Below, piece by piece: positions 1 through 64,000 of a stretch of DNA of 64,000 nucleotides. The stretch is from assembly GCA_022509165.1 (NCBI GenBank), contig JAFLTT010000003.1, positions 92,919-156,918 of the forward strand, in the 5' to 3' direction. Position 1 is the first letter of the stretch. Every line of letters starts with the position of its first letter. Below the pieces are notes generated by a model. It saw nothing but the letters and a program-made list of their open reading frames with translations. It searched no databases and was not told the DNA's origin. The translations under genes were made by a program, and so were the position numbers. Origin of the DNA: Muribaculaceae bacterium (GTDB lineage: Bacteria > Bacteroidota > Bacteroidia > Bacteroidales > Muribaculaceae).

Positions 1-55
1 ACGTGCAATCCCTGTAGAGGCAGTTGCGATTGAAACTCCTGAATCAACTTCAGTC

Positions 56-988
56 ATGACGGTGAACAAACCGACGAGACCGAATTTCCTTGAAGCCAAC
101 ACAAACGCAATCTCCCTTGAAGAATTGAGGGAGACTTGTGTTGTGCCTACTTGGGCTAATCAGGAATTGACTATCTCACATCAGGACTTTATAAACACGA
201 TTGAATGTGCAGCACAATCTACATTTTATAATGATGAATTCAGTGACACAGATATCCGTGTTTCACATATTGTCAGAGGTAGAGTCCCGTCAGCCATCAA
301 TAAACTTGCGAAAGATTTATTGGAATCGGAGAAAACACAGTTTTATCAGAGGCTCGCCTTTGCTTTCACTATCCCCACTATATGGGATAAGATTGATGGC
401 AAACGAATGGAACTTTGCATAGGAGGTGTACGGAACTATTCTGACTTGAATTTATATAGAGCCAAACGTGGAACGGAGAAGTTCTCAATCTTCATCGGTT
501 GGAGAATGAACATCTGCTCCAATCAGGTCTTATCAGGTAACGGTGTCAAACTCCAGATGGAAATATCCCACATAGACCAGCTTTATAAGGAAGCATGCAA
601 TCTGTTCCAATCGTTTATTCCAGAACAAGATGCATATTTTCTAAATAAACTGACGGAAAGCAGACTGACGGAAACTCAGTTTGCACAGATTGTAGGAAGA
701 ATGAGATTATATCAAGCTCTTCCGAATGATGTGCAGAAGTCCATCCCGAAACTCCTTATAACGGACAGTCAGGTAAATTCTATTTGCAGGGATTATTATA
801 ACTGTCCGAATTTCGGTAAAAGGGATAATTCAATCTCAATGTTTGACTTCCTTAATCTTTTGACAGCCGCCAACAAATCATCTTATATTGACTCCTACAT
901 ACAAAGAGGTGTCAATGCAACGGAGATGACAGTCGGGATTGACAATGCATTATACGGAGATTCCAAATATGCATGGTTCTTAGGCTAA
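56..988 (+). CDS. DUF3871-like CTn protein, possibly 5'-truncated by the window edge
   Basis: 310-aa ORF. The N-terminal 'NFLEANT...ISLEEL...TISHQDFIN' resembles Bacteroidales DUF3871 proteins as I recall them. The frame stays open back to base 2, so the true start may lie upstream. Confidence 0.6.
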   Translation: MTVNKPTRPNFLEANTNAISLEELRETCVVPTWANQELTISHQDFINTIECAAQSTFYNDEFSDTDIRVSHIVRGRVPSAINKLAKDLLESEKTQFYQRLAFAFTIPTIWDKIDGKRMELCIGGVRNYSDLNLYRAKRGTEKFSIFIGWRMNICSNQVLSGNGVKLQMEISHIDQLYKEACNLFQSFIPEQDAYFLNKLTESRLTETQFAQIVGRMRLYQALPNDVQKSIPKLLITDSQVNSICRDYYNCPNFGKRDNSISMFDFLNLLTAANKSSYIDSYIQRGVNATEMTVGIDNALYGDSKYAWFLG

Positions 989-1097
989 CAGCCTTCCTGG
1001 TCTCCGAAAATCGGGCATTTCTCAATAACTGGGGAGTGTCCGATTTTCTTTCCCACTAAACCTATATAATAATGTGTAACATTTAAAAAAATCAGAC

Positions 1098-1547
1098 ATG
1101 ACAGATAATAATTATATATCAGAAATCCAACTCAAATATAAGCCGAAGCCAATCTCTGACTCTATAAAGGGTTCACAAGATATATATAATCTTCTAATTT
1201 CTAAAGTCTATGACGAAGATACCATAGGATATAAAGAAACTTTCAAGATTCTTCTGCTTAACAATGCCAACAAAGTGATTGGATATACTACCATTGCTGA
1301 AGGTGGACTGACATCAACCGTAGTGGATTTGAGAGTGATTCTACAAACGGCTTTGGTAGCTAATGCAACTTCCATAATTGCCACTCATAACCATCCTTCA
1401 GGTGTCAAGGGTCCCAGCATTCAAGATGATATGTTAACGGCCAAAATTAAAGAAGCTTGCAAGGCAGTTGAGTTAAGACTACTTGACCACATTATCGTGA
1501 CTCCAGAAGATGGCTATTATTCTTACTGTGATGATGGTAAATTGTAG
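1098..1547 (+). CDS. radC: RadC-like JAB/MPN domain protein
   Basis: JAMM motif 'ATHNHPSG...S..D' and a C-terminal 'LLDHIIV', typical of RadC/JAB proteins. Confidence 0.85.
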   Translation: MTDNNYISEIQLKYKPKPISDSIKGSQDIYNLLISKVYDEDTIGYKETFKILLLNNANKVIGYTTIAEGGLTSTVVDLRVILQTALVANATSIIATHNHPSGVKGPSIQDDMLTAKIKEACKAVELRLLDHIIVTPEDGYYSYCDDGKL

Positions 1548-1682
1548 ATATTAATCATCATAATAATTGAGGGAGAGTCGGAAGAGAGGCTCTCCCTTGT
1601 ACTTTTTATCAATATAATCTTATTATAAAGGGTATTGTAAAAAAGTACGCTCATTAAAAATTGAGTTATAAACAAATACACT

Positions 1683-2102
1683 ATGAAAGGAACTGAACAA
1701 TTCAAACAAACCATAAAGGCATACCTTGATAAAAGAGCGATTGAAGATGCCCTCTTTGCCAAAAAATATATAGAATCTCCCCGTACGATTGATGATGTTG
1801 TCACTTATATACTGAATCAGGTAAAAGCCAGTGGATGTTGTGGTTTCAGTGATGAAGAAATTTACGGCATGGCTGTGCATGGCATAGACGAACCAGATTT
1901 AGATATCGGCAAACCTATAAACTGTAATGTGGTGGTCAATCATCATGTGGAATTGACAGATGAAGAAAAGACAGAACAAAAGGCAATTGCACTCAAACGA
2001 TTCCAAGATGAAGAATTCAGGAAGCTTGAGCAACGTAACAAGCCGAAGGTAAAACCGCAAATTGAACAACAACCGCAATTATCATTATTTGATGAATTAT
2101 GA
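1683..2102 (+). CDS. PcfK-like protein
   Basis: The N-terminus 'MKGTEQFKQTIKAYLDKRAIEDALFAKKY' matches the PcfK-like family common in Bacteroidales CTns. An ATGA stop/start overlap links it to the next gene. Confidence 0.7.
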   Translation: MKGTEQFKQTIKAYLDKRAIEDALFAKKYIESPRTIDDVVTYILNQVKASGCCGFSDEEIYGMAVHGIDEPDLDIGKPINCNVVVNHHVELTDEEKTEQKAIALKRFQDEEFRKLEQRNKPKVKPQIEQQPQLSLFDEL

Positions 2103-3391
2103 AACCAAGAAACAGATACGAAAAACGGATAATCTCTTTGAGCAAAACCTTATCTCCTCTCTCCAAAGCTCAAAGGGAGAAAGCCATTATTAATACTTTA
2201 CCGCATATAGCAAAACGAACAAGCAGAGGGATATTCTTTTGTCTTGAGTGCGGTCATGAATGGAAGAACAATAACAAGGAAATTCCTGATAAAGTGAAGT
2301 GTCCTCATTGTGGAATGGAACTTACTATGGATAGGAGTCGTAAGCGTTCATTCTATTATAAGGATTATTTCAATATTATAACAGTTAAAGCGGGCATACA
2401 AGTAGTAAGAACCTTTTATATTGAATCAAGATTGAGGAAAGGCAGACAGGCACAATACTTTATTTCGGAAGTCTTTCAGAAATGGATAGATCCCAAAGGT
2501 AAGACTGCTCTTATAAGTAAAAGACGGTGCATGTCTTATTATATAGACCAATGGATATTCAGTGATAAATTGGAAATCCGAAGGGAACATATAGCACATT
2601 CTCTAATTCCTGAATATGTTTATCCAAGAATAAAAGTTATCCCTGAAATAAAGAGAAACGGATTCAAAGGAGAGTTTCACAATATCAATCCAAGTCTTCT
2701 TTTTAAAGATGTTTTGACTGATAACAGATGTGAGACACTTCTTAAAACTGGATATGGGAATTTACTGAAATATATCCTTCAGAATAACAAAAGAGGTTTT
2801 GACAGATATTGGAACTCCATAAAAATATGCATTAGAAATGGCTACAAGATTGAAGACCCTTCAATGTGGTGGGATATGGTGATAGCACTTGATTATCTTG
2901 GAAAAGACCTTCATAATCCGAAATATGTTTGTCCAGCAGACCTTAAAGTTGAACATGACAGATGGATCCTCAAGAAAGAGGAAAGGCAGGAACAGGAAAG
3001 ATTGAAAAGAATAAGAGAAAGATATCTGGCAGACTTGGAACAGCAGAAGATCGATGAAAAGGCTTACAGGAAAACCAAGAAAAGATTCTTTGACATTGTA
3101 ATCAGTGACGGAGAAATATCTATCCATGTTCTTAAGAAAGTAAAGGATTTCTATGAAGTAGGTGCCAAGTTGAATCATTGTGTTGGAACCAACCATTATT
3201 ACAATAAACCTAAATCCCTAATACTTTCGGCTGAAATTGATAAAAAGCCTGTGGAGACAATCGAGGTTTCTCTGGATAATCTTGAAATCATGCAATGCCG
3301 TGGAAAACATAATCAAAACACGACTTATCATGATAGGATTGTAAATCTTATGAAAGCCAATATGTCCCAGATTGCTAAAAGGATTTCCTGA
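2099..3391 (+). CDS. PcfJ-like protein
   Basis: 430 aa with an N-terminal CxxC...CxxC zinc ribbon (CLECGHEW...CPHCG). It is translationally coupled to the PcfK-like gene, which is the canonical pcfK-pcfJ pairing. Confidence 0.7.
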   Translation: MKPRNRYEKRIISLSKTLSPLSKAQREKAIINTLPHIAKRTSRGIFFCLECGHEWKNNNKEIPDKVKCPHCGMELTMDRSRKRSFYYKDYFNIITVKAGIQVVRTFYIESRLRKGRQAQYFISEVFQKWIDPKGKTALISKRRCMSYYIDQWIFSDKLEIRREHIAHSLIPEYVYPRIKVIPEIKRNGFKGEFHNINPSLLFKDVLTDNRCETLLKTGYGNLLKYILQNNKRGFDRYWNSIKICIRNGYKIEDPSMWWDMVIALDYLGKDLHNPKYVCPADLKVEHDRWILKKEERQEQERLKRIRERYLADLEQQKIDEKAYRKTKKRFFDIVISDGEISIHVLKKVKDFYEVGAKLNHCVGTNHYYNKPKSLILSAEIDKKPVETIEVSLDNLEIMQCRGKHNQNTTYHDRIVNLMKANMSQIAKRIS

Positions 3392-3419
3392 AATTATAAT
3401 TGTAATGAAAAAATCTTGA

Positions 3420-3472
3420 CGTACATTTTTAAAATAATACTATTAATAAAAATAACCTATTAAAAATGTACG
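3420..3472. repeat. Junction inverted repeat A (CGTACATTTTT / AAAAATGTACG, 31-nt AT-rich centre)
   Basis: 11-bp perfect arms at 3420-3430 and 3462-3472. It starts 28 nt after the pcfJ stop. Confidence 0.85.
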
Positions 3473-3518
3473 CCAAGTAATTGTTTGATAGAAATGATAT
3501 AAATTAAACGCTTTTGAT

Positions 3519-3526
3519 TATATTTG
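3519..3526 (+). promoter_or_regulatory. Bacteroides-type -7 box (TATATTTG)
   Basis: It matches TAnnTTTG, but no well-spaced -33 TTTG was found. Confidence 0.35.
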
Positions 3527-3578
3527 CAACAGATTTCCTAATGGAAGTCATTACATACAAGAGCGTTATTGAACTCTT

Positions 3579-3749
3579 CCTTACAATCAAATTCTCGCAA
3601 AATTTGAATTCCGAATGGGAAGGGAGGCAACAACGCTCACGCTTAGGTTATATTCGTCTATGATAAGACTCTTATTTCCTATAAGGCGTGAGCACTGTTG
3701 CTTATCCATTCGGTAGGCAATGCGAGAAGCCTGATTGTAGGATAAGCAA
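3579..3749 (+). other. Large nested hairpin: a structured leader, ncRNA or ssDNA element
   Basis: Nested complementary pairs: 3579-3589/3732-3741, 3592-3599/3721-3728, 3611-3618/3706-3713, 3627-3632/3696-3701 and 3635-3642/3686-3693. An alternative pairing is 3698-3707/3740-3749. Confidence 0.55.
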
Positions 3750-3821
3750 AATACAGTCCTCACGTTTCTTGTTTTGTATAATCATAAATGTTTCGACGGA
3801 GGATGAGAAACACAGATTATT

Positions 3822-4214
3822 ATGAAAAAATTTAAAATTCTCTTTCTCTTTTTGAGTCTCAGTATGGGTTTCTTGGGTCTAAAGGCTCAATACAACGTTT
3901 TTACTCCTTATGAGGATCCACGTTCTGCACAGTCAGCACCGATACAACAAACTTATGGATACATAAAGTCTTCATCAGGTTGGGTAAGAGTTAATATCCA
4001 AGTCCGAGTATCTGAATACTCTGTAACAGTAGTTGCCTATAAACAAAAAAATAATTCAGGTTATGACCAGTACTATAACACTTATGGAGGAAATAACTGG
4101 ATTAAATGTAATGCTTCAGCACAAGAAGTGACCTCTTTTGAAGATGGACGAGTGGCTGCCAATAATTTTGATTATAAAGCCTATGTGACAGGCTTAGGAA
4201 CTATTTATTTTTAA
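3822..4214 (+). CDS. Small secreted protein (signal peptide), unknown function
   Basis: The hydrophobic N-terminus ends '...LKAQYN'. It is first in a tightly packed three-gene block. Confidence 0.65.
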   Translation: MKKFKILFLFLSLSMGFLGLKAQYNVFTPYEDPRSAQSAPIQQTYGYIKSSSGWVRVNIQVRVSEYSVTVVAYKQKNNSGYDQYYNTYGGNNWIKCNASAQEVTSFEDGRVAANNFDYKAYVTGLGTIYF

Positions 4215-4217
4215 ATC

Positions 4218-4610
4218 ATGAAAAAGATAATAATCTTTTTATTGCCACTGTTATTTAGTTTACAAATTAAAGCTGATGATACTGAGCAGACTAAAGAATT
4301 AGGCCAGATTATAATCCATTTATTGGTGCAAGAGACTGGAGGTTATTCCTTGGAATATAATATTAATGAAGCAAGATTCTATGCAGATATTAAAGTTCCT
4401 TCAATCTATGATAATGAAAAAATTATTCTTAAACTAAATCCATTGTTTAAGAAAGCTGATTTTACAACATTATTGCCATGGGGTATTCAAAATGATGGAT
4501 TTCTCAGAACGATGCAAGCAATTGAGGGCATTCCGATACTTTTTAATTATGATGAGAAGAATCATATTCTTTCATTTGTAATTTTACGTGAAAATACTAT
4601 CAATAAATAA
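4218..4610 (+). CDS. Small secreted protein (signal peptide), unknown function
   Basis: Signal-like N-terminus MKKIIIFLLPLLFSLQIKA. There is a 3-nt gap to the previous gene. Confidence 0.6.
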   Translation: MKKIIIFLLPLLFSLQIKADDTEQTKELGQIIIHLLVQETGGYSLEYNINEARFYADIKVPSIYDNEKIILKLNPLFKKADFTTLLPWGIQNDGFLRTMQAIEGIPILFNYDEKNHILSFVILRENTINK

Positions 4611-4613
4611 AAT

Positions 4614-4937
4614 ATGAAAAGACTAAAAATAATTTTGATTATAATATCGATAATCTCAATACCAGTTATAGTACCTGCTGTTACAATACCAGTACAAGCT
4701 CAATATAATTCTGTAAATACTTGGGAATATATAGGCGATGTAATAGCCACAGATTTAAGTGGAGTATTTACTCGTTCTGGGCAGCTTTATGTTAAAGTCA
4801 TAGGAGGTAGGTTTATTTATAAATTTATTTATAATGATGAAGAATTCTCAGTAACTAAATGTACGGAATATAAAGGTTATAATGCAAAAATAACAAGAGG
4901 TAAAAGTTTTTGGTTGTTGAACGTACCAGAATGGTAG
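4614..4937 (+). CDS. Small secreted or membrane-anchored protein, distant paralog of 3822-4214
   Basis: The hydrophobic N-terminus ends '...VQAQYN', the same AQYN junction as the first gene. Confidence 0.55.
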   Translation: MKRLKIILIIISIISIPVIVPAVTIPVQAQYNSVNTWEYIGDVIATDLSGVFTRSGQLYVKVIGGRFIYKFIYNDEEFSVTKCTEYKGYNAKITRGKSFWLLNVPEW

Positions 4938-5026
4938 TGAAAAATATTTATTCTTAGAGATAGGTTTATACTTTTACAAATATAGTCTTTTTAATATGTT
5001 TTAGGATATATGTAAGACTAATATTA

Positions 5027-5146
5027 CGTACATTTTCTTATAATTATATTTAAATATAGACTTGTTGGAAAATGTACGTTTGAAAATAACCTATCCTTTA
5101 CAAGCTTCGATAATTCATTGACGGTATAAATTATAAAGTGTAAATT
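5027..5146. repeat. Junction inverted repeat B plus conserved ~68-bp downstream module
   Basis: Arms lie at 5027-5036 and 5069-5078. The 5069-5146 stretch is nearly identical to 7226-7302. Confidence 0.85.
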
Positions 5147-5179
5147 TTTTCTCTTTTAATTTGATAACATTATTTAAAT

Positions 5180-5320
5180 ATGGTAACATTAATTATATTA
5201 TTAGCATTATTATGTTTATCTTCAATTTTACTACCCTGTTTAACTTTTTTGTTGTTAGTATATAAGGGAGATAAAGAATTAAAAAAAGAAAAAAGATTTA
5301 AAAACTTTGTCTATTATTAG
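5180..5320 (+). CDS. Possible 46-aa single-TM peptide
   Basis: Manual translation gives MVTLIILLALLCLSSILLPCLTFLLLVYKGDKELKKEKRFKNFVYY*. The stop lies 2 nt before the next ATG. It sits in an AT-rich region, so it could be fortuitous. Confidence 0.3.
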   Translation: MVTLIILLALLCLSSILLPCLTFLLLVYKGDKELKKEKRFKNFVYY

Positions 5321-5322
5321 AA

Positions 5323-6273
5323 ATGAATAAATCTTTTTTGAATAATAAAATCACCATGAAAGAAGATTTAGAATCAAGAATAGAAAAACTCAAGCAAAGA
5401 AGATACCGCTATCAAAATAGTGAGGGGAAATGGGGATATACAGATGTGTTTGGTAAAGTAGTAGAAACAGCTCATTTGGATTCTTTTCCAGATAATTCTT
5501 ACGATATTAAAGGTGCCAGAGAATTGGATACAAAACCTCCTTTAACTTATAGGGAATTAATTAACCAATATACTGAATATCCTTTGGGAAATAAAAAAGA
5601 AATTGAAGACTGGTTTGAATTAACAGATTGTGTTGAAAGATATTTTCCTAATGAGGAATCTGTGTCGCCTGAAAAAGTGGTTTCATTTGATAGTAAATAT
5701 GATGTTGTAAGAATAGACTATGGGAAGGTTGATATTGTAGATTCTGGATTCATAGGTTATGGTATCAAGGAAAAGAACAATTTAATAGCAGATTGTGAAT
5801 TTACTAACATTTACCCTTTTTCAGAAGGTTTAGCCCGAGTTGCTAAAACAGATCTTTTCGATAGACCATATTCTCCATTGTTCCGTAATTTAGAAAAACA
5901 AGATATTGAAAGGAATTTAGACACAAATAATAAGTTAATTTATGATAAAATCCTGAAAGAAAATGGAGAATTATATTGGGGATTTATCAACGAGAAGGGA
6001 GAGAAACAAATCCCTTTAAAATATTTTAATGCTTCAGATTTTCATGAGGAACTTGCAGCCGTTAATCGAAGCTGGGATAATGAAGAATGGGGTTATATAG
6101 ATAAACAGGATAATATTGTTATCCCTTTTAAATTTGATTGGGCTGGAGATTTTCAAGATGGTTTTGCAAGGGTTCTTTATGCAGGTCTCTATTATGTTAT
6201 TGACAAAGAAGGATTCTGTTACGAATCCTTTGATGAAATCGAAATGGGACAAGGAAGTAAATTCTATTTATAA
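5323..6273 (+). CDS. WG-repeat (KWG-type) protein
   Basis: Repeated 'KWGYTDVFGKVV', 'YWGFINEKGEKQIPLKY' and 'EWGYIDKQDNIVIPFKFDWAGDFQDGFARV' motifs. Confidence 0.75.
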   Translation: MNKSFLNNKITMKEDLESRIEKLKQRRYRYQNSEGKWGYTDVFGKVVETAHLDSFPDNSYDIKGARELDTKPPLTYRELINQYTEYPLGNKKEIEDWFELTDCVERYFPNEESVSPEKVVSFDSKYDVVRIDYGKVDIVDSGFIGYGIKEKNNLIADCEFTNIYPFSEGLARVAKTDLFDRPYSPLFRNLEKQDIERNLDTNNKLIYDKILKENGELYWGFINEKGEKQIPLKYFNASDFHEELAAVNRSWDNEEWGYIDKQDNIVIPFKFDWAGDFQDGFARVLYAGLYYVIDKEGFCYESFDEIEMGQGSKFYL

Positions 6274-6288
6274 AACCATACAACATCT

Positions 6289-6534
6289 ATGATAAACTGG
6301 CTTTATTATAAAGAAAAATTAAGACAAAAATGGATAAAATCTAAAGTAAGTAAGGTCTATTGGAATACTGTGCTTACTTTAGGCTGGGGACTCAAGATAA
6401 TACCAACTTCATATTGCATTAAGTGTCAAGACAACATAGGAAATTATTTATCTAATCTTACTTTTGTTGATAGATATACTAAATTTGATGACATTATGAT
6501 GCGATGGTACTCATTCAATTTTCATAAAATATAA
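6289..6534 (+). CDS. Hypothetical 81-aa protein
   Basis: ORF only, co-oriented and 15 nt after the previous stop. Confidence 0.35.
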   Translation: MINWLYYKEKLRQKWIKSKVSKVYWNTVLTLGWGLKIIPTSYCIKCQDNIGNYLSNLTFVDRYTKFDDIMMRWYSFNFHKI

Positions 6535-6584
6535 ATATGTTTTAAGTGCAAGATGTTTGTCTACTTTAATACAAATATTTTGAA

Positions 6585-7133
6585 ATGATATTAATAAAGA
6601 ATAAACGTTGTTCTCAGGAGAAGCTTCTAAATGAATATCCTGATGCTATTATAATTGACGTGACGAGTAAGGGAGAAGGTGAATGGCAGAAACTTTCTCC
6701 CTTCTATCCTCATGGTGGAATTCCTGTTCCGTTCAGTGATGAAGCAACTTCAATGAGTGTGGAAGGCATTTGGCAAGGTCTGAAAGTTTTTGAATCTACT
6801 GACATAGATAGAAACTCTTTTCGTAACGGAACAATGAAAGGAATTAAGCGTACCGTGAGAACTAATGGAAAATGTTTAGGACATAGAAAAGGAATAAACG
6901 GTAAAGAACTGTTAGGATATATTGAAGCCCGAAAAGAGATATATGTTCCGTCTTATAATTGGATATTGGAGAATAAATGTCAGGAACAAATCAAGAAAAT
7001 TAGAATAATGTCACGGTCAAAACCAATAATTCTTTTGGATTATGACACTAATGATGATGTAGAGAATCCGACCAAGCCATTATCCCATGCTTCTCTGATA
7101 AAGAAGTTTGTAGATAACCTTAAAAATGAATAA
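6585..7133 (+). CDS. Hypothetical protein with tentative NADAR-like motif spacing
   Basis: 'LSPFYPHGGIPVPF...SVEGIWQGLKVF' loosely parallels the NADAR/YbiA pattern 'LSNFYP...F.S.EH.FQ..KF'. This is by-eye similarity only. Confidence 0.3.
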   Translation: MILIKNKRCSQEKLLNEYPDAIIIDVTSKGEGEWQKLSPFYPHGGIPVPFSDEATSMSVEGIWQGLKVFESTDIDRNSFRNGTMKGIKRTVRTNGKCLGHRKGINGKELLGYIEARKEIYVPSYNWILENKCQEQIKKIRIMSRSKPIILLDYDTNDDVENPTKPLSHASLIKKFVDNLKNE

Positions 7134-7182
7134 TTAGTTTGAAAATGGTTTGAACCAAGAATCAGTTGCCTATTGGACGAAG

Positions 7183-7302
7183 CGTACATTTTACAAAGAT
7201 ATTATAAATAATAAATAATTGGAATAAAATGTACGTTTGAAAATAACCTATCCTTTACAAACTTCGACAATTCATTGACGGTATAAATTATAAGTGTAAA
7301 TT
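7183..7302. repeat. Junction inverted repeat C plus conserved downstream module
   Basis: Arms lie at 7183-7192 and 7226-7235. The 7226-7302 stretch matches 5069-5146 with 2 substitutions and a 1-nt indel. Confidence 0.85.
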
Positions 7303-7309
7303 AGTATTC

Positions 7310-8185
7310 ATGAAAGAAAAGCCGATTCAAGAAACAACTTCCACTTACTTCAACAATATTTTGATGAAAGCAATTGCTCCTAAATCAATTGAGGAGATTG
7401 ACCCTCAAATGATAAAGGATTTCAATAATGCAATTGATGATGCCTTTACAGATGATTCGGAAACAGTTAGAATAAGGTTGAAATATCTGATCCCATATAT
7501 TATCCAGAATATTGACTGGGTGGAATATGGAATTCCTCTTGAAGCATGGCAACTGAAATATTATTACCAAAGGGATAGGTTTTTGAAAATGACCCATCTT
7601 TCCTATGATGAATTCATGGATCATGAACTGCTTCAACAATCAATAGATGAACTTGGACTTGATCCCGCACCAGTCTTTGAATTCATTCTCTTCCTTTCCT
7701 ATTATTATGGATTGAGAGCAGATCTGAAATACTCATCTTACGAGCAACTTTCTAAATTGAAACAGGCATTAGAAGGTAATAATGGTGAAGTTTCTATGGA
7801 TGTTGTAGTAAACGGAAAACACTTCAAATTCAGTAACTCTAATTTTATCAAGACCTTGTTTTCAAACATTGATTCAGATAAATTGAATTACGGAGCATTC
7901 AGCAATAACTTTGAGGAAGGGAGTTCAAGAGAGAAAATAAGGGCATTGGATTATTATCTGATCAAAACATTGCTTGATTTTCTCCCTATCAAGAGCGAAA
8001 GGAAGAAAGGGAAATACACCCAGTCTGAAAGAAATTTCTCTTTATGTGTATTGAACTACTGTGGAAGATTGCAAGGAGATGAACCTGAAATAATCTGTTC
8101 CCAGTTCAACAATGCCACATTCGACAAACTCATGAGAGATTTTAAGGAAATAGACATTCCTTTTGCAATGGAGTTATTTCTTTAA
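7310..8185 (+). CDS. Hypothetical 291-aa protein
   Basis: Long ORF with protein-like composition. No motif recognised. Confidence 0.55.
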   Translation: MKEKPIQETTSTYFNNILMKAIAPKSIEEIDPQMIKDFNNAIDDAFTDDSETVRIRLKYLIPYIIQNIDWVEYGIPLEAWQLKYYYQRDRFLKMTHLSYDEFMDHELLQQSIDELGLDPAPVFEFILFLSYYYGLRADLKYSSYEQLSKLKQALEGNNGEVSMDVVVNGKHFKFSNSNFIKTLFSNIDSDKLNYGAFSNNFEEGSSREKIRALDYYLIKTLLDFLPIKSERKKGKYTQSERNFSLCVLNYCGRLQGDEPEIICSQFNNATFDKLMRDFKEIDIPFAMELFL

Positions 8186-8204
8186 AATTCAACAATTTAT
8201 AAAT

Positions 8205-8232
8205 GCGTAAATTTTTCTAAAAATTTTTACGC
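8205..8232. repeat. Compact variant of the junction hairpin (GCGTAAATTTTT-CT-AAAAATTTTTACGC)
   Basis: GCGTAAA/TTTACGC arms lie 19 nt after the stop at 8185. The arm sequence is related to GCGTACATTTT. Confidence 0.6.
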
Positions 8233-8244
8233 TGTTTTATGCTT

Positions 8245-8285
8245 GTGATACTTTATAATTTTGTACCGTCAAAAAGAAGTATCAC
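8245..8285 (+). promoter_or_regulatory. Hairpin (GTGATACTT/AAGTATCAC) enclosing a -7 box TAATTTTG and an inverted TTGACGGTA-type motif
   Basis: 9-bp arms at 8245-8253 and 8277-8285. The -7 match lies at 8256-8263, 38 nt upstream of the ATG at 8301. 8254-8272 is the reverse complement of the motif at 5118-5136. Confidence 0.45.
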
Positions 8286-8300
8286 TTAATTTTTTGTTAT

Positions 8301-8726
8301 ATGTCAGATTTTATTAACAACTTCAAAGCAGTTCATCACTTCATCAAGGGCATCTTCGCCAACTCCAAAGGAGAATATACCCTCACGTTCGTTCAGGATC
8401 CAGATGACAAATGGTACATTGATATGCCATGGTCGGGCAATCGAGCCAATCTTGAAATGGTGGCAGGAGCTGATGACCTCCTTACTTATCTCGATGAGGA
8501 GGGAAATCACAAGGTGACTATACATGTGGTTCCTTCTGAGACTCCTCTTGAAGTGGAAGATCATACAGAGCTCCGTCAGTTGGATAAATCAACTTTCGGT
8601 GGAAGTCATTATGACGCTACAGATTTTGAGGGATTCCGAATGAGTAAGATTTGGATATGTCCCGTTACCCTCTGTGTGTTGGGTTGTTATCCGAAATATC
8701 TTTACATTAAGAAAGTAGCCGCTTAA
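8301..8726 (+). CDS. Hypothetical 141-aa protein
   Basis: ORF with natural-looking composition. No motif recognised with certainty. Confidence 0.55.
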   Translation: MSDFINNFKAVHHFIKGIFANSKGEYTLTFVQDPDDKWYIDMPWSGNRANLEMVAGADDLLTYLDEEGNHKVTIHVVPSETPLEVEDHTELRQLDKSTFGGSHYDATDFEGFRMSKIWICPVTLCVLGCYPKYLYIKKVAA

Positions 8727-8736
8727 AAATCACTTA

Positions 8737-8760
8737 GGGGAGAATATTAAAGTTCTCCCC
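8737..8760 (+). terminator. GC-rich hairpin (GGGGAGAA-N8-TTCTCCCC)
   Basis: 8-bp perfect stem 10 nt after the stop at 8726. There is no clear U-tract. Confidence 0.4.
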
Positions 8761-8808
8761 TCCAAAAACAAACTATAGAAAAATTATAAATGTCAAAAAG
8801 AAAATATT

Positions 8809-9000
8809 ATGGCATGGTTAACAATAGATAAGAATGGAGAGGAATGGATATTTCAAAATGAACCTATATTAAAAAATGGAGAATGGTATGAAAAATATGT
8901 AATGCTACCTCCATTAGAATGTGTACAAGTTCCTGAAGGAACTATTGAAAAAATATTGGGATATAAATTAACATTAGAAACATCTCCTGTGGAGATTTGA
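8809..9000 (+). CDS. Hypothetical 63-aa protein
   Basis: ORF with protein-like composition (MAWLTIDKNGEEWIFQNEP...). Confidence 0.45.
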   Translation: MAWLTIDKNGEEWIFQNEPILKNGEWYEKYVMLPPLECVQVPEGTIEKILGYKLTLETSPVEI

Positions 9001-9048
9001 AGGTAATTGTGATGCAGTTGCCTTGATATAGAAATATTTATCCACTTA

Positions 9049-9786
9049 ATGAATATACTGACTTATAAAATTGAATCTATGGAAAATAAAAATAAAATGA
9101 CAGAAGAAGACAAGAATCGTAAGGCATATTACGCTCTGAAAGAGATACAGAGAAAGTACGGGTTTGACAATATTGCAAAACTCAGGGAATTTCATAAAGA
9201 AGTTTCAAAATTGTTCTTTGATTACGACCGAGAAGAAAATATATTTAAATGGGAGGGATTTGAACCCACTTTTAAAGAAATCTTCAAATTCTTCTCTGAG
9301 ATGGATACTATGGATGAATCTGAAATAGATAAAGCTTATAGTGGGTTAACGGGATTGTTAAATGAAGAAAAAATGACCCCTAAAATACTTGGATTCATTC
9401 ATGAAACCTATACTTCACGGTTATCGGAACCTGAGAAACTCCGCCGTAGAATTATAAAAGAAGGATTGGATATTGAAAAGACGCTCAGAGATTATTATAA
9501 AGATGAAATTGAAAAGAAATATAGGAATGTTTTTAAGCGAGTAATTGATTTTGCTTTTGAGTTCCCGAATGAATACTCTGATTGGACTAACCAAAGGTTA
9601 AATAAAGAGATTCATATGTACAAACGTCAATTTGAAGATATTGCTAACACAATGAGAGAGGCGAGCATTCCAAATAATATTATTAACGACTTTTTAAGAT
9701 ATGCTATTGTGATACCAGATTATAGGAAGAGAATTCAAGAAGCTTGGGAAAAACAAAGAGCAGAAAGACAAAGCCGAATGAATTGA
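9049..9786 (+). CDS. Hypothetical charged, helical 245-aa protein
   Basis: Long ORF. The start is uncertain, with an alternative Met 10 codons in. Confidence 0.55.
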   Translation: MNILTYKIESMENKNKMTEEDKNRKAYYALKEIQRKYGFDNIAKLREFHKEVSKLFFDYDREENIFKWEGFEPTFKEIFKFFSEMDTMDESEIDKAYSGLTGLLNEEKMTPKILGFIHETYTSRLSEPEKLRRRIIKEGLDIEKTLRDYYKDEIEKKYRNVFKRVIDFAFEFPNEYSDWTNQRLNKEIHMYKRQFEDIANTMREASIPNNIINDFLRYAIVIPDYRKRIQEAWEKQRAERQSRMN

Positions 9787-9796
9787 ATTATACCAA

Positions 9797-9851
9797 GCGT
9801 ACATTTTATGAAAAATATTATATTTGGTAATATTTAACGTAAAATGTACGC
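9797..9851. repeat. Junction inverted repeat D (GCGTACATTTT / AAAATGTACGC)
   Basis: 11-bp arms at 9797-9807 and 9841-9851, 10 nt after the stop at 9786. AAAATAACCTAT follows at 9856-9867. Confidence 0.85.
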
Positions 9852-9973
9852 TCCCAAAATAACCTATCAGAAGACTTAATGCAATAAAGGTTTGGAATAA
9901 CAGGTGAATTTTTTGATCGTCCTGTTTACCATTTATAAGGTTTCAGTATATTCTAATAATATGAAATAATAAA

Positions 9974-10654
9974 ATGAAGAAAACATTTGTAAATATACTT
10001 TCTATGGTTGCGATAAGTCTGTCGCTATTTATTCTAATGGCTTGTAGCAGAGATAAACAAATAACTGTTTGTTTTGTGCCATTGGATGGAATCAATAAAT
10101 CTCAGATAGAGCAATTGAAGAAAGAGTTCAAGGAAAATTTCACTGATAAAAGGAAGGAAGTTTTCTTTGTGGAGAGTCTGGAACATTTCAACACTCCTGA
10201 TTCATGCATCAATAAGAAGTATCATAGGTTTGAAGCAGGGACAATGCTCAAATTCCTGGATAATCAATTTGGAGAGTCAGCCAATCGGATAGCTGGTGAA
10301 AAGTCGGAAAATGGGTCTTCAGATTATTACATTATTGGCGTGACAAACAAAGATATTTCCACTCCCGTACATGGTAAAGAGAATTATGGAATACTTGGGT
10401 TATCAACATTAGGAGGAAATGTAAGTGTGATTTCCACTTACAGACTAAGAAATAAGAAAGAACTGTGGAAATTGGCAATGCATGAATTCGGTCATGGATA
10501 TTATAGTCTAAGACACTGCCCGAATGATGATCCGAGCTGCATCATGGCGGATGCTAAAGGTGGAAATCCCCATTTTGAATTGAAGGATACTTTATGTTCC
10601 ACCTGCTATGAAAAAAGCCTGAGACCAGATATCTTAAGAAAAATAATTAATTGA
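9974..10654 (+). CDS. Archaemetzincin-like (M54-type) zinc metalloprotease lipoprotein
   Basis: The lipobox is 'LMACS'. 'HEFGHGYYSLRHCPNDDPSCIM...(16 aa)...CSTC' fits HExxHxxGxxxCx4CxM-X17-CxxC apart from the G position. Confidence 0.75.
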   Translation: MKKTFVNILSMVAISLSLFILMACSRDKQITVCFVPLDGINKSQIEQLKKEFKENFTDKRKEVFFVESLEHFNTPDSCINKKYHRFEAGTMLKFLDNQFGESANRIAGEKSENGSSDYYIIGVTNKDISTPVHGKENYGILGLSTLGGNVSVISTYRLRNKKELWKLAMHEFGHGYYSLRHCPNDDPSCIMADAKGGNPHFELKDTLCSTCYEKSLRPDILRKIIN

Positions 10655-10679
10655 TTTTATTCATTTAAAAATAAAGATT

Positions 10680-10871
10680 ATGAAAAAGTTTATTTTTGCC
10701 GTTGTAGCAGTCATGGGATTGGGAGTTATATCATGTTCACATAACAATCAGAAGACTGAAGAAACAGCACAGATAGAGGAAGAAGAAATTGGATGTCTAT
10801 GTTGTCCTGTAGAAGAAGCTCCAGCAGATACATTGGATTTTGTTGCTCCAATTCCATAGATTAATCTATAA
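10680..10871 (+). CDS. Small lipoprotein (63 aa by manual translation); not in the supplied ORF track
   Basis: MKKFIFAVVAVMGLGVISCS... is a classic lipoprotein signal with a Cys. The ORF lies 25 nt after the metzincin stop. Its C-terminal part looks odd; see findings. Confidence 0.4.
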
Positions 10872-10885
10872 AGGGAAAAGTGAAA

Positions 10886-10940
10886 GCGTACATTTTTAGA
10901 TGTGATTTATAATAATTATAGATTAAATAAAAATGTACGC
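10886..10940. repeat. Junction inverted repeat E (GCGTACATTTTT / AAAAATGTACGC)
   Basis: 12-bp arms at 10886-10897 and 10929-10940, with a 31-nt AT-rich centre. Confidence 0.85.
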
Positions 10941-11003
10941 TCCTTTTATAGATAAAATTATTTGAATTAATTTTGAAAGTCAATATCTTAAAATCATTAC
11001 ACT

Positions 11004-11480
11004 ATGGCATCGATGGAAGAACTTCCTCCAAAACCTCCTATTATTTCTGGAACAGTAGGAGTCGCAAACTCATTTTCGAATAAACCTATGAGAGCTCCCG
11101 ATGTAAATCATTTAGAATTAGGAGATGAATTCACAATACCTGAGAATTTTCAAGTATTTACCCAAACTTTTAATGATCGTGAGGTTGAATATATTAGGGT
11201 AAAATTAAAAAATGGGAAATACAAAGATTTTTACCCAGCTATTTTTTATAAATTCAAATCCATTGTTGATGATGAAGGAATTCCAACAGGTAAGAGAGCA
11301 TATACGAAAGGTACGGCGACAGATTTATTTTTATTACAAGGTAATTTAATTAAAGGAATGGATGCTCTAAAAGGAAGGACTTTAAGAATTACAAATATTG
11401 AATTCGTTAAAATACTTCCTTATGGAGGTACTAATACCTATGCCCTGCATCCAGTTTTGACAATAGATTTAGTTGACTAA
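11004..11480 (+). CDS. Hypothetical 158-aa protein
   Basis: ORF only. A -7-like TAATTTTG lies at 10968-10975. Confidence 0.5.
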   Translation: MASMEELPPKPPIISGTVGVANSFSNKPMRAPDVNHLELGDEFTIPENFQVFTQTFNDREVEYIRVKLKNGKYKDFYPAIFYKFKSIVDDEGIPTGKRAYTKGTATDLFLLQGNLIKGMDALKGRTLRITNIEFVKILPYGGTNTYALHPVLTIDLVD

Positions 11481-11584
11481 AACTAAATTTTATTCTGATA
11501 AATTATTATCTTTGTAATAAGAAACAAAGGATTTCTATAATTTAGAAATTATCCAAGAGAACAATAATTTTAGAGAATTACATT

Positions 11585-11608
11585 AATCTGTAAACCAATC
11601 TGTAAACC
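11585..11608 (+). repeat. Tandem 12-mer AATCTGTAAACC x2
   Basis: Perfect tandem duplication 47 nt upstream of the tRNA-Lys-like gene. Confidence 0.8.
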
Positions 11609-11654
11609 GACTTAATATAATAAGGATAGTAAGCAGATACTAAGATAACTGTAA

Positions 11655-11771
11655 GATTCGTTAGCTCAGCAGGTTGCATTTGAAAGGAGAGCCGAAGGCG
11701 AGCCTTTTAAATGCGTAAGAGAAACAACACTTTTAATGTTGGGGTCCTGGGTTCGAGCCCCAGGCGGATCA
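11655..11771 (+). tRNA. tRNA-Lys(UUU)-like gene carrying a 39-nt hairpin insertion in the D-loop (117 nt; possibly non-functional)
   Basis: - Acceptor GATTCGT pairs with GCGGATC, using 2 G-U pairs.
- The D-stem 5' strand is GCTC.
- The anticodon arm is CAACA-CTTTTAA-TGTTG.
- The T-arm is CTGGG-TTCGAGC-CCCAG.
- An extra hairpin lies at 11676-11714. Confidence 0.6.
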
Positions 11772-11777
11772 CTCCCC

Positions 11778-11816
11778 AAAATTGCAATTAATTGTTAATC
11801 AATTAATTGCAATTTT
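11778..11816 (+). terminator. Long AT-rich hairpin plus T-tract after the tRNA-like gene
   Basis: AAAATTGCAATTAATTG-TTAAT-CAATTAATTGCAATTTT, followed by TTCTTTTCC. Confidence 0.6.
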
Positions 11817-12239
11817 TTCTTTTCCTGAATGGCCCTACCGTTGCACCACAGAATTCTGTAATTCCATTCCAGAATCGCCGAATCATTAGGATTTTATTCA
11901 AAATTTTACTTGTAGTGGATAAAAAACTTATAATTTTATCCAATACAGAGTAAATAATGGATAAATTAGAAAAATTTTTAATTTGCAATGTTTATTTCCG
12001 GTGGCCTCTGGTTTCAAGCCATCGGGTTTGGTTTTTTTGGGCCGGAGAATCTTCCCGGGGATTAGTTGCATAATAATTATATTTCCCTCTATCTTCTATG
12101 CTGAAACTCCCTATAGATCGCAAATAATTCATTAGTGTACCTTTTACTTTAAATAGGAGTTTAAGAAGTTTAATAACGGAATGGCCGGTAAAATCATTAA
12201 CTTTGTTAATTGAAATAGTAAACTCTTAATCAAGCATAA

Positions 12240-14012
12240 ATGGGAACAGAAGAACTGTCGAAAAGAACCACTGTAAACATTCAAGAGAAGGCAAATCTTA
12301 TTTGGGCTATAGCCGATAAGTTGGTAGGCACATACAAGCCCCATGAGTATGGAAATGTAATCCTTCCCATGTGCGTTATAAAGCGTTTTAGCGATACTTT
12401 GGCACCAACCAAGCAAAAGGTTATTGACACCAATGAAATGCTTGAGAAACGAGGATTAGCGGTTAAAGATGGGTTCTTACGTAGTGCCTCCGGTTATGAT
12501 TTCTATAACACTTCGCCTTTCACTTTTGAAGGTCTGCTCTCCGATCCTGAGAATATAGCCGACAATTTACGCAGTTATCTAAATCATTTCTCCAACAATG
12601 TGATTGATGTCATCGAAAAATTCGATTTCGACAAGGAGATAACCAAACTTGACAACAACGGCATCCTATACAACGTAATAGCCGAGTTCAACACAAAGAA
12701 GGCTTACATGGGTGCTGATGAGATTTCAGCGGTCGACATGGGCTATATATTCGAGGAATTAGTAAGGAAATTCTCTGAAAGTTATGATGAACAAGCGGGA
12801 GCACATTTCACAGCAAGGGATATTATTTATCTGATGGCTGAATTGCTTGTGGCTCCCAGACGTAAGGAACTTCAAGAGGAAGGTATAACAGCGAGTGTCT
12901 ATGACATGGCGATGGGTACTTCACAGATGTTGGATTGTTTGAGCGAAAAACTCCATGAGATTGATGAGGATGCACAGTTGACGGAGTTCGGTCAGGAACT
13001 TAATGAGCAGACCTTCGCCATTGCCAAAGCAAATATGCTTATCAAGGGAGGAAATGCCGAGAATATGAAGCATGGAAACACACTTTCCGATGATAAATTC
13101 AGTGGTTATAAATTCGATTACATTATATCTAATCCCCCATTCGGCATTGAATGGAAAAATGAGAAATCAGCAGTTGAAGCCGAGCATAAATTAGGTGAAG
13201 CAGGTCGTTTTGCCCCTGGACTTCCTGCGATCGGAGATAGTCAGCAACTCTTTGTTCTCAATGGTGTAGCCAAGTTGAAGGATAACGGTAGAATGGCTAT
13301 TATTCAGAATGGTTCTCCTTTATTCAAGGGAGACGCTGGAAGTGGAGAAAGTAATATAAGAGGTTATCTTTTGGAAAATGATTGGATTGAAGCCATTGTT
13401 CAGATTCCGAATGATATGTTCTATAACACTGGCATAGCAACCTATATATGGGTAATCACAAAGGAAAAATCAGCGGAAAGAGTTGGTAAGGTTCAACTGA
13501 TAGATGCTTCCAAATGTGGAGTTAAGAGAAGAAAATCTATCGGTAGCAAGAGAAACGAGTTCACGGATGAGTGTATATCCCTTATCTCCAAAGCTTACGA
13601 TGAGTTCAAGGATGCACATTATAAAGATGAAGAAATCGACATAGAGGTGGAATCCAAGATAAAGGATGTTGAGGATTTCAAATTTAGCAAAGTAACTGTA
13701 GATAGACCTATTACAGATGAAAATGGAAATCCCATTTTGAAGAAAGGGAAACCACAAGCCGACAGTGGGAAGAGAGATACGGAAACAATTCCATGGAAAG
13801 AAAAGATAGAAACCTACATGGAGAAAAATGTCTATCCCTACGCTTCCGACGCATGGATAGATGAGAAGAAAACCAAGATAGGTTATGAGATACCATTCAC
13901 AAGAGAGTTTTACAAATATGCTGCTCCGAGAAATAGCGAAGAAATATTTGCATCCCTTCAATCGCTTGATGAGAAAGAACAAGAATTAATGGCTAAAATA
14001 ATCGGGCGATGA
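12240..14012 (+). CDS. hsdM: Type I restriction-modification system, methyltransferase subunit M
   Basis: HsdM-type N-terminus, the 'NPPFG' catalytic motif, and an ATGA overlap with hsdS. Confidence 0.93.
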   Translation: MGTEELSKRTTVNIQEKANLIWAIADKLVGTYKPHEYGNVILPMCVIKRFSDTLAPTKQKVIDTNEMLEKRGLAVKDGFLRSASGYDFYNTSPFTFEGLLSDPENIADNLRSYLNHFSNNVIDVIEKFDFDKEITKLDNNGILYNVIAEFNTKKAYMGADEISAVDMGYIFEELVRKFSESYDEQAGAHFTARDIIYLMAELLVAPRRKELQEEGITASVYDMAMGTSQMLDCLSEKLHEIDEDAQLTEFGQELNEQTFAIAKANMLIKGGNAENMKHGNTLSDDKFSGYKFDYIISNPPFGIEWKNEKSAVEAEHKLGEAGRFAPGLPAIGDSQQLFVLNGVAKLKDNGRMAIIQNGSPLFKGDAGSGESNIRGYLLENDWIEAIVQIPNDMFYNTGIATYIWVITKEKSAERVGKVQLIDASKCGVKRRKSIGSKRNEFTDECISLISKAYDEFKDAHYKDEEIDIEVESKIKDVEDFKFSKVTVDRPITDENGNPILKKGKPQADSGKRDTETIPWKEKIETYMEKNVYPYASDAWIDEKKTKIGYEIPFTREFYKYAAPRNSEEIFASLQSLDEKEQELMAKIIGR

Positions 14013-15370
14013 TGGAGGAGAGAGTAAGGGAGATGAAAGACAGCGGTATTCCTTGGATTGGTGAGATTCCGAAGGATTGGGAAATAAAGCCTTTAAAATA
14101 TGTACTGAATAGACGAAACGAAAAAAATAATCCTATAAAATCTAAAGAAAGATTATCCTTATCTATAGATATAGGAATAACAAAATATGAAGATAAAACA
14201 ACTAATCTTGATAGATTCAAAGATGATTTTGAACAATATCAATTAGCATATCCTAATGACATTGTTTTAAACAGCATGAATATGATTGTGGGTGCTGTTG
14301 GTAAATCTAATTATTTTGGATGCGTCAGCCCTGTATATTATGTAATGACTCCTTCTAAGGAATCATATCCTGACTATTATGGTTATCTCCTAAATGTTCC
14401 CTCGATAAGAAAGATTTATCATAAACTTGGAAAAGGTATTTATGCAATTGAAAGAGGAGAAGGTCGTGTAAATACTTGCAGATTAAAAGTGTCATTCAAT
14501 GATTTTGGTAGAATTAATATTCCCTTTCCCCCAATACAAGAGCAAAAAACGATTGCTGAATTTTTGGATAGGAAATGTAGTGAAATAGATGAATTGGTGG
14601 CTCTTCAAGACAAGATGATTGAGGAATTGAAGGCTTATAAGCAGTCTATTATAACCGAAACTGTCACCAAAGGTCTTAATCCGAATTTACCCCTAAAAAA
14701 CAGTGGTATCGAGTGGATAGGGGAAATCCCACAGCATTGGGATGTTAAACCATTTAAAGCAGTTTATTCTCTTGGCAAAGGATTAACCATTACAAAAGCA
14801 GATTTAGTAGAAAATGGTATTTCCGTGATAAGTTACGGTCAAATACATTCAAAATCAAACAGCGGTACTTCTATTAAGGATGAATTAATTAGATATGTAC
14901 CTTCTATTTTTATAGAAAACAACCAAAATTGTCTTGTTAATCATGGAGATGTGATTTTTGCTGATACATCCGAAGATTTAGAAGGGTGTGGCAACTGCAT
15001 ATTCATTGATAGAGATATGCTTTTATTCGCTGGTTATCATACCATAATTGCATTTAATAAATCCAATTATAAAAACAAGTATTTTTCCTATCTTTTCAAA
15101 ACAGATTCATGGAGAACCCAATTACGAACACTTGTAAATGGGGTTAAATTATATAGCATACCACAGAAAACCCTTTCTTCTACTTATATTATCGTACCCC
15201 CTCTTTCCGAACAACAAGAAATAGCAGATTATCTTGACAATAAATGCTCTGAAATTGACAGCCTTATTGAGTTGAAGCAACAAAAGATAGAGGAATTGAA
15301 GGATTATAAGAAATCCATCATCTATGAATATGTAACTGGCAAAAAACAAGTGGAAATCAATGAAATATAA
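14009..15370 (+). CDS. hsdS: Type I R-M specificity subunit S
   Basis: Two target-recognition halves. Each is preceded by 'IPxxWE.KPLK'-type motifs and followed by conserved coiled regions ('EQ..IA.FLD.KCSEID.L'). Confidence 0.92.
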   Translation: MMEERVREMKDSGIPWIGEIPKDWEIKPLKYVLNRRNEKNNPIKSKERLSLSIDIGITKYEDKTTNLDRFKDDFEQYQLAYPNDIVLNSMNMIVGAVGKSNYFGCVSPVYYVMTPSKESYPDYYGYLLNVPSIRKIYHKLGKGIYAIERGEGRVNTCRLKVSFNDFGRINIPFPPIQEQKTIAEFLDRKCSEIDELVALQDKMIEELKAYKQSIITETVTKGLNPNLPLKNSGIEWIGEIPQHWDVKPFKAVYSLGKGLTITKADLVENGISVISYGQIHSKSNSGTSIKDELIRYVPSIFIENNQNCLVNHGDVIFADTSEDLEGCGNCIFIDRDMLLFAGYHTIIAFNKSNYKNKYFSYLFKTDSWRTQLRTLVNGVKLYSIPQKTLSSTYIIVPPLSEQQEIADYLDNKCSEIDSLIELKQQKIEELKDYKKSIIYEYVTGKKQVEINEI

Positions 15371-15542
15371 TTTTGCGGCCGAAAATTTTGACCACAAATT
15401 CCTAAATACTTACTTCAAAGCCGAATATATAGACTTTGAAAAATGGAAAGGTGATCAAAATTTTTGACCACCTACTAAGTATTCATTAATTTTCAAGATC
15501 AATATTTTTGACTTTGAAAACAAAATCAAAAACAATACATTA

Positions 15543-16199
15543 ATGGCAGATATAATCACAACCAGTGAAGTTAAGGATGTTATAATTCCTTTGAGAGGAG
15601 AAGAGGTAATTCTCGATTTTGAGGTTGCCAAACTATATGGTGTGGAGACCAAGCGAATAAATGAAGCAGTCAAAAATAATCCCGAAAAGTTTCCCACAGG
15701 CTTCGTTTTGGAATTAACAAAAGAAGAGTGGAAGGTTCTAAGGTCGAAAATTTCGACCTTAGAGGATAAAAATGGTAAAGGTAATCATCCGAAATATCTT
15801 CCAAAAGCCTTCACTGAAAGAGGATTATATATGCTTGCAACTATCTTGAAAAGCCCGATTGCAACACAAACCACATTGGCAATTGTAAATACCTTTGCAC
15901 AAGTTCGTGAAGTGAGAAGACAGATTCTTGCCATGCATGCCATGGAAGGTAAGATGGATAAGAAATCTCAGATGAATTTCCTTACAGGTTTCGGAAATCT
16001 ATTGACAGATATTCTGATGCCTGAAATGGAAACCTCCGACACTGAGACTTCCATGGAATTGAACTTCGTAATAGGCAAGTTAAAGCACACTGTGAAAAGA
16101 AGTAAAAAGAAAGATGAGGTAGGAAAATTAATCAGTATCGCCAAAAAGATGCTTGAAAAAGGATATTCAGAAGAGGATATTGCAGATATTTTGAAATGA
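15543..16199 (+). CDS. ORF6N/KilA-N-like DNA-binding domain protein embedded in the R-M operon
   Basis: 'VILDFEVAKLYGVETKRINEAVKNNPEKFP..F.LELTKEE' and 'PKAFTERGLYMLATILKS' are ORF6N hallmarks. An ATGA overlap links it to hsdR. Confidence 0.75.
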   Translation: MADIITTSEVKDVIIPLRGEEVILDFEVAKLYGVETKRINEAVKNNPEKFPTGFVLELTKEEWKVLRSKISTLEDKNGKGNHPKYLPKAFTERGLYMLATILKSPIATQTTLAIVNTFAQVREVRRQILAMHAMEGKMDKKSQMNFLTGFGNLLTDILMPEMETSDTETSMELNFVIGKLKHTVKRSKKKDEVGKLISIAKKMLEKGYSEEDIADILK

Positions 16200-19100
16200 T
16201 GGAAACCAAGGAAAAGAACTTTGAAGCAGACATAGAATCATATCTTCTTAATCAGGGAGGATATATAAAGGGTAATCAAGCCACTTACGATAAGGCAAAG
16301 GCAATTGATATGCCTGTGCTAATATCCTTCATAGAGAAGACCCAACCGAAAGTTTGGGAGCGGTATAAAAATGTCTATGGGGATAAGGCAGAGAAGCAAT
16401 TATACAATATATTCCAACAGAATGTAGATACCTACGGACTTATTTACGTATTGAGGAATGGTATCAAAGACAGAGGAATACCTATCAGATTCGCTTATTT
16501 CGCTCCCGCTTCAAATCTCAATTCTGAATTGGTAGAAAAGTACAATAGCAATATACTGACTGTTACAAGGCAATTCTCCTATTCCGAGCAAAATCACAAT
16601 ACAATTGACATGGTTATCTCATTGAATGGGATTCCCATTGTAGCAATTGAATTGAAGAACCAACTCACAAACCAATCCGTAGCCAATGCCAAAAGGCAAT
16701 TCATGGAAGACAGGGATGAAAGAGAGTTCTGTTTCCGTTTCAATAATCGTTTTCTCGTATATTTTGCCGTTGACCTATACGAAGTGGTAATGACCACTCA
16801 TTTGCAAGGCAAGAAGACTTATTTTCTTCCCTTCAATCAAGGTTCTAATGGGGCTGGTAATGTGGGTGACGGAGGAAATCCACCAAATTCCAATGGCTAT
16901 GTGACTTCTTACCTATGGGAGAAAGTATTGTCAAAAGACACATTACTCTCTATCCTTCAAAGATATATTAGCAAAGAGGTGAAAGAAAAAGTATCACTTC
17001 AAAACGGTAAACAAGTAAAGAAAAAAACAACAAGACTGATATTCCCAAGATACCACCAACTTGATGTTGTAGAAAAACTTGTAAACGAAACAAAAAACAG
17101 TAAGGAAGGCAAGAATTACCTAATCCAACATTCAGCAGGTAGTGGAAAGTCAAATTCAATCGCATGGTTGGCTTACAGATTGGCTTCATTGCATGACAAT
17201 GAGGATAAAGAGGTGTTTCAAACAGTGTTTGTTATCACCGACCGAAGGATTCTAAACCGACAACTGCAAGAGACGATATTGGGATTCGATCATTACGAAG
17301 GACAGATAGCCACAATAACGGATTCCGACAATTCTTCCGTATTAAGGGATGCTATAAACGATAAGAAAAGAATAATAATCACCACCCTTCACAGATTCCC
17401 TTTGATTTATAAGGAACTTGATAACCATAAGGGGAAGAAATTCGCAATAATAGTGGATGAAGCTCATTCAAGCCAAAGCGGAAAATCAGCGGAGAAACTG
17501 AAAGCGGCATTGGCAGATACCGAAAGTGCGGTGGCTGAAATGGCAGAGGTTTATGGAACAACCGAGGAGGAGATTCTTGATGAAATGGATGTGATGGTGG
17601 AGACACTTCTAACTCAAGGACAGCACAAGAACCAATATTTCTATGCCTTCACAGCCACTCCAAAGCCAAAGACCATACAGACTTTCGGAACTTACAAGGG
17701 TACGGATGAAGAAGGGAATCCTCAATATGAAGCCTTCCATCACTACAGCATGAGACAAGCCATAGATGAAGGTTTCATACTTGATGTGTTAGAGTTCTTT
17801 ACTCCCGTTGAGACTTCATATAAGATAGTGAAGGCGATAAAGGATAATCCAGAGTATGAAGAACCGCCAGCCACAAGAGCGATAAAGGCTTACCATGACA
17901 GCCATGAGTATGTGATTGAGCATACCGTGGAACTTATAGTAGAAAAGTTTAGGGATATAACTTTAAACAAAATGGATGGCAAAGCCAAAGCCATGGTTGT
18001 ATCACCGTCAAGGCTTCATGCAGTGAGATATTACCTTGCCATGAAGGAATATTGCAAAAAGAAAGGATATACGGATGTTAAGCCATTGGTAGCATTTTCC
18101 GATACTGTAACTCTTGATGGGAAAGAATATACCGAAGTGCAACTCAATTCCACGGACACTTATAAGATTTCAGAATCAGCACTTCCAATGTATTTCGAGA
18201 GTGATTTATATAATATTCTTATTGTAGCGGAGAAGTATCAGACTGGTTTCGATGAACCCCTATTACATACAATGTTCGTTCTAAAAGGATTGAGAGGGGT
18301 AAAAGCGGTGCAGACATTATCACGGCTTAATAGAAGTGCTAAAGGAAAAACCGACACTTTTGTATTGGATTTCGTAAATACAGCGGAAGATATTCAAGCA
18401 TCCTTCAAGCCATTCTATGAAGATACATTGCTTTCGGAACCAGTGGATGTCAATATAGTTTACAAGTATCTGAATAACTTGAAGGCTTATCATCTATGGG
18501 GAACGGAGACCGAAGAAAAGGTTTATGAAGTATTTAAGTCACAGCAGGATGATAAGGCAATGGGTAAACTTACAAGCCTTTTGAAGCCCGTATTGGATGA
18601 TTTCAATGCTCTTGATGAAGAAGACCGATTTAAGGTAAGATATTATGTAAGGGCTTTCATTCGCTTCTATGCTTTTATGGCACAGATAGAAAGGACATTT
18701 GATAAAGAACTTTTCAAGACCTATGTATTTTGTGAATATCTATTCAAGGTTTTACCAAAGAATCCTCATGAAAAAGTGGATTTGGAAAACAAATTAAGAT
18801 TGGAACACCATGTGTTCAAGGTGCAAGACACACAGAAGATAAACCTTTCCCCCACCAAAAAAGATAAGACAGTTAAGGGAGAAAACGGTGGTGACGGAAA
18901 AAAGGTTGAAGAAAAGAGGGATTTGCTTGACAATATCATTGACAAAATCAATCTGATGTATCAAGGGCAGTTCACGGAAGCCGACCGAGTAATTGTTGAG
19001 ACCATATTCGACAAAGCAAAGCAAGAGGAAAAGAAACTCAAGAAACAGGCGAAAAATTCCGATGTTAATATGTTCACCAACAACATATTCCCTAAGATAT

Positions 19101-19234
19101 TCGAACAGATAGCCCAAAAATGTTACATCGAACAGATGGATGCTTTCTCAAAACTCTTTGAAGACCAATCCTTCTATGAAAAAGTGGCTCAAGAAATGGG
19201 TAAAGCCATGTATTACGGCTTGAAAAACGAATAA
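16196..19234 (+). CDS. hsdR: Type I restriction endonuclease subunit R
   Basis: 1012 aa with Walker A 'SAGSGKS', DEAH-box 'VDEAHSSQ' and helicase motif 'QTLSRLNR'. Confidence 0.93.
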   Translation: MMETKEKNFEADIESYLLNQGGYIKGNQATYDKAKAIDMPVLISFIEKTQPKVWERYKNVYGDKAEKQLYNIFQQNVDTYGLIYVLRNGIKDRGIPIRFAYFAPASNLNSELVEKYNSNILTVTRQFSYSEQNHNTIDMVISLNGIPIVAIELKNQLTNQSVANAKRQFMEDRDEREFCFRFNNRFLVYFAVDLYEVVMTTHLQGKKTYFLPFNQGSNGAGNVGDGGNPPNSNGYVTSYLWEKVLSKDTLLSILQRYISKEVKEKVSLQNGKQVKKKTTRLIFPRYHQLDVVEKLVNETKNSKEGKNYLIQHSAGSGKSNSIAWLAYRLASLHDNEDKEVFQTVFVITDRRILNRQLQETILGFDHYEGQIATITDSDNSSVLRDAINDKKRIIITTLHRFPLIYKELDNHKGKKFAIIVDEAHSSQSGKSAEKLKAALADTESAVAEMAEVYGTTEEEILDEMDVMVETLLTQGQHKNQYFYAFTATPKPKTIQTFGTYKGTDEEGNPQYEAFHHYSMRQAIDEGFILDVLEFFTPVETSYKIVKAIKDNPEYEEPPATRAIKAYHDSHEYVIEHTVELIVEKFRDITLNKMDGKAKAMVVSPSRLHAVRYYLAMKEYCKKKGYTDVKPLVAFSDTVTLDGKEYTEVQLNSTDTYKISESALPMYFESDLYNILIVAEKYQTGFDEPLLHTMFVLKGLRGVKAVQTLSRLNRSAKGKTDTFVLDFVNTAEDIQASFKPFYEDTLLSEPVDVNIVYKYLNNLKAYHLWGTETEEKVYEVFKSQQDDKAMGKLTSLLKPVLDDFNALDEEDRFKVRYYVRAFIRFYAFMAQIERTFDKELFKTYVFCEYLFKVLPKNPHEKVDLENKLRLEHHVFKVQDTQKINLSPTKKDKTVKGENGGDGKKVEEKRDLLDNIIDKINLMYQGQFTEADRVIVETIFDKAKQEEKKLKKQAKNSDVNMFTNNIFPKIFEQIAQKCYIEQMDAFSKLFEDQSFYEKVAQEMGKAMYYGLKNE

Positions 19235-19297
19235 ATATCTATAATTACAAATTAAATAACAGATAACGAACAACGAGTATTAGATTATCTGTGTAAA

Positions 19298-19367
19298 GGT
19301 CTGATAAGCGAGGCACATTCAAATACTTTTAATGTTGGGGTCCTGGGTTCGAACCCCAGGCAGATCA
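19298..19367 (+). pseudogene. Degenerate tRNA-Lys(UUU)-like unit with a collapsed D-arm; right-hand direct repeat
   Basis: - Acceptor GGTCTGA/GCAGATC pairs at 6 of 7 positions.
- The anticodon loop is CTTTTAA.
- The T-arm CTGGG-TTCGAAC-CCCAG is perfect.
- Only 14 nt occupy the position where a 17-nt D-arm is expected. Confidence 0.55.
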
Positions 19368-19450
19368 TATAGAAATTCCAATTCGTAAATATTGAGCGGA
19401 CTGGAATTTTTCTTTTCCCGGAATTGCACAACATTTACTTAACTGATTGA

Positions 19451-19482
19451 TTTGGAAATTCATAAATTCATGCCTAATTTTG
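19451..19482 (+). promoter_or_regulatory. Consensus Bacteroides promoter (TTTG-N20-TAATTTTG)
   Basis: TTTG lies at 19451-19454 and TAATTTTG at 19475-19482, 28 nt upstream of the ATG at 19510. Confidence 0.6.
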
Positions 19483-19509
19483 TGATGATAATATTAAACA
19501 TCATAAACA

Positions 19510-19677
19510 ATGGCGAAACCTATTAGAAATACTCCCATTCTATTTGGTGAAGATGCAAGACGTTTCCGTGAGGAAATTTCCAATCTTCCACCTTTAGAAG
19601 AGAGAAGAAAAGCGAGAGAAAAAGTTAGACAAGGAGCTGAACGACTTAGAAAAAGAATAGCCGCTGTTAATGGATAA
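19510..19677 (+). CDS. 55-aa basic protein, candidate antitoxin or partner of the GNAT gene
   Basis: Manual translation gives MAKPIRNTPILFGEDARRFREEISNLPPLEERRKAREKVRQGAERLRKRIAAVNG*. It overlaps the GNAT start by 8 nt. Confidence 0.5.
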   Translation: MAKPIRNTPILFGEDARRFREEISNLPPLEERRKAREKVRQGAERLRKRIAAVNG

Positions 19678-20284
19678 TACCATTCCCTTTCAAAGGTTAA
19701 CAAAGGAAACAGAATTAAAACCATTTGATTGTGGAAATTCTGACCTAACGGACTATTTCTTCAATTCAGCTAAAAAGGATATGGAGAAATTGTTGACTGT
19801 GGTTTATTTTTATGAGGAAGAGGGAAAAACAGTTCTATTTTTCACTTTATCCAATGACAAAATTTCAGAGATAGAAATAAAGAATGGTGAACCCGTTTAT
19901 TCCAAGAGTTTCTTCAGAAGAATAAAAGATAAGTTTGGAAGAGCAAAACATCGTAGAGACTATCCTGCTGTTAAAATTGGTCGTTTTGGAGTTAACAAAG
20001 ATTTCCGAGGGAAAGGAGAACATTGGGGGTCTGACACTTTGGCCTTTATAAAAGATTGGATGGTGACCGATAATAAAACCGGATGCTGTTTTATCACAGT
20101 TGATGCTTATGCCACAGCGGTAGAATTTTATCTTAAAAATGAATTCCTTTTTATGGGAGAAAAAGAAAAATCCGGGTATGTAAAATGGCTCAAAGAAAAT
20201 CCGGATTATAAGAACAAAGAAATTGCCGGAGATATTCCAACTTTTGCCATGTATTTCAACCTATTGTCCTTAATTGATGAATAA
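19670..20284 (+). CDS. GNAT-family acetyltransferase, toxin-like (TacT/KacT-type architecture)
   Basis: 'FDCGNSDLTDYF' lies near the N-terminus. 'PAVKIGRFGVNKDFRGKGEHWG' is the acetyl-CoA motif-A region. Confidence 0.7.
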   Translation: MDNTIPFQRLTKETELKPFDCGNSDLTDYFFNSAKKDMEKLLTVVYFYEEEGKTVLFFTLSNDKISEIEIKNGEPVYSKSFFRRIKDKFGRAKHRRDYPAVKIGRFGVNKDFRGKGEHWGSDTLAFIKDWMVTDNKTGCCFITVDAYATAVEFYLKNEFLFMGEKEKSGYVKWLKENPDYKNKEIAGDIPTFAMYFNLLSLIDE

Positions 20285-20440
20285 TAAATCCTGAAAAATA
20301 ACTTCTCTTTGATTATTTTATCTATACACAAATTTATCTACGACAAAATTGACTATTTAGCTGGGATAAGTTAATATGGACTTGAGATTAGAGAAACTGT
20401 AATTGCAAAGTCAGTAATCTCTTTTTAAAAACAAAATATT

Positions 20441-21730
20441 ATGAAAAGTTTTATAATCTTAACTCTCTCTTTATTTACATTCTTTCAATTATCTGCAGAT
20501 CTGATTGTATTTAAAGATGGTAGGACTCAGGAGATCTATAATGTTGAAGAAAGCGGAAAGTGGATTCTATATACACTGTCGCCTGATCCGGATTCTGAAT
20601 TGAAAAGAGTCGAAGCCGAGTCTGTTTTTGCCATAAAGCCTGAAAACGGAGAAATGATTATGGTAGGAAATAACGACAGTCAGTCTAAATCTTTAGATAC
20701 TACACGTAAGACTGATGCAGTAAATAATTCTGAAAAGGAAGGGCCGAAATATATGGAACCAAATCCTGCGAGTGATAATTCACAAAAAATTGCGGCTTAT
20801 AATAATGTGGAGTTAAGATTAAAAAAACCAAAAAAGGAGAATGATAAAACAAAATATTGTTCCGATTTCATTTCAATATGGGGAATAGGCGAAAACTCTA
20901 TCCTGTCTGATGAAAATATAGATATCTCTTTAGAGGCATTTGAAGTAGGCAATGCAAGGAATTGGACGATTTATCCTTATTATAAAATAAAAATTACCAA
21001 TAAAACCATTAATCCTGTATACATTGATCTTGCTAATTCATTTAGAGTTAACGCCAATGGGATTTCTACACCTTATTTTACTAATTCAGTTTACACTGAA
21101 GGCACTTCCAAATCTAAAGGAAGTTCCATGAACTTAGGTGCTGTGGCGGGAGCAATGGGAGTCGGAGGAGCAATAGGAACTCTAGCAAGTGGAATTAATG
21201 TTGGTAAAGGCAGTACCAAGTCAGCTTCTATCTCCACCGAAGAACAACGGTTTTTAATGATACCCCCAATGGCTGCCATCTATATGCCTCCTATTAAATT
21301 TTCAGAAGGAGACAAAATAATTGACGAGTTCGAAGTCCTTTATTTGAGGAACAAAACTCTTTCTTCAAATCCGTTGACATCAGAAGGAGATTTGAGGAGA
21401 TTTGATGAAGTTAAACCTTATTTTCATGCTGTAGAATCTTCTGGAGGTCTGGATAAGGCTTCCTTTAACAAAGACAATATTCAGGCACCGATGGGTTGGG
21501 TGAAAGATTTCTCGGAGGAAGAAAGTCCCAAGACAATTTCCCGGTTGATCACATATTCCACAAGTCCTGACTTTGAAACTTACACCACAATTCCAATAAT
21601 CCTTTATATTCGGGGAGTCATGGGGTCAAACGAAAGATATAATGTACCCAAATTTTATGATAGAACTCACTTGGAAAGTTCAGATGATGCACATCTTTTA
21701 TGGGGTTTCGGAAGTGTGAAGAAAAACTGA
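20441..21730 (+). CDS. Secreted 429-aa protein of unknown function with a Gly/Ala-rich central segment
   Basis: Signal-like N-terminus. The internal stretch is 'GSSMNLGAVAGAMGVGGAIGTLASGINVGKGS'. Confidence 0.6.
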   Translation: MKSFIILTLSLFTFFQLSADLIVFKDGRTQEIYNVEESGKWILYTLSPDPDSELKRVEAESVFAIKPENGEMIMVGNNDSQSKSLDTTRKTDAVNNSEKEGPKYMEPNPASDNSQKIAAYNNVELRLKKPKKENDKTKYCSDFISIWGIGENSILSDENIDISLEAFEVGNARNWTIYPYYKIKITNKTINPVYIDLANSFRVNANGISTPYFTNSVYTEGTSKSKGSSMNLGAVAGAMGVGGAIGTLASGINVGKGSTKSASISTEEQRFLMIPPMAAIYMPPIKFSEGDKIIDEFEVLYLRNKTLSSNPLTSEGDLRRFDEVKPYFHAVESSGGLDKASFNKDNIQAPMGWVKDFSEEESPKTISRLITYSTSPDFETYTTIPIILYIRGVMGSNERYNVPKFYDRTHLESSDDAHLLWGFGSVKKN

Positions 21731-21777
21731 TTTAATTATTTAGAGACCGACAGATCTTTTTTCTTAGTTTAGGTATT

Positions 21778-22191
21778 ATGTGGAGTCAGAAAGAGATAAT
21801 ATTGAGGCCAAAGGAAAGAGGAATCCATTTAGTGACTAATGAAATTCTACAACAATTACCTCCCTTGCCAAATGTCGGATTACTCAATCTATTTATCAAA
21901 CATACCTCGGCTGCTTTAAGTATAAATGAAAATGCTGACCCGGATGTAAGGGTAGATATGGAATACATATTGGATAAATTAGTACCAGATACGGATCCAA
22001 ATTATGTTCATACCATGGAGGGACCGGATGATGCTTCTTCTCACTCTAAGACTTCGATTATAGGACCCTCATTGACAATTCCCATCACCAGAGGTCGTCT
22101 CAATCTCGGGACTTGGCAAGGAATTTACCTATTGGAATTCCGTGAATACAAATCAGCCCGGCACATTATCGCCACGACAACAGGTGATTAA
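21778..22191 (+). CDS. yjbQ: YjbQ/UPF0047 family protein (secondary thiamine-phosphate synthase-like)
   Basis: 'HTSAALSINENADPDV..D' and 'GPDDASSH.K.S..G.S..IPI..G.L.LGTWQGIYL.EFR' are family signatures. Confidence 0.85.
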   Translation: MWSQKEIILRPKERGIHLVTNEILQQLPPLPNVGLLNLFIKHTSAALSINENADPDVRVDMEYILDKLVPDTDPNYVHTMEGPDDASSHSKTSIIGPSLTIPITRGRLNLGTWQGIYLLEFREYKSARHIIATTTGD

Positions 22192-22276
22192 TAAATCATT
22201 GGTTTTGTGAGTTTTATAAATATAACATATCTGACTCACAAATGAATATAATTTTGGATTCATAAATTTGATATCT

Positions 22277-23182
22277 ATGACTAAAACAAAGGTTTATTTC
22301 TGCCCCCGCATTACAGCAGACAATCTAATAAAAGTTTATAAGGCTCTTGGGAGAGAAGCCAAAGGAAGAGTTGCAGTAAAAATCTCTACCGGTGAAGCAG
22401 GCAATCCCAACCATCTGAGTACTGATGTTATCAAAGGACTTGTTCATCTGGTAGATGGTACTATTGTAGAGTGTAACACAGCTTACGAAGGGAGACGCCT
22501 TAATTCTCAGGATCATCTTCAGACGGCGGCAGAACATGGTTTTACCGCAATTGCTGAGGTAAATATAATGGATGCTGAAGGAGACGTGGCACTGCCTGTA
22601 AGGAAAGGTAAACACCTCAAAGAAAATTATGTGGGGAAAAATTATTTGGATTATGACTTCACTATGGTTCTTTCCCATTTCAAGGGACATCCGATGGCAG
22701 GATTCGGAGGTGCCTTGAAAAATGTTGCTATTGGCATAGCCTCTTCAGCCGGGAAAGCTTGGATACATACAGCAGGGAAATCAAGGGAAGTACCTGTTGA
22801 CTGGGAAAATGTACCACCACAGAATGATTTTCTTGAATCAATGGCTGAGGCTTGTGAATCAGTGTTTGATCACACAGGAGACAATATTCTCTATATAAAT
22901 GTTGCCAACAACCTGTCAGTGGATTGCGACTGCTGTGCAGAACCCGAACCTATAAAGATGGAAGACATCGGCATATTCGCATCTCTTGATCCTGTGGCAG
23001 TTGACCGTGCTTGTGTTGACGCCGTTTACGCATCAAAAGACCCTGGTAAAGTCCATCTTATTGAACGTATTGAAGAACGGAACGGCACCTATCTGCTTGA
23101 CTATGCTGAAGAATTGGGCTTAGGAAGCAACGATTACGAACTTATTACAATCGAACCGGCAACACCTGATGAAGAAATCTGA
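22277..23182 (+). CDS. DUF362 domain protein
   Basis: The N-terminus 'KVYF...VAVKISTGE.GN' and a Cys-rich 'SVDCDCC' region are typical of DUF362. The track ORF starts at a TTG at 22268. Confidence 0.7.
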   Translation: MTKTKVYFCPRITADNLIKVYKALGREAKGRVAVKISTGEAGNPNHLSTDVIKGLVHLVDGTIVECNTAYEGRRLNSQDHLQTAAEHGFTAIAEVNIMDAEGDVALPVRKGKHLKENYVGKNYLDYDFTMVLSHFKGHPMAGFGGALKNVAIGIASSAGKAWIHTAGKSREVPVDWENVPPQNDFLESMAEACESVFDHTGDNILYINVANNLSVDCDCCAEPEPIKMEDIGIFASLDPVAVDRACVDAVYASKDPGKVHLIERIEERNGTYLLDYAEELGLGSNDYELITIEPATPDEEI

Positions 23183-23675
23183 CATTCAGTCTCAGGCAGT
23201 AATAATGTGCGGTATAAGTGGATCCGGAAAAACATACTTTGCCCGTCAATTAGAGAAGGAAGGCTACATACGGCTTTCAACAGATAATCTTATATGGGAA
23301 AAAGTGGGGTCTCATCTATATGAATTATCAAATGAAGATCAGAAAGAACTATTTAAACAGTGTAATCAAGAGATGAGAAGAAGACTTAGGACCCTGCTTC
23401 AATCAGGACAGAAAGTTGTTTTGGATGCTACCCATTGTAAGCGTTCTGTACGTGATGAAGTACGAAATATATGTAAAAATCTGAATTTTAACCCCCTTTT
23501 TCTATACTGCAAAGCGGATAAAGAAGAGTTGTGGCGACGACTTTCTCTCAGAAAGGGTAATAATCCTGACGACTTGTTAGTTTCTAAAGAACAATTTTCA
23601 GAATATTGGAATGGTTTTGAGCGACCTCAAGAGGATGAAACAGATTTTGTTTTTGAAGTTATTGATCTAAGGTAG
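23169..23675 (+). CDS. P-loop kinase-like ATPase (AAA_33-type)
   Basis: Walker A 'GISGSGKT'. It overlaps the upstream gene by 14 nt. Confidence 0.7.
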   Translation: MKKSDIQSQAVIMCGISGSGKTYFARQLEKEGYIRLSTDNLIWEKVGSHLYELSNEDQKELFKQCNQEMRRRLRTLLQSGQKVVLDATHCKRSVRDEVRNICKNLNFNPLFLYCKADKEELWRRLSLRKGNNPDDLLVSKEQFSEYWNGFERPQEDETDFVFEVIDLR

Positions 23676-23711
23676 GTGAATATCAAAACAATTTTAATAA
23701 CAAAATTAATT

Positions 23712-23748
23712 AAGAGGTGGCACCGTAATTTATTCGATGTCATCTCTT
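23712..23748 (+). terminator. Hairpin containing GAGGTGGCACCG (family member 1)
   Basis: AAGAGGTG...CATCTCTT arms, 37 nt after the stop at 23675. Confidence 0.5.
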
Positions 23749-24117
23749 AATGGCTTTTGAAGTATTCTTCGATGAGTCATTATATGAAATTTGATCCTAA
23801 TCCGTAGCCTTATAATAAAATTCATACCAAAATCACGGATTTTTATACCAATAATTCATATCGCCTAAATTGACAGTATTATTCAACCAAACATTCGAAT
23901 GTAGAAAGCCGGTTACAGAAGTGATTCAGGAAACGGTTTTCTTTTTTCTAACTAAATTCCGCCGTTTTTATAAAAATCGGTGCTTTCGATGAGATATGTT
24001 GACCTGAAGTAAACGGATCTCTATTATTAGGAATAGCTTTCCCTCCCCCATTGAGAAAAATCATTCTTAAAGGCTGGTGATTTAATTTCAATAAAAGATA
24101 AAGATACAAATTACATT

Positions 24118-24780
24118 TTAATCTTCTATAATTTTCCTCTTAAGAGCTTTTACAATATTGCCAATATACATGTGGTGAACTCCGGCATCAAAGTTTTCAT
24201 AAAATTTCTGAACCTCCTCACACATTCCCTCTTTTAAGAAAGGAGCTTTATAGATAGTCCTACATTCTAAGACTATAGTGGCTTCAGCGTAATATGGTGT
24301 TCCATTTTCAGTATAAAGAGTATGGAGACCTAAATGAGGCGCCTTGTCACCGTCTCTACCGGAATGAGTTCCCATATATCCAAGGATCCTCGCATCTTCT
24401 TTGTCAAAAGCCATCACGGTGAAATAGTCATATTGTTCCATAAATTCATAGGTGTATCTCCCCTCAGCTACATAAACAGTAACTGTGGCCGGACCTATTT
24501 TACTCCAAACATTCCCTAAAGATCCCCAACCAATGGTCATTGCGTTATTATGTTCCGGAGTTCCTACCGCCAATAATAGACCTTGACCTTTAAACCAGTC
24601 AAAAGGATTTTCATTCCACTCGTCAACCACATTGAATTCTTCGAATTCCCCGATAGGAGCAAGCTGAGCTTTACCGGCGATTTCTTGTTCTTGAGTCTCT
24701 GCTTTTTGCGAATTTGATGAACATGCTGCCATCAAACAAACTGTAAATAATAAAGTCAAATTAATAATCTTTTTCATCAT
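24118..24780 (-). CDS. Flavin reductase-like (FMN-binding split-barrel) protein with a lipoprotein signal
   Basis: 'NAMTIGWGSLGNVW...ATVYV...RYTYEFM...DYFTV' is flavin-reductase-like. The N-terminal lipobox is 'MAACS'. Confidence 0.6.
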   Translation of the reverse strand: MMKKIINLTLLFTVCLMAACSSNSQKAETQEQEIAGKAQLAPIGEFEEFNVVDEWNENPFDWFKGQGLLLAVGTPEHNNAMTIGWGSLGNVWSKIGPATVTVYVAEGRYTYEFMEQYDYFTVMAFDKEDARILGYMGTHSGRDGDKAPHLGLHTLYTENGTPYYAEATIVLECRTIYKAPFLKEGMCEEVQKFYENFDAGVHHMYIGNIVKALKRKIIED

Positions 24781-25139
24781 TGCTTTTGTTTTCTAAATTT
24801 CTTTTCAAAAAGATCCATATGTTCCTTTCCCCATTCCATCATGGAGTCAATAATGGGTAGTAAAGATTTCCCTAAATGGGTTATCTTATATTCCGACCTG
24901 GGCGGAAGTTCCGGATAAATCTTCTTATCCACAAGCCCGTCAGCTACCATTTCCTTTAACGAGATATCCAAGACACGTGGGGCGGATTCAGGCAATAGTT
25001 TATGTATATCACTGGGTCTTCTGGGATTTCCGTCTCGAAGTTCGTCAAGAATACAAGATTTCCATTTAGATTCTATCAAACTCATTGTCAACCTTAGAGG
25101 ACAATCAAGATCAACCGGTATTTTCTTTTCGTAGGCCAT
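24777..25139 (-). CDS. HxlR-family transcriptional regulator
   Basis: 'CPL..T..LI..KWK..IL..L' and 'L....V.DGLV.....PE.PPR.EY..T..G..L' form the HxlR signature. Confidence 0.88.
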   Translation of the reverse strand: MAYEKKIPVDLDCPLRLTMSLIESKWKSCILDELRDGNPRRPSDIHKLLPESAPRVLDISLKEMVADGLVDKKIYPELPPRSEYKITHLGKSLLPIIDSMMEWGKEHMDLFEKKFRKQKQ

Positions 25140-25275
25140 AATTAAATTTTACTACAAAGATAAAGATTACTATCCATTCAGTCCATATCGAAAAATTTTT
25201 CCTATACCGAAAAATTTTTCGGTACTTGACAATATTTTTTTACCTTCTTAATTTTGCATACAAAATTTTTTCAAA

Positions 25276-25659
25276 ATGAGAGACAAAATTAAGGAATATG
25301 ATGAGGTTGCCAAGGCAGCTGAAAATTTCGTGAGGACAGTTGCAGAAGGCAACAGCGAACATGCAAGGAAACTTTTCACAGATGATGCCGTGCTTTTTGG
25401 GATTTTGGATGGCGAACTGGAGCATGGTTCTATCGAACAGTTCTACAGGAATTGTGACACAATTGGAGGAGATCCCAATTTCAAGGCAAGAATAGATGTA
25501 ATTGCGGTAGAAGAAACAGTTGCAGTGGTAAGAGTGCTTGAAGAAAATTGGGGTAACAGGATAGATTTCACAGATTTCTTGCTACTTCTGAAACTCAATG
25601 GAGAATGGAAATGTGTGGCAAAAGCCTATAACCAAAATTCCAATACCATAAAGAAATGA
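25276..25659 (+). CDS. NTF2-like (SnoaL/lumazine-binding-type) protein
   Basis: ~127 aa. The pattern 'F..DA.L.G......G.I..F' and the C-terminal 'NGEWK.V.K' resemble NTF2-fold proteins. Confidence 0.6.
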   Translation: MRDKIKEYDEVAKAAENFVRTVAEGNSEHARKLFTDDAVLFGILDGELEHGSIEQFYRNCDTIGGDPNFKARIDVIAVEETVAVVRVLEENWGNRIDFTDFLLLLKLNGEWKCVAKAYNQNSNTIKK

Positions 25660-26144
25660 AAAAGATTATAAATGGGATATTTCTTATCATAAGTATCTTA
25701 TTCTTAACCACCGCTTGTGATAACGCCAAACCAGGGAATCAAAATCAAGAAATAAAAGAAGAAAAAATGGGCAGCACTAAATTCAACAATGCTACTCCTG
25801 AACAATTGGAAGGAATAAACAACACTCTGGAAGCCTATATAAAGGCAGCCATAAAAGGAGATAGCAAGATTGCAGAACCGGTATTTACCGATAACGCCAC
25901 GATATCTCATATCGAAAATGACAGCCTGGTATCATTGCCAATTCAAGCTCTTTATGACTATTATAACAGTGATGTTTGTCCTCAACCTGCTTCATATACA
26001 ATAACAGCATGCAATGTATCCGATGATGTAGCCATAGTTGCAATTGATTCAGATTTTGGAGGAACAAAATTTGACGATATGTTTTCAATGGTAAAAGATG
26101 GGAAAAACTGGAAAATAGTCAGCAAAGTCTTTCATGTAAAATAA
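25656..26144 (+). CDS. NTF2-like lipoprotein, paralogous fold to the upstream gene
   Basis: The lipobox is 'TTAC'. The C-terminus 'DGKNWKIVSKVFH' parallels the upstream gene, and the two genes overlap by 4 nt. Confidence 0.55.
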   Translation: MKKIINGIFLIISILFLTTACDNAKPGNQNQEIKEEKMGSTKFNNATPEQLEGINNTLEAYIKAAIKGDSKIAEPVFTDNATISHIENDSLVSLPIQALYDYYNSDVCPQPASYTITACNVSDDVAIVAIDSDFGGTKFDDMFSMVKDGKNWKIVSKVFHVK

Positions 26145-26163
26145 CATAAAACTAAAATCCTCA

Positions 26164-26493
26164 AAATTGACTCCGGCAAAATGGATGGCCCAGGCCCCTA
26201 TCTATATCGTAATTTGTGCAGACAAAGCATAAGCATGGGTGCGTGAATATGACAAGAAAGTACATACAGACATAGACGGTTCTATAATCACTGAAAATCT
26301 TTGTCTTGCAGCAGCAGATTGTGGATTAGGGTCCTGTTGGATCGGTCACTTTGATCCGAAATTAATTTCAGAGATTTTGGATTTACCGGAAAATTTGGAT
26401 CCAATGGCTATTCTTACAATTGGCTATCCCACCAATGATGAAATGCCGGCTAAGAAAAGAAAATCACTTGAAGAAATAGTAAGAATAATTTAA
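26164..26493 (+). pseudogene. Nitroreductase remnant: N-terminus missing and an in-frame stop present
   Basis: The frame reads '...APIYIVICADKA*AWVREYDK...CLAAADCGLGSCWIGHFD...MAILTIGYP', with TAA at 26230-26232. Confidence 0.75.
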
Positions 26494-26674
26494 AACTCAA
26501 TTCAAAAAACGTAACAACAATTGCATAACGGCAAAAGTTAAATGAAGCGGTATCGGAATAAACGGTACCACTTTTTTGTGAGCTTTAAGACAACATAACT
26601 TTGAGCCTTAAAGTAACCTCATTCCTTTTATTCCTATGTAATTTTGCATAATAGAATTTTAACTGATCATAATA

Positions 26675-27694
26675 ATGAAGAAAAGAAAACTAAGAGAGAT
26701 CGAGGTATCAGCCATCGGAATGGGTTGCATGGGATTCAGCACGGCCTATGGAGCAATTCCTACGGAAGAAGAATCAATAAGACTTATACATGAAGCTCAC
26801 GATTTGGGTTGTACTTTATTTGACACGGCAGAAATATACGCAACCTACAGAAACGAAACGCTTGTTGGAAAGGCTTTGAAGACATTTCGTAAGGATATAG
26901 TTCTTTCAACTAAATATTCACCAAATACCTTATTGGGACAAGAAAACATTCCGGGTGGGAAACTGAGCAGAACCGGAGTCAGAACGGCCTTGGAAGACAG
27001 TATGAAAAGACTTCAGACAGATTACATCGACATATACTTCGCTCACCGTATACCTGAAAATGTAGATCCGGCAGAACTTGCTGACTGGTTCGGCGATTTA
27101 ATCCGTGAAGGGAAAATAAGAGGTTGGGGTGTTTCGGAAGCAACAGCGGAACAAATCAGGGTTGCAAATTCGGTTACACCACTGACTGCCGTTCAAAGTG
27201 AATACTCAATGATGGCTCGTCAATGGGAGAAAAAAGTAATACCGGTTTGTGAAGAATTAGGGATAGGCTTTATGGCCTATGCTCCGATGGCAGGAGGTTT
27301 GCTGAGTGGGAAGTATTCAGCATCGACGGAATATAAAGGGGATGATATCAGAAGGGTTATTTCAAGATATAAACCTGAGAATGTAAGTGCCAATCAACCA
27401 ATCATAGATCTGATTAAGAGATTTGCAGAGGAAAAGGGATGCACACCGGCACAAATTTCCTTGGCGTGGGTTATGAAAAATCCCATTGTTGTTCCAATCC
27501 CGGGAATGAGAAGTGATGCAAGAATAAAAGAAAATCTTGGAGCAGCTGATATTGAATTGACTGATTCTGAATATGATCTTTTAACTTCTAAACTAAATAA
27601 ACTGAAAGTTCATGGAGAAAGAACTGACGAACAGATTGCCCAGTTAGGAGAACTCAGAACTAAAATGTATGGAAGTTCAGGGGTACATAACTGA
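26675..27694 (+). CDS. Aldo/keto reductase
   Basis: 'LFDTAEIY', 'DIYFAHR', 'GWGVSE' and 'VQSEYSM' are AKR motifs. Confidence 0.9.
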   Translation: MKKRKLREIEVSAIGMGCMGFSTAYGAIPTEEESIRLIHEAHDLGCTLFDTAEIYATYRNETLVGKALKTFRKDIVLSTKYSPNTLLGQENIPGGKLSRTGVRTALEDSMKRLQTDYIDIYFAHRIPENVDPAELADWFGDLIREGKIRGWGVSEATAEQIRVANSVTPLTAVQSEYSMMARQWEKKVIPVCEELGIGFMAYAPMAGGLLSGKYSASTEYKGDDIRRVISRYKPENVSANQPIIDLIKRFAEEKGCTPAQISLAWVMKNPIVVPIPGMRSDARIKENLGAADIELTDSEYDLLTSKLNKLKVHGERTDEQIAQLGELRTKMYGSSGVHN

Positions 27695-27744
27695 ATAAAG
27701 TTTTTATAAGGGGAAGTCGTAGCCTTAGCTTTGAGGCAAAAATA

Positions 27745-27783
27745 AAGAGAGGTGGCACCGGATTTTCCAACGTCACCTCTCTT
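27745..27783 (+). terminator. Hairpin containing GAGGTGGCACCG (family member 2)
   Basis: AAGAGAGGTG...CACCTCTCTT 10-bp arms, 50 nt after the stop at 27694. Confidence 0.55.
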
Positions 27784-27906
27784 CTTTCATAAGATAGTAA
27801 AACAAAGAATTCTTATTATTTCTATTGAAATTATTCTTTACAAAACCTTTAAAACTTAAGAATTACCTAAGTTGTTTAAAAATTAGAATTATTTAATAAA
27901 AACATT

Positions 27907-28794
27907 ATGAAGGTTAGGAAAATAAATGTGTTGTCACTATTTTTATTAATCTCTATTTTGAGTAGTCTAAATATGAAAGCACAGGAGGTTCACCAATTAT
28001 GGCTCGAAGGCTCAAAAGGAAAACTCTATACCTTGCTTCAATATCCTGATGAAGTGAAGAAGGATGTGAAATATCCTTTGGTGATAATCTGCCACGGATT
28101 CAGTGGAAATTGTGAATCGGAGATGCAGAAGGATCTTGCCGATGATATTGTCCGGAATGGAATGGCAGCTCTCCGTTTTGACTTCAACGGTCATGGTAAG
28201 AGCGATGGGTTATTTCAAGATATGACGGTGCCGAATGAGATAGAAGATTTGAAGGATGTTATCAAATGGGCCCAGAAACAACCATGGGTAGAATCTATTG
28301 GACTTGTAGGACACTCGCAGGGAGGGGTCGTGGTAAGTATGGTTGCAGGAGAGCTGGGAGATAAAATCATTAAGGCTGAGGCATTAATGGCTCCAGCTGC
28401 TGTCCTACGAGACGATGCCTTAAGAGGAAGCACTATGGGAGCATATTATGACCCGTATAATATTCAGGGAGATTATGTGGAACTTCCCGGATCTCCGGAA
28501 GCCGGTTCTTTGAAACTTGGTAAGGCTTACATTGAAACCGCCATGACACTGCCGATATATGAAACCGCAAAGAAATATACCGGTCCCACATTGATATTGC
28601 AAGGCACTCATGACAGAGTTGTCCCATATACATATGCCGAAAGATATCATGAAGAGATAAAGGGAAGCCAACTGAAACTTATCGAAGGAGACAATCATAT
28701 GTTCTCTAATTCCCTAACCCAAAGTTGTCAGTTTGTTGCCAACTGGATGAAGACAAAGTTAGAAGGATGGAAAGTGGTGAAGATTAGTCAGTAA
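27907..28794 (+). CDS. Alpha/beta hydrolase (secreted)
   Basis: Signal peptide, nucleophile elbow 'GHSQGG', and C-terminal 'GTHD' and 'DNHMF' motifs. Confidence 0.85.
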   Translation: MKVRKINVLSLFLLISILSSLNMKAQEVHQLWLEGSKGKLYTLLQYPDEVKKDVKYPLVIICHGFSGNCESEMQKDLADDIVRNGMAALRFDFNGHGKSDGLFQDMTVPNEIEDLKDVIKWAQKQPWVESIGLVGHSQGGVVVSMVAGELGDKIIKAEALMAPAAVLRDDALRGSTMGAYYDPYNIQGDYVELPGSPEAGSLKLGKAYIETAMTLPIYETAKKYTGPTLILQGTHDRVVPYTYAERYHEEIKGSQLKLIEGDNHMFSNSLTQSCQFVANWMKTKLEGWKVVKISQ

Positions 28795-28906
28795 GGTTAT
28801 TATTACAAGTTCTACTTAAATGATTTACTAAAGTAAACCTTCGTAATTTTTTAATTGTTGAAGGAATAAGATAATACTCTCACACTGAGAATAAAACACT
28901 ATAAAT

Positions 28907-29587
28907 ATGGAAGAAAAGAAAATTAAAGTATTGTTGGTTAACGGTTCTCCGAGGCCTAACCATAATACTGGCAAAGCACTCAAAGCAGCTATGGAAGGAG
29001 CAATCGAAGCTGGAGCTGAAGCTGAACTGATCAATCTCTACACAATCAAAAATCTTAAAGGTTGCTATAGTTGTTTCCGATGCCAAAGAAAAGGGTTTTC
29101 AAAAGTTGATCCGGTATGTTGCATAAAGGATGAGACATGGCCATATCTGGATAAGGCCAGAGAAGCCGATGTGGTGATTGTAGGTAGTCCGAATTATTTC
29201 GGTTATCCCACAGGTGAATTCCGAGCCTTCCTTGAAAGATTTCTTTTCCCGAAGTTCTCTTACATTAAAAATGCTCCTTTGGTAAATCCCAAAAACACAG
29301 CATGTATTTTTACTATGAATGCACCTGAAGAGTATATGATTCCGGGTCATTATGATATTCTTTTAGGAACCTCTGTTGATAACTGTAAACATATTTATGG
29401 TTTTGGAGAAGCCCTATATATCAATTTCACTTATCAGTTTGATGATTATTCACAGATGGCTTTTGATTATGTACCTGAAGAAGTGAAAAGGGAATACAGA
29501 GACAAGCATTTTCCTGAAGACTTAAACCGAGCCAAAGAATTAGGGAAACGTCTTGTGGAAGAAGCTAAAAGTAGATTGAATTTATAA
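28907..29587 (+). CDS. Flavodoxin-like / NAD(P)H-dependent FMN reductase family protein
   Basis: 'KVLLVNGSPR...NT' lies at the N-terminus and 'ADVVIVGSPNYFG' is present. Confidence 0.8.
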   Translation: MEEKKIKVLLVNGSPRPNHNTGKALKAAMEGAIEAGAEAELINLYTIKNLKGCYSCFRCQRKGFSKVDPVCCIKDETWPYLDKAREADVVIVGSPNYFGYPTGEFRAFLERFLFPKFSYIKNAPLVNPKNTACIFTMNAPEEYMIPGHYDILLGTSVDNCKHIYGFGEALYINFTYQFDDYSQMAFDYVPEEVKREYRDKHFPEDLNRAKELGKRLVEEAKSRLNL

Positions 29588-29696
29588 TTGAAAAACTGCA
29601 GCATCAGCTGCATTGATCCATAAATAAAGAGGTTGCATAGGCGAATGCCATGCAACCTCTTACTTTATGGTTTGAAATGAATAAGACTAAAAAGAA

Positions 29697-30512
29697 TTAT
29701 TTATCGAGTTGGAGATAATAATCATCATCTACAGGTTCAAGCCAAACATTTGATGAATTTTCTCCCTCTATTTCAAAAGCAAGATGAGAAAACCAACTGT
29801 CTTTCTGGGCTCCATGCCAGTGTTTTACATTGGCAGGAATATGAATCACTGTACCGGGAAGTATCTCCACAGGCTCTTTCCCTTCTTCCTGATACCATCC
29901 ACGACCTGCAACTCCTACAAGTACTTGCCCTCCTCCCTTTTCTGCTTTATGGATATGCCAGTTGTTACGGACCGAGGGTTCAAAAGTTACATTAAAGAAT
30001 GTTACCTGTTCATTGGATAATGGTGCAAGATATGAATTCCCGGTAAAATATTGTGAATAAGGATTAGGTTCTCCGATAGGGAAAATCATTTTTTTCTGAT
30101 GTTCAGCTTTTGCATCATCTTCAGAAATATCATCGCTCCAAACTTCTTTTGCCAAACGGAAAGCAGCCCAAGCTTTTGGCCAGCCTGCATAGAATGCAAT
30201 GTGGGTGATAATTTCGGAAATTTCAGTTCGGGTTATCCCATTTTTCTTAGCAGTCTGAAGATGATATGTCAGTGAACTATCTGTTAGTCCCTGAGAGATA
30301 AGGGAAGTGATGGTTACAATACTTCTATCTCTCAATGATAGAAGATCATTTCTGCTCCATACTTCTCCAAAAAGTATATCATCATTCAGATGTGCAAATT
30401 CCGGAGCAAAGTCACCTAATTGGTCCCTTCCTGCTGTCTGTACTATTTTTTGTTGTGCCATAGAAGAAATCGTTGTTAGAAATATAAAAGCAAAGATGCT
30501 AAATATTTTCAT
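29697..30512 (-). CDS. Carboxymuconolactone-decarboxylase-like plus cupin two-domain protein with a signal peptide
   Basis: CMD-type 'LSLRDRSIVTITSL...E..E.ITH.AFY.GWP', followed by cupin 'W.H.H...GGQ.L.V..G.G'. Confidence 0.75.
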   Translation of the reverse strand: MKIFSIFAFIFLTTISSMAQQKIVQTAGRDQLGDFAPEFAHLNDDILFGEVWSRNDLLSLRDRSIVTITSLISQGLTDSSLTYHLQTAKKNGITRTEISEIITHIAFYAGWPKAWAAFRLAKEVWSDDISEDDAKAEHQKKMIFPIGEPNPYSQYFTGNSYLAPLSNEQVTFFNVTFEPSVRNNWHIHKAEKGGGQVLVGVAGRGWYQEEGKEPVEILPGTVIHIPANVKHWHGAQKDSWFSHLAFEIEGENSSNVWLEPVDDDYYLQLDK

Positions 30513-30525
30513 AGGATAAAAGGAT

Positions 30526-31080
30526 TTATTTTATTATAGTTTTCTTTCCATTGATGATATAAACGCCGGCTAAAAGAGGTCGTTGGCTAATTAAATTACC
30601 CTTCAAATCATAAATTTTTTCTTCTTTTACATCGGAAAATCTCACTTGTCTTACCTCCGCTTTATCTTCTAATGACAGAGAAATGCTTACAGGATTTCCT
30701 GACAGGAATTCCTTGATTTGAGAAGAAGTCATGTCATCCATTGTTCCTAACTTTGTATAGGCCCAGGTGTTGGAACCATAGAATATACACATTACATTCC
30801 CGATATAAAGCATTATATCGCCTGATTGGGCAGTCTGTCTCACATCGGAAGTTGGCAAAGATTGTGGAAGGTTTCCGACTTTCTCAAAACCTCCGTTCTC
30901 CGTCATCGATAATGTTATGGGACCTTCTTCAAGAATAGAAATCAATTCTGCTGTTGCACTGTTCTCAACTAAAGTAGCTGTTTTTGTGACTCCGTTAGCT
31001 GTGAGATAAAGTTTCACTTGAGAATTAACAGAACAAGATGCCATAATTGTAATTATTAAAGCTAAAAATATCTTTTTCAT
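30526..31080 (-). CDS. Cyclophilin-like fold lipoprotein
   Basis: 'TATLVENSATAELISIL....L.M.E.GG.EK...L' and 'GDIMLY.GN....FYG' resemble the cyclophilin-like family. The lipobox is 'MASCS'. Confidence 0.6.
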   Translation of the reverse strand: MKKIFLALIITIMASCSVNSQVKLYLTANGVTKTATLVENSATAELISILEEGPITLSMTENGGFEKVGNLPQSLPTSDVRQTAQSGDIMLYIGNVMCIFYGSNTWAYTKLGTMDDMTSSQIKEFLSGNPVSISLSLEDKAEVRQVRFSDVKEEKIYDLKGNLISQRPLLAGVYIINGKKTIIK

Positions 31081-31226
31081 ATTTTAAGTTGATTGATTTG
31101 CAAATTTAGTTTCTTTGAAAAAGAGATTGCTTACCATTTTCACTGATATCCTTACCAATTTTAATGATTCTTTTCTGCAGAGAAAAATAAAGATTATTTT
31201 TGCATTCCTATAAAAAATTTAATTAG

Positions 31227-32120
31227 ATGAGTAAAATAGTACTCGATTCTTTAAAGACTTACAATGATCTGTACGGACTAAAAACCTCTCACCCATTGAT
31301 TGGAGTGCTGGATTTGAAGGACGCCACAAAGATAGTGAACCATATTGAAATGAAGTTTGAAGTCTTTGCATTATTTCTTAAACAAGGGGTTCAATGCTCT
31401 CTTAAATATGGAAGAAAAAACTATGACTATCAGGAAGGAACCATTGTTAGTTTTGCTCCGGGCCAAGTGGTAGAACTGGCTGATGAAAAGGATGAATTGG
31501 CACCAAAAGTTGTGGGACTGATGTTTCACCCTGATTTAATATATGGCACTCCTTTAGCATCTAAAATAAAAGATTTTGAATTTTTCAGTTTTTCCCAAAC
31601 CGAATCCCTTCACCTTTCAGAAAAAGAGAGAGAAAAATTTAATTTTTTCCTAAATCTTATCAGGGAAGAACTGGAAAGGCCAATAGACAATCATACCGCC
31701 TCTGTCTTAGCCGCACATATACAATTATTGCTGGAGCATCTTGACAGATTTTACGATCGCCAGTTTATCACTCGACATAAAGTCAATTCAGATATAGTAT
31801 CCCAGTTTCAACAGAATCTTCAAAATTATTTCCTGGAGAATGAAATTGTAAATACTCCAAATGTGGGATACTTCGCTGAAAAAGCTTCTCTTTCAACCGG
31901 ATATTTCAGTAATCTGATTAAAAAAGAGACAGGAACTTCACCTAAAGACTTGATTTCATTGAAATTAATAGACGAAGCGAAAAGAAGGCTTATTGAAACA
32001 AATCAGGATATAAGTGTAATTGCTTATAGCCTTGGCTTTGATTATCCTGCTCATTTCACTCGACTTTTCAAGAAAATTACAGGTCTCACACCAACTGAAT
32101 ATAGACTAAAAGTTAATTAA
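31227..32120 (+). CDS. AraC-family transcriptional regulator
   Basis: C-terminal double HTH: 'YFSNLIKKETG.SP...I', then 'I..IAYSLGFDYP.HFTRLFKK.TG.TP.EYR'. Confidence 0.9.
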   Translation: MSKIVLDSLKTYNDLYGLKTSHPLIGVLDLKDATKIVNHIEMKFEVFALFLKQGVQCSLKYGRKNYDYQEGTIVSFAPGQVVELADEKDELAPKVVGLMFHPDLIYGTPLASKIKDFEFFSFSQTESLHLSEKEREKFNFFLNLIREELERPIDNHTASVLAAHIQLLLEHLDRFYDRQFITRHKVNSDIVSQFQQNLQNYFLENEIVNTPNVGYFAEKASLSTGYFSNLIKKETGTSPKDLISLKLIDEAKRRLIETNQDISVIAYSLGFDYPAHFTRLFKKITGLTPTEYRLKVN

Positions 32121-32124
32121 CGAT

Positions 32125-32688
32125 ATGACCGTTGAAGAATTTAAAGAATATGTCAAGACAGGTAAACCATTAGATACTCCTGAAATTTTTGAAGTATTGA
32201 ACCGACAGAGCGACGAAGCCCGAAAATTTACTTTTAGGCTCAACGGTTCCTACCATTCCATGAATGAAATCAGGGAAATACTCTCAGAACTTTTCGGTTA
32301 TAAGGTACCGGAAACCTTACGAGTTTTTCCTCCATTTTATACTGATTTCGGTAGAAATATCCATATTGGAGAAAATGTATTTATTAATGCATGTTGTCAG
32401 TTTCAGGATCAGGGTGGGATATGGATAGGTGATGGATGTCTCATTGGGCATAATGTGGTTTTTGCCACTCTAAATCATGACCTAAACCCTGACAGAAGAC
32501 AAATTTGTATCCCCAAAAGTATAAAATTGGGTAAAAATGTATGGATAGGTTCTAATGCTACCATTTTGTCAGGAGTAAAAATTGGTGATAACGCTGTAGT
32601 GGCAGCCGGTGCTGTGGTGCATAGAGATGTTGAAGCCAATTCTATTGTTGGAGGTGTTCCGGCAAAATTCATTAAATGGATTGACTGA
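32125..32688 (+). CDS. Sugar O-acetyltransferase (maltose/galactoside acetyltransferase family, LbH)
   Basis: Mac-type N-terminus and hexapeptide repeats 'IGENVFIN...IGDGCLIG...IGSNATIL.GV.IGDNAVVAAGAVV'. Confidence 0.88.
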   Translation: MTVEEFKEYVKTGKPLDTPEIFEVLNRQSDEARKFTFRLNGSYHSMNEIREILSELFGYKVPETLRVFPPFYTDFGRNIHIGENVFINACCQFQDQGGIWIGDGCLIGHNVVFATLNHDLNPDRRQICIPKSIKLGKNVWIGSNATILSGVKIGDNAVVAAGAVVHRDVEANSIVGGVPAKFIKWID

Positions 32689-32739
32689 TTTAAATAAGGA
32701 GTTTGGGAGTTATTGTTTGTAAGGTTATAAAATAATAAA

Positions 32740-34149
32740 ATGGCCGACATAAAACTTACACTTCATAAATATATAGCCATTGGCTCAGTGCTGATAGTCC
32801 TGGCAATGACCATGCTTGATGGAACTCTTGTGAATGTGGCTTTACCGATTTTTGCACAAGAATTTCATGTATCAGATTCAAATGCTGTATGGATTGTGAC
32901 CATTTATCAGTTGGTTCTGACTATGCTGATGCTTCCTTTGGCATATATCGGAGATCTTTACAGTTATAAAAGAAATTATATTTTCGGCATAGCTATTTTT
33001 ACAGCCGGATCCGCCTTATGTGCTGCTTCACAATCCTTTGGTATGATGATAGCTGCCAGAGCTGCACAAGGTTTTGGAGCTGCTTTAGCTACAAGTGTAA
33101 ACGTAGCCCTTGTAAGACTGATTTATCCGCCGGAAACTTTGGCAAGAGGATTGGCCGTAAATACCATGGTTATTGCAATATCATCAGCTGCCGGTCCATC
33201 TCTTGCCGGTATAATTCTTTCTTCTGCATCATGGCATTGGTTATTTCTGATTAATCTGCCTCTTGGTGTTGCAGCTTTCCTGATGGCTTACAAATATCTT
33301 CCGGATAATCCTCCGAAGGATCACAAAATTAAGCCTGACTGGCTTAGCGGGGTAGCCAATATAATAGTTTTCGGCACCATTTTCTATGCATTGGGAAATT
33401 TAGCCAACAAGCATGTGTTGTGGGAAAATATTTTATTAATTGTTTCAGGAATTGTGGTAGGTATTTTCTATGTAAGGCATCTTCATGGAAGGGAATTACC
33501 GATGTTTCCTATAGATTTATTGCATAACAAACTTTACACTTTAAGTGTAATCACATACACCTGTTCATTTGTGACACAATGTATGGCACTTATTGCTTTG
33601 CCATTTCTTTTTCTGAATGGTTATAAGTTTTCTGAATTAACCACCGGCTTATTGATGACTCCCTGGCCACTCGCTACTATGGCAATATCACCATTTGCAG
33701 CAAGGTATATTGAGAAACATAATGCCGGGGCTACCGCGGCTTTCGGGATGTTGGTATATGCAATAGGGATAGGATTACTTTTGATCGAACCTCCTGCAGG
33801 CCCGGTTGCGGAATGGGATATTGCCTGGAGAATGGCACTTTGTGGTTTCGGTTTCGGAATATTTCAGACACCTAATGTGTATGTAATGATATCAGCCACA
33901 CCTGTTTCACGTTCTGGGGCAGCAGGAGGATTCCAAAGCACCGCCCGCATGGGTGCCTTGACTTTCGGAGCTACCCTCGTGACTCTTATTTTTGCATGGT
34001 GTTCCTCTCCTACTGACGCCGGTTCTCTTACAAATGGAGCACCCGGTGTTAGAGTATGCCTTTATGTAGCTTTATTCTTTGCAATAATAGCGGGTGTATT
34101 CAGTCTGAGTCGAGTAAAATCAATATCTCATGCTGTAAAAACTACATAA
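32740..34149 (+). CDS. MFS transporter (14-TM DHA2/EmrB-QacA-like drug:H+ antiporter)
   Basis: 469 aa and highly hydrophobic, with an MFS 'LDGTLVNVALP' start and an 'AARAAQGFGAA' motif. Confidence 0.85.
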   Translation: MADIKLTLHKYIAIGSVLIVLAMTMLDGTLVNVALPIFAQEFHVSDSNAVWIVTIYQLVLTMLMLPLAYIGDLYSYKRNYIFGIAIFTAGSALCAASQSFGMMIAARAAQGFGAALATSVNVALVRLIYPPETLARGLAVNTMVIAISSAAGPSLAGIILSSASWHWLFLINLPLGVAAFLMAYKYLPDNPPKDHKIKPDWLSGVANIIVFGTIFYALGNLANKHVLWENILLIVSGIVVGIFYVRHLHGRELPMFPIDLLHNKLYTLSVITYTCSFVTQCMALIALPFLFLNGYKFSELTTGLLMTPWPLATMAISPFAARYIEKHNAGATAAFGMLVYAIGIGLLLIEPPAGPVAEWDIAWRMALCGFGFGIFQTPNVYVMISATPVSRSGAAGGFQSTARMGALTFGATLVTLIFAWCSSPTDAGSLTNGAPGVRVCLYVALFFAIIAGVFSLSRVKSISHAVKTT

Positions 34150-34265
34150 CTATTGGTCATACGAAAGTCTTTTAATTTAGATTTATTTTCCTTGAAAAAA
34201 TTCAAAGATTTGCATAGAAATAACTTCTAAACTCCAATAGAGATAATACTAAAATATATATAAGA

Positions 34266-34308
34266 ATACCAAAAGAGGGAGATGCGATGCATCCCCCTCT
34301 TTTGGTAT
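34266..34308. terminator. Bidirectional terminator hairpin between convergent genes
   Basis: ATACCAAAAGAGGG-N15-CCCTCTTTTGGTAT with a 14-bp stem and A/T tracts on both sides. Confidence 0.8.
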
Positions 34309-34334
34309 TTTCTTATGTTACCGTAAAGGATTTT

Positions 34335-34541
34335 TTACACAAGATTCACTGCAATCTCCTCATCGTTAGTTGCGATGACAATCTTGCCTTCTCTTCCTAA
34401 CCAACCAAGAGCTGCCATGATCTCATCCTTTTTCAATTTTGTAGCCTTCTTGAGTTCTTTAAGGCCAAGGATGTGAGTGTCTGATTTCTCAAGAGCCTGG
34501 TAAACTTCACCAGCCCAAGTTCCGATTGATTCAATGTTCAT
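34335..34541 (-). CDS. Winged-helix DUF2582-like small protein
   Basis: 68 aa. 'AGEVY.AL.......L.ELKKATKLKKDEI..ALGWL.REGKI'. Confidence 0.65.
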   Translation of the reverse strand: MNIESIGTWAGEVYQALEKSDTHILGLKELKKATKLKKDEIMAALGWLGREGKIVIATNDEEIAVNLV

Positions 34542-34703
34542 AACCTAAAAATTTATTGGTTAAACTTCATTTTACTAACTTTTTGTAAGGCAATTTTTAA
34601 AATGCCTTTACATTATAACGCTTTTGCAATGCAAAATTAATAAATTTTTTTGAAAAAAATTATTATTGCAAATTTTCTGCATTGATTATCAATCGTTTTG
34701 ATG

Positions 34704-36104
34704 TTATAATTCATTGTATTTTTCTACAACTTTACTCTTTATTATTCCGTCGGAAGTTGTAGTGGAAAGAATATCTCCCTCCGATAATGAATCAATATTT
34801 TTTATTGACTTACCATTGAGTCTCGTGATTGAATAACCTCTTTTAAGAGTATTTCGAGGATCAAGGACTTTCACTAAAGATTCTGTAGCAGTTATTTTCT
34901 CTCCGGCTTGAGCGATTTTATTCGATGTGATATTTACAAGAAAATTTAAAGTAGCATCTATTCTTACTTTTTCCTTTCCGAGTCTACCTTCAGAAATTGA
35001 TTGAAGGATATTCTTCATTCCATCCAGTTTCATCCTTTCCTTTCCCACTTTGCTTTCCAGCATAAGAGGAAGTCGGGCCGTCATATTATGCAATTTTGAT
35101 TTTGCATCACTTATTCTCCTTAGTGCCAATTGAGGTAAAATTGTTTGGACAGTAGCAAATCTTCTTTCTTCTCCACGAATCATCTCAATTGAATATACTC
35201 TCAACTGATCGGCTAAAAATAATACTTTCTCATACGCCTCTCTTGCCTTGTCAACAAAAAAACCGGCCACTGCTGTTGGAGTCTTCAGACTTGTATGAGC
35301 AATTTCATCAAGCACATTTTTATCCCGTTCATGACCTATACCTACTATCACCGGCAAACCGCAGGTTGCCACTGCTTTTGCCAGTTCATAGTCGTCAAAA
35401 CCGTTAAGATCAGTTGTAGCGCCTCCGCCTCTTACGATGGCCACGCAATCCCATAGGTGAGCTGACGACTCTATTATCTGAAGTGCTTTACGTATAGATT
35501 CCGAAACTTTATCCCCCTGCATAACGCAAGGGAAAAGACAGGGATAAAAAACAAATCCTTCCGGATTATTCGATAGTTGCTGGATAAAATCACCATAGCC
35601 TGCTGCGCCTTCTGCAGAAATCACTGCAATTTTCTGAGGAGGAATAGGTAATGAAAGGTTTTTATTCATCGTCGAAATCCCCTCTTTATTAAGGCGCATT
35701 ATTATTTCCCTGCGTAACCTCTCCATATCGCCCATAGTGTAAGATGGGTCGATATCGAAAATATTGAATGCAAGCCCATATATGGAATGATGAGTAGCAC
35801 TACCCCTCACCAAAGCTTTTATGCCGGTACCTATATCTCTTCCTGTAGACTTATAGAATTTTTGTCTCAGCTGTATGAAATTATTTCTCCAGATATTTGC
35901 TCGGAGTTTTGCTATAGTCTGACCCGCTTCATTTTTTTCTATAAGTTCCATATAGCAATGTCCCCCGGAGACTCTCACATCACTCAATTCTGCGATTACC
36001 CATACGCCGTTAAGACGGTTATCGCCACTTATTGTGTCGGTAATCGCAGCAGTAAATCTACTTAAAGGAATTCCTGAAGGAATGGAAAAGAAATTATCCG
36101 GCAT
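34704..36104 (-). CDS. xseA: Exodeoxyribonuclease VII large subunit
   Basis: OB-fold N-terminus 'V.GE.S.....SGH.Y..L.' and catalytic core 'IAVI.....A...D', 'D.....RGGG...DL..F'. Confidence 0.92.
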   Translation of the reverse strand: MPDNFFSIPSGIPLSRFTAAITDTISGDNRLNGVWVIAELSDVRVSGGHCYMELIEKNEAGQTIAKLRANIWRNNFIQLRQKFYKSTGRDIGTGIKALVRGSATHHSIYGLAFNIFDIDPSYTMGDMERLRREIIMRLNKEGISTMNKNLSLPIPPQKIAVISAEGAAGYGDFIQQLSNNPEGFVFYPCLFPCVMQGDKVSESIRKALQIIESSAHLWDCVAIVRGGGATTDLNGFDDYELAKAVATCGLPVIVGIGHERDKNVLDEIAHTSLKTPTAVAGFFVDKAREAYEKVLFLADQLRVYSIEMIRGEERRFATVQTILPQLALRRISDAKSKLHNMTARLPLMLESKVGKERMKLDGMKNILQSISEGRLGKEKVRIDATLNFLVNITSNKIAQAGEKITATESLVKVLDPRNTLKRGYSITRLNGKSIKNIDSLSEGDILSTTTSDGIIKSKVVEKYNEL

Positions 36105-36118
36105 GAATTTCAGTTTGT

Positions 36119-37189
36119 TTATTTCATGGTTCCAAGTTCTTCAAGAGCACCTGTAGTGGTATTGAAAACTGCATAAGAGGGCTCCTTTTTGTCAGTAAAT
36201 ATCGAAGGATTCAGACCAAACAACATACCGAACTGACTCATCGGGAATTCCTCCTCCGCTAAATTCTTTCCGAGATAACTTACCGTCACCTTACCTGCCC
36301 CCGGTATACAATAAACCACTGCATCTTTTGGCAATTTTTTTGGCTCTCCTTTTGCATCAACCGGAATTTCAGCCTCTTCTGTCATTTTCAACGAGATGTA
36401 TACAGGTTCTCCCGAATAATCATTAGCATCTACTACACCTCCCGTCTCACTAAGGCGAAATAAAACAGTCTTGCCCTCGTCTTCCGGTATATAAGTAAAT
36501 GTCCTTACCACTCTTTCTTTCCATGAAGAACCAGTAAAAGCATTCATTAAAGCCTTCTCCTGGTTTTCAAGTGAAGCCAACATTATTTCCAACTGACGTC
36601 CGTCTGTAGGCATCGTCTCTGCAGTGCCTCTTGTCAAAGAAACCTTCGCCTCGCGTATTTCCATCAGTTCCTCAGCCAGTAATTGTGCTTGCTTATAAGA
36701 AGACTGTGCTGAAATAAAATCTTCATCCACAAAATTCAGGTATTCTTTTCCTGTGGTTTTTACACCCTCTAATTGTGTCACATTGATACTTTCCTGCACC
36801 GGCATACCTACTTCCTTATTGATGGAAAGAATCATACCGTCGTCTCCCACACTGATAAATGTTGTGGCGCCGGCTTTTAATTGCATCAGAAACCGGTTGT
36901 CGGGATCAGGACTTCCAAAAGGTGTAATTCTCACTGATTCGATTGTCCATTTTTCCGCATCTTCTGAAATTACATTAGCATCGGAAGTAAATATTTTAGA
37001 ATATTTATAGAAAGGACCCGATACTTTTGTTTCCTTCAATGCCACAACGTCTATTTGAAATCCTGTCCGAGGTAAAGTATATACCAAACCATATTCATTG
37101 TGTTTCTCGGCTGTAAGAATCTTAGTTTGTTGGGCAGCCGAGGGCAGCAATGACGACAAAATAAGTAATGAAGATAATAATTTTTTCAT
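36119..37189 (-). CDS. DUF4831-like secreted protein
   Basis: Signal peptide. 'NEYGLVYTLPRT...GPFYKYS' resembles DUF4831, which I recall as commonly next to xseA in Bacteroidales. Confidence 0.55.
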   Translation of the reverse strand: MKKLLSSLLILSSLLPSAAQQTKILTAEKHNEYGLVYTLPRTGFQIDVVALKETKVSGPFYKYSKIFTSDANVISEDAEKWTIESVRITPFGSPDPDNRFLMQLKAGATTFISVGDDGMILSINKEVGMPVQESINVTQLEGVKTTGKEYLNFVDEDFISAQSSYKQAQLLAEELMEIREAKVSLTRGTAETMPTDGRQLEIMLASLENQEKALMNAFTGSSWKERVVRTFTYIPEDEGKTVLFRLSETGGVVDANDYSGEPVYISLKMTEEAEIPVDAKGEPKKLPKDAVVYCIPGAGKVTVSYLGKNLAEEEFPMSQFGMLFGLNPSIFTDKKEPSYAVFNTTTGALEELGTMK

Positions 37190-37202
37190 ATCGAAACCCT
37201 TC

Positions 37203-38723
37203 TTATTTCTTGGAAGTAATATTTTTTAAAGCAATAGCGCAATAGTCGGCTATATCTGAGGCGAGGAGACCGTATTCTCCCCATTTTTCCACTGCCAGAT
37301 CTCCGGCATAACCATGGAGAAAAACCCCGAGAAAGGCAGCTTGCTCCGGTGGATATCCTTGTGCCAGCAATGAAGTGATCACTCCTGTCAGGACATCTCC
37401 GGCACCTGCTGTAGCCATTCCGGGATTTCCTGTAGAATTAAAATACACTCGTCCTGTAGGTCTCACAGTTGCTGTATAATGACCCTTCAGCACAATGATG
37501 ATATTGTAATATTTGGCCATATCAATAGCCTTCTGCAATCGTTCTTCCGAACCTGAATGTTCTCCGAAAAGCCGGTCGAATTCTCCTATATGAGGTGTGA
37601 TGATAGTATGGGCGGGTAAAAGACTTAACAAATGCGGACGTCGCGCAAGACAATTCAATGCATCGGCATCAAGAACCAAGGGATTCTTATAATTCTTCAA
37701 AAGAGTTTCCAGCGCATCTATTGTCTTTTCATTCACACCTAAGCCCGGTCCCACTGCCACTGCCTGGTGATTGTGGTGCACACTCATATCCGTAACGAAA
37801 TGTTCATTCCGATCCGGTTCAAACAGGGCTTCCGGCACAGTTGTCTGAAGCACATTCATAGCCGCACGCGCACTATGCACTGTGGCGAGACCCGCCCCTG
37901 TTCGCAGGCAGCCTCTTGCGGTAAGAGCAGCAGCACCGGCCATTCCTGTGCTTCCTGCAAAAAACAGGGCCGATCCATAATCACGTTTCCCCGAAAAAGG
38001 ATTACGCTTTTTGAAAAACCTTCTTATATTTTTTTCCTCTACCAATTTAAAATCTACAGGCAGTTCCTTTATTTTTTTTTCATCAAGGTCTATATCCAGT
38101 AGTTTCCACTCTCCCAACACTTCCCGGTTCTCTTCAAAAAAGAAAGAAAGACGGGGAAATTGAAAAGTCAAGGTCAGGTTGGCATGCACCATATCACGGC
38201 GACTCACATTGGAATTCCATTCTCCTGATAGTCCAGTAGGAATATCTATCGCTATGATATATGCTCCTGAATCGTTGATGTAATTCACCAGTGTAAGAAA
38301 ACCTTTCTGCAGAGTACCACGTATTCCACTTCCAAACAAGCCGTCGATAACCACATCTCCGGGACCAAGATAAGGGGGCTGAAAATCTTTTGTGACTTCA
38401 GTAAAATCTATCCCCTCTATTTTTGTAATCTCATGAAGCTCCTGGGTGCAATCATGGCTTAGTTTGCCCATCACATTAAACAGAAATATTTCTATTTTTT
38501 TATACCCCTGTTCGAAAAGCATTCTTCCTACAGCCAGCGCATCACCTCCATTGTTACCGGGACCTGCAAAAATAATGAACCTTTGACTTGGACTAAAACG
38601 TGACACTATTTCACAGCACACCGCAGAGGCAGCCCTTTCCATCAAATCGAGTGACGTAATACCTTGTGCCTCACAGGTGGCTTTATCTATTTCTCTAATT
38701 AATTCTGATGTAAAAATCTTCAT
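37203..38723 (-). CDS. nnr: Bifunctional NAD(P)H-hydrate epimerase / ADP-dependent dehydratase
   Basis: 506 aa. YjeF_N 'GPGNNGGDALAV' and carbohydrate-kinase C-terminus 'GNPGMATAGAGDVLTG'. Confidence 0.92.
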   Translation of the reverse strand: MKIFTSELIREIDKATCEAQGITSLDLMERAASAVCCEIVSRFSPSQRFIIFAGPGNNGGDALAVGRMLFEQGYKKIEIFLFNVMGKLSHDCTQELHEITKIEGIDFTEVTKDFQPPYLGPGDVVIDGLFGSGIRGTLQKGFLTLVNYINDSGAYIIAIDIPTGLSGEWNSNVSRRDMVHANLTLTFQFPRLSFFFEENREVLGEWKLLDIDLDEKKIKELPVDFKLVEEKNIRRFFKKRNPFSGKRDYGSALFFAGSTGMAGAAALTARGCLRTGAGLATVHSARAAMNVLQTTVPEALFEPDRNEHFVTDMSVHHNHQAVAVGPGLGVNEKTIDALETLLKNYKNPLVLDADALNCLARRPHLLSLLPAHTIITPHIGEFDRLFGEHSGSEERLQKAIDMAKYYNIIIVLKGHYTATVRPTGRVYFNSTGNPGMATAGAGDVLTGVITSLLAQGYPPEQAAFLGVFLHGYAGDLAVEKWGEYGLLASDIADYCAIALKNITSKK

Positions 38724-38914
38724 ATTGCAAAATTAGCAATTGACAATGGAAGTCACAAATATACTTTACTTTCATATTACTGAACATTCCATTTGCGTTA
38801 GAGCCTGTTATCCATTTTAATAACAGTTTAATTGTATTTTTTGCTCTTCTTTTAAGGCTTATCATTAATTTTGAACTTATAAAAAGCAATAGATAACCTT
38901 TTAGAGGAAGAGTG

Positions 38915-41386
38915 ATGAATATACAAGAAATCGGTAAGGTATTGGGGGAAAAATTCGGAGAGAATTTTTCGCAGGTAATTAAAGACCCTTCTCAAAATAT
39001 TAATATTCTCCTCACAGATTCCCGAAATCATTTCAACCCTAAGGTTACACTCTTTTTTGCCATCTCAACTCCGGGAGGTAATGACGGACATAAATTCATC
39101 AGGGAATTATATGAAAAAGGAGTCAGGAACTTTGTAGTAGAAAAATATCCTGAAGACCCATTATCTTTTGCAAACGCCAATTTCTTAATTGTACCTGACT
39201 CTATTGATGCATTGACTGAGATAGCCAAAATGCACAGAAATAAATCAAAAGAGACTTTAGCCATCACAGGTAGCCGTGGTAAAACTACCTTAAAGGAAAT
39301 GATATTCCAGTTATTAGAACCATCTAAAAAAATCTCTCGTTCTCCAAGAAGTTTTAATTCTAAAATAGGAGTTCCACTGTCATTATGGCAGATAGCGGAT
39401 GATTCTGATCTTGCTATTATAGAAGCAGGCATTTCGAAAAAGGGTGAAATGAAGAGGCTCGCAAATGCCATTGCACCTGATACAGTGATCTTTACAAATT
39501 TGGGTGATGCCCATGATTCCGGTTTTGAATCAAAAGAAGAAAAAGCAAAAGAAAAGGCAATACTCGCAGAAGCTGAAGAAGTAAAAAACATCATTTTTCC
39601 GGCTGATGATAAGTTGCTCGCAAACGTTCTTGAGCCCCTGGCTTCTAAGAAAAATATTATAAGATGGTCATTTACAAATCCTCAGGTCGAACTATTCCTC
39701 CAATGGAAGGATAATGTTTTATATTATACTTGGAAACGCCGGGAACACAGCTTTCCATTCACCCCTGACAAGGAATTTGATTTAGAGAATATCGCGGGTG
39801 CATTGGCATTTTTACTTCTCGAAGGTATTGACAGTGCTACAATAAAAAAACAAATAGAGAATCTTCATAAAATAGGCACACGAATGAATGTGTCGGAGGG
39901 TATAAACGGTTGTTCTGTTATTTTTGATTCCTATACCAGCGACCTCTCTTCTCTTTTGCCGGCTATAGACTTCATGAAAAGGAGAAAAATGCCTTCCCAA
40001 ACCCTCACACTTATATTAAATGACTTAAGACATGAGGGGACAGATACTGCCCATACCTATAAGGAAATAGCAAATCTCCTTAAAGAAACGAATGTGGAGA
40101 AATTTATCGGAATAGGAAAAGCTTTCAAAGAATATCAAAGATTTTTTTCTCAGAAATCAAAATTTTATGAAGATATAGATTCTTTTCTCAAAGATTTTTC
40201 AGTTTCTGATTTTAATGATGAAATAATTCTCATAAAAGGAAATAATAAATTTAAAAAGATTCATGAGCAACTTGAGGCCCGCAACCATGAAACTGTGCTG
40301 GAAGTGAATCTTGATGCCATGCTCAGAAATTATAATTTTTTCAGAAGTAAGCTGCCATCCGAAACAGGTATTATTGCCATGGTAAAAGCTTCGGGATATG
40401 GGGCCGGAAGTTATGAGATTGCAAAGACACTCCAAGATGCAGGAGCTGCTTATCTGGCTGTGGCAGCACTCGATGAAGGTATCGATTTAAGAAAAAACGG
40501 TATAGTGATGCCTGTGATGGTAATGAATCCCCGGGCGGCCAACTATACCTCATTATTTAAGAACCGCCTTGAACCTGTGATTTATTCTCTATCCATGCTC
40601 CGTGACCTCTCAGAGGCTGCCGGCAAGTATGGTAAAGGAGAATATCCGGTACATCTAAAACTCGATACCGGAATGCATAGGATGGGATTTTTAGAAAATG
40701 AAATTCCACAACTGAAGGAATTGCTTCAAAAATCATCCCATATCAAGGTGACATCCATTTTCTCGCATCTCGCAACAGCAGATTGCCTTGATATGGATAA
40801 TTACACACTTGGGCAACTGGATAAATTTGAAAAAATGTCTTCCGACATAATGGCTTTTTTGCCATATCCAACAAAGAGACATATTTTGAATTCTGCCGGT
40901 ATAATCCGATTCCCGGAGTATCATTATGACTTTGTACGCCTGGGTATTGGCCTTTATGGAGCCAACACCCTACCTCCTGATATTGAACCACCCCTTGCAA
41001 CGGTCAACACTTTAAGAAGCGTCATAATATGTATTCGTGAGATTGAACCCGATCAGGCGGTGGGCTATGGAAGAAAAGGAACAATCCGGAAAAAATCCAA
41101 AATAGCTACTATCCCCATCGGCTATGCAGATGGAATGAACCGTAAATTCGGCAACGGCGCTATAAAAGTTTTAGTCAATGGGAAACAGGCGCCCACTATC
41201 GGAAATATCTGTATGGATGCCACGATGATTGATGTTACAGGTATTGATTGCCGGGAAGGTGATATGGTAGAAATTTTTGGAGAAAATATGAGCGTGCAGG
41301 CATTGGCCGACACGCTCGATACGATTCCTTATGAAATATTCACTTCAGTTTCTCCTCGGGTAAAAAGAGTTTATTTCCGGGAGTAA
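38915..41386 (+). CDS. murF/alr: Fused UDP-MurNAc-tripeptide--D-Ala-D-Ala ligase (MurF) / alanine racemase (Alr)
   Basis: The N-terminal half has the Mur ligase P-loop 'ITGSRGKTT'. The C-terminal half has the Alr PLP site 'AMVKASGYGAG' and 'YGANTL'. Confidence 0.9.
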   Translation: MNIQEIGKVLGEKFGENFSQVIKDPSQNINILLTDSRNHFNPKVTLFFAISTPGGNDGHKFIRELYEKGVRNFVVEKYPEDPLSFANANFLIVPDSIDALTEIAKMHRNKSKETLAITGSRGKTTLKEMIFQLLEPSKKISRSPRSFNSKIGVPLSLWQIADDSDLAIIEAGISKKGEMKRLANAIAPDTVIFTNLGDAHDSGFESKEEKAKEKAILAEAEEVKNIIFPADDKLLANVLEPLASKKNIIRWSFTNPQVELFLQWKDNVLYYTWKRREHSFPFTPDKEFDLENIAGALAFLLLEGIDSATIKKQIENLHKIGTRMNVSEGINGCSVIFDSYTSDLSSLLPAIDFMKRRKMPSQTLTLILNDLRHEGTDTAHTYKEIANLLKETNVEKFIGIGKAFKEYQRFFSQKSKFYEDIDSFLKDFSVSDFNDEIILIKGNNKFKKIHEQLEARNHETVLEVNLDAMLRNYNFFRSKLPSETGIIAMVKASGYGAGSYEIAKTLQDAGAAYLAVAALDEGIDLRKNGIVMPVMVMNPRAANYTSLFKNRLEPVIYSLSMLRDLSEAAGKYGKGEYPVHLKLDTGMHRMGFLENEIPQLKELLQKSSHIKVTSIFSHLATADCLDMDNYTLGQLDKFEKMSSDIMAFLPYPTKRHILNSAGIIRFPEYHYDFVRLGIGLYGANTLPPDIEPPLATVNTLRSVIICIREIEPDQAVGYGRKGTIRKKSKIATIPIGYADGMNRKFGNGAIKVLVNGKQAPTIGNICMDATMIDVTGIDCREGDMVEIFGENMSVQALADTLDTIPYEIFTSVSPRVKRVYFRE

Positions 41387-41393
41387 CCTCATT

Positions 41394-41591
41394 TTACTGC
41401 AAATTATTAAGCGACTCAATACATTTTTTCACTTCCTCATCGGTTGTGAATAATTTTTCCCTGCAGTATTTTATAAGTTCAGCTGCTCTTTTGGTATAAT
41501 CCGCTAAAGCATCGATATCACAATTGTCACTTTGCATTTTAGCCACAATTGCTTCCAACTCCTGCATTGCTTTTGTATAGGTCATTTCCAT
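41394..41591 (-). CDS. xseB: Exodeoxyribonuclease VII small subunit
   Basis: 65 aa. The 'Y..AM.ELE.IV..M......D.L' pattern is typical of XseB. Confidence 0.8.
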   Translation of the reverse strand: MEMTYTKAMQELEAIVAKMQSDNCDIDALADYTKRAAELIKYCREKLFTTDEEVKKCIESLNNLQ

Positions 41592-41618
41592 AATGGGGGA
41601 TTTTTAAACTTGGGGGTT

Positions 41619-42713
41619 TTAAGACTTGGGTTTTGATTCACAATACAGACATCTGTATTCACCCATTTTATCGTGTGCAGGTCTGAAAATGCTTTCTACC
41701 CCATTTTCCATATTCGAAATACATCTGCGGTTTCTGCAGATATATTTTCCCTTCACTGCATCCTTTGGTATCAGCTCAGAATCTTTAGAGGGGTCTTTAC
41801 TCCAGTCCAGCAATTTAGAAATTAGGGCCATTCTCACAAATTTTCCATTTTCTACTTGCCTGAAATAAGCTGCCCTTGGATCTGAATCTACATCAGTGCT
41901 TATTTCATTTACCCTGGGAAGAGGATGCAATATACACATATCAGGTTTTGCATGTTTCAGTTTCTCAGCATCCAAAACAAAGAAATCCTTCACACGGTCA
42001 TATTCATCTTCATCGAGGAAACGCTCTTTCTGCACCCTGGTCATATACAACACATCAAGGTCTCCTATAACGGGGTCGATAGAATCAACTTCCACATAAG
42101 GGACGCCGTTAATCTCACAAACTTCCTGTTTCATATAGTCGGGAAGTCTGAGTTGCTCCGGGGCTATCAGCACTACTTTCACTCCTTTATATCTCGATAA
42201 AGCCTTGATAAGTGAATGTACCGTGCGACCAAACTTAAGGTCTCCACAAAAACCTATGGTAATATTGTCGATTCTTCCGAGTTCTCTTTTTATCGTAAGT
42301 AAATCTGTCAAGGTCTGGGTAGGATGGCTATGACTTCCGTCACCGGCATTAATCACCGGAATTTTTGAATTCATAGCAGCCACTGTGGCAGCTCCCTCCT
42401 CAAAATGGCGCATTGCAATGATATCTGCAAAACAGTTTATCACTTTTGTGGTGTCGGCACATGTCTCACCTTTACTTACAGAAGAGTTTTTTGCATCAGA
42501 GAAACCAAGCACATTCCCTCCTAATTCCATCATAGCAGATGTGAAACTCAGTCGGGTACGGGTTGACGGTTCATAGAAAAGTGTAGCAAGTTTCTTTCCT
42601 TTACAAAGGTCAGCATACTTATCACGGTTTTCAATAATATCCTGGCCTAAGTCGAGAATCTCCTCGAGTTCCTCTTTAGAGAGGTCGGTAGGGTCTATCA
42701 GATGTTTTGCCAT
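41619..42713 (-). CDS. pyrB: Aspartate carbamoyltransferase catalytic chain with a C-terminal PyrI-type zinc domain
   Basis: 'STRTR', 'HPTQ' and 'HPLPR' motifs. A C-terminal ~55 aa extension carries 'CRNRRCIS...YRCLYCE' (Cx4C...CxxC). Confidence 0.9.
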
Positions 42714-43333
42714 GATTCATCAGAAGGATTAGACATGAATTTTTTCAATTTCTTTTCATCGCTCTCAGAGATATATCCTTCCTCTACAGCCACTTTGCAA
42801 AGCACATCGAAATTTGTGAGGGAATAGTTCAACACATTTGCCTCTTTAAGTCTCTCTATTCCTTTTTTCATTCCATAAGTGAAGATACTCACCACTCCCA
42901 ACACCTCGGCTCCTGCCTCTCTTAAGGCTTCTACAACTTCAATACAGCTTCCCCCAGTTGAGATAAGGTCTTCAATTACCACTACCTTCTGGCCTTTCTC
43001 CAATTTACCTTCGATACGGTTTCCTCTGCCGTGATCTTTATTTCCGCCTCTTACATATCCCATAGGAAGATTAAGAATCCAACCCGCAATCGCGGCGTGA
43101 GCTATTCCGGCAGTACTGGTACCCATCAGTACTTCTACCTCCGGGAATTTTTCTTTAACAGTGTTGGCTATAGCTTCCTCCACAATTTTTCTTGCTTCCG
43201 GATCAGACAGAATCAGTCGATTATCGCAATAAATCGGACTCTTGATTCCACTTGCCCAGGTAAAAGGCTCGTTGGGGCGAAGAAACACTGCTTTTATACG
43301 CAATAATTGTTCTGCAACTTTAATATCGTTCAT
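42698..43333 (-). CDS. pyrE: Orotate phosphoribosyltransferase
   Basis: PRPP-binding loop '[13 protein letters not shown]'. Confidence 0.92.
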
Positions 43334-43376
43334 ATAAATTTAATTCTTAGATCAGATTATTTATTCCCGCCAGTTA

Positions 43377-44117
43377 TCAAATGAAGGTAGAAGGATTGTA
43401 AACGAATTCTTCATCTGCACAGAAATCTTTCACGCATCTATTATATGCTTCCACAGGATTAGAAGCGGCAGTAATCGGACGGCCTACTACAATAAAATCA
43501 GAACCAAGTTCCCTGGCTTTAGCGGGATCAGTAAATCTCACCTGGTCATCAACTGCAGAATCAGCAAATCGGATACCCGGAGTCACGGCTATGAAGTCAG
43601 GTCCACAGGCCTGTTTTACTTTTGCCACCTCCAGAGGTGAGCAAACCACGCCGTCAAGTCCGGCTTCCATGGCATTATGGGCATAATGAGCTATGGTGTC
43701 GTCTATAGGATTATCTATCAAGAGTTGTTCCTTCATTGCCTGCTCTGAGGTGGAGGTCAGCTGGGTTACAGCTATCAGCAATGGTCTGGAGCCATCTTCA
43801 CGTGTAAGACCCTCTTTTGCAGCCTTCATCATTTCCTTTGTACCCGAGGCATGTACATTCACCATATCCACATCAAGGGTAGACAACACTTTCATTGCCT
43901 TTTTTACTGTATTTGGTATGTCATGTAGTTTTAAATCCAGAAATATTCTAAATCCACGACGCTTAAGTTCCTTTACAATTTCCGGACCTGCCGAATAAAA
44001 CAATTCCATTCCGATTTTGAGAAATGGTTTCTTCTCTTCTGCTGAAAATTTATCCAGGAATTCGTAACATTCCTTGGCACTGCTAAAATCACAGGCTATT
44101 ATTACATCTCTTTTCAT
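43377..44117 (-). CDS. pyrF: Orotidine 5'-phosphate decarboxylase
   Basis: 'IIACDF', '[12 protein letters not shown]' and 'IVVGRPI' motifs. Confidence 0.92.
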
Positions 44118-44129
44118 AGGGAATAAATT

Positions 44130-45032
44130 TTATTTTCTTAATGCACTGTTTTTTATTGCTTCCGGCAATTGCTCTATTATAGTTTTACATGCATAGGGGT
44201 CTACAAGATTGGCAGATCCTACCTCTACAGCATTTGCTCCGGCCAACATCATCTCCACCGCATCCGATGCCGATGAAATTCCACCGCATCCGATTATCGG
44301 AAGGTCGGAAAAAGCCTTTCGTACCTGATATACCATCCTTAAAGCTATAGGAAATATAGCCGGACCTGAAAAACCTCCCATTACATTGGCAATTACAGGG
44401 TATCCGGTCTTCACATCTATCCTCATGCCCAGCAATGTGTTAATAAGGCATAAGCCATCCGCTCCCCCTTTCACTGCTGCCTCAGCCATGGCGGTAATAT
44501 CTGTCACATTAGGGGTAAGTTTCACGAACAATGGTACGGTACAAACCTTTTTCACTTCTTTCACAAGTGAGTGTAGAACCTCCGGGTCAGTACCAAATGA
44601 CATTCCTCCCCCATGAACATTGGGGCAACTCACATTCAGTTCTATAAGTCCAATCTGAGGTTGAGAAGTTATCTTGGCACAACATTCTACATATTCCTCG
44701 ATTGAAAAACCGCTGATATTGGCCACAATAGGCTGATGAAACACTTCCCTTAGTCTGGGCAATTCCCTTTCTATTACGGCATTGATACCGGGATTCTGCA
44801 ATCCCACTGAATTAATAAGACCGGCACTACATTCAGCCACCCGTGGCAGAGGGTTGCCGAAACGCGGGGATTTAGTGGTGCCTTTGATAGATACTGATCC
44901 CAGAATATCTATGGGATAATAATCATTCATTTCATAACCGTAACCGAAGCATCCAGATGCGGGTATCACAGGATTCTGCAGGGTAATATCACCCAGCTTC
45001 ACACTTAAGTCGATATCTTTTGTCATTTCCAT
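44130..45032 (-). CDS. pyrD: Dihydroorotate dehydrogenase 1B, catalytic subunit
   Basis: 'ASGCFGYG', 'ELNVSCPN' and 'GGISSASDAVEMMLAGA' motifs. It is paired with pyrK. Confidence 0.92.
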   Translation of the reverse strand: MEMTKDIDLSVKLGDITLQNPVIPASGCFGYGYEMNDYYPIDILGSVSIKGTTKSPRFGNPLPRVAECSAGLINSVGLQNPGINAVIERELPRLREVFHQPIVANISGFSIEEYVECCAKITSQPQIGLIELNVSCPNVHGGGMSFGTDPEVLHSLVKEVKKVCTVPLFVKLTPNVTDITAMAEAAVKGGADGLCLINTLLGMRIDVKTGYPVIANVMGGFSGPAIFPIALRMVYQVRKAFSDLPIIGCGGISSASDAVEMMLAGANAVEVGSANLVDPYACKTIIEQLPEAIKNSALRK

Positions 45033-45790
45033 ATCAACTCACTTTTTAGAAAAACGGGACCCTCTTTGCAGATTCTTTTACTTCCCGATTTAGTTTCAAG
45101 ACTGCAACACATGCACACACCGTAGCCACAACCCATCCTACATTCCAAACTCATTTCTCCCTCCGTTGGCAAGTCTCTCAGTGCTTTGAGCATCGGCATT
45201 GGTCCGCAGGCATAGAAATAATCATATTGAAGGTCTTTCTCTCTTATCACGTCAGTAACGAATCCTTTGGTACCTTCACTGCCATCCATAGTGGCTATAT
45301 AAGTTTCTATGCCCAAGTTCCGTAATTCTTTTTCCATTCCCCAGGATTCAACCGCTGTATTGTAACCTATCACCACTTTTGGCTTCTTGCCACACGCCAG
45401 AAGATCAACAGCCAGTTGCATAAGGGGAGCTGCTCCTATACCTCCTCCCAACAGCAAGGGATTCCGGATATCCTTAGGGATACTGAACCCGTTGCCAAGT
45501 CCCACCAATACATCAAGGGGTTCTCCCGGTTTAAGTTCTGATAAAATCTTTGTTCCTTCACCGGCTATGTTGTAAAGTAAGATAAGATATTTTTCCTTAG
45601 TAAAATATTGGCTTACCGATATAGGCCTCCGCAGGTACTTCCCCGGAACGGCAATATTCACAAATTGGCCTGAAGAAGTAAAAACATCTATGTCTCCCCT
45701 CAATTTCAGTTGCCATGTTCTGCTACTGAGTTGGCGGTTTTCTTCTATTATCAATTTCTTCCTGATATCTTTCATATCAGTCTTCATCAA
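45023..45790 (-). CDS. pyrK: Dihydroorotate dehydrogenase electron-transfer subunit
   Basis: FNR-like 'RRPISV' and 'GGGIGAAP', with a C-terminal 2Fe-2S 'CGYGVCMCC'. Confidence 0.9.
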
Positions 45791-48700
45791 TGGTTGACAC
45801 TTTCATTGTGATGTCTTCCAACACATCGAGCAAAACTTCCACTGTTTCCAATGAAGTAAATACCGTGATATTATTGTCTACAGCTGCTCTTCTGATATGA
45901 TAACCATCCTTATGAGAATGGTCGGCTCCGAGTTCCATAGTGTTGATCACATAGCTCACATGGCCTTGTCGTAAAGACTTTGTAATATCATCGGATCCTT
46001 CGCTCAATTTTTTCATCAAACGTGTCCTCACACCATTCTTACGCAAGAATTCTGCAGTGCCTCTTGTAGCCTCGATGTTAAAGCCAAGACCATAGAACCT
46101 TTTTATAAGCGGCAGGGCTCTTTCCTTGTCATTGTCACCTATGGTGACGAATACTGTGCCATAATTCGAAACTGTCATTCCCGAAGCTTGAAGTGATTTA
46201 TACAAAGCACGTTTCAGACTTCTGTCATATCCAATCGCTTCTCCGGTAGATTTCATTTCAGGCGACAGATAAGAGTCCATTCCTCTTAATTTCTGGAAAG
46301 AGAATGCCGGAGTCTTTACAAACCAACGTTTCTTCTCTTCAGGATATAAGTCAGTTATTCCCTGTTGCTTCAATGACTCACCCAACATTACTCTCGTGGC
46401 TATGGGTGCCAAAGGTTTCCCGGTTGCTTTAGAAATGAATGGTACGGTTCTGGATGAACGGGGATTAACCTCTATTACGAAAACCTCGTCGTTTTCATCT
46501 ACAATAAACTGTATGTTATAGAGGCCCACAATCCCTATCTCTTTACCTAATTTCACGGTATAATCCAGGATGGTGTCTTTCACCTTCTGTGATACACTGA
46601 AGGTGGGATACACACTCATAGAGTCTCCTGAGTGCACTCCGGTGTGTTCCACATGTTCCATAATACCCGGCACAAATACATCTTCACCGTCGCAGACTGC
46701 ATCCACTTCAAGTTCCTTACCCATTATATATCGGTCTACAAGAACCGGATGCTCAGCATTTATTTCTACTGCCTCGTGTAAATATTTCCTTAACTGGTCT
46801 TCATGACTCACAATCTGCATTGCTCTTCCTCCAAGCACAAAACTTGGACGCACCAATACAGGATAACCTATTTCAGATGCGGCCTTCACTCCATCTTCAA
46901 TAGTAGTCACTGCAACACCTTTAGGTCTTGGGATACCGAGTTTTTCCATAATTGCTTCAAAACAACCACGGTCTTCGGCATTCTTTATCGCATCTATGCC
47001 TGTTCCAATTATTGGAGCTCCATGTTCTGCAAGTCGTTCTGCCAGATTAATTGCAGTCTGTCCTCCAAGTGTCACGATCACTCCGTCCGGTTTCTCATGA
47101 TCAAGCACATTCATCACGTCTTCCACTGTGAGCGGTTCGAAATAAAGTTTGTCACTTGTAGTGTGATCGGTCGACACTGTCTCCGGATTGTTGTTGATTA
47201 CGATAGCCTCATAACCGGCATTTCTTATGGCCCAGATTGCATGCACGGTAGAATAGTCGAATTCCACTCCCTGTCCTATACGAATCGGACCGGAACCAAG
47301 CACCACAATCTTTTTCTTATCCGAAGGAATAGATTCATTTTCTTCGTCGTAAGTGGAATAGAAATAATCGGTGGTGGAATGGAATTCGGCTCCGCATGAA
47401 TCGATCATCTTATATACCGGTACAATACCGTTTTCTTTCCTGAATTTCCTTACCTCATCTTCCGACACTTTCCAACAGTCGGCAATAAACTTATCACTGA
47501 ATCCGGATTCCTTGGCTATCTTAAGAATTTCTACATTCTTGGGGTTGGCTTTCACCTTCTTTTCTATATCAAGGATATTCTTAAGTTTATCCAGGAAGAA
47601 CATATCAATCTTTGTACGATTATAGATATGCCCTGCATCTACGTCTCTCCAGAAAAGTTCGGCTATGGCATAAAGTCTGTCGTCGGTCGGAGTTTTAATA
47701 TATTCAAGAAGCTGATCTGTTGTGAAAGAATCAAACTTTGGAAGGTAAAGGTGATTTACTCCTGTTTCCAGCGACCTTACGGCCTTTAATAATGATTCCT
47801 CGAAATTTCTGCCGATACTCATCACCTCTCCCGTTGCTTTCATCTGGGTTCCCAGTTCATTTGAAGCATCGGCAAATTTGTCAAACGGGAAACGTGCTAT
47901 TTTGGTTACAACATAGTCTAATGCCGGTTCAAAACTTGCAGGAATATGCCCCAGATTTATTTCATCGAGATGGAGACCCACTGCAATTTTTGCACTCACT
48001 CTGGCTATAGGATATCCTGAGGCCTTTGAAGCAAGAGCTGAAGATCGTGACACACGAGGATTCACTTCTATCAGATAATAATCAAATGAAAGTGGATCTA
48101 AGGCAAACTGGACATTGCAGCCTCCCTCTATCTTTAAAGCCCGTATCAGCTTCAAGGCACTGTCACGAAGTAACTGATATTCTTTATTTGACAAGGTTTG
48201 AGAAGGTGCCACCACTATTGAGTCGCCGGTGTGAACGCCGACCGGGTCGAAATTCTCCATCGAACAAATGGCTATTACCGTATCATTGGCATCACGCATC
48301 ACCTCAAATTCAATCTCCTTGAATCCTTTGATGCTTTTTTCCACAAGAACCTGGTGCACCGGTGATAAATCCAAGGCAGTGCGCATTAATTCACGCAATT
48401 CCTCTTCATTGTCAGCGAAACCACCACCGGTACCTCCCAATGTAAAGGCAGGACGGAGAATGACAGGATAACCGATTTTCTTGGCTATCTCAACGCCTTT
48501 TTCAATTGAATCGGCTACATCGCTTGGCAATACGGGTTCACCTATTTTTTCACAGAGCTCCTTAAATCTTTCACGGTCTTCTGCCATTTCTATACTGTCG
48601 AAAGAAGTGCCGAGAATTTCTACACCACACTCTTCGAGGATTCCTTTTTTTGCCAATTGCACAGCCAAGTTTAGACCTGTTTGCCCACCGAGACCGGGCA

Positions 48701-48959
48701 CTATGGCATCCGGACGTTCGTACCTTACTATCTTGGCCACATATTCCAAGGTAAGGGGTTCCATATAAACTTTATGTGCGATTTCAGGGTCGGTCATGAT
48801 GGTGGCCGGATTAGAATTCACAAGCACCACTTCATAGCCTTCCTCCTTTAGAGCGGCACAGGCCTGGGTGCCGGCATAGTCAAATTCGGCCGCTTGTCCC
48901 ACTACAATAGGACCCGACCCGATCACCATTATTTTCTTTATGTCTGTTCTTTTCGGCAT
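45777..48959 (-). CDS. carB: Carbamoyl-phosphate synthase large subunit
   Basis: 1060 aa with duplicated ATP-grasp halves and 'GSGPI.IGQ..EFDY' present twice. Confidence 0.97.
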
Positions 48960-48963
48960 GGTC

Positions 48964-50058
48964 TCAAAGTTGTTTTTCTTTCTTGGGTATCATTTGTAAA
49001 AAACGGTCGAAAAGATAGATGGTATCTTGGGGACCGGGGGCACTTTCCGGATGGAATTGCACCGATATCACTTTCTCTTTCTCACATTCCAATCCTTCCA
49101 CAGTGCCATCAAGAAGATTAATATGAGTAATCTCAAGAGGTGTCTGTGCCACTGATTCTTTATCTACGGCAAACCCATGGTTCTGTGCCGTAATCAACAC
49201 TTTACCCGTCTTGAGTTCCTTCACCGGGTGATTTCCTCCTCTGTGCCCGGGGTTGATTTCGCATATCTTGGCACCATAAGCCAAAGATAATAACTGATGG
49301 CCAAGGCATATTCCGAACATTGGAACCTTTCCTCTCAGCTGCTTGAGAGTCTCCACTACTTCTGGAACATCTTCGGGCGATCCGGGTCCGTTAGATATAA
49401 GCACACCGTCAGGATTAAAATCAAGTATCTGTTCGGCACTCGTATTCCAAGGTACCACAATAACGTTGCAACCATGGCTGTTAAGATTTCTTACCATGTT
49501 CAACTTCATGCCACAGTCTATAGCCACTATATCGTATTTGCAATTGGTAGTGCGGGCAAACCATCTTTTTCTGCAACTCACCTTTCCTACCAGGTCTTTT
49601 GGTCTTGGATGGCTTTTGATTTTCTCCACTGCCTCTTCCACCGGAGTATCTGCATCAGTTATTATAGCTCTCATTCCATTGGCATCACGCAGAATTCGTG
49701 TGAGCATTCTGGTATCAAGGCCGCTTATCCCCGGGATGTCGTTTTCTTCAAGCACCTCCGCCAAGGTCTTAGTATAGCGGAAGTTGGAAGGAGAATCATT
49801 ATTTTCCTTCACAATCATACCACCTATCATCGGGAATTTGGTTTCATAATCTTCATCTGTGATACCATAATTTCCAATCAGGGGATAAGTCATTACTATA
49901 ATCTGGTCGGCATAGGATGGGTCTGAAAGAATTTCCTGATATCCTACCATCGAAGTGTTGAATACGAGTTCTCCCACGCGTTCTTTTTCGGATGCAAATC
50001 CGAGACCATGGAATTCTCTTCCGTCTTCGAGTACAAGTTTTTTTGCGGGATTATTCAT
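48964..50058 (-). CDS. carA: Carbamoyl-phosphate synthase small (glutaminase) subunit
   Basis: GATase triad region 'GICLGHQ' and 'FHPE'. Confidence 0.95.
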
Positions 50059-51338
50059 AGTGAATTATAAACCGTGTTACCGTTATATATCGTCATTTTT
50101 ATTTTTCCTTGCAGTTCCATTCCGGCATATGGGGTGGCTCTTCCCATTGATTTGAATTCATCGGGATTAACCGTAAATTTCTCATCAGTACTTACTACTA
50201 CGAGGTCTGCAGGCATACCCTCTTTTACGTGTGAAATTTCCTGAAGTCCTAAAAGACGTCGAGGATTGGCGGCCATCACCTCTATAAGTCTTTCGAATGG
50301 CATTATTCCTGATGCCACCATGGTAGTATATACGGCAGGGAAAGCGGTTTCCAAGCCAACTACTCCCATAGCACTCTTTTCCAGTCCCTTGCTCTTTTCT
50401 TTCTCAGAATGTGGAGCATGGTCTGTGGCTATTACATCAATTGTGCCGTCGGCCACACCTTTCCTCAAGGCTTCCTGATCTTCCCACGATCGGATAGGAG
50501 GATTCATTTTGAATCTTCCCTCCTCCTTAAGGTCGGAATCATTAAATGTAAGGTAATGCGGACCCGTTTCACAAGTCACCGGCAAGCCCTTCTCTTTGGC
50601 TTTTCTCACAAGTTCCACACTCTCTTTCGTAGATATATGACATATGTGGAGCCGGCATCCGGTTTCCTCTGCAAGACGGATGTCTCTTTCCACTTCCTTC
50701 CATTCGGAAGCGGAACTTATACCTTTATGATTATGGGCATCTGCATATTCTCCGGCATGGATATATCCTCCGTTCAGTAATTCCTCCACCTCACAATGGG
50801 CCGATAGGAGCTTGCCCGTCTTGGCTATACCCTCCATTGCTTTTTTCATCATGGCTTCATCCTGCACTCCTGATCCGTCATCAGAAAAACCTGCAACAAA
50901 AGGTGCCAAAGCTTCATAATCTACAGGTTGATTACCCAATCTTGACTTTGTGATAGATGCAAAAGGAATCACATTTATCCGGGCATCTTTTTGGATGATA
51001 TCAAGTTGTTTCTGCAGATTTTCTATTGAATCCGGAGTTGGATTTAAATTGGGCATAGGGCAAACAGTGGTAAATCCTCCTGCAGCAGCTGCCTCTGTAC
51101 CCGTCTTTATCGTTTCCTTATAACTAAATCCCGGTTCTCTCAAATGCACATGCATGTCGATAAAAGAGGGAAGCACAACGTATCCCTCTATATTATAGAC
51201 TTCTGCATCGCTGAGATCAATCGGTTTAGCACTTATTTTTTCTACTTTTCCATTGGAGATGAGCACATCCAAAGGTTCAAGACCCTTATCGGTATATACC
51301 TTTCCATTGGTAAGTACTATTTTATTTTTTGAAGACAT
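50055..51338 (-). CDS. pyrC: Dihydroorotase (long, Bacillus-type)
   Basis: 'DMHVHLREPG', 'DHAPH' and 427 aa in length. Confidence 0.93.
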   Translation of the reverse strand: MSSKNKIVLTNGKVYTDKGLEPLDVLISNGKVEKISAKPIDLSDAEVYNIEGYVVLPSFIDMHVHLREPGFSYKETIKTGTEAAAAGGFTTVCPMPNLNPTPDSIENLQKQLDIIQKDARINVIPFASITKSRLGNQPVDYEALAPFVAGFSDDGSGVQDEAMMKKAMEGIAKTGKLLSAHCEVEELLNGGYIHAGEYADAHNHKGISSASEWKEVERDIRLAEETGCRLHICHISTKESVELVRKAKEKGLPVTCETGPHYLTFNDSDLKEEGRFKMNPPIRSWEDQEALRKGVADGTIDVIATDHAPHSEKEKSKGLEKSAMGVVGLETAFPAVYTTMVASGIMPFERLIEVMAANPRRLLGLQEISHVKEGMPADLVVVSTDEKFTVNPDEFKSMGRATPYAGMELQGKIKMTIYNGNTVYNSL

Positions 51339-51366
51339 CCCTTTAATAATTTCAACCCCTGACTAC

Positions 51367-51398
51367 ATAAAAAAGGCAATTCGATAACGAATTGCCTT
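51367..51398 (-). terminator. Leader terminator (attenuator) of the pyr operon
   Basis: The minus strand reads AAGGCAAUUCG-UUAU-CGAAUUGCCUU-UUUUAU. It lies 29 nt upstream of the pyrC ATG and inside the 5' leader. Confidence 0.7.
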
Positions 51399-51501
51399 AA
51401 ATATTAAGAAAAATTGAGACCTTGCGGAAGGATTTTCCGTTTACTGTCACTTGCATTTCATTGTCTTGCCAGTGATGTATCAGGCCACAATCTTCAGTCA
51501 T
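51397..51501 (-). CDS. Candidate 34-codon pyr leader peptide
   Basis: Manual translation gives MTEDCGLIHHWQDNEMQVTVNGKSFRKVSIFLNI*. Its UAA overlaps the first two stem bases of the leader terminator. Confidence 0.4.
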   Translation of the reverse strand: MTEDCGLIHHWQDNEMQVTVNGKSFRKVSIFLNI

Positions 51502-51515
51502 TCTGGAATTTTCTG

Positions 51516-51546
51516 CAAATATAACGAATTTTACCTCCTCTTCAAA
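51516..51546 (-). promoter_or_regulatory. pyr operon promoter (TTTG-N19-TATATTTG on the minus strand)
   Basis: Plus-strand CAAA at 51543-51546 and CAAATATA at 51516-51523 give the Bacteroides consensus on the minus strand. Confidence 0.6.
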
Positions 51547-51592
51547 ACCCACCCGCCCTTTTTATTCTTATTTTAACAAATGCTTTTCTTGG

Positions 51593-51624
51593 TTTGGTAG
51601 TGAAGATTTTTTTCTGTATCTTTG
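51593..51624 (+). promoter_or_regulatory. tRNA-Cys promoter (TTTG-N20-TATCTTTG)
   Basis: TTTG lies at 51593-51596 and TATCTTTG at 51617-51624, 27 nt upstream of the tRNA. Confidence 0.6.
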
Positions 51625-51650
51625 CACTCGCAAACGGAATTCCGTTACAG

Positions 51651-51721
51651 GGTGCCATGTCCGAGTGGTTAGGTACCGGTCTGCAAAACCGTTGACACCA
51701 GTTCGAATCTGGTTGGCACCT
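51651..51721 (+). tRNA. tRNA-Cys (GCA)
   Basis: Acceptor GGTGCCA/TGGCACC, anticodon loop CTGCAAA, T-arm ACCAG-TTCGAAT-CTGGT. Confidence 0.9.
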
Positions 51722-51777
51722 CTAAAGAGCGATTCATTAATGTGTCTCGCTCTTTTTTCTTTAAGGATTTACCTAAA

Positions 51778-52758
51778 ATGGATATAAAGAAAAATTCTTC
51801 CCCATCTTCTCTTTTAGAAGGAAGGGTCGTTAAGAATACAGGCAGTGCTTATGTGGTGAAAACCTCTGATGGCTTGGAATTTCCTTGCCGAATCAAAGGC
51901 AATTTCCGTATTAAAGGAATTAGAACCACAAATCCGGTAGCCGTAGGAGATGTGGTAAAATTTGCTCATGCTTCGGATGATGCATTCTATATCCGTGAAA
52001 TCGTACCAAGAAAGAACTATATCATTCGGAGGGCCTCAAATCTTTCTAAAGAAAGCCATATTCTTGCCGCCAATATCGACCAGGCTATTTTAGTGGCTTC
52101 TATTTTTAACCCGGAAACTCCCCTTACTTTTATCGACAGATTTCTGGCTACAGCTGAAGCTTACTCTATTCCGGCTATCTTAGTGTTTAATAAATCTGAC
52201 CTTTGGACTCCTGAAATTTGGGATTATGCCAATCAACTTAAGGAAATTTATGAAAACATAGGATACCCGGTTATTTTCACTTCTGCTTCAAAAGAAGAAG
52301 GAATAGAAAATCTGAAAGAAATTACCAGGCAAAAAATCAGTCTTCTTGCCGGGAACAGCGGAGTCGGTAAATCCTCTTTGATAAATGCTATGATTCCGGG
52401 TTGTAATCTTCGCACCGGTGAAGTTTCCGACATTCATCACACAGGGACCCATACCACCACCTTCTCTGAAATGATTCCTCTACCCGAAGGAGGTGACCTG
52501 ATTGACATCCCGGGAGTAAAGGGATTTGGAATGATAGAATTCCAACCGGCTGAAGTTTCTCATTACTTCCCGGAAATTTTTAAGAAATCCTGTGAATGTA
52601 GATATGGCGACTGCCGACATTTAGGTGAACCCGGTTGTGCAGTTGCGGAGGCAGTTGAAAACGGAGAAATTTACCCAACCCGTTTCAGCTCTTATCTATC
52701 GATTATGGAAGAGGTGGCAGGAGATAAAGGTGAAGATAAATACCGTAAGCCTTTTTAA
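51778..52758 (+). CDS. rsgA: Ribosome small-subunit-dependent GTPase A
   Basis: Circularly permuted GTPase motifs 'VFNKSDL' and 'GNSGVGKSSL', with a C-terminal zinc knuckle 'CRYGDCRHLGEPGC'. An ATG at 51778 is preferred over the track's GTG at 51742. Confidence 0.9.
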   Translation: MDIKKNSSPSSLLEGRVVKNTGSAYVVKTSDGLEFPCRIKGNFRIKGIRTTNPVAVGDVVKFAHASDDAFYIREIVPRKNYIIRRASNLSKESHILAANIDQAILVASIFNPETPLTFIDRFLATAEAYSIPAILVFNKSDLWTPEIWDYANQLKEIYENIGYPVIFTSASKEEGIENLKEITRQKISLLAGNSGVGKSSLINAMIPGCNLRTGEVSDIHHTGTHTTTFSEMIPLPEGGDLIDIPGVKGFGMIEFQPAEVSHYFPEIFKKSCECRYGDCRHLGEPGCAVAEAVENGEIYPTRFSSYLSIMEEVAGDKGEDKYRKPF

Positions 52759-52776
52759 AAATTGAGGAACTAACTC

Positions 52777-53550
52777 TTAATCAGCTCCTTGAAGAGTTTG
52801 TGACAGTATATGGTCTAAATCCTGTGCGGAAAGACGTATCTTAAATTCGCCATCGATGGCCACGGAAATATTGCCGGTCTCTTCACTCACTATCACACAC
52901 ACCGCATCTGTGGCCTGACTCATACCTAATGCCGCACGGTGTCGTAATCCAAGTTCTTTAGGCACATCCATATTATGGCTTACAGGCAAAATACAACCCA
53001 CTGATTTTATCTTGTTGTCCGCAATTATCATTGCACCATCATGCAGAGGAGAATTCTTAAAGAAGATATTCTCTATGAGTCTTACATTTACATCGGCATC
53101 TATCATGTCGCCGGTATCCTCAAAATTAGTTAAGGGCATTTTCCTTTGAAATACTATAAGAGCACCGGTCTTTGTCTTGCTCATGCTCATGCATGCATAT
53201 ACTACAGCTGAAATATCTTTACGACGCGACTCGGCTTCGCGGTCATGACGGAATAGACGCCGGAAATATCTCATCCTTCCATGAGAACCGATGTCTATAA
53301 GAAATCGCTTTATCTGATCCTGGAAAAGAACAACCAATACTATAAGCCCGATGCCCATGAATTTATCGAGTATAGAGCCCGTGAGGCGCATATCGAAAAT
53401 TTCAGAGGCAAGTATCCATAACACAAAGAAGATCAAGACACCATAAAACAAACTCAGTGTACCGCTGCTCTTCATCATCTTATAGATGTAGAAGAGCATC
53501 ACTGCGATTATTATGATATCTATCAGATCTTTTATGCCGAAACTTATCAT
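52777..53550 (-). CDS. cdaA: Diadenylate cyclase (membrane-anchored)
   Basis: Three N-terminal TM segments and DAC motifs 'LHDGAMI', 'GLRHRAALG' and 'VSEETG'. Confidence 0.92.
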   Translation of the reverse strand: MISFGIKDLIDIIIIAVMLFYIYKMMKSSGTLSLFYGVLIFFVLWILASEIFDMRLTGSILDKFMGIGLIVLVVLFQDQIKRFLIDIGSHGRMRYFRRLFRHDREAESRRKDISAVVYACMSMSKTKTGALIVFQRKMPLTNFEDTGDMIDADVNVRLIENIFFKNSPLHDGAMIIADNKIKSVGCILPVSHNMDVPKELGLRHRAALGMSQATDAVCVIVSEETGNISVAIDGEFKIRLSAQDLDHILSQTLQGAD

Positions 53551-54374
53551 GAATTACTTATTCTGGCAAATAGTTTTATTGTTTCTACGGCTTCCTTTAC
53601 ATCGTGCACCCTCAGTATATCTGCTCCCTTGGTTAGGGCTATTGCCTCAAGTGCTATACTTCCGGCAAGACTCTGTTCAGGAGTGACCCCCAGAGTCTTG
53701 TAAATCATAGATTTTCTTGATAGACCTACCAGTACAGGCATCCCCATGGCTGCTACTTCCTCCATCTCTTTGAAAAGCCGGAAATTATCGTCAAGTGTCT
53801 TGGCAAATCCAAATCCCGGATCTATGATTACATCATTAAGACCCATTCTGTGCAGTTCATTTACCTTCTTTGAGAGATATATTATCACTTCCGAGGTGAC
53901 ATCAGTATATGAAGGAGTATCTTGAAAATTATGAGTCAGTACATAGGCCACGCCCTTTGCGGCAACTATCTGCCACATGTCACTGTCTATTCCTCCGCTC
54001 ACATCATTGATTATAGCGGCTCCCCATTTTTCTATCGCCTTTAGGGCCACTGAAGCACGAAAGGTGTCTATGCTCAGAGGAATATCTTCACTTATCTCTC
54101 TCACAATCCGACAACCCTTATCCACTCTTTCCCATTCCTCCACTTCCGAAGGTGCATGATAACCGGGTCGGGTGGAACAACCACCAACATCTATGATTTC
54201 CACACCATCGGAAATCATTTTCTCTGCTCTCCGGCGGATATCAGATATATTGAAAGTTCTGCTCTCGGGATAAAAACTGTCCGGTGTTACGTTGAGTATC
54301 CCCATAACTTTTGGCACCTTGAAATTCATAAGATGTCCGTTTATGTTAATAGAGATATCGGCGTTTTTCCTCAT
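53547..54374 (-). CDS. folP: Dihydropteroate synthase
   Basis: 'MGILNVTPDSFY', 'IIDVGG.STRPG' and 'DPG.GF.K' motifs. Confidence 0.93.
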   Translation of the reverse strand: MRKNADISININGHLMNFKVPKVMGILNVTPDSFYPESRTFNISDIRRRAEKMISDGVEIIDVGGCSTRPGYHAPSEVEEWERVDKGCRIVREISEDIPLSIDTFRASVALKAIEKWGAAIINDVSGGIDSDMWQIVAAKGVAYVLTHNFQDTPSYTDVTSEVIIYLSKKVNELHRMGLNDVIIDPGFGFAKTLDDNFRLFKEMEEVAAMGMPVLVGLSRKSMIYKTLGVTPEQSLAGSIALEAIALTKGADILRVHDVKEAVETIKLFARISNS

Positions 54375-54377
54375 ATC

Positions 54378-56177
54378 CTAACTTCTATTGGCACGCTTGC
54401 GCTCATTTTCGTCGAGAATAATCTTTCGCAGACGGATATTGGAGGGTGTCACTTCCACGTATTCATCTTCTTTGATATATTCCAATGCCTCTTCAAGAGA
54501 GAATACTACCGGGGGCACAATCCTTGCCTTGTCATCAGCTCCGGAAGCACGCATGTTGGTGAGTTTTTTCGACTTGGTAACGTTCACCACGATATCACCT
54601 TCCTTTGCATTTTCTCCCACTACCTGGCCTGCATATACTTCCTCTTGAGGGAAAATGAAGAAGCGACCCCGGTCTTGCAGTTTATCGATTGCATATGCAT
54701 AGGCTGTGCCGGCTTCCATTGCTATGAGCGATCCGTTGGTACGCCTTTCGATATCACCTTTCCAAGGCTGGTATTCCAGAAATCTATGAGCCATTATTGC
54801 CTCTCCTGCTGTGGCTGTGAGTATATTGTTGCGCAGACCGATGATACCTCTTGATGGGATTATAAATTCTATGTCGATTCTATCGTTGCGGGTGTTCATT
54901 GATACGATCTCACCCTTCCTCCTGGTGACCATATCCACTACCTTGGAGCTATATTCCTCCGGCACGTTTACAGTCAGTGTCTCCACGGGTTCGCACTTCA
55001 CTCCGTCTATTTCCTTAATAATTACCTGCGGCTGACCCACCTGGAGTTCATAACCCTCTCTTCTCATCGTTTCTATAAGAATAGAGAGATGAAGCACTCC
55101 GCGTCCGAACACTGTCCATTTATCTTCTGTTTCCCCTTTCTCTACTCTGAGAGCCAGGTTCTTGTCAAGTTCTCGTTCCAGACGTTCTGCAATGTGTCGG
55201 GAGGTGACATATTTACCATCCTTTCCGAAGAAAGGTGAATCATTTATGGTGAAGGTCATCGACATGGTAGGCTCATCTATGGCAATGCGAGGCAACGGTT
55301 CCGGATTATTGATATCTGAAATGGTATCGCCTATTTCAAAATTCTCAAGTCCAACAATAGCGCATATATCGCCGCTGCTTACCTCTTTCACCTTTTTCCT
55401 GCCCATGCCTTCAAACACGTGCAGTTCTTTTATTTTTTGTTTGGTAACAGTGCCATCTTTCTTACATAGGGCAACCTCCATTCCTTCATGTATAGTACCG
55501 CGGTGAACCCTTCCGATAGCTATTCTCCCTACATAACTGCTGTAGTCAAGAGAGGTTATCAACATCTGAGGATCACCTTCCAGAGTTTCCGGTGCAGGAA
55601 TATATTTTATGATGGCATCGAGCACCGGAGTGATATCTTCAGTACGTTCCTTCCAGTCGGTGCTCATCCAGTTTTGTTTTGCTGAACCGTAAATTGTAGG
55701 GAAATCCAATTGGTCTTCAGTAGCCCCGAGATTAAACATAAGGTCGAACACCATTTCATTCACCTCATCGGGGCGGCAATTTGGTTTATCCACTTTATTA
55801 ATCACCACCACCGGCTTTAATCCCATCTGTATGGCTTTTTGCAATACAAAACGTGTCTGAGGCATAGGCCCCTCGAAGGCATCTACCAGAAGGAGGCAAC
55901 CGTCAGCCATATTAAGTACACGCTCCACCTCTCCTCCGAAATCTGCGTGACCCGGAGTGTCTATTATATTGATTTTCGTATCCTTATAATTGATCGACAC
56001 GTTTTTCGACAAAATTGTGATACCCCGTTCTCTCTCCAGATCATTGTTGTCAAGGATTAATTCACCGGTAGCCTGGTTTTCTCTGAAGAGATTACCGGCC
56101 ATGAGCATCTTGTCTACCAAGGTTGTTTTGCCATGGTCTACGTGAGCGATAATGGCTATGTTCCTAATTTGTTGCAT
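54378..56177 (-). CDS. typA: Translational GTPase TypA/BipA
   Basis: 'IRNIAIIAHVDHGKTTLVD', 'DTPGHADF' and 'NKVD' motifs. The start is taken at Met14 of the track ORF. Confidence 0.95.
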   Translation of the reverse strand: MQQIRNIAIIAHVDHGKTTLVDKMLMAGNLFRENQATGELILDNNDLERERGITILSKNVSINYKDTKINIIDTPGHADFGGEVERVLNMADGCLLLVDAFEGPMPQTRFVLQKAIQMGLKPVVVINKVDKPNCRPDEVNEMVFDLMFNLGATEDQLDFPTIYGSAKQNWMSTDWKERTEDITPVLDAIIKYIPAPETLEGDPQMLITSLDYSSYVGRIAIGRVHRGTIHEGMEVALCKKDGTVTKQKIKELHVFEGMGRKKVKEVSSGDICAIVGLENFEIGDTISDINNPEPLPRIAIDEPTMSMTFTINDSPFFGKDGKYVTSRHIAERLERELDKNLALRVEKGETEDKWTVFGRGVLHLSILIETMRREGYELQVGQPQVIIKEIDGVKCEPVETLTVNVPEEYSSKVVDMVTRRKGEIVSMNTRNDRIDIEFIIPSRGIIGLRNNILTATAGEAIMAHRFLEYQPWKGDIERRTNGSLIAMEAGTAYAYAIDKLQDRGRFFIFPQEEVYAGQVVGENAKEGDIVVNVTKSKKLTNMRASGADDKARIVPPVVFSLEEALEYIKEDEYVEVTPSNIRLRKIILDENERKRANRS

Positions 56178-56266
56178 TTTCGCAAAGTTACAAAATATTC
56201 TACAATCAAAAGCCACCCCGGTAGTCGGAATGGCTTATAAATGCGTATGAATTCAAAGAGAAATAC

Positions 56267-56542
56267 TTATTTACGTATACCAAGTTCTTTCTTGGCTATG
56301 ATAGCACGATATCTGTTGATATCCTTGCGGATGAGGTAATCGAGAAGTGAACGTCTCTTACCTACGAGCATTTTAAGAGCACGGGCCGTAGCATGGTCTT
56401 TGTGATTCTCTTTCATGTGCTCGGTGAGATGTTTGATACGGAAAGAGAACAGAGCGATCTGGCTTTCAGGGCTGCCGGTGTCTGTTTTACCTGTACCGTA
56501 GGTTTCAAAGATTTTCTCTTTTTCTTCTTGTGATGGATACAT
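56267..56542 (-). CDS. rpsO: 30S ribosomal protein S15
   Basis: 91 aa. 'GS.E.QIAL.S.RI..LT.H.K.....H...R.L..LVGKRR.LL.YL'. Confidence 0.93.
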   Translation of the reverse strand: MYPSQEEKEKIFETYGTGKTDTGSPESQIALFSFRIKHLTEHMKENHKDHATARALKMLVGKRRSLLDYLIRKDINRYRAIIAKKELGIRK

Positions 56543-56700
56543 TTTGTTGAGAGTTTTTAGTTAATTAAAAAACTTTTCTTCAAAAAGGGGAAAAAGCCTG
56601 CTCTCTCATGGCTCTTCCTTTTTTCAAAAAGCTCTGCAAAGTTACAGAAATTTCCCCTTTTTCACAATACTTACGTAAATTTGCACTGACCGACAGGATA

Positions 56701-58197
56701 ATGAATCAACCCTTAATAATATCTCTGGTAATCGCTCTCTATTTCGGAGCTCTTATTCTGATAGCCCATTTTTCATCGAAAGGGGCTAACAATTCCACAT
56801 ATTTCACAGGCAACCGTAATATGGCGTGGCCCCTGGTAGCACTCGCCATGGTTACTGCTCCTATCTCCGGACTCACCTTTATCTCTGTGCCGGGAATGGT
56901 AGCTTCTAAAGGCTTTTCCTACCTGCAGATGTGTTTGGGATTTATAGTAGGTTATTTCCTGATTGCATGGGTGCTTGTGCCTCTTTTTTACAGGCATAAG
57001 ATTATTTCTATCTATAGTTTTCTCGACAACCGGTTCGGACGATCCACTTACAAGACCGGTGCCTGGCTTTTTCTAATTTCAGAAGTGCTCGGCATAGGAG
57101 TGAGATTCATGGTAGTATGTGTGGTATTGCAGTTGCTGGTTTTTGAGCCACTCAACCTTCCCTTCGCTCTAAATGTGGCTGTCACCATGTTCCTGATTTG
57201 GCTTTACACAGCCAGAGGAGGTGTGAAATCAGTTATCTGGTCAGATAGTATCAAGAGCATTATACTTATATCATCTGTCATTGTATGTTTCATTTTCGTA
57301 TCCGATAGTTTAGGGATTTCTTTAAAAGAGGTTCCGGGAATTATTGCCGACCATCCATCATCCAGAATTTTCCATTTCGACAACATAATGGAGAGTTCTT
57401 ATTTCTGGAAACAGTTTCTTACCGGAGTGTTTATAGTGGTGGCCATGACCGGACTCGACCAAGACCTTATGCAAAGAATTCTGGCATGCAAGAACCCAAA
57501 AGATTCAAGAAAGAACATGGCTGTTAGCGGAGTGTTACAGTTTGTGGTGATTGCTCTTTTTCTCGCATTGGGAGTCCTTTTGATGCTTTATATGGAGAGA
57601 CATGCCATTGAAATGCCTCAAAAAACAGATGATATTTTTGCCACAGTAGCTTTTGATTCTGAAATACCTATGGTGATAAGTATCATTTTCATTCTCGGCC
57701 TTGTGTCTGCATCTTATTCATCCGTTGGTTCGGCCCTCACCTCACTCACCACATCTTTTACTGTGGATATTCTGGAAGGTACAAAGAAATATGAGGAAAA
57801 AGAACTTAAAAAGAAAAGGAAACTTGTACATACAAGTATGGCATTAGTAATGGGTATAGTGATTATAGCCTGTTATTATCTCAATGAGCAAGACGCTATA
57901 AGCGCATTATTCACATTAGCTTCATATACTTACGGACCAATCTTGGGATTATTCACATTCGGAATCTTTTCTAAGCGTCAGGTAGAGACTAAATGGATTC
58001 CCGTGATTTGTATCATGTCACCGGTTCTGTCATGGCTTATTGCCCATGGAGCGAAAGCGTTATTCAATTATGAAACAGGTTATGAACTCTTTCTGCTTAA
58101 TGCTCTTCTCACCATCGCGGGCCTTTACCTTCTCCCGGCCCCATCCCCTGCTAACGAAACGGATTCCTCCTCTATTCCCGCTTCCGACCTTGCCTAA
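56701..58197 (+). CDS. Sodium:solute symporter family transporter
   Basis: Polytopic membrane protein with SSF-like segments. A -7 box TAAATTTG at 56676-56683 argues for the ATG at 56701 rather than the track start at 56608. Confidence 0.8.
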   Translation: MNQPLIISLVIALYFGALILIAHFSSKGANNSTYFTGNRNMAWPLVALAMVTAPISGLTFISVPGMVASKGFSYLQMCLGFIVGYFLIAWVLVPLFYRHKIISIYSFLDNRFGRSTYKTGAWLFLISEVLGIGVRFMVVCVVLQLLVFEPLNLPFALNVAVTMFLIWLYTARGGVKSVIWSDSIKSIILISSVIVCFIFVSDSLGISLKEVPGIIADHPSSRIFHFDNIMESSYFWKQFLTGVFIVVAMTGLDQDLMQRILACKNPKDSRKNMAVSGVLQFVVIALFLALGVLLMLYMERHAIEMPQKTDDIFATVAFDSEIPMVISIIFILGLVSASYSSVGSALTSLTTSFTVDILEGTKKYEEKELKKKRKLVHTSMALVMGIVIIACYYLNEQDAISALFTLASYTYGPILGLFTFGIFSKRQVETKWIPVICIMSPVLSWLIAHGAKALFNYETGYELFLLNALLTIAGLYLLPAPSPANETDSSSIPASDLA

Positions 58198-58237
58198 TCA
58201 AATCCTTCTCCCGGAATCCGGTCAAGATCTATGGAAA

Positions 58238-58264
58238 AGGGGTGAGAGCTTTACTCTCACCCCT
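58238..58264. terminator. Bidirectional terminator between the symporter gene and galE
   Basis: AGGGGTGAGAG-CTTTA-CTCTCACCCCT, flanked by an A-tract and a T-tract. Confidence 0.8.
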
Positions 58265-58293
58265 CTTTTTATTTCCGGTTGCAATTATATTTT

Positions 58294-59319
58294 TTATTTC
58301 CGGTTGCAGTTGCACTGCCATTGCCAGGCATTCCGCATCGTGTCTTTTATGTCGGCCTCGGCTTTCCATCCAAGCACATGATTCGCTTTATAAGGATTGG
58401 CCCAGATCTTTTCAATGTCTCCTGCCCTTCTTGGTCCGATCTTATGTGGTACTTTTACTCCGGTTGCCTCCTGGAATGCATTTATAAGTTCCAGGACTGA
58501 GAGTCCGTTACCTGTACCAAGATTAAATATCTCTATAGCGTCATGATCCTGGCCGTTGAGCATTCGTTCCATGGCAATTACATGAGCCTTGGCCAGGTCT
58601 ACTACATCAATATAGTCTCTGATACAACTTCCGTCGGGGGTATTGTAATCATCACCGAAAACGGTAAGTTCAGGCCTTATACCGGCTGCTGCCTGTGTAA
58701 GGAAAGGCACAAGATTTTGCGGCACTCCTAAAGGCAACTCTCCAATACATCCGCTCGGATGTGCTCCGATAGGATTAAAATATCGCAAAATGATGCTCTT
58801 TATCGGAGCCCCACTTGCTACATAATCTTCAATTATTTCCTCAGAAATCTGTTTGGTATTGCCATAAGGTGATGTAGCGCATTTTATAGGAGCCGTCTCG
58901 TCAATGGGATTTACATCAGGCTCGCCATAAACTGTGCATGAAGATGAGAAAACTATTCCTTCAACTCCATATTCCGGCATGAGTTGAAGCAGATTTATAA
59001 GTGTATTGAGATTGTTGCGGTAATACAGCAACGGTTTCTGCACACTTTCTCCTACTGCCTTGGAAGCCGCGAAATTTATGATTCCTTTGATACCCGGATT
59101 GTCTTCAAAAAGTTTTTTCAAGGTCTCAAGATCTGTACAATCGCCCTTTACAAAAACAGGACGTTTACCCGTAATCTTTTCGATACCATCGATTACCTTC
59201 TCATTGCTATTGGAAAGATTGTCGATAATCACCACATCATAGCCGGCGTTCATCAGTTCCACCGTGGTGTGTGAACCTATATATCCGGTACCTCCGGTCA
59301 CCAATATTTTCTCTTTCAT
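58294..59319 (-). CDS. galE: UDP-glucose 4-epimerase
   Basis: 'ILVTGGTGYIGSH' and the 'YGNTK' catalytic motif. The start at Met12 avoids overlap with the upstream gene. Confidence 0.93.
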   Translation of the reverse strand: MKEKILVTGGTGYIGSHTTVELMNAGYDVVIIDNLSNSNEKVIDGIEKITGKRPVFVKGDCTDLETLKKLFEDNPGIKGIINFAASKAVGESVQKPLLYYRNNLNTLINLLQLMPEYGVEGIVFSSSCTVYGEPDVNPIDETAPIKCATSPYGNTKQISEEIIEDYVASGAPIKSIILRYFNPIGAHPSGCIGELPLGVPQNLVPFLTQAAAGIRPELTVFGDDYNTPDGSCIRDYIDVVDLAKAHVIAMERMLNGQDHDAIEIFNLGTGNGLSVLELINAFQEATGVKVPHKIGPRRAGDIEKIWANPYKANHVLGWKAEADIKDTMRNAWQWQCNCNRK

Positions 59320-59320
59320 A

Positions 59321-60220
59321 TTAAAAAAGTTTTTGAGGATATAGGCCTTCATCCACCAGTTTCTTAAACTGGGCTACAGTTGCATCTCTGTCTGCTGCGT
59401 AAGTAACGCCAAACCATTTGGAGGGAGTGGGAAGAACCTTAAGTTGTACCTTACCATCGGTGATAAGTTCATTCACCACTGTGGGGATATAGAATTCGGC
59501 TTTCAGTTCATCATGATTCTTTTCAAGGAATTTTAAGAATGATTCCAAGGAATAATCAAAATAGTCAGGTGTAAAGCCCCACATGTTCATAGAAACTGAG
59601 GCACCCTCCGGGAATTCCTTTTCCTCATCATCCACAACATGGATAAGTTTGCCATCCTTTCTCTGAATACCATGACATTCCACTACACCGGTGAGATTAC
59701 CCTCTTCGCTCACTTCACAAAGGCCGCGCGACACTCCTCCGTTTTCACTCAGAGTATTCTCCACATTGAAACCAATCATGCAGTAGCAGTCCTTCTTTCC
59801 TTCCACTGATTTGAGGAAATCCGCAAGGATCTTGAAACTCTCGGCTCCGTAATAATCATCTGCATTAATCACTGCAAAAGGTTCCTTTATCACATCTTTT
59901 CCCATAAGCACGGCATGATTTGTGCCCCATGGTTTCTTACGTTCCGGATTTGGTTTATAACCACCGGGTATATCGTTGATATCCTGGAAAACAACTTCTA
60001 CCGGGATATGACCTTCATATTTTGAGATAACTTTATCACGGAATTCCTGTTCGAAATCATGACGGATAACGAATACAATTTTGCCGAATCCGGCTCTCAA
60101 GGCATCATAAACAGAATAATCCATGATGGTCTCGCCACTCGGGCCCAGACCGTCGAGCTGCTTGAGGCCTCCGTAGCGGCTTCCCATACCGGCAGCAAGT
60201 ATAAATAACGTAGGTTTCAT
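59321..60220 (-). CDS. Sugar-phosphate nucleotidyltransferase family protein
   Basis: The N-terminus 'ILAAGMGSRYGGLKQ' is the NTP-transferase signature G-x-G-t-R. Confidence 0.8.
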   Translation of the reverse strand: MKPTLFILAAGMGSRYGGLKQLDGLGPSGETIMDYSVYDALRAGFGKIVFVIRHDFEQEFRDKVISKYEGHIPVEVVFQDINDIPGGYKPNPERKKPWGTNHAVLMGKDVIKEPFAVINADDYYGAESFKILADFLKSVEGKKDCYCMIGFNVENTLSENGGVSRGLCEVSEEGNLTGVVECHGIQRKDGKLIHVVDDEEKEFPEGASVSMNMWGFTPDYFDYSLESFLKFLEKNHDELKAEFYIPTVVNELITDGKVQLKVLPTPSKWFGVTYAADRDATVAQFKKLVDEGLYPQKLF

Positions 60221-60240
60221 TGCAATGGTGTTTTTATTAT

Positions 60241-61404
60241 TTATGAGTTTAAGGTATATTCTTCAAGTCCCGGTAAGGCTAAAGCCTTGGGTTTTCTTAC
60301 TAAGCGTGATAAAAGAAGGAAAAAATCAAACATTACAATCTTGGAGTTACCGTTACGCTCCACGTCCCGGATTGCTCTGGCTATTTCTTCCGAAAGTTGT
60401 TCCACATTACCATCATGAATAAATGGAGCAAAACGGCTGCTGAAATTCTCCTCCTCACGCGTCATAAGCACTAATGTAGGTAACTGATAATTATAAATAT
60501 AATTTTCTCTTATCATCCGGCTGCAATAATTGAGAAACCTTATAAGTTTCTCTCGGCCGAAAGAAGCAGCCGATTCAGACAGCTCTTTTAGTTTTTTAGC
60601 CTTTAGAGCGTAAGCTGCCCTCATAGTCTCTTTGAATAAGTCGGAAAATTCTAACAATTCATCGGGATAGCATGCTATTTCATCAGCCTTTTGAAGACTT
60701 CCCTCAGAAATACGCGCTGCATCTGAGGCTATTTCCCGGCTTACACCATTTTCTATAAGCATGGAACACAATGTGTCTTCACTCAGAGGTTTGAAATGGA
60801 ATCTTTGAGTACGGGAAAATATAGTGGGAAGAATTTTGGTATCGTTATTGCTGACAAGAATGAAAATAGTATCTTCAAAAGGCTCCTCTATGGCCTTAAG
60901 TAATTTATTGGCCGCCTCGGTTCTCATCTTTTCAGGAAGCCAGATAATAAAGATTTTAAATTCTTCCTGGAATGACGACAAGGAAGCCCTGATTATCAAA
61001 TCTTCACTTTCATCTACGAAGATTGCCGGCTGAGAATTTCCTGCCTTTATCAATTCGTTCCATCGCTCGGGAGGCATATAACTATACTCATCGAGCATTT
61101 CGCGCCATTCTTCGATAAGGTCTTTTGATATTAGCGCTCCCTCTTTCTTGATAATAGGGTAAATGAAATGCAGGTCAGGGTTATTATGTTTCTGATGCTG
61201 AAGACAGGAAGGACAAACTCCGCAAGAATCTCCGTTTTTTCGATTCTTACAATGTATATATTGTGCAAGAGCGCGGGCAGTCCTGAATTTACCTATGCCC
61301 GATATGCCTGAAAAGAGTAATGCATGGGGTATTTTCCCCGAGTCTACCAAATCCCGGAGGGTGGATTTTATCTCTTCATGACCTGTAATGTCTGAAAATT
61401 TCAC
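60241..61404 (-). CDS. holB: DNA polymerase III subunit delta'
   Basis: 'HALLFSG..GIGK' P-loop-like motif, a Zn module 'C..C.SC' and an 'SRTQ' sensor motif. Confidence 0.85.
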   Translation of the reverse strand: MKFSDITGHEEIKSTLRDLVDSGKIPHALLFSGISGIGKFRTARALAQYIHCKNRKNGDSCGVCPSCLQHQKHNNPDLHFIYPIIKKEGALISKDLIEEWREMLDEYSYMPPERWNELIKAGNSQPAIFVDESEDLIIRASLSSFQEEFKIFIIWLPEKMRTEAANKLLKAIEEPFEDTIFILVSNNDTKILPTIFSRTQRFHFKPLSEDTLCSMLIENGVSREIASDAARISEGSLQKADEIACYPDELLEFSDLFKETMRAAYALKAKKLKELSESAASFGREKLIRFLNYCSRMIRENYIYNYQLPTLVLMTREEENFSSRFAPFIHDGNVEQLSEEIARAIRDVERNGNSKIVMFDFFLLLSRLVRKPKALALPGLEEYTLNS

Positions 61405-61484
61405 CTTATTACCTGATCATCATGCTACTTCACAAAATTAAGTAAAATTTATGTGGCTCACAAAATTTAAAGTATATTAGAGGT

Positions 61485-64000
61485 ATGGAACCTATTCTAA
61501 AAACCATAGCCCGGGCTTATACCAAAAGATATAGTAATCTAAAGGAATTCTGTTTTATTTTTCCTAATAAACGGTGCAGATTTTTCTTAGAGAAATATTT
61601 AAGAGAATGTGGTGTGGCAAAAGACTCCATGCCAACCATTCTTTCCATCACTGATTTTGTAAGTTTCATAACTCAGAAACAGGAAGCCGGACATATTACC
61701 CAACTTTTCACCCTATACAACTCATACCTGGAAATCCTCAATAATGGGGAATTAAAGGAAGATGAGGAACCGGCTGTGGATTTTGAAAGTTTTAAAAACT
61801 GGGGAGAGATAATTTTAAGTGATTTCAATACGGTTGACCTTAATATGGCGGATCCGGAAATCATTTTCAAAAACATAAAGGATTATAAAGAAATCTCATC
61901 CAACTTTCTAACTGATGAACAGAAAGAGGTGATGAAAGATTACTTCGGCGTGGAAGTCTTTTCCGATCCTAATGAATTCTGGAAGCATTTTCAGCCACCT
62001 TTGTCTCATTTAAAACAAGAATTTATAAACCTTTGGCAAATCCTTGCTCCTCTTCATAAATTATTTATCAGCAAACTTCAGAACCTTAATACAGGCACTG
62101 CAGGAAGTCTTTTCCGCGAAGCAGTGTGTAAACTGGAAAAGGAAGACGCCGCCATCCTCCCATATAAAAAGATTATTGTAGTAGGGTTTAATGCTATTAA
62201 TGAAACGGAACGTAGGATATTCAATGCCTTACTCAAAAATGGGGACAGTACGGAATCTGATGATTATATAGACTTTATCTGGGATGCGGCCGGACCCTTC
62301 CTTAATAGCCCTGATTTCTCGGCATCTAAATTTGTTGTTTCCAATATGAAGCATTTCCCCATGCCTCAATGGTTCCTTCCTATTCTCAAAGAACATGAAG
62401 TAACAGGTTATCCTGAAATTAATATTATCTCTTCTCCTTCCAACACTACTCAGGCTAAAATAGCCGGTGGCATATTGAAAGAATTTGCCATGGAAGAAAA
62501 AAAGAGAGGGAGAGGTCAAAAGATTTTTGAGCAATCTGAAGTTGCTCTCGTGCTCCCGGATGAGACCTTGCTCACAAATATGCTGTATTCTTTCCCGGAA
62601 GATATCCGAGACATAAACCTTACCATGGGAGTGAGCCTGCGGCAATCAGCCATTTCTACTTTCATGTCTCTTCTTCGTAGAGTATTTGCAACAGCTCGTG
62701 AAACTAAAAACGGTTATCTCTTTTTTGTAAGAGATCTTAATATCTTTTTCACCCATTCATACTCTCAGTTTTTATTAGGAAGTAAAGAAATATCACAATT
62801 TCTGGATTTTACCCGTAAGTATCATAAGGTATCAGTTAATATTAAGGAAATCACTGAATATATTCCGGGAGCTGCTGAAATCCTTAATTTCCCCTCAAAA
62901 AAAGAGAGAAAGGATGCAATTTTCATCTATCTGAAAAATCTGTTCGGAAAATTAAAAGAAAGTATCCCTGCATCTTTGGAAAATAAAGATTTATACCAAG
63001 ACCTTGAGAAAAATAAAATTTATTCAGAATATGTAGATGAGTTGCAAAAAATAATAAACGACTTTAATATCCGGATGCAACCCCTCACTATTCTAAGTAT
63101 AATCGACCGTTTGGTTGCTTCTGAAAAAATTGGATTTGAAGGGGAACCACTAAGAGGTCTGCAGGTAATGGGAACTTTGGAAACCCGAGTCCTGGACTTT
63201 CCTCACATTATAATTCTTTCAATGAATGAGGGAATCATGCCTCGCAAGGCTTCCTCTTCTACATTCATTCCTGAAACTTTACGAAAAGCCTATGGTTTGC
63301 CACCGGCTCGTTATTCTGAAGAAATCTTCGCTTATTATTTCTATCGGCTTATAAGCAGGGCAAAAAAAGTGACCCTAATTTACGACGGAAGAATAATGCA
63401 AGGCACACGGGGAGGAATTTCAAGATATCTGCTTCAACTTCTTCAGTATGTACCAAAGGAGAAAATAAAGGAAGAAGCCTTCCAATTTAACTTCCAACCT
63501 TTGGAACCTCATGATGCTTCAGTAAAGATCACTCCGGAAATTAGAGAGAAAATTGACACATTCTCTAAAGAAGGGGACGGAAACCGTAATTTTTCTGCTT
63601 CAGCTCTTAATTCTTATCGGGAATGTGCCCTTAAATTCTATTATCAATATATTCTAAATTTAAGTTCCGATCCCGATCCGGGCGATTATATCGGCGCTAT
63701 TTCCGTAGGAGATATTCTCCATGCCGTGATGATGGACTTATACATGCCGTCTGAGAAGCAAAAAAAACTTCTCACAACCCCCATGGTAATCACCAAAGAA
63801 TTTTTAGTGAATATCCTGGATAATCCGGGTATCATCTCCACATTAATAAACAAGCATATACGGGAAATTTACTATGGAACAAAAGATAAGGGAAAGTCTG
63901 TAGAAATTTCGGGTATTACAGAAATTGTGGCAAACCAGATTCAGGAACTCGTAGAGGCGATTGTAAAACATGACATTGACCTCGCTCCTTTTAATCTGTA
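61485..64000 (+). CDS. PD-(D/E)XK nuclease family (AddB-like) protein, 3'-partial at the window edge
   Basis: By manual translation the frame is open from the ATG at 61485 to the window end (MEPILKTIARAYTKRY...LRGLQVMGTLETRVLDFPHIIILSMNEG...). It is absent from the track because no stop is reached. Confidence 0.7.
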   Translation, partial: MEPILKTIARAYTKRYSNLKEFCFIFPNKRCRFFLEKYLRECGVAKDSMPTILSITDFVSFITQKQEAGHITQLFTLYNSYLEILNNGELKEDEEPAVDFESFKNWGEIILSDFNTVDLNMADPEIIFKNIKDYKEISSNFLTDEQKEVMKDYFGVEVFSDPNEFWKHFQPPLSHLKQEFINLWQILAPLHKLFISKLQNLNTGTAGSLFREAVCKLEKEDAAILPYKKIIVVGFNAINETERRIFNALLKNGDSTESDDYIDFIWDAAGPFLNSPDFSASKFVVSNMKHFPMPQWFLPILKEHEVTGYPEINIISSPSNTTQAKIAGGILKEFAMEEKKRGRGQKIFEQSEVALVLPDETLLTNMLYSFPEDIRDINLTMGVSLRQSAISTFMSLLRRVFATARETKNGYLFFVRDLNIFFTHSYSQFLLGSKEISQFLDFTRKYHKVSVNIKEITEYIPGAAEILNFPSKKERKDAIFIYLKNLFGKLKESIPASLENKDLYQDLEKNKIYSEYVDELQKIINDFNIRMQPLTILSIIDRLVASEKIGFEGEPLRGLQVMGTLETRVLDFPHIIILSMNEGIMPRKASSSTFIPETLRKAYGLPPARYSEEIFAYYFYRLISRAKKVTLIYDGRIMQGTRGGISRYLLQLLQYVPKEKIKEEAFQFNFQPLEPHDASVKITPEIREKIDTFSKEGDGNRNFSASALNSYRECALKFYYQYILNLSSDPDPGDYIGAISVGDILHAVMMDLYMPSEKQKKLLTTPMVITKEFLVNILDNPGIISTLINKHIREIYYGTKDKGKSVEISGITEIVANQIQELVEAIVKHDIDLAPFNL

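Follow-up and report, generated by a model that had tools for sequence, protein, structure and literature searches.

In integrons, gene cassettes are delimited by attC sites, one at the 3′ end of each cassette, with conserved inverted ends and a variable centre. In the Bacteroidales, rAID-1 clusters combine a recombinase with repetitive intergenic sequences (bioRxiv 10.1101/471110). A formally similar layout is found in a 64,000-nt stretch of a Muribaculaceae bacterium (contig JAFLTT010000003.1, positions 92,919 to 156,918; hereafter the window), for which cassettes each closed by a member of one hairpin family, as first proposed, are a fair description.

The suggested kinship with integrons fails on each testable defining feature. 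No IntI is encoded, the integrase present scoring 38.8 bits on the integron-integrase model against a cutoff of 265 bits. The repeats are not attC sites: they have no RYYYAAC/GTTRRRY core, no extrahelical bases and no fixed crossover point, and the cassettes appear to have promoters.

A Hairpin Family Private to One Integrative Element

A search of the window for CGTACATTTT-N25-45-AAAATGTACG recovered the five predicted exact CGTACATTTT-N31-33-AAAATGTACG inverted repeats (cores of hairpins A to E, Table 1), whereas none of 100 dinucleotide-preserving shuffles held a match (chance expectation 0). With at most one mismatch allowed, the 10-mer arm is found 17 times, where 4.45 ± 2.06 would be expected. 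The family is nevertheless not quite the one originally described. A sixth in-window copy, Y, was found with a covariance model and relaxed scans, and three more, X1, X2 and Z, belong to the part of the element that precedes the window. They were read from an ENA contig (L109) matching the window at 100% identity across 13,391 nt and bring the total to nine. Hairpin F, formerly taken for a compact variant, was rejected as a member: it gave no covariance model match at E ≤ 1 and is a short unrelated terminator-like hairpin.

The consensus, AGCGTACATTTTT - 27-31 nt - AAAAATGTACGCT, describes palindromic stem-loops of ~55 nt (53-57 nt). The arms common to all copies measure 10-14 nt, sometimes about 25 nt, and are strictly conserved, with half-sites spaced by 41-43 bp from centre to centre; the spacer is free in sequence and nearly constant in length (30-33 nt), and the interiors are unrelated between copies. 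Y carries symmetric changes in both half-sites.

All nine copies are located inside one 19.4-kb integrative element with tRNA-Lys repeats at its ends. The recombinase that the original prediction proposed to look for upstream of the window is present in this element, as a tyrosine recombinase (integrase) of the Arm-DNA-bind_5 / SAM_5 type, 9.6 kb from the hairpin array and beside its own tRNA-Lys att site; the adjoining tRNA-Lys gene provides, by its 3′ end, the 50-bp direct repeat. Pfam and PHROG scans assigned none of the element's genes to tra or relaxase functions, several backbone ORFs remaining without annotation; hence it is a tRNA-Lys integrative element and not the conjugative transposon that had been supposed.

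Outside this element, the covariance model found no family copy in the flanking 52 kb of the window, nor in L107, L108, L118 and L119. Of the 185,579 species genomes surveyed, a single further one, a Muribaculaceae MAG, has exact copies, and these lie in homologous DNA; two further collections yielded no homologous copies. The family is private to one mobile element and to cargo remnants of related elements, rather than being spread over gene ends of the core genome as a generic terminator would be. Intact hairpins persist in chromosomal remnants, with no integrase or backbone gene in the remnant DNA examined, which argues for a function via host factors.

This distribution bears on the view that the repeats are selfish miniature palindromes (REP- or MITE-like) multiplied in the element lineage, with effects on termination and recombination as by-products. 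Such an origin would fit their short terminal inverted repeats, their intergenic position after stop codons and their many copies in little DNA, as well as the case of D, which separates orthologous genes in the window and L120 but is lacking in L117. It is nonetheless quite improbable: the interiors are unlike those of MITEs in being unrelated, D shows neither a target-site duplication nor clean insertion boundaries, about 75 nt downstream of it being missing from L117 as well, no RAYT or IS200/IS605 transposase was seen, and copies number zero in the surrounding host chromosome and almost none in the genomes surveyed.

Table 1. Features of the hairpin-bearing region, in window coordinates
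Feature	Position	Strand	Details
Canonical intrinsic terminator after radC	1568..1599	+	12-bp stem with 6 G-C pairs, then TACTTTTTAT
Hairpin Y	1595..1652 (core 1599-1648)	+	Arms TGTACTTTTT / AAAAAGTACG, 32-nt spacer; between radC and pcfK; 52.2 bits (covariance model); ortholog in L106 at 9496-9554
Hairpin A	3417..3475 (core 3420-3472)	+	28 nt 3′ of pcfJ stop codon; 92% identical counterpart in Muribaculaceae MAG HAN061 (L039), decayed one in L106
Bacteroidetes-type -7 box TATATTTG	3519..3526	+	47 nt 3′ of hairpin A; conserved in L039 and L106 (alignment)
Hairpin B	5024..5081 (core 5027-5078)	+	89 nt 3′ of stop codon of 107-aa gene (end of three small signal-peptide genes); ortholog in L121 at 1215-1272
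-7 box TACGTTTG	5075..5082	+	Overlaps right arm of hairpin B
Junction unit, two copies	5069..5136 and 7226..7293	+	Right arm and 58 nt downstream; 66/68 nt identical; contains box GAAAATAACCTATCC
Hairpin C	7180..7238 (core 7183-7235)	+	49 nt 3′ of DUF6939 stop codon; left joint of five-gene indel vs L121
-7 box TACGTTTG	7232..7239	+	Overlaps right arm of hairpin C
Five-gene segment with 291-aa gene, hairpin F, DUF6717, 63-aa gene and 245-aa gene	7254..9794	+	Missing from L121 (BLAST, alignment)
Hairpin F (non-member)	8205..8232	+	GCGTAAATTTTTCTAAAAATTTTTACGC; compact, 28 nt, GCGTAAA stem, then TGTTTT; 19 nt 3′ of stop codon of 291-aa gene; kept, with U-tract, in L117 at 4040-4068
Hairpin D	9795..9853 (core 9798-9850)	+	11 nt 3′ of stop codon of 245-aa gene; right joint of indel vs L121; decayed ortholog in L120 at 9827-9883
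-7 box TATATTTG	9819..9826	+	Within loop of hairpin D
Metzincin-like 226-aa gene and 59-aa lipoprotein gene	9974..10859	+	Recurs with hairpin E elsewhere
Hairpin E	10884..10942 (core 10887-10939)	+	27 nt 3′ of stop codon of 59-aa lipoprotein gene; then CTCCTTTT
-7 box TAATTTTG	10968..10975	+	29 nt 3′ of hairpin E, 36 nt 5′ of 158-aa gene
attR	11724..11773	+	50-bp direct repeat of tRNA-Lys gene 3′ end (L109:201-250); right end of element

Folding and Covariation of the Hairpins

The fold of each of the five exact copies is much more stable than those of its shuffles (z = -4.3 to -8.0). The arms pair in 91% of cells, against 33-61% when the partner is slid, and double changes are found in five pairs, with one base pair seen as C-G, U·G and U-A and position 6 as A-U and U-A. 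The E copy of L117 contains a G·U wobble and a loop of different sequence that is still self-complementary. The original prediction of conserved arms and completely different centres is correct for the sequence of the loops, but these do have structure: the loops of all nine copies together reach -95.2 kcal/mol versus -66.4 ± 6.2 kcal/mol for shuffled loops, a value attained by none of 1000 shuffles. The additional loop pairing is substantial in B, D, E and X1; in A, C, X2 and Z, the upper stem does not outperform shuffled sequence. Self-complementary loops could stem from quasi-palindrome template-switch mutation, and not from selection. Folding of both strands gave the more stable structure on the sense strand in 15 of 18 copies, corresponding to 10 of 12 independent loci; this bias and the U·G intermediates favour a single-stranded structure. 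A separate rod-like structure of roughly 250 nt is located 3′ of hairpin A.

Hairpins with a strand bias might work in ssDNA form while the element is transferred or replicates as a rolling circle, as priming sites (ssi) or by providing the single-strand promoters of a leading region. Their neighbours, which are AAA_24/Sak4-like, RadC, PcfK and PcfJ genes, are typical of DNA-entry regions, and the rod-like structure beside A would also suit such a function, which is nevertheless highly improbable. Besides the lack of identified transfer genes, the nine sites in 19 kb far exceed known ssi or Frpo sites in density and breadth and, contrary to the leading-region element first envisaged, spread throughout the element, including beside the integrase and at a convergent junction; no promoter-like -33/-7 pair is found in the stems, and copies persist in chromosomal remnants that are not mobile.

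Placement, Promoters and Termination

Eight of the nine copies lie 10-89 nt 3′ of a stop codon, and the distances predicted for A to F hold (Table 1). X2 is placed between convergent genes. Z, located in a divergent intergenic region beside iteron-like repeats, precedes the first gene of a long operon and has no co-oriented upstream gene. Wherever an intergenic gap of the element reaches 100 nt, it contains a hairpin, which belongs to the family in nine cases, is F in one and is an unrelated inverted repeat in one (DUF3871-radC).

A T-rich tail is seen only in E and, weakly, in B and C, and the 8 nt 3′ of the stem contain 31% T over the nine copies, which is background; hence most copies are not canonical intrinsic terminators. 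The view of these repeats as poor terminators is only half right: most lack a U-tract, but the view does not allow for the extra loop pairing of B, D, E and X1 or for the tail of E, which is U-rich in the window, L117 and L120 and T/C-rich in HAN061. In all three (window, L117 and L120), E also keeps its position 26-27 nt 3′ of the small lipoprotein gene. The T-run in the left arm of Y also supplies the U-tract for the canonical terminator after radC.

Sense-strand TAnnTTTG -7 boxes are enriched in intergenic DNA (9 of 19 in 19% of the length, p = 0.005), as compared with 4 of 17 on the antisense strand. They follow or overlap X1, Z, A, B, C, D and E, at distances ranging from within the loop to +47 nt, and one is also located 3′ of the non-member F; Y has none nearby. 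The gene blocks appear to carry their own promoters.

The position of most copies just upstream of promoters, and of Z in a divergent control region, recalls the stoperators of mycobacteriophages and the KorB operators of IncP plasmids. Accordingly, the repeats might be dsDNA targets of a global regulator encoded by the element; acting as a repressor or as a roadblock to transcription, it would silence or coordinate all of the element's transcription units. The strict conservation of the arms around a spacer constrained in length only, the symmetric half-site changes in Y and the restriction of the family to the element are compatible with such a regulator. It remains unlikely, since such a half-site spacing would be atypical of a dimer, the -7 box lies at no constant distance, X2 is at a convergent junction, Y lacks a nearby box, and the U·G intermediates and sense-strand bias point to single-stranded structure. 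Furthermore, no recognisable DNA-binding protein is present among the backbone ORFs, and intact copies are found in chromosomal remnants with no backbone gene able to encode a regulator in the remnant DNA examined.

Alternatively, the conserved double-stranded stems, lying between and ahead of cistrons, could be RNA processing sites whose cleavage yields discrete stabilised mRNAs, similar to the RNase III sites of phage T7. The size is suitable, a 13-bp conserved lower stem and an imperfect upper stem amounting to some two turns of helix; the copies are intergenic and mostly devoid of a U-tract, the sense strand folds better, and Z precedes the first gene of a long operon as R0.3 does in T7. 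However, because promoters follow most copies, a polycistronic precursor is unnecessary. In addition, A, C, X2 and Z have upper stems that do not exceed shuffled sequence, X2 separates convergent genes, and we know of no RNase III-type processing sites in Bacteroidota, which together make such cleavage a poor prospect.

Exchange of Gene Blocks at the Hairpins

Cassette content is not invariant in relatives. Gene blocks have been gained, lost or swapped at the hairpins, with breakpoints in them or within 20 nt, most clearly in the case of the five genes between C and D. These are absent from L121, in which a single intact, in-register hybrid hairpin joins DUF6939 to the metzincin-like gene, its upstream flank having the context of C while its loop and downstream flank belong to the D lineage. 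Homology with L121 begins exactly at the left arm of B (window 5027), the upstream genes being different. Within the window, B and C have the right arm and the following 58 nt in common, with unrelated loops and left flanks.

At E, homology with the window extends past the hairpin by 8 nt in L117, 16 nt in L120 and about 5-14 nt in L046, and stops inside the loop in two contexts (L118/L119), where only the left half of E is left. In L117 and L120 the E ortholog comes after the same pair of genes; in L046 it comes after a second metzincin-like paralog. The metzincin-like gene and E recur in five genomic contexts, and the small partner gene in three of the four other than the window; the protein reaches 65 bits on the NCBIfam archaemetzincin model, below the 145-bit cutoff.

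Structural variants coincide with the hairpins: 7 of 37 homology endpoints fall within 20 nt of one (p = 0.006, uniform placement). Restricted to intergenic endpoints, the enrichment is weak (7 of 14 versus 30% expected, p = 0.09).

These joints revive the possibility of attC-like site-specific sites, folded from ssDNA and recognised by a tyrosine recombinase, either the integrase of the element or one acting in trans, with cassettes acquired as in integrons or rAID clusters. One site of 53-57 nt per block 3′ end, with conserved inverted ends and a variable centre, the hairpin-to-hairpin indel in L121, the replacement, starting exactly at B, of the block upstream of it, the tyrosine recombinase, the better sense-strand fold and the rAID-1 precedent would all agree with this. 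Nevertheless, it is doubtful. The integrase is an ordinary element integrase, distant from the array and far below the integron cutoff, core sites and extrahelical bases are absent, and the blocks appear to have their own promoters. Breakpoints are scattered over the left arm, loop and right arm, hairpins are found in the backbone too, including the convergent junction, and block order is collinear in all relatives seen, with no sign of cassette shuffling among them. Moreover, cargo also varies in the sister elements L107 and L108, which have none of these hairpins.

Hairpin-Ended Cargo Units as a Proposed Explanation

The explanation that we favour, at a little under an even chance, is that the repeats are 3′-end transcript hairpins of autonomous cargo units resembling phage morons, and also joints for short-homology recombination. 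It is weakened by the background T content 3′ of the stems, in an element that also contains canonical terminators (1568-1599), by the weak enrichment among intergenic endpoints and by the alternative template-switch origin of the loops. A generic terminator role also does not itself explain identical arms across paralogs beside fully diverged loops, and Z has no co-oriented upstream gene to terminate.

According to the transcript-hairpin explanation, for which we infer both the RNA-level action and the recombination mechanism, each hairpin would belong to the 3′ end of its gene block and be followed by the promoter of the next, so that a cargo block would constitute, like a moron, an autonomous promoter-genes-hairpin unit. 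In the sense transcript, the hairpin would act as a terminator or insulator and as a shield against 3′ exonucleases. Because all copies have the same arms, the hairpins may also function as joints, at which recombination, either short-homology or hairpin-provoked, would delete, insert or replace blocks.

The hairpin family and its carrier

A gapped pattern search finds CGTACATTTT-N31-33-AAAATGTACG at exactly five places in the window, hairpins A to E, and in 0 of 100 dinucleotide-preserving shuffles of the window, so that the five arm-spacer-arm copies of the original prediction are real. The genes assigned to the neighbouring blocks are also confirmed, namely PcfJ, three small genes, a WG-repeat block ending in DUF6939, a 291-aa gene, a 245-aa gene, and a metzincin-like gene (226 aa) with its 59-aa lipoprotein partner (the metzincin pair). 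Counted singly and with at most one mismatch, the arms have 17 occurrences where 4.5 are expected. A relaxed scan (GTAC[AT]TTT-N24-41-AAA[AT]GTAC, at most one mismatch per arm), run beside the covariance model R1, recovers nine family copies in a 19.4-kb element: A to E, a sixth window copy (Y) and three copies upstream of the window (X1, X2 and Z). R1 has no family match in the window's other 52 kb, outside the element, and the motif is thus not scattered at the ordinary gene ends of that DNA. The compact hairpin F, formerly counted as a family variant, is a separate 28-nt hairpin followed by TGTTTT and is not detected by the covariance model.

Positions of the hairpins and of other features of the element and its relatives (bare numbers are window positions)
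Feature	Position	Context
Left copy of 50-bp direct repeat	L109:201-250	3′ end of intact tRNA-Lys
Tyrosine integrase (int)	L109:365-1561	just inside the left repeat
X1	L109:1592-1641	29 nt 3′ of the int stop codon
X2	L109:3994-4044	at a convergent gene junction
Iteron-like repeats	L109:5990-6230	~1.6-1.9 kb upstream of window position 1
Z	L109:6606-6655	divergent control region; AAA_24 begins 278 nt further on
GAAAATAACCTATCC box	L109:6853-6868	66 nt ahead of the AAA_24 start codon
Canonical terminator features	1568-1599	
Y	1599-1648	3′ of the canonical radC terminator
A	3420-3472	behind a gene block
GAAAATAACCTATCC box	3449-3460	within the loop of A
Promoter box of rod-like region	3519-3526	
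Rod-like structured region	3530-3810	directly behind A
B	5027-5078	behind a gene block
GAAAATAACCTATCC box	5082-5096	directly 3′ of B
C	7183-7235	behind a gene block
GAAAATAACCTATCC box	7239-7253	directly 3′ of C
F	8205-8232	not a family member
D	9798-9850	behind a gene block
GAAAATAACCTATCC box	9856-9868	directly 3′ of D
E	10887-10939	behind a gene block
tRNA-Lys-like attR region	11655-11773	
Right copy of 50-bp direct repeat	11724-11773	
Palindrome and T-run	11778-11816	immediately past attR
Tract beyond attR	11774-19367	
Type I restriction-modification genes	12240-19234	hsdM, hsdS, ORF6N gene, hsdR
Second, complete tRNA-Lys	19298-19367	
Module junctions in HAN061	L039 380-500 (reverse strand); L046 1270-1310	
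Compact hairpin copy	L120:7781-7820	T-rich tail
Toxin-antitoxin cassettes	L120 8479-9151; 11110-11794	nucleotidyltransferase/HepT
tRNA-like remnants	L120 9365-9440; 11895-12000	behind the toxin-antitoxin cassettes
DUF6939 arrays	L122 2636-4232; L123 6719-8552	

The window matches the ENA contig k141_939705 (L109) at 100% identity over 13,391 nt (L109 coordinate = window coordinate + 7863), which makes the DNA upstream of the window readable. The recombinase sought there was found as a tyrosine integrase beside the att site, a tRNA-Lys whose 3′ end recurs as a 50-bp direct repeat; hence, the hairpins belong to a 19.4-kb integrative element. Its backbone runs int, a 156-aa gene, a 609-aa gene, three reverse-strand genes, AAA_24/Sak4-like, DUF3871, RadC, PcfK and PcfJ, followed by the cargo blocks. 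The 609-aa gene carries a putative DExH-like helicase motif, read from the alignment; Pfam gave no significant match. Pfam and PHROG scans of the backbone ORFs, of which several stay unannotated, identified no tra genes and no relaxase, which argues that the element is not a conjugative transposon.

Beyond attR, the type I restriction-modification genes precede a second, complete tRNA-Lys that bears a 43-bp, 95%-identical version of the att repeat, and this tract has the look of a further island, without an integrase, placed in tandem at that tRNA site. The attR region itself resembles a tRNA-Lys gene whose D and anticodon arms are separated by an insert of ~51 nt, on which ARAGORN makes no call. 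Similar insert-bearing, tRNA-like remnants occur in L120, a contig with homologs of the cargo proteins, where they adjoin repeats of the motif TGTAAACC, which are candidate arm sites of an integrase. Immediately past attR lies a 17-bp perfect palindrome (AAAATTGCAATTAATTG ttaat CAATTAATTGCAATTTT), then a T-run. Upstream of the window, three iteron-like repeats of ~30 nt (TATAAGGGAGTCGTGGAGAACTTTTTGGACAC and variants) share a 1-kb divergent intergenic region with hairpin Z, and this repeat region may be a replication origin or a control region.

The family is private to one element lineage. Species-representative genomes totalling 596 Gb contain the exact pattern in 49 stretches only, most of them lone matches in unrelated phyla or members of single-MAG families; window homology is found in only two, both contigs (L039 and L046) of the Muribaculaceae MAG HAN061, with two exact copies. 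Homologous copies are absent from the JGI metagenomes (56 stretches) and IMG/VR (6 stretches). Three sister elements, with PcfJ 83-84% identical, all have a variable cargo region 3′ of pcfJ; one (L106) has five family members and two (L107 and L108) have none. Plasmid collections gave two weak matches only, 3337-3684 and 3459-3587, corresponding to hairpin A and the structured region behind it, and phage collections gave no match. Exact-protein look-ups of the window proteins returned the source contig only, or nothing. Rfam at gathering thresholds reports a tRNA and nothing else over the whole window, and chance miRNA-model matches only on 3380-3900 at E <= 1. A literature search for the arm sequence retrieved unrelated primers and miRNA constructs only. 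The view that no described element carries this arm sequence is therefore upheld for Rfam and the searched literature.

Placement at the ends of gene blocks

Eight of the nine copies lie 10-89 nt downstream of a stop codon, Z being the exception, and X2 serves two convergent genes. All intergenic gaps of at least 100 nt in the element contain a hairpin: nine hold a family member, one F and one an unrelated inverted repeat (DUF3871-radC). The Bacteroidetes-type -7 box reportedly has the consensus TAnnTTTG, as described by Bayley and co-workers in 2000. On the sense strand, 9 of 19 such boxes are intergenic, while intergenic DNA makes up 19% of the element (p = 0.005; composition predicts 2.4); on the antisense strand, 4 of 17 are. 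A predicted sense -7 box is located within or at most 47 nt past X1, Z, A, B, C, D and E, and likewise past the non-member F. Stop-adjacent hairpins with boxes behind them give a layout of stop codon, hairpin, predicted promoter and next block.

The arms themselves were considered as -7 boxes (TACATTTT compared with TAnnTTTG) and rejected, as the two arms would fire convergently into the 30-nt loop. Scans for sigma-70 promoters and simple terminators, using models unsuited to Bacteroidota, showed no enrichment over shuffles. GTAC as a restriction or avoidance signal was uninformative, the tetranucleotide being depleted everywhere (43 vs 58 expected in the element, 69 vs 160 in the chromosome).

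A second conserved box, GAAAATAACCTATCC, is found directly 3′ of B, C and D, within the loop of A and ahead of AAA_24, and is also present behind both hairpins of the related contig L121. Possible roles for it are a common transcript 5′ end or the site of a regulator, within a hairpin-promoter junction unit. Directly behind hairpin A, a rod-like structured region of ~250 nt is kept in HAN061 (L039), L106 and L107 and matches no Rfam family. Compensatory changes affect 23 of its 82 predicted pairs (three sequences only), and several G·U pairs are invariant, which points to the + strand as the folding strand. Candidate identities for this region are a leader, an sRNA and an element acting as single-stranded DNA.

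The family as a whole does not combine the G+C-rich stem, short loop and immediate U-tract of a canonical intrinsic terminator, features that are present in F and at 1568-1599. The hairpin tops span 27-33 nt, and the 8 nt behind the nine stems average 31% T. The original prediction of poor terminators holds for most copies, with A+U-rich stems and no T-rich tail, and does not extend to E, which is T-tailed (CTCCTTTT), more strongly so in the relatives' contigs L117 and L120, nor fully to B and C, which are weakly so. The compact L120 copy is also T-tailed.

Folding of the hairpins

The hairpins measure 53-57 nt, and each of copies A to E folds well below its own shuffles (z = -4.3 to -8.0). 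In an alignment of 13 copies, 91% of the cells of the 13-bp lower stem are paired, against 33-61% with the partner slid; five stem pairs show both-sided changes, and the covariation score lies above all 500 shuffles. The stem-base pair occurs as C-G, U·G or U-A, and position 6 as A-U or U-A, with A·A intermediates in X1 and X2. These two copies flank the gene pair encoding the 156-aa and 609-aa proteins and join an 'A-type' left arm (GTACATTTT) to a 'Y-type' right arm (AAAAAGTAC), giving the identical mismatch; they are either duplicates of one another or hybrids of two arm subtypes.

The L117 ortholog of E has one G·U wobble, and its loop is unrelated in sequence yet self-complementary again. 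Summed over nine copies, the loops are more stable than their shuffles (-95.2 vs -66.4 +/- 6.2 kcal/mol); taken singly, those of A, C, X2 and Z are not. The sense strand forms the more stable fold in 15 of 18 copies, corresponding to 10 of 12 independent loci, which favours a single-stranded sense form (RNA or DNA) rather than a site that is duplex only. Complementarity could also be regenerated without selection, by quasi-palindrome template-switch mutation. In the best-supported reading, the hairpins are transcript 3′-end structures that double as recombination joints: each would form the 3′ end of the transcript of its gene block, where it would insulate or terminate transcription and shield the transcript end.

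Hairpins as proposed joints in relatives

Further contexts were reached through homologs of the metzincin-like protein and of DUF6939. The metzincin-like gene with hairpin E was found in five settings. In the window, the metzincin pair is followed by E and a 158-aa gene. In HAN061, the small gene before E is replaced by a second metzincin-like paralog, chromosomal genes follow, and matE and an aminotransferase gene flank the module. The remaining settings are beside a polysaccharide-utilisation locus (L117), adjoining a tRNA-Lys (L118/L119), and amid toxin-antitoxin pairs and att remnants (L120). Window homology stops 8 nt past E in L117, 16 nt in L120 and about 5-14 nt in HAN061, where the left third of the E loop differs too, and within the E loop in L118.

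The cargo module of HAN061 corresponds to window 3324 to ~10945, with the last ~70 nt of pcfJ as a remnant at its left edge; both contigs end within the module, so that its interior is missing, and both of its junctions abut low-complexity TCTATTC/CACTATT repeats. In L120, the two toxin-antitoxin cassettes, each followed by att-like and tRNA-like remnants, are interleaved with DUF6939 and DUF6717 fragments and the metzincin block, and the region looks like an array of decayed tandem islands. DUF6939 genes lie directly behind NADAR, ADP-ribosylglycohydrolase or NUDIX genes in the related arrays L122 and L123, which hints at an ADP-ribose-linked role for this uncharacterised family.

The association of block breakpoints with hairpins, raised as a test by the original prediction, is clearest in L121. 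In this contig, one intact hairpin links DUF6939 to the metzincin-like gene, and the five genes of window 7254-9794 are missing. This hairpin is a hybrid, with the upstream flank of the C context and the loop and downstream flank of the D lineage (L120), the crossover being somewhere within the ~25 nt common to both. An assembly chimera is unlikely: the k141_ name suggests a final k-mer of 141 nt, so that the two parts of a chimera would have to overlap exactly over ~141 nt, whereas C and D share only ~25 nt. Elsewhere in L121, homology begins exactly at the B left arm, and the genes upstream of B differ. Hairpins B and C of the window agree with each other at 66 of 68 nt over the right arm and the 58 nt downstream, and have nothing in common to the left.

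Over all comparisons, 7 of 37 homology endpoints fall within 20 nt of a hairpin (p = 0.006, uniform placement); restricted to intergenic endpoints, the figure is 7 of 14 vs 30% expected (p = 0.09). Several further breakpoints lie away from hairpins. An inversion of the sole reverse-oriented block, between X2 and Z, finds no support, as Z is not the expected reciprocal hybrid.

The in-register C x D hybrid, the block replacement beginning at B and the presence of the metzincin block with E in five contexts would also be accounted for if the hairpins were recombination sites of an unrecognised cassette-exchange system of Muribaculaceae or Bacteroidales integrative elements. Such a system would be functionally integron-like, with one site per cassette 3′ end, folded single-stranded and served by a non-IntI tyrosine recombinase, and with self-promoted cassettes; this is improbable, and there is a minority chance that the hairpins are true cassette-recombination sites. 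The likeness to integron attC sites is formal: one imperfect palindrome of similar size per cassette 3′ end, with conserved ends and a variable centre, co-oriented blocks, and an indel with both ends inside palindromes. In contrast to an integron, the sole recombinase of the element (Arm-DNA-bind_5, Phage_int_SAM_5 and Phage_integrase domains) lies 9.6 kb upstream of the array at its own tRNA-Lys att site, with no attI or Pc beside the array, and scores 38.8 bits on the integron integrase model TIGR02249 (cutoff 265) and 20.6 bits on NF011946 (cutoff 435). The arms, (G)CGTACATTTT / AAAATGTACG(C), differ from attC (RYYYAAC ... GTTRRRY, L''/L') in having no AAC/GTT core, no extrahelical bases and no conserved bulges. 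Unlike promoterless integron cassettes with a common Pc, the blocks carry -7 boxes of their own, as far as the sequence predicts. Integrons gain and lose cassettes at a fixed crossover inside the site; on this point the picture here is mixed, with the in-register C x D indel on one side and, on the other, breakpoints that fall variously in a left arm, a loop or a right arm. The three contigs that cover several of the positions B to E (window, L120 and L121) all keep the collinear order B<C<D<E, and the cassette reordering of integrons is not seen. Integron membership fails.

Comparison with other known systems

The reading of the hairpins as transcript 3′ ends and recombination joints brings the cargo close to phage morons, which are reportedly (Juhala, Hendrix) promoter-gene-terminator units inserted between phage genes. 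Like morons, the blocks are small, co-oriented and AT-rich, with a predicted -7 box upstream and a 3′ stem-loop, and the presence/absence boundaries between relatives coincide with stem-loops. All these features are present, the promoters and terminators being sequence-based predictions. In contrast to moron terminators, which are mutually unrelated and mostly have U-tracts, all units here share one conserved hairpin sequence, found at backbone junctions too, and they are carried by an integrative element instead of a phage.

REP and BIME sequences are imperfect palindromes of 3′ untranslated and intergenic DNA that act as 3′-end stabilisers or partial terminators and are recombination hot spots. 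The hairpins resemble the enterobacterial REP/BIME in form and location; unlike REPs, which have hundreds of chromosomal copies and are tied to RAYT, they number nine in a single mobile element, with none in the flanking chromosome. In contrast to MITEs, their interiors cannot be aligned between copies. A clean MITE-like insertion of D was not seen, the comparison of contigs with D (window, L120) and without it (L117) showing neither clean boundaries nor a target-site duplication. REP and MITE membership hence fails on copy distribution and unrelated interiors.

The stoperators of cluster A mycobacteriophages are asymmetric, oriented duplex sites of 13-14 bp bound by the phage repressor. The hairpins are similarly an element-private sequence that recurs at gene ends, in many short stretches of intergenic DNA; unlike stoperators, they are palindromic, measure 53-57 nt, show evidence of folding on a specific strand and survive where no neighbouring backbone gene is seen. 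The suggestion that they are single-stranded elements of conjugative DNA is not sustained: Frpo-type promoters are ~300-nt hairpins with promoter boxes in the stem, in the conjugative leading region, whereas these copies are much smaller and, unlike Frpo or ssi, are spread over the whole of an element in which no tra gene or relaxase was identified.

Within its own bacterial order, the closest precedent for the array is rAID-1, compared here by description, its motifs being figure logos. It comprises Bacteroidales arrays of small, co-directional, low-GC genes, whose repetitive intergenic sequences are called 'reminiscent of integrons', with a tyrosine recombinase in the locus, and is defined by a XerD-like recombinase on the 5′ side that shares 44% identity or more with BF9343_RS08045 and is followed directly by two or more co-directional genes with a GC content no higher than 41% (Ross et al., bioRxiv 10.1101/471110). 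The present array shares the order, low GC (33%), gene direction, repetitive intergenic sequences and a tyrosine recombinase in the locus, and differs in that its integrase is not immediately 5′ of the array. T6SS immunity families were not recognised in the element cargo. The hairpin family is a variation on known kinds, namely moron terminators, REP-like 3′ hairpins and rAID-like repeats.

Significance of the hairpins

With a 3′-end hairpin of its own, each cargo block would be an autonomous, moron-like unit, and, through their shared arms, the hairpins would be favoured sites of recombination, whether by short homology or provoked by the hairpin itself. The family, its confinement to the element, its placement, its pairing pattern and the structural variants that coincide with hairpins are established by the data; we infer both the action at the RNA level and the mechanism of recombination. 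The 3′-end reading leaves the strict conservation of the arm sequence and the role of Z unexplained, which keeps a sequence-specific factor (a regulator or a recombinase) in play. Should the hairpins prove to be recombinase substrates, they would represent a system of gene acquisition that resembles integrons and lies outside the IntI family.

The hairpin family accounts for the fragmented assemblies of these regions and is a handy marker for locating cargo arrays. If transcript 3′-end hairpins do double as recombination joints, they would offer a compact insulator part for Bacteroidales genetics and a clear example from nature of a mobile element that standardises the junctions of its parts, one hairpin both insulating independently transcribed cargo and supplying the short homology for cargo exchange. 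This would provide a testable mechanism for the assembly and reshuffling of accessory genes in the small integrative elements of gut Bacteroidales.

Follow-up and report, generated by a model that had tools for sequence, protein, structure and literature searches.

In the available text of the reports on rAID-1, these clusters are defined by a small XerD-family tyrosine recombinase followed by two or more co-oriented, low-GC short genes and a conserved intergenic sequence; the gap that separates the recombinase from the first ORF is described as carrying a conserved motif, and the repeats were likened to integrons (bioRxiv 10.1101/471110; PMC12247911). According to the accessible part of the preprint, rAID ("orphan immunity") clusters occur in over half of the sequenced Bacteroidales and in almost all adult gut metagenomes that were surveyed, are highly expressed in gut metatranscriptomes, and are induced by a competitor (bioRxiv 10.1101/471110). 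The regulation and assembly of the clusters are described as an open question in the accessible part of the second report (PMC12247911). The available sections of the rAID-1 papers treat the intergenic motif as DNA, calling it "reminiscent of integrons," and mention neither an RNA structure nor a promoter or terminator for it. A search of the literature found no published RNA structure for the rAID intergenic sequence, and the conserved 15-mers of the element reported here occurred in no paper text. No match was detected in the first 200 of the 408 supplementary files of the structured-RNA catalogue of Fremin and Bhatt, in which an anonymous entry is possible.

The locus analyzed here lies in a 64,000-nt stretch of DNA from a Muribaculaceae bacterium (contig JAFLTT010000003.1 of assembly GCA_022509165.1; hereafter the window), in which a gap at 3530-3821 precedes a run of small genes. 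This gap is probably the promoter plus the bistable 5' leader of the mRNA of the downstream array, namely a transcription attenuator with a built-in terminator. The element is a widespread, unannotated two-state leader RNA that heads acquired gene arrays in gut Bacteroidales. Its likeness to rAID-1 (Ross et al., 2019) consists of a ~195-aa recombinase before the element and co-oriented short genes after it, as seen in 26 of 58 informative relatives. With the published motif, whose logo is a figure, the element was compared by position. The window itself has the co-oriented short genes, together with repeated junction hairpins, but no recombinase adjoins its leader, and PcfJ lies upstream instead.

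Terminator/antiterminator leaders, such as trp-type attenuators, the RAT/LicT-SacY and PyrR systems, and riboswitch platforms, share with the element a position in the 5' UTR, four strands that pair as 1:2 plus 3:4 or as 2:3 (plus 1:4), a GC-based 3:4 hairpin with a U-tract, and the conservation of both states. In contrast to these leaders, the element yielded no leader peptide, no RAT-like protein site, and no known aptamer; its two arms are homologous, swap strands over ~60 bp to form a rod, and carry mutually complementary apical loops; and the element heads variable and diverse cargo genes that mostly lack a known domain. The integron Pc/attI region is similar in that a single copy heads an array of co-oriented acquired genes beside a tyrosine recombinase and supplies the promoter, and in that the first gene differs between otherwise identical copies. 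However, the recombinase is here co-oriented with the array and not divergent, and the conserved block is a transcribed structured RNA with a terminator. Frpo/ssi promoters of conjugative plasmids also contain a long imperfect hairpin, and the window copy adjoins DUF3871, RadC, PcfK, and PcfJ. In contrast to Frpo/ssi, the promoter of the element lies outside the stem, the element occurs in recombinase-headed arrays as well, and its strand asymmetry and U-tract indicate RNA. The put (HK022) and EAR (Bacillus eps operons) sequences are likewise structured RNAs near the start of long operons, but no sequence or structure match to them was found (Rfam), and the element has its own terminator and a second fold.

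Features of the element and its relatives

Two folds of the element, Fold I and Fold II, are built from four strands, namely W (3561-3581), X (3617-3642), Y (3684-3707), and Z (3740-3767). The features of the element were as follows.

3519-3812, + strand: whole element, from the promoter box (3519-3526) to the end of the small hairpin (sequence and fold)
3519-3526, + strand: Bacteroidetes-type -7 box, TATATTTG, which fits TAnnTTTG
~3531-3536, + strand: predicted transcription start, a few bases after the -7 box
3532-3549, + strand: P0, 5'-terminal hairpin, GATTTCC / loop TAAT / GGAAGTC (MFE fold)
3561-3767, + strand: Fold I, a long irregular hairpin of X:Y, W:Z, and the intervening segments (MFE, covariation)
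3561-3566/3762-3767, + strand: P1, closing helix of Fold I, beyond those listed in the sequence-only reading
3567-3570/3741-3744, + strand: P1b, a second such closing helix of Fold I
3581-3588/3733-3740, + strand: P2, in Fold I only
3592-3599/3721-3728, plus 3604-3606/3718-3720, + strand: P3, Fold I
3611-3618/3706-3713, + strand: P4, in Fold I only
3627-3633/3695-3701, + strand: P5, Fold I
3635-3642/3686-3693, + strand: P6, Fold I
3643-3685, + strand: apical variable domain of Fold I
3561-3638, + strand: 5' arm of Fold II, W (3561-3581) with X (3617-3638) (folding, covariation)
3587-3593/3601-3607, + strand: apical hairpin of the 5' arm, with the loop CUCGCAA at 3594-3600
3684-3767, + strand: 3' arm of Fold II, the long terminator hairpin Y:Z (folding, covariation)
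3684-3692/3759-3767, + strand: T1, terminator stem
3694-3698/3753-3757, + strand: T2, terminator stem
3699-3707/3740-3748, + strand: T3, the alternative pairing of the sequence-only reading
3716-3718/3729-3731, + strand: mini-hairpin GGC/GCC that displays AAUGCGAGAA, the apical loop of the terminator
3765-3776, + strand: U-rich tract TTTCTTGTTTTG, directly 3' of the terminator stem (sequence)
3789-3812, + strand: final small hairpin, stem 3789-3794/3807-3812, G-rich loop GACGGAGGAUGA (MFE fold)

Only five relatives of the first downstream protein were found in a protein database of 5.8 billion sequences. One of these (57% identity; locus L004) had the same leader element upstream, with no PcfJ before the element. 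L004 and the window shared long identical blocks, and two helices were swapped for different, still complementary sequences (CCGAATGG/CCATTCGG was replaced by GGGGCA/TGTCCC, and ACAATCA/TGATTGT by ACTATCA/GATAGT). The P0 stem was GACTTCC/GGAAGTT in L004, in which a U-G pair had become C-G and a G-C pair G-U with pairing kept, and relatives carried longer hairpins of other sequence at this position. Two Logan contigs of first-protein relatives broke inside the leader.

Further relatives were collected with the exact 19-mer CAAATTCTCGCAAAATTTG (window 3588-3606), which is a shared block and was present, among the matches listed, in more than 120 metagenome contigs, mostly from the human gut. Among these listed matches, 113 of the 123 inspected (including the window contig and L004) were the element, and 87 distinct full-length copies were obtained. 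Because a single exact 19-mer was used for all relatives, the sample is biased, and the invariance of P3 and of the two apical loops is partly an artefact: one loop lies inside the search word and the other is fixed by pairing. Two subtypes were distinguished, of which subtype A is window-like (...GCAACAACGCTCACGC...GGCGTGAG...TCCTCACGCTTTT) and subtype B reads ...GCAATAGCACCCACAC...GGTGTGGG...TTCCCACACCTTTTTT. The window contained one copy of the element; one related locus had two copies 11.5 kb apart, and no further extra copy was found within any other related locus. The window belongs to a gut-metagenome contig of ENA, and DNA near-identical to it was present in gut and rodent metagenome runs.

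A comparison with Rfam 15, as the sequence-only reading had proposed, matched neither subtype with any family, and no family's gathering score was reached. The sole Rfam hit in the window was a tRNA at 51651-51721. Permissive Rfam scans of 3350-3900 and of one subtype-B member yielded only chance-level miRNA, snoRNA, and sRNA hits, and the loci of four relatives yielded none. A distant DNA search of a plasmid collection gave no match, and viral contigs gave nothing with a 21-mer and only chance matches in coding sequence with a 16-mer. An exact look-up of the window proteins found none outside the source contig. FopS sRNAs, which are short and PUL-linked, were considered as an identity for the element and rejected as unrelated.

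Alternative folds of the leader RNA

The + strand RNA of 3530-3821 folded at -101 kcal/mol, compared with -61.9 +/- 4.7 kcal/mol in 200 dinucleotide shuffles (z = -8.3), none of which was as good; the claim that the gap is not random spacer is thereby borne out. The folding of the element as ssDNA was also far above chance (z = -7.1 and -6.7), and good scores of the - strand and of DNA parameter sets are expected of any long inverted repeat. The MFE structure of the RNA included the helices that had been proposed from the sequence: 3579-3589 with 3732-3741, TTCTCGCA (3592-3599) with TGCGAGAA (3721-3728), CCGAATGG (3611-3618) with CCATTCGG (3706-3713), GCAACA (3627-3632) with TGTTGC (3696-3701), and GCTCACGC (3635-3642) with GCGTGAGC (3686-3693). 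Each was present at these coordinates. The proposed competitor, in which TTGCTTATCC (3698-3707) pairs with GGATAAGCAA (3740-3749), was also present and conserved, and corresponds to the terminator helix T3. The size given in that reading (~160 nt) was too small, as the nested hairpin spans ~205 nt and the whole element ~290 nt.

Fold I is under selection. RNAalifold, applied to a structure-blind MAFFT alignment of 58 relatives, recovered 48 pairs of Fold I, of which 19 had compensatory changes. In this fold 96.4% of the cells were canonical, whereas slid controls were 33-53% paired, and double-change cells numbered 279 vs. 89 +/- 9 in shuffles. Covariation was observed at six of eight pairs in P2 and at all six pairs in P4, each helix showing three or four pair types.

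Fold II, which is likewise under selection, consists of two separate hairpins. The 5' arm alone folded at -24.2 kcal/mol with 98.3% canonical cells (MAFFT alignment), and its helix A2 (alignment columns 91-96/138-144), which is unpaired in Fold I, covaried at five of six pairs. The terminator arm alone reached -36.7 kcal/mol in the window, and the same fold was found in 58 of 58 relatives (-31 to -44 kcal/mol). Pairs of the terminator were counted in an alignment of 75 distinct sequences that was fitted with a 94-position covariance model of that arm; there, 96% of the cells were canonical, compensatory changes occurred at 15 of 25 pairs, and double-change cells numbered 146 vs. 31 +/- 6. T3 covaried at eight of nine pairs. 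The same terminator stems were recovered by RNAalifold with the unfitted MAFFT alignment. Covariation among homologues, which the sequence-only reading had named as a check, was therefore found for both folds.

Strand W resembles Y and X resembles Z, and thus the four-way covariation of P1, P6, and T1 may in part stem from a duplicated hairpin that changed in concert. This objection does not apply to the fold-specific helices, which covary in Fold I, in the 5' arm, and in the terminator. Furthermore, the apical loops of both arms (CUCGCAA and AAUGCGAGAA) are mutually complementary and become P3 in Fold I. G·U cells outnumbered A·C cells by ~10:1 (252 vs. 25 in Fold I, 107 vs. 12 in the terminator, and 133 vs. 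7 in the 5' arm), which indicates that the + strand RNA is the selected structured molecule, since such an asymmetry is not expected of selection on the other strand or on a duplex-DNA cruciform.

The U-tract directly follows the 3' arm, so that Fold II ends in a canonical, if long, intrinsic terminator, with the stable GC-based hairpin and U-tract that characterize this class. The 10 nt after the stem contained at least 7 U in 46 of 58 relatives and at least 5 U in 56 of 58, and the U-run of subtype A, including the window, was 4-5 U and shorter than that of subtype B. A generic terminator scanner missed the hairpin owing to its loop limit of 3-8 nt; the generic promoter/terminator scan assumes sigma-70 promoters and short loops, and is uninformative here. 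The leader has two mutually exclusive conserved structures, one of which is a terminator, which is the defining arrangement of an attenuator. A leader peptide was considered, in the form of the mini-ORF AUG CGA GAA GCC in the terminator loop, and was rejected as the main constraint; it showed no synonymous-site variation, and its length was variable.

The small hairpin that had been proposed before the start codon was present, with its stem read as 3789-3794 with 3807-3812, and ended 10 nt upstream of the ATG (3822). It occurred in nearly all relatives, with widely varying stems and a GGGRA-type loop. This loop is complementary to GUCCUC (subtype A) or GUUCCC (subtype B) of strand Z, with a cognate pairing of -10.6 kcal/mol compared with -5.3 +/- 0.3 kcal/mol for shuffled loops and -6.3 and -7.6 kcal/mol for cross-subtype combinations. 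In Fold I this part of Z is free of pairing, whereas the terminator stem of Fold II partly buries it, and the loop contact would thus be specific to read-through RNA. Near-identical leaders with different first genes diverged at the U-tract or right after the final hairpin, and the placement of the break at the U-tract in some leader pairs is due to indels that confuse the ungapped comparison. The final hairpin marks the 3' edge of the conserved unit, and this edge is possibly a point of gene exchange. As a repeated cassette-junction motif the final hairpin was rejected, because it is absent elsewhere in the arrays.

Promoter, transcription, and gene neighborhoods

The -7 box of Bacteroides promoters has the consensus TAnnTTTG. 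The match at 3519 was the sole TAnnTTTG in 3480-3830 on both strands, and 107 of 113 family members had an equivalent box 70-100 nt upstream of the 19-mer. Among the 113 members, no promoter box was conserved inside the structured part on either strand.

Transcripts were followed in a common subtype-B copy (L023), for which Logan RNA-seq contigs from six runs and three cultured organisms ended at 8217-8231, which places their ends 14-28 nt downstream of the -7 box. This start is fixed within ~10-15 nt only, because the contigs are unstranded and the extreme 5' end tends to be lost. The contigs crossed the leader and extended for up to 3.9 kb into the downstream genes. As they start where the promoter predicts and continue into the gene, the leader is part of the mRNA. 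The contigs also passed straight through the U-tract, and there is at least substantial read-through in culture. One raw-read RNA run contained 10 partial reads. In gut metatranscriptome assemblies, short contigs that match conserved blocks in or close to the leader had a depth of ~65-190, compared with ~17 in the flanks; these contigs fragment at shared blocks and are uninformative on transcript ends. The strand asymmetry, promoter, U-tract, and RNA evidence together indicate that the functional molecule is the + strand RNA.

The genes and junction around the leader in the window, from the ORF list and Pfam, were as follows.

56-988, upstream of the leader: DUF3871
1098-1547, upstream of the leader: RadC
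1683-2102, upstream of the leader: PcfK
2099-3391, nearest gene upstream of the leader: PcfJ
3415-3477, unstranded: junction hairpin A, GTACATTTT-N33-AAAATGTAC at 3421-3471, the first of five
3822-4214, 4218-4610, and 4614-4937, + strand: first leader-served genes, for three small proteins with N-terminal hydrophobic signal-like segments

DUF3871, RadC, PcfK, and PcfJ are typical accessory genes of Bacteroidota conjugative elements. No Pfam family was found for the three small proteins (3822-4937), which begin a run of small genes in the same orientation; most of these genes lack a Pfam family, and a type I restriction-modification system follows the run. Junction hairpins of 50-51 nt were located at 3421, 5028, 7184, 9799, and 10888 (0 expected by chance), and separate gene groups over 7.5 kb. 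As a feature of the family these hairpins (GTACATTTT...) were rejected: they are a trait of the window lineage and essentially absent from human-gut relatives, in which one of 121 oriented loci had a single shorter match to a looser pattern.

The first ORF began 230-250 nt after the 19-mer in most members, so that the ATG spacing is constant while the genes differ. The first-ORF products were very diverse, including lipoprotein-like, secreted, membrane, and cytoplasmic proteins, most of which lacked a Pfam family. The tie to the trio of secreted proteins that had been claimed for the window is thus incidental, the downstream gene being highly variable across the family. The commonest upstream neighbor, in 26 of the 58 loci with enough flank, was a ~195-aa protein of the phage-integrase family (PF00589, tyrosine recombinase), and RadC, DUF3871, and resolvases were found in four of these loci each. 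A PcfJ search of genome contigs returned one locus, in a Muribaculaceae MAG (68% identity), with no element downstream, and the element is therefore not tied to PcfJ. The recombinase and the co-oriented short genes are the rAID-1 features of the relatives.

Probable mode of action and alternative explanations

The stability of Fold I exceeded that of the two arms by 10.3 kcal/mol on average, and Fold I was the MFE structure in 54 of 58 relatives. When growing transcript prefixes were folded, W:X was the MFE pairing until Y was complete, after which X:Y was favored in 52-57 of 58 relatives. During synthesis, W would accordingly meet X first and form the 5' arm. Strand Y could then pair with the later Z, and the resulting long GC-based hairpin and its U's would cause termination ~55 nt before the start codon. 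On the other hand, Y could displace W from X, after which W would pair with Z to give the Fold I rod; this would remove the strong terminator stem, and the polymerase would read into the array. The helices of the two-hairpin state are local and should form first, and since Fold I is nevertheless more stable, the outcome would be set by the rate at which the 5' arm opens. Refolding would have to take place while the ~70-90 nt that separate Y from the U-tract are transcribed. The output would be set by whatever stabilizes or opens the 5' arm, be it a protein, an RNA, a ligand, or a pause, in the logic of a kinetic attenuator. Because the complementary apical loops become P3, a loop-loop contact could nucleate the strand exchange, and the G-rich loop of the final hairpin may, once read-through has occurred, pair with the Z stretch that is free only in Fold I.

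The sequence-only reading had proposed a cis-regulatory, riboswitch- or attenuator-like leader, and this part of it is strengthened by the conserved competing pairing in the terminator, the selection on Fold I, the -7 box, and the RNA contigs. Termination at the U-tract and regulated switching between the folds are suggested by the two structures, as is the direction of the regulation. P1 also abuts the U-tract, and Fold I might therefore itself terminate weakly, in which case the assignment of the on and off states could be reversed.

A refinement of the attenuator is a true riboswitch, in which a small molecule or ion would decide between termination and read-through by binding to Fold I or to the two-arm state. 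The element would bring to this role an expression platform of the terminator/antiterminator type, a position in the 5' UTR with a conserved promoter, and a large, conserved structure with extra tertiary-type complementarity. It appears unlikely, however, as no riboswitch class of Rfam 15 matches, Fold I has no multi-helix junction and is in essence a rod, and most of the conserved "unpaired" bases pair in the other fold, which leaves little that is pocket-like. The downstream genes, very diverse and mostly without a Pfam family, also show no apparent shared metabolic theme, unlike known riboswitch regulons.

It is similarly unlikely that the leader serves processivity, as put, EAR, or the loading of a NusG paralogue would, with the RNA, alone or with a host factor, modifying the polymerase to pass the hairpins and terminators between AT-rich acquired genes. 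The two folds and the terminator within the leader can be explained without such a role, and there is no similarity to EAR or other Rfam models, although a single copy heads each array, the arrays are long, co-oriented, and hairpin-punctuated (five junction hairpins over 7.5 kb in the window), and the 3.5-3.9 kb RNA contigs begin at the leader.

The 5'-terminal hairpin and the strong terminator hairpin with its U-tract would also fit a stable stand-alone RNA of ~235 nt, acting in trans or as a protein sponge, with read-through into the array as a secondary effect. The excess metatranscriptome depth at the leader blocks agrees with this, but is expected anyway since many paralogous copies share these blocks. 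The fixed distance to the ATG, the continuity of the RNA contigs with the gene, and the absence of a known target make it improbable that this is the main product. A terminated product of ~235 nt is nonetheless predicted, and a stand-alone RNA may well exist alongside the mRNA.

A role as DNA, either as an Frpo/ssi-like promoter that folds from the single strand of incoming conjugative DNA or as an attI/attC-like site for the tyrosine recombinase, is very improbable despite the above-chance ssDNA fold (z = -7.1 and -6.7), the attI-like position after the recombinase in 26 of 58 informative loci, the conjugation-linked genes around the window element, the near-identical leaders that break at their 3' end before different first genes, and the description of rAID intergenic repeats as "reminiscent of integrons" (bioRxiv 10.1101/471110), because the ~10:1 excess of G·U over A·C speaks against a cruciform or the other strand, the conserved U-tract and terminator logic are RNA features, the element is transcribed, and it is not repeated at cassette boundaries. 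The Frpo-like promoter of the sequence-only reading finds no support, as the sole TAnnTTTG lies outside the hairpin with no complementary partner, none is conserved in the stems, and many copies are found in recombinase-headed rAID-type arrays and not only beside conjugation genes. The RNA function would be compatible with a recombination site at the 3' edge.

The attenuator might, as a more speculative and rather doubtful extension, belong to a new class of RNA sensors that couples arrays of acquired interbacterial-defense (orphan immunity) and conjugative-element cargo to a signal in the cell, for example attack, damage to the envelope, or transfer of the element. Such a sensor would switch by an unusual strand exchange, with two homologous hairpins on one side, a single rod on the other, and the complementary apical loops as the nucleation point, and its 3' edge may double as a gene insertion point.

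For the window, the leader explains the "gap" and marks the transcription start of the array. The leader and its promoter provide a concrete, mutable handle on how rAID arrays are regulated and built, and the same leader also heads cargo arrays beside conjugation genes. The element would add a large structured RNA family, absent from Rfam, to those of the human gut.

Extent of the leader family and contig breaks

Two copies of the leader RNA were found on L056, a human-gut contig in which the exact 19-mer used to find leader relatives lies at 1259-1277 and 12759-12777 (minus strand). These copies share one orientation and are separated by 11.5 kb; their first genes differ, and one of the copies lies after a resolvase-family gene. 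A metatranscriptome contig at position 4823 of the related locus L018 runs on into AATCAAATCTCGCAAATTTGAAAAGG, which differs from the 19-mer by two single-base deletions; therefore, the leader family is larger than the set of copies that can be reached by an exact-word scan. Two short Logan contigs encoding homologs of the first small protein, L003 and L005, start within the leader (leader part at 1-57 and 1-85, respectively). Furthermore, gut metatranscriptome contigs break up at the conserved blocks of the leader, where the overlapping contigs have a much higher depth. Such breaks would be the expected outcome of a sequence common to many loci and strains of one community.

Mini-ORF in the terminator loop

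The terminator hairpin contains a short reading frame that starts in its apical loop:

3720-3734, mini-ORF of four codons, AUG CGA GAA GCC UGA (MREA-stop)

Its first 12 nt are nearly invariant across the leader family. The sequence comparison suggests that an RNA-level constraint is a more likely cause of this conservation than a leader peptide because the stop codon is not at a fixed place (the frame has 4-8 codons in most members and is far longer in a few) and no synonymous-type variation was observed across the family.

Junction hairpins and array content

Groups of co-oriented small genes in the window are set apart by a 50-51-nt junction hairpin, GTACATTTT-N-AAAATGTAC, which occurs in five copies, compared with zero expected by chance:

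3421-3471, junction hairpin
5028-5077, junction hairpin
7184-7234, junction hairpin
9799-9849, junction hairpin
10888-10938, junction hairpin

The hairpins at 5028 and 7184 are followed by an additional near-identical stretch of ~70 nt (about 5078-5148 and 7235-7303) that includes AAAATAACCTATC. These five hairpins look like cassette-boundary repeats, and leader relatives from the human gut essentially lack them.

A complete-looking type I restriction-modification system lies in the same orientation as the leader-headed array, with an ORF6N-domain gene inserted between HsdS and HsdR:

12240-19234, type I restriction-modification system
12240-14012, HsdM
14009-15370, HsdS
15543-16199, ORF6N-domain gene
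16196-19234, HsdR

Three array genes matched DUF-type or repeat families only:

5323-6273, WG-repeat protein
6585-7133, DUF6939
8301-8726, DUF6717

The other scanned array genes of the window had no Pfam match, and no immunity family was identified among those scanned. The array content is consistent with a cargo of small, poorly characterized proteins, for example orphan immunity genes.

What the first reader, a model, noticed from the sequence alone, without database searches (positions are those of the whole stretch)
11655..11771. tRNA-Lys(UUU)-like gene interrupted in the D-loop by a 39-nt structured hairpin
All canonical tRNA parts can be read: a 7-bp acceptor stem (two G-U pairs), the D-stem 5' strand, the anticodon arm CAACA-CTTTTAA-TGTTG, the variable loop and a perfect T-arm.

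Between AGCAGGT and the D-stem 3' strand there is an extra hairpin at 11676-11714. It has a 12-bp stem (GCATTTGAAAGG/CCTTTTAAATGC, one G-U), a 3x3 purine-rich internal loop, and a GCC-GAA-GGC cap.

Bacterial tRNA interruptions that I know of are group I introns in the anticodon loop, not short D-loop hairpins. It could be a disabled tRNA, a tRNA with an unusual expansion, a miniature insertion, or a tRNA-like att or regulatory element of the mobile DNA.
Basis: seen in the sequence. Interest (0 to 1): 0.65.

Follow-up and report, generated by a model that had tools for sequence, protein, structure and literature searches.

The report
tRNA-like end of a mobile element
This is not a broken tRNA gene but the right-hand junction of a conjugative mobile element inserted in a gut Bacteroidales tRNA-Lys gene, and the element's own half of it carries a strongly conserved extra stem-loop that no paper found here describes.

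Summary
Window 11655-11771 (+) reads as tRNA-Lys(UUU) with a 39-nt hairpin (11676-11714) in the D-loop. ARAGORN and Rfam reject it intact. ARAGORN calls tRNA-Lys once the hairpin is removed.

It is not a one-off insertion or a dispersed repeat. I found 81 copies (45 distinct) in Bacteroidales genomes and gut metagenomes, always in this tRNA-like setting. One subfamily mimics tRNA-Lys(UUU), the other tRNA-Phe(GAA), the two known targets of one Bacteroides ICE family.

The copies sit at the right end of the element. Upstream are DUF3871/RadC/PcfK/PcfJ genes and paired TGTAAACC repeats. Downstream DNA is unrelated between loci, and is often the next integrase. A Bacteroides finegoldii isolate shows a full element: normal tRNA-Lys, repeats, integrase, about 10 kb, repeats, hairpin copy.

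The element supplies the 5' half with the hairpin. The 3' half is identical to the host tRNA.

The hairpin is more conserved than flanking element DNA (0.83 against 0.61 identity). It keeps pairing through compensatory and G-U changes, and appears unspliced in RNA-seq contigs.

Best reading: an attR junction that encodes a chimeric, non-decoding tRNA-shaped RNA. What the hairpin does is unknown.

The parts
11588..11608 (+). Two direct repeats CTGTAAACC (11588-11596 and 11600-11608), 12 bp apart. They are candidate arm-type binding sites for the integrase in the element's P arm.
   Evidence: Read. The same paired (T)GTAAACC / GTTAAACC repeats lie about 45-65 nt upstream of the tRNA-like start in nearly all family members. 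In B. finegoldii they lie on both sides of one element, next to the integrase and next to the hairpin copy. The integrases carry an Arm-DNA-bind_5 domain. Actual binding was not tested.
11644..11654 (+). Conserved box GATAACTGTAA directly abutting position +1 of the tRNA-like sequence.
   Evidence: Mean pairwise identity of the 12-nt box is 0.83-0.85, against 0.59-0.61 for the spacer before it. It is shared by the Lys and Phe subfamilies.
11655..11675 (+). Element-borne tRNA-Lys 5' part: acceptor 5' strand GATTCGT, U8 A9, D-stem 5' strand GCTC, D-loop AGCAGGT plus T.
   Evidence: the normal tRNA-Lys reads GATTCGCTAGCTCAGCAGGT. C11, T12, C13, A14, G18, G19 and T20 are invariant in 44 distinct family sequences, though TAGCTCAG..GGT was fixed by the genome search pattern.
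11676..11714 (+). Conserved 39-nt stem-loop: 12-bp stem, tandem G-A/A-G internal loop, 3-bp cap with a GAA loop.
   Evidence: Mean pairwise identity is 0.83 against 0.61 for the neighbouring spacer, in a set not selected on the hairpin.
11715..11729 (+). Linker GTAA, imperfect D-stem 3' strand GAGA, AA, and the anticodon-stem 5' strand CAACA. This is the last element-borne stretch before the shared core.
   Evidence: In the family, the 5' strands of the anticodon and acceptor stems vary without matching changes in the 3' strands.
11730..11771 (+). Core shared with the host tRNA-Lys(UUU): anticodon loop CTTTTAA, anticodon-stem 3' strand, variable loop, T-arm, acceptor 3' strand and discriminator A.
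   Evidence: Positions 11724-11774 are identical to the normal tRNA-Lys of three other organisms. The stretch is repeated at 19327-19367 with 2 mismatches.
11778..11826 (+). Terminator-like hairpin (17 pairs) followed by a T run.
12240..19234 (+). Type I restriction-modification island lying between the two tRNA-Lys copies: hsdM 12240-14012, hsdS 14009-15370, ORF6N-domain gene 15543-16199, hsdR 16196-19234. It has no integrase.
   Evidence: Pfam hits.
19298..19367 (+). Second, degenerate tRNA-Lys-like copy. It has the same 3' half from the anticodon loop onward but no hairpin and no recognisable D-arm. It is probably the outermost junction, followed by the host's own tRNA-Lys downstream sequence.
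   Evidence: ARAGORN calls it but Rfam at gathering score does not. The family model gives 32 bits with the hairpin positions deleted. Its downstream sequence resembles that seen after a tRNA-Lys 3' end in another gut metagenome (loose end at 11789).
56..11480 (+). Distal part of a Bacteroidales conjugative element: DUF3871 56-988, RadC 1098-1547, PcfK 1683-2102, PcfJ 2099-3391, then small cargo ORFs up to the 158-aa ORF at 11004-11480.
   Evidence: Pfam hits. DUF3871 lies upstream of the hairpin copy in 14 other loci. A homologue of the 158-aa ORF lies directly upstream in L014.

Best explanation
Window 11655-11771 is the right-end junction (attR-type) of a conjugative or integrative element that inserted into a host tRNA-Lys(UUU) gene by a tyrosine integrase.

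Shown:
- The left part, up to the anticodon stem, belongs to the element. It holds two TGTAAACC repeats, a conserved box, and a tRNA-Lys 5'-half mimic whose D-loop carries a conserved 39-nt stem-loop.
- The right part, from the anticodon loop to the 3' end, is identical to host tRNA-Lys sequence.
- The same design recurs in 81 copies from several Bacteroidales genera, always at the element's right end.
- A sister subfamily mimics tRNA-Phe(GAA).
- In one isolate genome, a single element is bounded by a normal tRNA-Lys plus integrase on one side and the hairpin copy on the other.
- Related copies appear in RNA-seq contigs in the tRNA sense, with the hairpin present.

Inferred:
- Strand exchange happens in or near the anticodon loop.
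- The TGTAAACC repeats are the sites bound by the integrase's arm-binding domain.
- The junction is expressed as a chimeric, tRNA-shaped RNA of about 117 nt that does not decode.
- The D-loop stem-loop is a selected RNA module. Its tandem G-A pairs and small GNRA-like cap suggest a recognition site for a protein. It probably also keeps the chimera out of translation while leaving it tRNA-like for processing and stability.
- What the RNA then does for the element is not known.
For: **Family**
- A genome scan with a pattern that did not specify the hairpin found 9 Bacteroidales members carrying the same hairpin.
- A hairpin-only scan of metagenomes gave 75 of 118 hits in the tRNA-like setting; the rest look like chance matches.
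- A covariance model built without the window scores the window locus at 128 bits, E = 9e-38.

**Element end**
- Upstream genes are DUF3871, RadC, PcfK and PcfJ.
- Upstream repeats and the box are conserved.
- Downstream sequence diverges right after the 3' end. In some loci it equals the sequence downstream of a normal tRNA-Lys (compared with L016 and L024).
- 18 of 45 loci with at least 1.5 kb of downstream sequence have a tyrosine integrase about 250 nt downstream.

**Complete example**
- B. finegoldii NZ_OY725919.1 reads: normal tRNA-Lys, TGTGTAAACC x2, integrase, about 10 kb, TGTGTAAACC x2, hairpin copy.

**Literature**
- One Bacteroides ICE family targets tRNA-Lys(TTT), and its relatives target tRNA-Phe(GAA) (10.1101/2020.06.09.142968; PMC7553746).

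**Junction position**
- Copies 1 and 2 become alike exactly at the anticodon loop.
- Acceptor positions 6 and 7 are unpaired in 16 and 13 of 44 sequences, and the 3' strand does not change to restore these pairs within the Lys subfamily.
- L062 has a foreign 3' acceptor strand that does not pair with its 5' strand.

**Hairpin under selection as a single strand**
- Across 21 distinct versions there are 205 Watson-Crick, 33 G-T and 3 A-C cells.
- The helix is 94.7% paired, and 3 of its pairs change on both sides.
- RNAalifold predicts it independently.
- Mean pairwise identity is 0.83, against 0.61 for the spacer and 0.45 downstream.

**RNA**
- Two mouse-gut metatranscriptome runs each hold a 194-nt contig (depth 96 and 86) that spans the hairpin form.
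- Isolate RNA-seq contigs hold the Phe-type hairpin form at depth 5-7, against 203-279 for the normal tRNA-Phe.
Against: - The left end of the window's own element, where the normal tRNA-Lys and integrase should be, lies outside the window and was not seen.
- The stretch between copy 1 and copy 2 has no integrase, so its status as a second, older element is only inferred.
- The crossover position is inferred from sequence patterns. A published relative was described with only 15-21 bp repeats at the tRNA 3' end.
- The RNA evidence is assembled contigs, not reads. DNA carry-over cannot be excluded, no transcript ends were mapped, and no promoter was identified.
- In some runs the hairpin region lies in kb-long contigs that include upstream element DNA. 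That fits read-through as well as a dedicated gene.
- About half of the hairpin positions were fixed by the metagenome search pattern, so conservation there is partly built in. The genome-scan set avoids this but is small (10 sequences).
- No partner or function for the hairpin was found.
Confidence: 0.7

Rival explanations
1. The hairpin works at the DNA level. It is a protein-binding inverted repeat, a bend, or a spacer in the P arm that sets the distance between the arm repeats and the crossover site. Transcription would then be incidental.
For: It lies between the arm-type repeats and the core. In B. finegoldii, the insertion places the P-arm repeats about 125-150 bp from the anticodon loop. 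That is similar to the roughly 115-140 bp of the P' repeats on the other side (my count on the sequences).
Against: A spacer need not keep its sequence or its pairing. G-T mismatches greatly outnumber A-C ones (33 against 3), which points to one strand folding rather than a double-stranded palindrome. Tandem G-A pairs with GNRA-type caps (GTAA, GCAA) are RNA motifs. A DNA role would not explain why the acceptor 5' strand tracks the target tRNA (Lys or Phe) from position +1.
Confidence: 0.2
2. It is a working, decoding tRNA-Lys with an expanded D-loop that the element carries to supplement or replace the host tRNA.
For: The anticodon arm, T-arm, discriminator A73, U8, A14 and G18-G19 are intact. 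Mobile elements that must bring their own tRNA are known in mycobacteriophages (PMC10865867).
Against: Here the D-stem has only 3 of 4 pairs. Many members are unpaired at acceptor positions 6 and 7. The hairpin form is at a few percent of the depth of the normal tRNA-Phe in isolate RNA-seq contigs. In the one complete example, a normal tRNA-Lys is regenerated at the other end, so no replacement is needed. I know of no decoding tRNA with a 43-nt insertion in the D-loop.
Confidence: 0.05
3. It is a decaying pseudo-tRNA hit by a neutral insertion such as a small mobile repeat.
For: Gene finders reject it. The window copy has extra changes in the linker and at C25.
Against: The hairpin sits at the same place in 81 copies from several genera and two tRNA types. 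It is never found elsewhere, and it is better conserved than the element DNA next to it.
Confidence: 0.03
4. It is a decoy or substitute for tRNA-Lys-cleaving defence nucleases, linked to the neighbouring type I restriction-modification system.
For: From general knowledge, the anticodon nuclease PrrC cleaves tRNA-Lys(UUU) and sits between hsdS and hsdR in E. coli. Here an unrelated ORF6N-domain gene sits between hsdS and hsdR.
Against: The tRNA identity follows the element's integration target: a Phe version carries the same hairpin. The restriction-modification island is absent from the other loci. No PrrC-like domain was found.
Confidence: 0.02

Closest known systems
Displaced tRNA fragment at the far end of a genomic island integrated in a tRNA gene (Islander principle, PMC4383910; anticodon-centred attP class)
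   Same: A tyrosine integrase targets a tRNA gene. A regenerated normal tRNA lies beside the integrase, and a repeat of the tRNA 3' part marks the other end.
   Different: The far end here is not a bare 3' fragment. The element supplies a matching 5' half, so the junction reads as a whole tRNA-like gene. That half carries a conserved structured insertion.
Bacteroides ICE family of the B. plebeius porphyran element (tRNA-Lys(TTT) target) and its tRNA-Phe(GAA)-targeting relatives
   Same: The same two target tRNAs, the same host group, and a tdk-tRNA-Lys neighbourhood in B. finegoldii as described for B. xylanisolvens.
   Different: Those papers report short direct repeats of 15-21 bp. In the passages I read they do not mention a tRNA-like junction or a hairpin. 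I did not test whether the window's element is a close relative, for example through TraJ, which lies outside the window.
tRNA-dependent lysogeny in mycobacteriophages (PMC10865867)
   Same: A mobile element that targets a tRNA-Lys(TTT) gene and carries tRNA sequence of the same type.
   Different: There the phage tRNA is a normal, required, decoding tRNA encoded elsewhere in the genome, and the host tRNA is destroyed. Here the host tRNA is regenerated and the element's copy is a hairpin-bearing chimera at the junction.
tRNA-like non-coding RNAs such as bacterial YrlA (Y RNA-like) and mascRNA (from general knowledge)
   Same: tRNA-shaped RNAs that are not used for decoding and carry an extra helix or module.
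   Different: There is no Rfam match. In YrlA the long helix replaces the anticodon arm. Here the anticodon arm is intact and the extra helix leaves from the D-loop. No Rsr/Ro gene was seen nearby.

Membership tests
Canonical bacterial tRNA (Rfam RF00005) | Reaches the family's gathering score, or is called by a tRNA finder | tested here: not met
   No hit at gathering score. Only a partial 24.3-bit match against a 29-bit threshold. ARAGORN finds nothing in the intact locus, even with intron search switched on.
Canonical bacterial tRNA (Rfam RF00005) | Cloverleaf with a 7-bp acceptor stem, 5-bp anticodon stem with 7-nt loop, 5-bp T-stem with TTCGA loop, and U8, A14, G18, G19 | tested here: met
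   Read directly from the sequence. ARAGORN calls tRNA-Lys(ttt) after excision.
Canonical bacterial tRNA (Rfam RF00005) | 4-bp D-stem and a D-loop of about 7-11 nt | tested here: not met
   The D-stem has 3 of 4 pairs (G10 opposite A). The D-loop is 51 nt because of the 43-nt insertion.
attR-type junction of a tRNA-targeting integrative element | Direct repeat of the tRNA 3' part at both ends of the inserted DNA | tested here: met
   Window 11731-11765 and 19327-19361. B. finegoldii 34778-34818 and 24784-24824 are identical.
attR-type junction of a tRNA-targeting integrative element | Intact target tRNA next to a tyrosine integrase at the other end of the same element | tested here: inconclusive
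   Met in the B. finegoldii example. For the window's own element that end lies beyond position 1 and could not be reached.
attR-type junction of a tRNA-targeting integrative element | Mobile-element genes on the inner side; unrelated DNA on the outer side in different genomes | tested here: met
attR-type junction of a tRNA-targeting integrative element | Excision that restores the empty site and forms a circular attP | not testable with these tools
   This needs PCR across the junctions, or read-level data from a strain that carries the element.
Dispersed miniature repeat (MITE-like) | Many copies of the inserted sequence in unrelated settings | tested here: not met
   One copy in the window. 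In metagenomes every true match lies inside the tRNA-like setting.
tRNA intron (bacterial group I, or archaeal bulge-helix-bulge) | Group I: insertion in the anticodon loop with a fold of more than 200 nt. Archaeal: two 3-nt bulges on opposite strands separated by 4 bp. Either: a spliced product. | tested here: not met
   The insertion is 43 nt in the D-loop, and its 3x3 loop is symmetric. There is no Rfam intron hit. The only reads that skip the hairpin carry AGAGC, the sequence of the separate normal tRNA-Lys gene. A spliced product of the locus read (L030) would lack that C.
Kink-turn | An asymmetric 3-nt bulge followed by tandem G-A pairs | tested here: not met
   Tandem G-A/A-G pairs are present, but the loop is symmetric: 3x3, or 2x2 where the first position is C-G.
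New family defined here: Bacteroidales element-end tRNA-like sequence with a D-loop stem-loop | High score against a covariance model built from the other members | tested here: met
   128 bits, E = 9e-38, full length 1-117; the window sequence was left out of the model.

The most novel reading that the evidence does not exclude
The element-encoded, tRNA-shaped RNA takes an active part in site-specific integration or excision. It might help the integrase complex recognise or pair with the target tRNA gene, or report the state of the junction. This would explain three things: why its 5' half tracks the target tRNA (Lys or Phe) from exactly position +1; why the stem-loop is so conserved; and why it sits inside the P arm. 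It would be an RNA component in a tyrosine-integrase system.
Probability: 0.1. Interest if true: 0.85.

Novelty: new variant of a known kind. Interest (0 to 1): 0.6.

Why it matters
Elements that insert into tRNA-Lys and tRNA-Phe move polysaccharide-utilisation genes among human gut Bacteroides; the restriction-modification island next to this window's junction sits at the same kind of site.

A conserved, structured and apparently transcribed tRNA mimic built into their attachment site would be a new feature of how they are organised. It also gives a sharp sequence marker for their right ends, which gene finders currently miss or, as with copy 2, miscall as a tRNA.

If the RNA acts in recombination or its control, it would add an RNA player to a process thought to need only proteins. 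If it does not, it is still a natural example of a large helix tolerated in the tRNA D-loop.

Tried and rejected
- **Rfam, whole window and close-up:** no family apart from a partial tRNA match. Weak hits such as rteR and miRNAs are the terminator hairpin and chance.
- **Splicing:** the "skips 48" joints in RNA runs turned out to be the separate normal tRNA-Lys gene.
- **RNA evidence for the window's exact sequence:** only one other DNA metagenome holds it.
- **Mouse-gut "RNA-Seq" runs:** only kb-long contigs, so uninformative about a small RNA.
- **Promoter:** the sigma-70-type scan gave nothing convincing. I also saw no clear Bacteroides-type -7 box by eye, so the transcript start is unknown.
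- **Conserved neighbouring gene that might partner the hairpin:** the upstream ORFs differ between loci (DUF4595 lipoproteins and others).
- **Phage and plasmid collections:** one useful hit, the mislabelled B. finegoldii record; otherwise only tRNA 3' halves.
- **Literature:** six searches found no description of this hairpin.
- **Kink-turn, bulge-helix-bulge and group II domain 5 resemblances:** rejected on geometry.
- **Decoy for anticodon nucleases:** rejected because a Phe version exists.
- **Crossover position from T-stem variants against downstream flanks:** the variants do not sort cleanly.
Full report
**1. Observation**

It has:
- a 7-bp acceptor stem with two G-U pairs
- U8 A9
- the D-stem 5' strand GCTC
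- the D-loop AGCAGGT
- a 39-nt hairpin at 11676-11714: a 12-bp stem with one G-U, an AGA/GAG internal loop, and a GCC-GAA-GGC cap
- a perfect anticodon arm, CAACA-CTTTTAA-TGTTG
- a 5-nt variable loop
- a perfect T-arm
- discriminator A

The only flaw in the description is the D-stem 3' strand. It is GAGA (11719-11722), which gives 3 of 4 pairs, and it is followed by two A residues instead of one.

The 117 nt fold at -43.1 kcal/mol, z = -4.05. The 39-mer is unique in the window.

ARAGORN and Rfam do not call the intact locus. Rfam's tRNA model gives only a partial 24.3-bit match, below its 29-bit threshold. After removing almost any 30-50 nt from the D-loop, ARAGORN calls tRNA-Lys(ttt).

**2. 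A second copy, and the normal gene**

ARAGORN also calls a 70-nt tRNA-Lys at 19298-19367; Rfam does not.
- It shares with the first copy everything from the anticodon loop to the 3' end, with 2 mismatches. Nothing recognisable is shared before that point.
- Between the two copies lies a type I restriction-modification operon: hsdM, hsdS, an ORF6N-domain gene and hsdR.
- To the left of copy 1 lie DUF3871, RadC, PcfK and PcfJ, genes typical of the distal end of Bacteroidales conjugative elements.

Laying contigs of other runs on the locus showed the normal tRNA-Lys of three organisms: GATTCGC TA GCTC AGCAGGT AGAGC A CAACA..., identical to the window from 11724 to 11774. Copy 1 is therefore that tRNA with three changes: C7 to T, a 43-nt insertion (11675-11717), and C25 to AA.

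**3. It is a family**

I scanned one genome per species for a tRNA D-arm, a gap of 30-60 nt, and a UUU anticodon loop plus T-arm. The pattern did not specify the inserted sequence.
- The scan gave 13 loci.
- Nine are Bacteroidales with the same hairpin at the same place: Bacteroides spp., B. faecichinchillae, Muribaculum caecicola and Muribaculaceae, plus one scaffold labelled Staphylococcus that is probably contamination.

A hairpin-only pattern scanned over metagenome contigs gave 115 loci, and two more from viral contigs.
- 75 of 118 matches lie in the tRNA-like setting.
- The rest are mostly GC-rich chance matches.

In all there are 81 copies and 45 distinct sequences. Two subfamilies exist:
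- One mimics tRNA-Lys(UUU).
- The other mimics tRNA-Phe(GAA), with acceptor strand GGTGCAA, D-loop AGTTGGT, the same hairpin, and then the tRNA-Phe anticodon arm, T-arm and 3' end.

The normal tRNA-Phe of an isolate reads GGTGCCA TAGCTCAGTTGGT. So the Phe-type 5' half is a near copy of its own target.

A covariance model built from 33 members without the window scores the window locus at 128 bits (E = 9e-38, full length). It scores copy 2 at 32 bits with the hairpin positions deleted.

**4. Where the family sits**

*Upstream.* All members share three features:
- two direct repeats, (C)TGTAAACC or GTTAAACC, 11-12 bp apart, about 45-65 nt before position +1
- a variable spacer
- a conserved box, GATAACTG(Y)TAAG, that abuts +1

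In the window these are at 11588-11608 and 11644-11654. Upstream genes are element genes: DUF3871 in 14 loci, RadC, and a homologue of the window's 158-aa ORF in L014.

*Downstream.* Sequences diverge directly after the 3' end. In L016 and L024 the downstream sequence equals that found after a normal tRNA-Lys in organism A. In 18 of 45 loci with at least 1.5 kb of downstream sequence, a tyrosine integrase gene starts about 250 nt downstream on the same strand.
- These integrases are 25-100% identical to each other.
- They carry Arm-DNA-bind_5, SAM-like and catalytic domains.
- This fits tandem arrays of different elements at one tRNA.

**5. A complete example**

A BLAST search of plasmid records found B. 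finegoldii NZ_OY725919.1. It is labelled a plasmid but carries dnaE, frr and pyrH, so it is chromosomal. Read in the direction of the tRNA, it runs:
- tdk, then an AI-2E transporter gene
- a normal tRNA-Lys(ttt) at 34777-34850
- a terminator, then TGTGTAAACC twice
- an integrase gene (33481-34674)
- about 10 kb holding a RadC-like JAB gene, a recombinase and small ORFs
- TGTGTAAACC twice
- the hairpin tRNA-like copy at 24784-24900 (131 bits)
- the next integrase gene, then RteC and further genes

One element thus has the same repeats in both arms. A regenerated tRNA lies beside its integrase, and the hairpin copy lies at its far end.

This is the layout expected for islands in tRNA genes (PMC4383910). 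It also matches published accounts: Bacteroides ICEs insert at a tRNA-Lys(TTT) gene, next to tdk in the B. xylanisolvens case, and close relatives insert at tRNA-Phe(GAA) (10.1101/2020.06.09.142968; PMC7553746).

**6. Where the junction lies**

Four observations place the boundary between element and host sequence in or near the anticodon loop.
- Copies 1 and 2 become alike exactly there.
- In the family, the 5' strands of the acceptor and anticodon stems vary while the 3' strands stay fixed. Acceptor positions 6 and 7 are unpaired in 16 and 13 of 44 sequences.
- L062 has a different 3' acceptor strand, GCGGGCA, that does not pair with its 5' strand.
- L004 carries a scar in which a tRNA-Lys is followed by a second copy starting at ACAACACTTTTAA.

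This is inference. In B. finegoldii the identity block runs from A21 to two bases past the 3' end, so the crossover could lie anywhere within it.

**7. The hairpin is selected, and as a single strand**

- Among 21 distinct hairpins, stem cells are 205 Watson-Crick, 33 G-T, 3 A-C and 11 other.
- Several positions switch between A-T, C-G, T-A and G-C.
- On alignment A2 the lower helix is 94.7% paired, and 3 of its pairs change on both sides. The whole structure is 90.0% paired, against 83.2% in shuffles (0 of 500 reach the observed value) and at most 57.6% when the partners are slid.
- RNAalifold predicts the hairpin, anticodon and T helices on its own.
- The cap varies between GCC-GTA-GGC, GCC-GAA-GGC, GC-GTAA-GC and GC-GCAA-GC. 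The flanking tandem G-A/A-G pairs are kept, also in the genome-scan set where they were not part of the search.

In the set not selected on the hairpin (10 sequences), mean pairwise identities are:

| Segment | Identity |
|---|---|
| D-arm | 0.92 |
| 12-nt box | 0.85 |
| Hairpin | 0.83 |
| Upstream spacer | 0.61 |
| Downstream | 0.45 |

The D-arm figure is inflated, because TAGCTCAG..GGT was fixed by the genome search pattern.

The excess of G-T over A-C mismatches argues against a plain double-stranded palindrome. It favours folding of the + strand, as RNA or, less likely, as single-stranded DNA. Part of the G-T count comes from one inherited position, so the number of independent events is smaller than the cell count.

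**8. RNA**

- For a Lys-type member (L030), two mouse-gut metatranscriptome runs each hold one 194-nt contig, at depth 96 and 86. It runs from 23 nt before +1, through the hairpin, to 54 nt past the 3' end.
- A gut metatranscriptome holds a 1703-nt contig (depth 88) that runs from upstream element DNA into the hairpin.
- For a Phe-type member (L026), isolate RNA-seq contigs hold the hairpin form at depth 7 and 4.6, against 279 and 203 for the normal tRNA-Phe.
- The reads that skip 48 nt carry AGAGC, which belongs to the normal tRNA-Lys gene and not to a spliced product.

These are assembled contigs. They show presence, not transcript ends, and DNA carry-over cannot be excluded. I found no convincing promoter.

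**9. Explanation and rivals**

The att-junction reading is well supported. For the hairpin I favour an RNA-level role: the junction would be expressed as a chimeric, tRNA-shaped, non-decoding RNA, with the D-loop stem-loop as a selected recognition module. Two features are hard to explain otherwise:
- The 5' half matches the target tRNA from exactly +1 in both subfamilies, although recombination does not need it.
- The hairpin is almost identical between Lys and Phe types while the spacer beside it has diverged.

A DNA-level role as a spacer or binding site in the P arm remains possible.

A decoding tRNA is unlikely. The stems are weakened, the contig depth is low, and a normal tRNA is regenerated at the other end.

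A neutral insertion or MITE is contradicted by the distribution and conservation.

A decoy for tRNA-Lys nucleases is contradicted by the Phe version.

**10. Novelty**

Six literature searches found no description. Rfam has no matching family.

One caution: in the RefSeq record of B. finegoldii, the locus-tag series skips a number at both tRNA places (RS09165 and RS09115). The PLSDB table omits RNA genes and pseudogenes. RefSeq may therefore annotate something at the hairpin copy.

I rate it a new variant of a known kind: a tRNA-gene attachment site with an element-borne, structured tRNA-mimic half.

Noticed in passing
window 15543-16199 (+): An ORF6N-domain gene (218 aa) sits between hsdS and hsdR of the type I restriction-modification operon. 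From general knowledge, that is the position of the anticodon nuclease gene prrC in the E. coli prr locus. Its C-terminal half has no Pfam match.
   Followed up: partly
window 19298-19367 (+): ARAGORN calls this a 70-nt tRNA-Lys(ttt), but Rfam does not, and it has no D-arm. It looks like a degenerate att remnant that an annotation pipeline would miscall as a tRNA. Just upstream, CTGTGTAAAGG resembles the arm repeat.
   Followed up: partly
L005 2420-2523 (+), Oscillospiraceae MAG WRFS01000077.1: A Firmicutes tRNA-Lys-like sequence also has a D-loop insertion. It differs from the Bacteroidales one (AAGAGCCGAAAGGCGAAG plus GCCTTTTGGC) but contains the same GAGCC-loop-GGCGA motif. It has no matching acceptor 5' strand and is preceded by GTAAAG.
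   Followed up: no
L022, L031, L032, L051, L122 (contigs of ERZ17385xx assemblies): A group of non-tRNA hits shares a very similar hairpin core (TTTGAAAAGGCGAGCCGCAGGCGAGCCTTTTTAA) nested in a longer inverted repeat (CCGGCATTTCCAAGTCC ... GGACTTGGAAATGCCGG). This may be an unrelated structured element that uses the same tandem G-A motif.
   Followed up: no
L133/L134 = NZ_OY725919.1 (B. finegoldii 'plasmid 17', 86 kb): The record is labelled a circular plasmid but carries dnaE, frr, pyrH, rsgA, hflX and tdk. It is a chromosomal piece. It holds at least three integrase genes around the tRNA-Lys site.
   Followed up: partly
L004 5203-5300 (-), Bacteroidia MAG: A tRNA-Lys is followed directly by a second copy of its own 3' half, starting at ACAACACTTTTAA. 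It looks like the scar of an element whose interior was lost.
   Followed up: no
L124 and L097, about 60-90 nt downstream of the hairpin copy: GTTAAACC / GTAAACC repeats appear again downstream, just before an integrase gene. They would be the P' arm of a second element in a tandem array.
   Followed up: partly
L003 (Muribaculum caecicola NZ_SSTG01000368.1): The hairpin copy lies on a 311-nt contig whose name gives a coverage of 1189. This hints at several copies per genome or an amplified form.
   Followed up: no
window 20441-21730 (+): A 429-aa ORF with a signal-peptide-like start and no Pfam match lies just outside the last tRNA-Lys copy. It is not an integrase (no BLAST match to the family's integrases).
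   Followed up: partly
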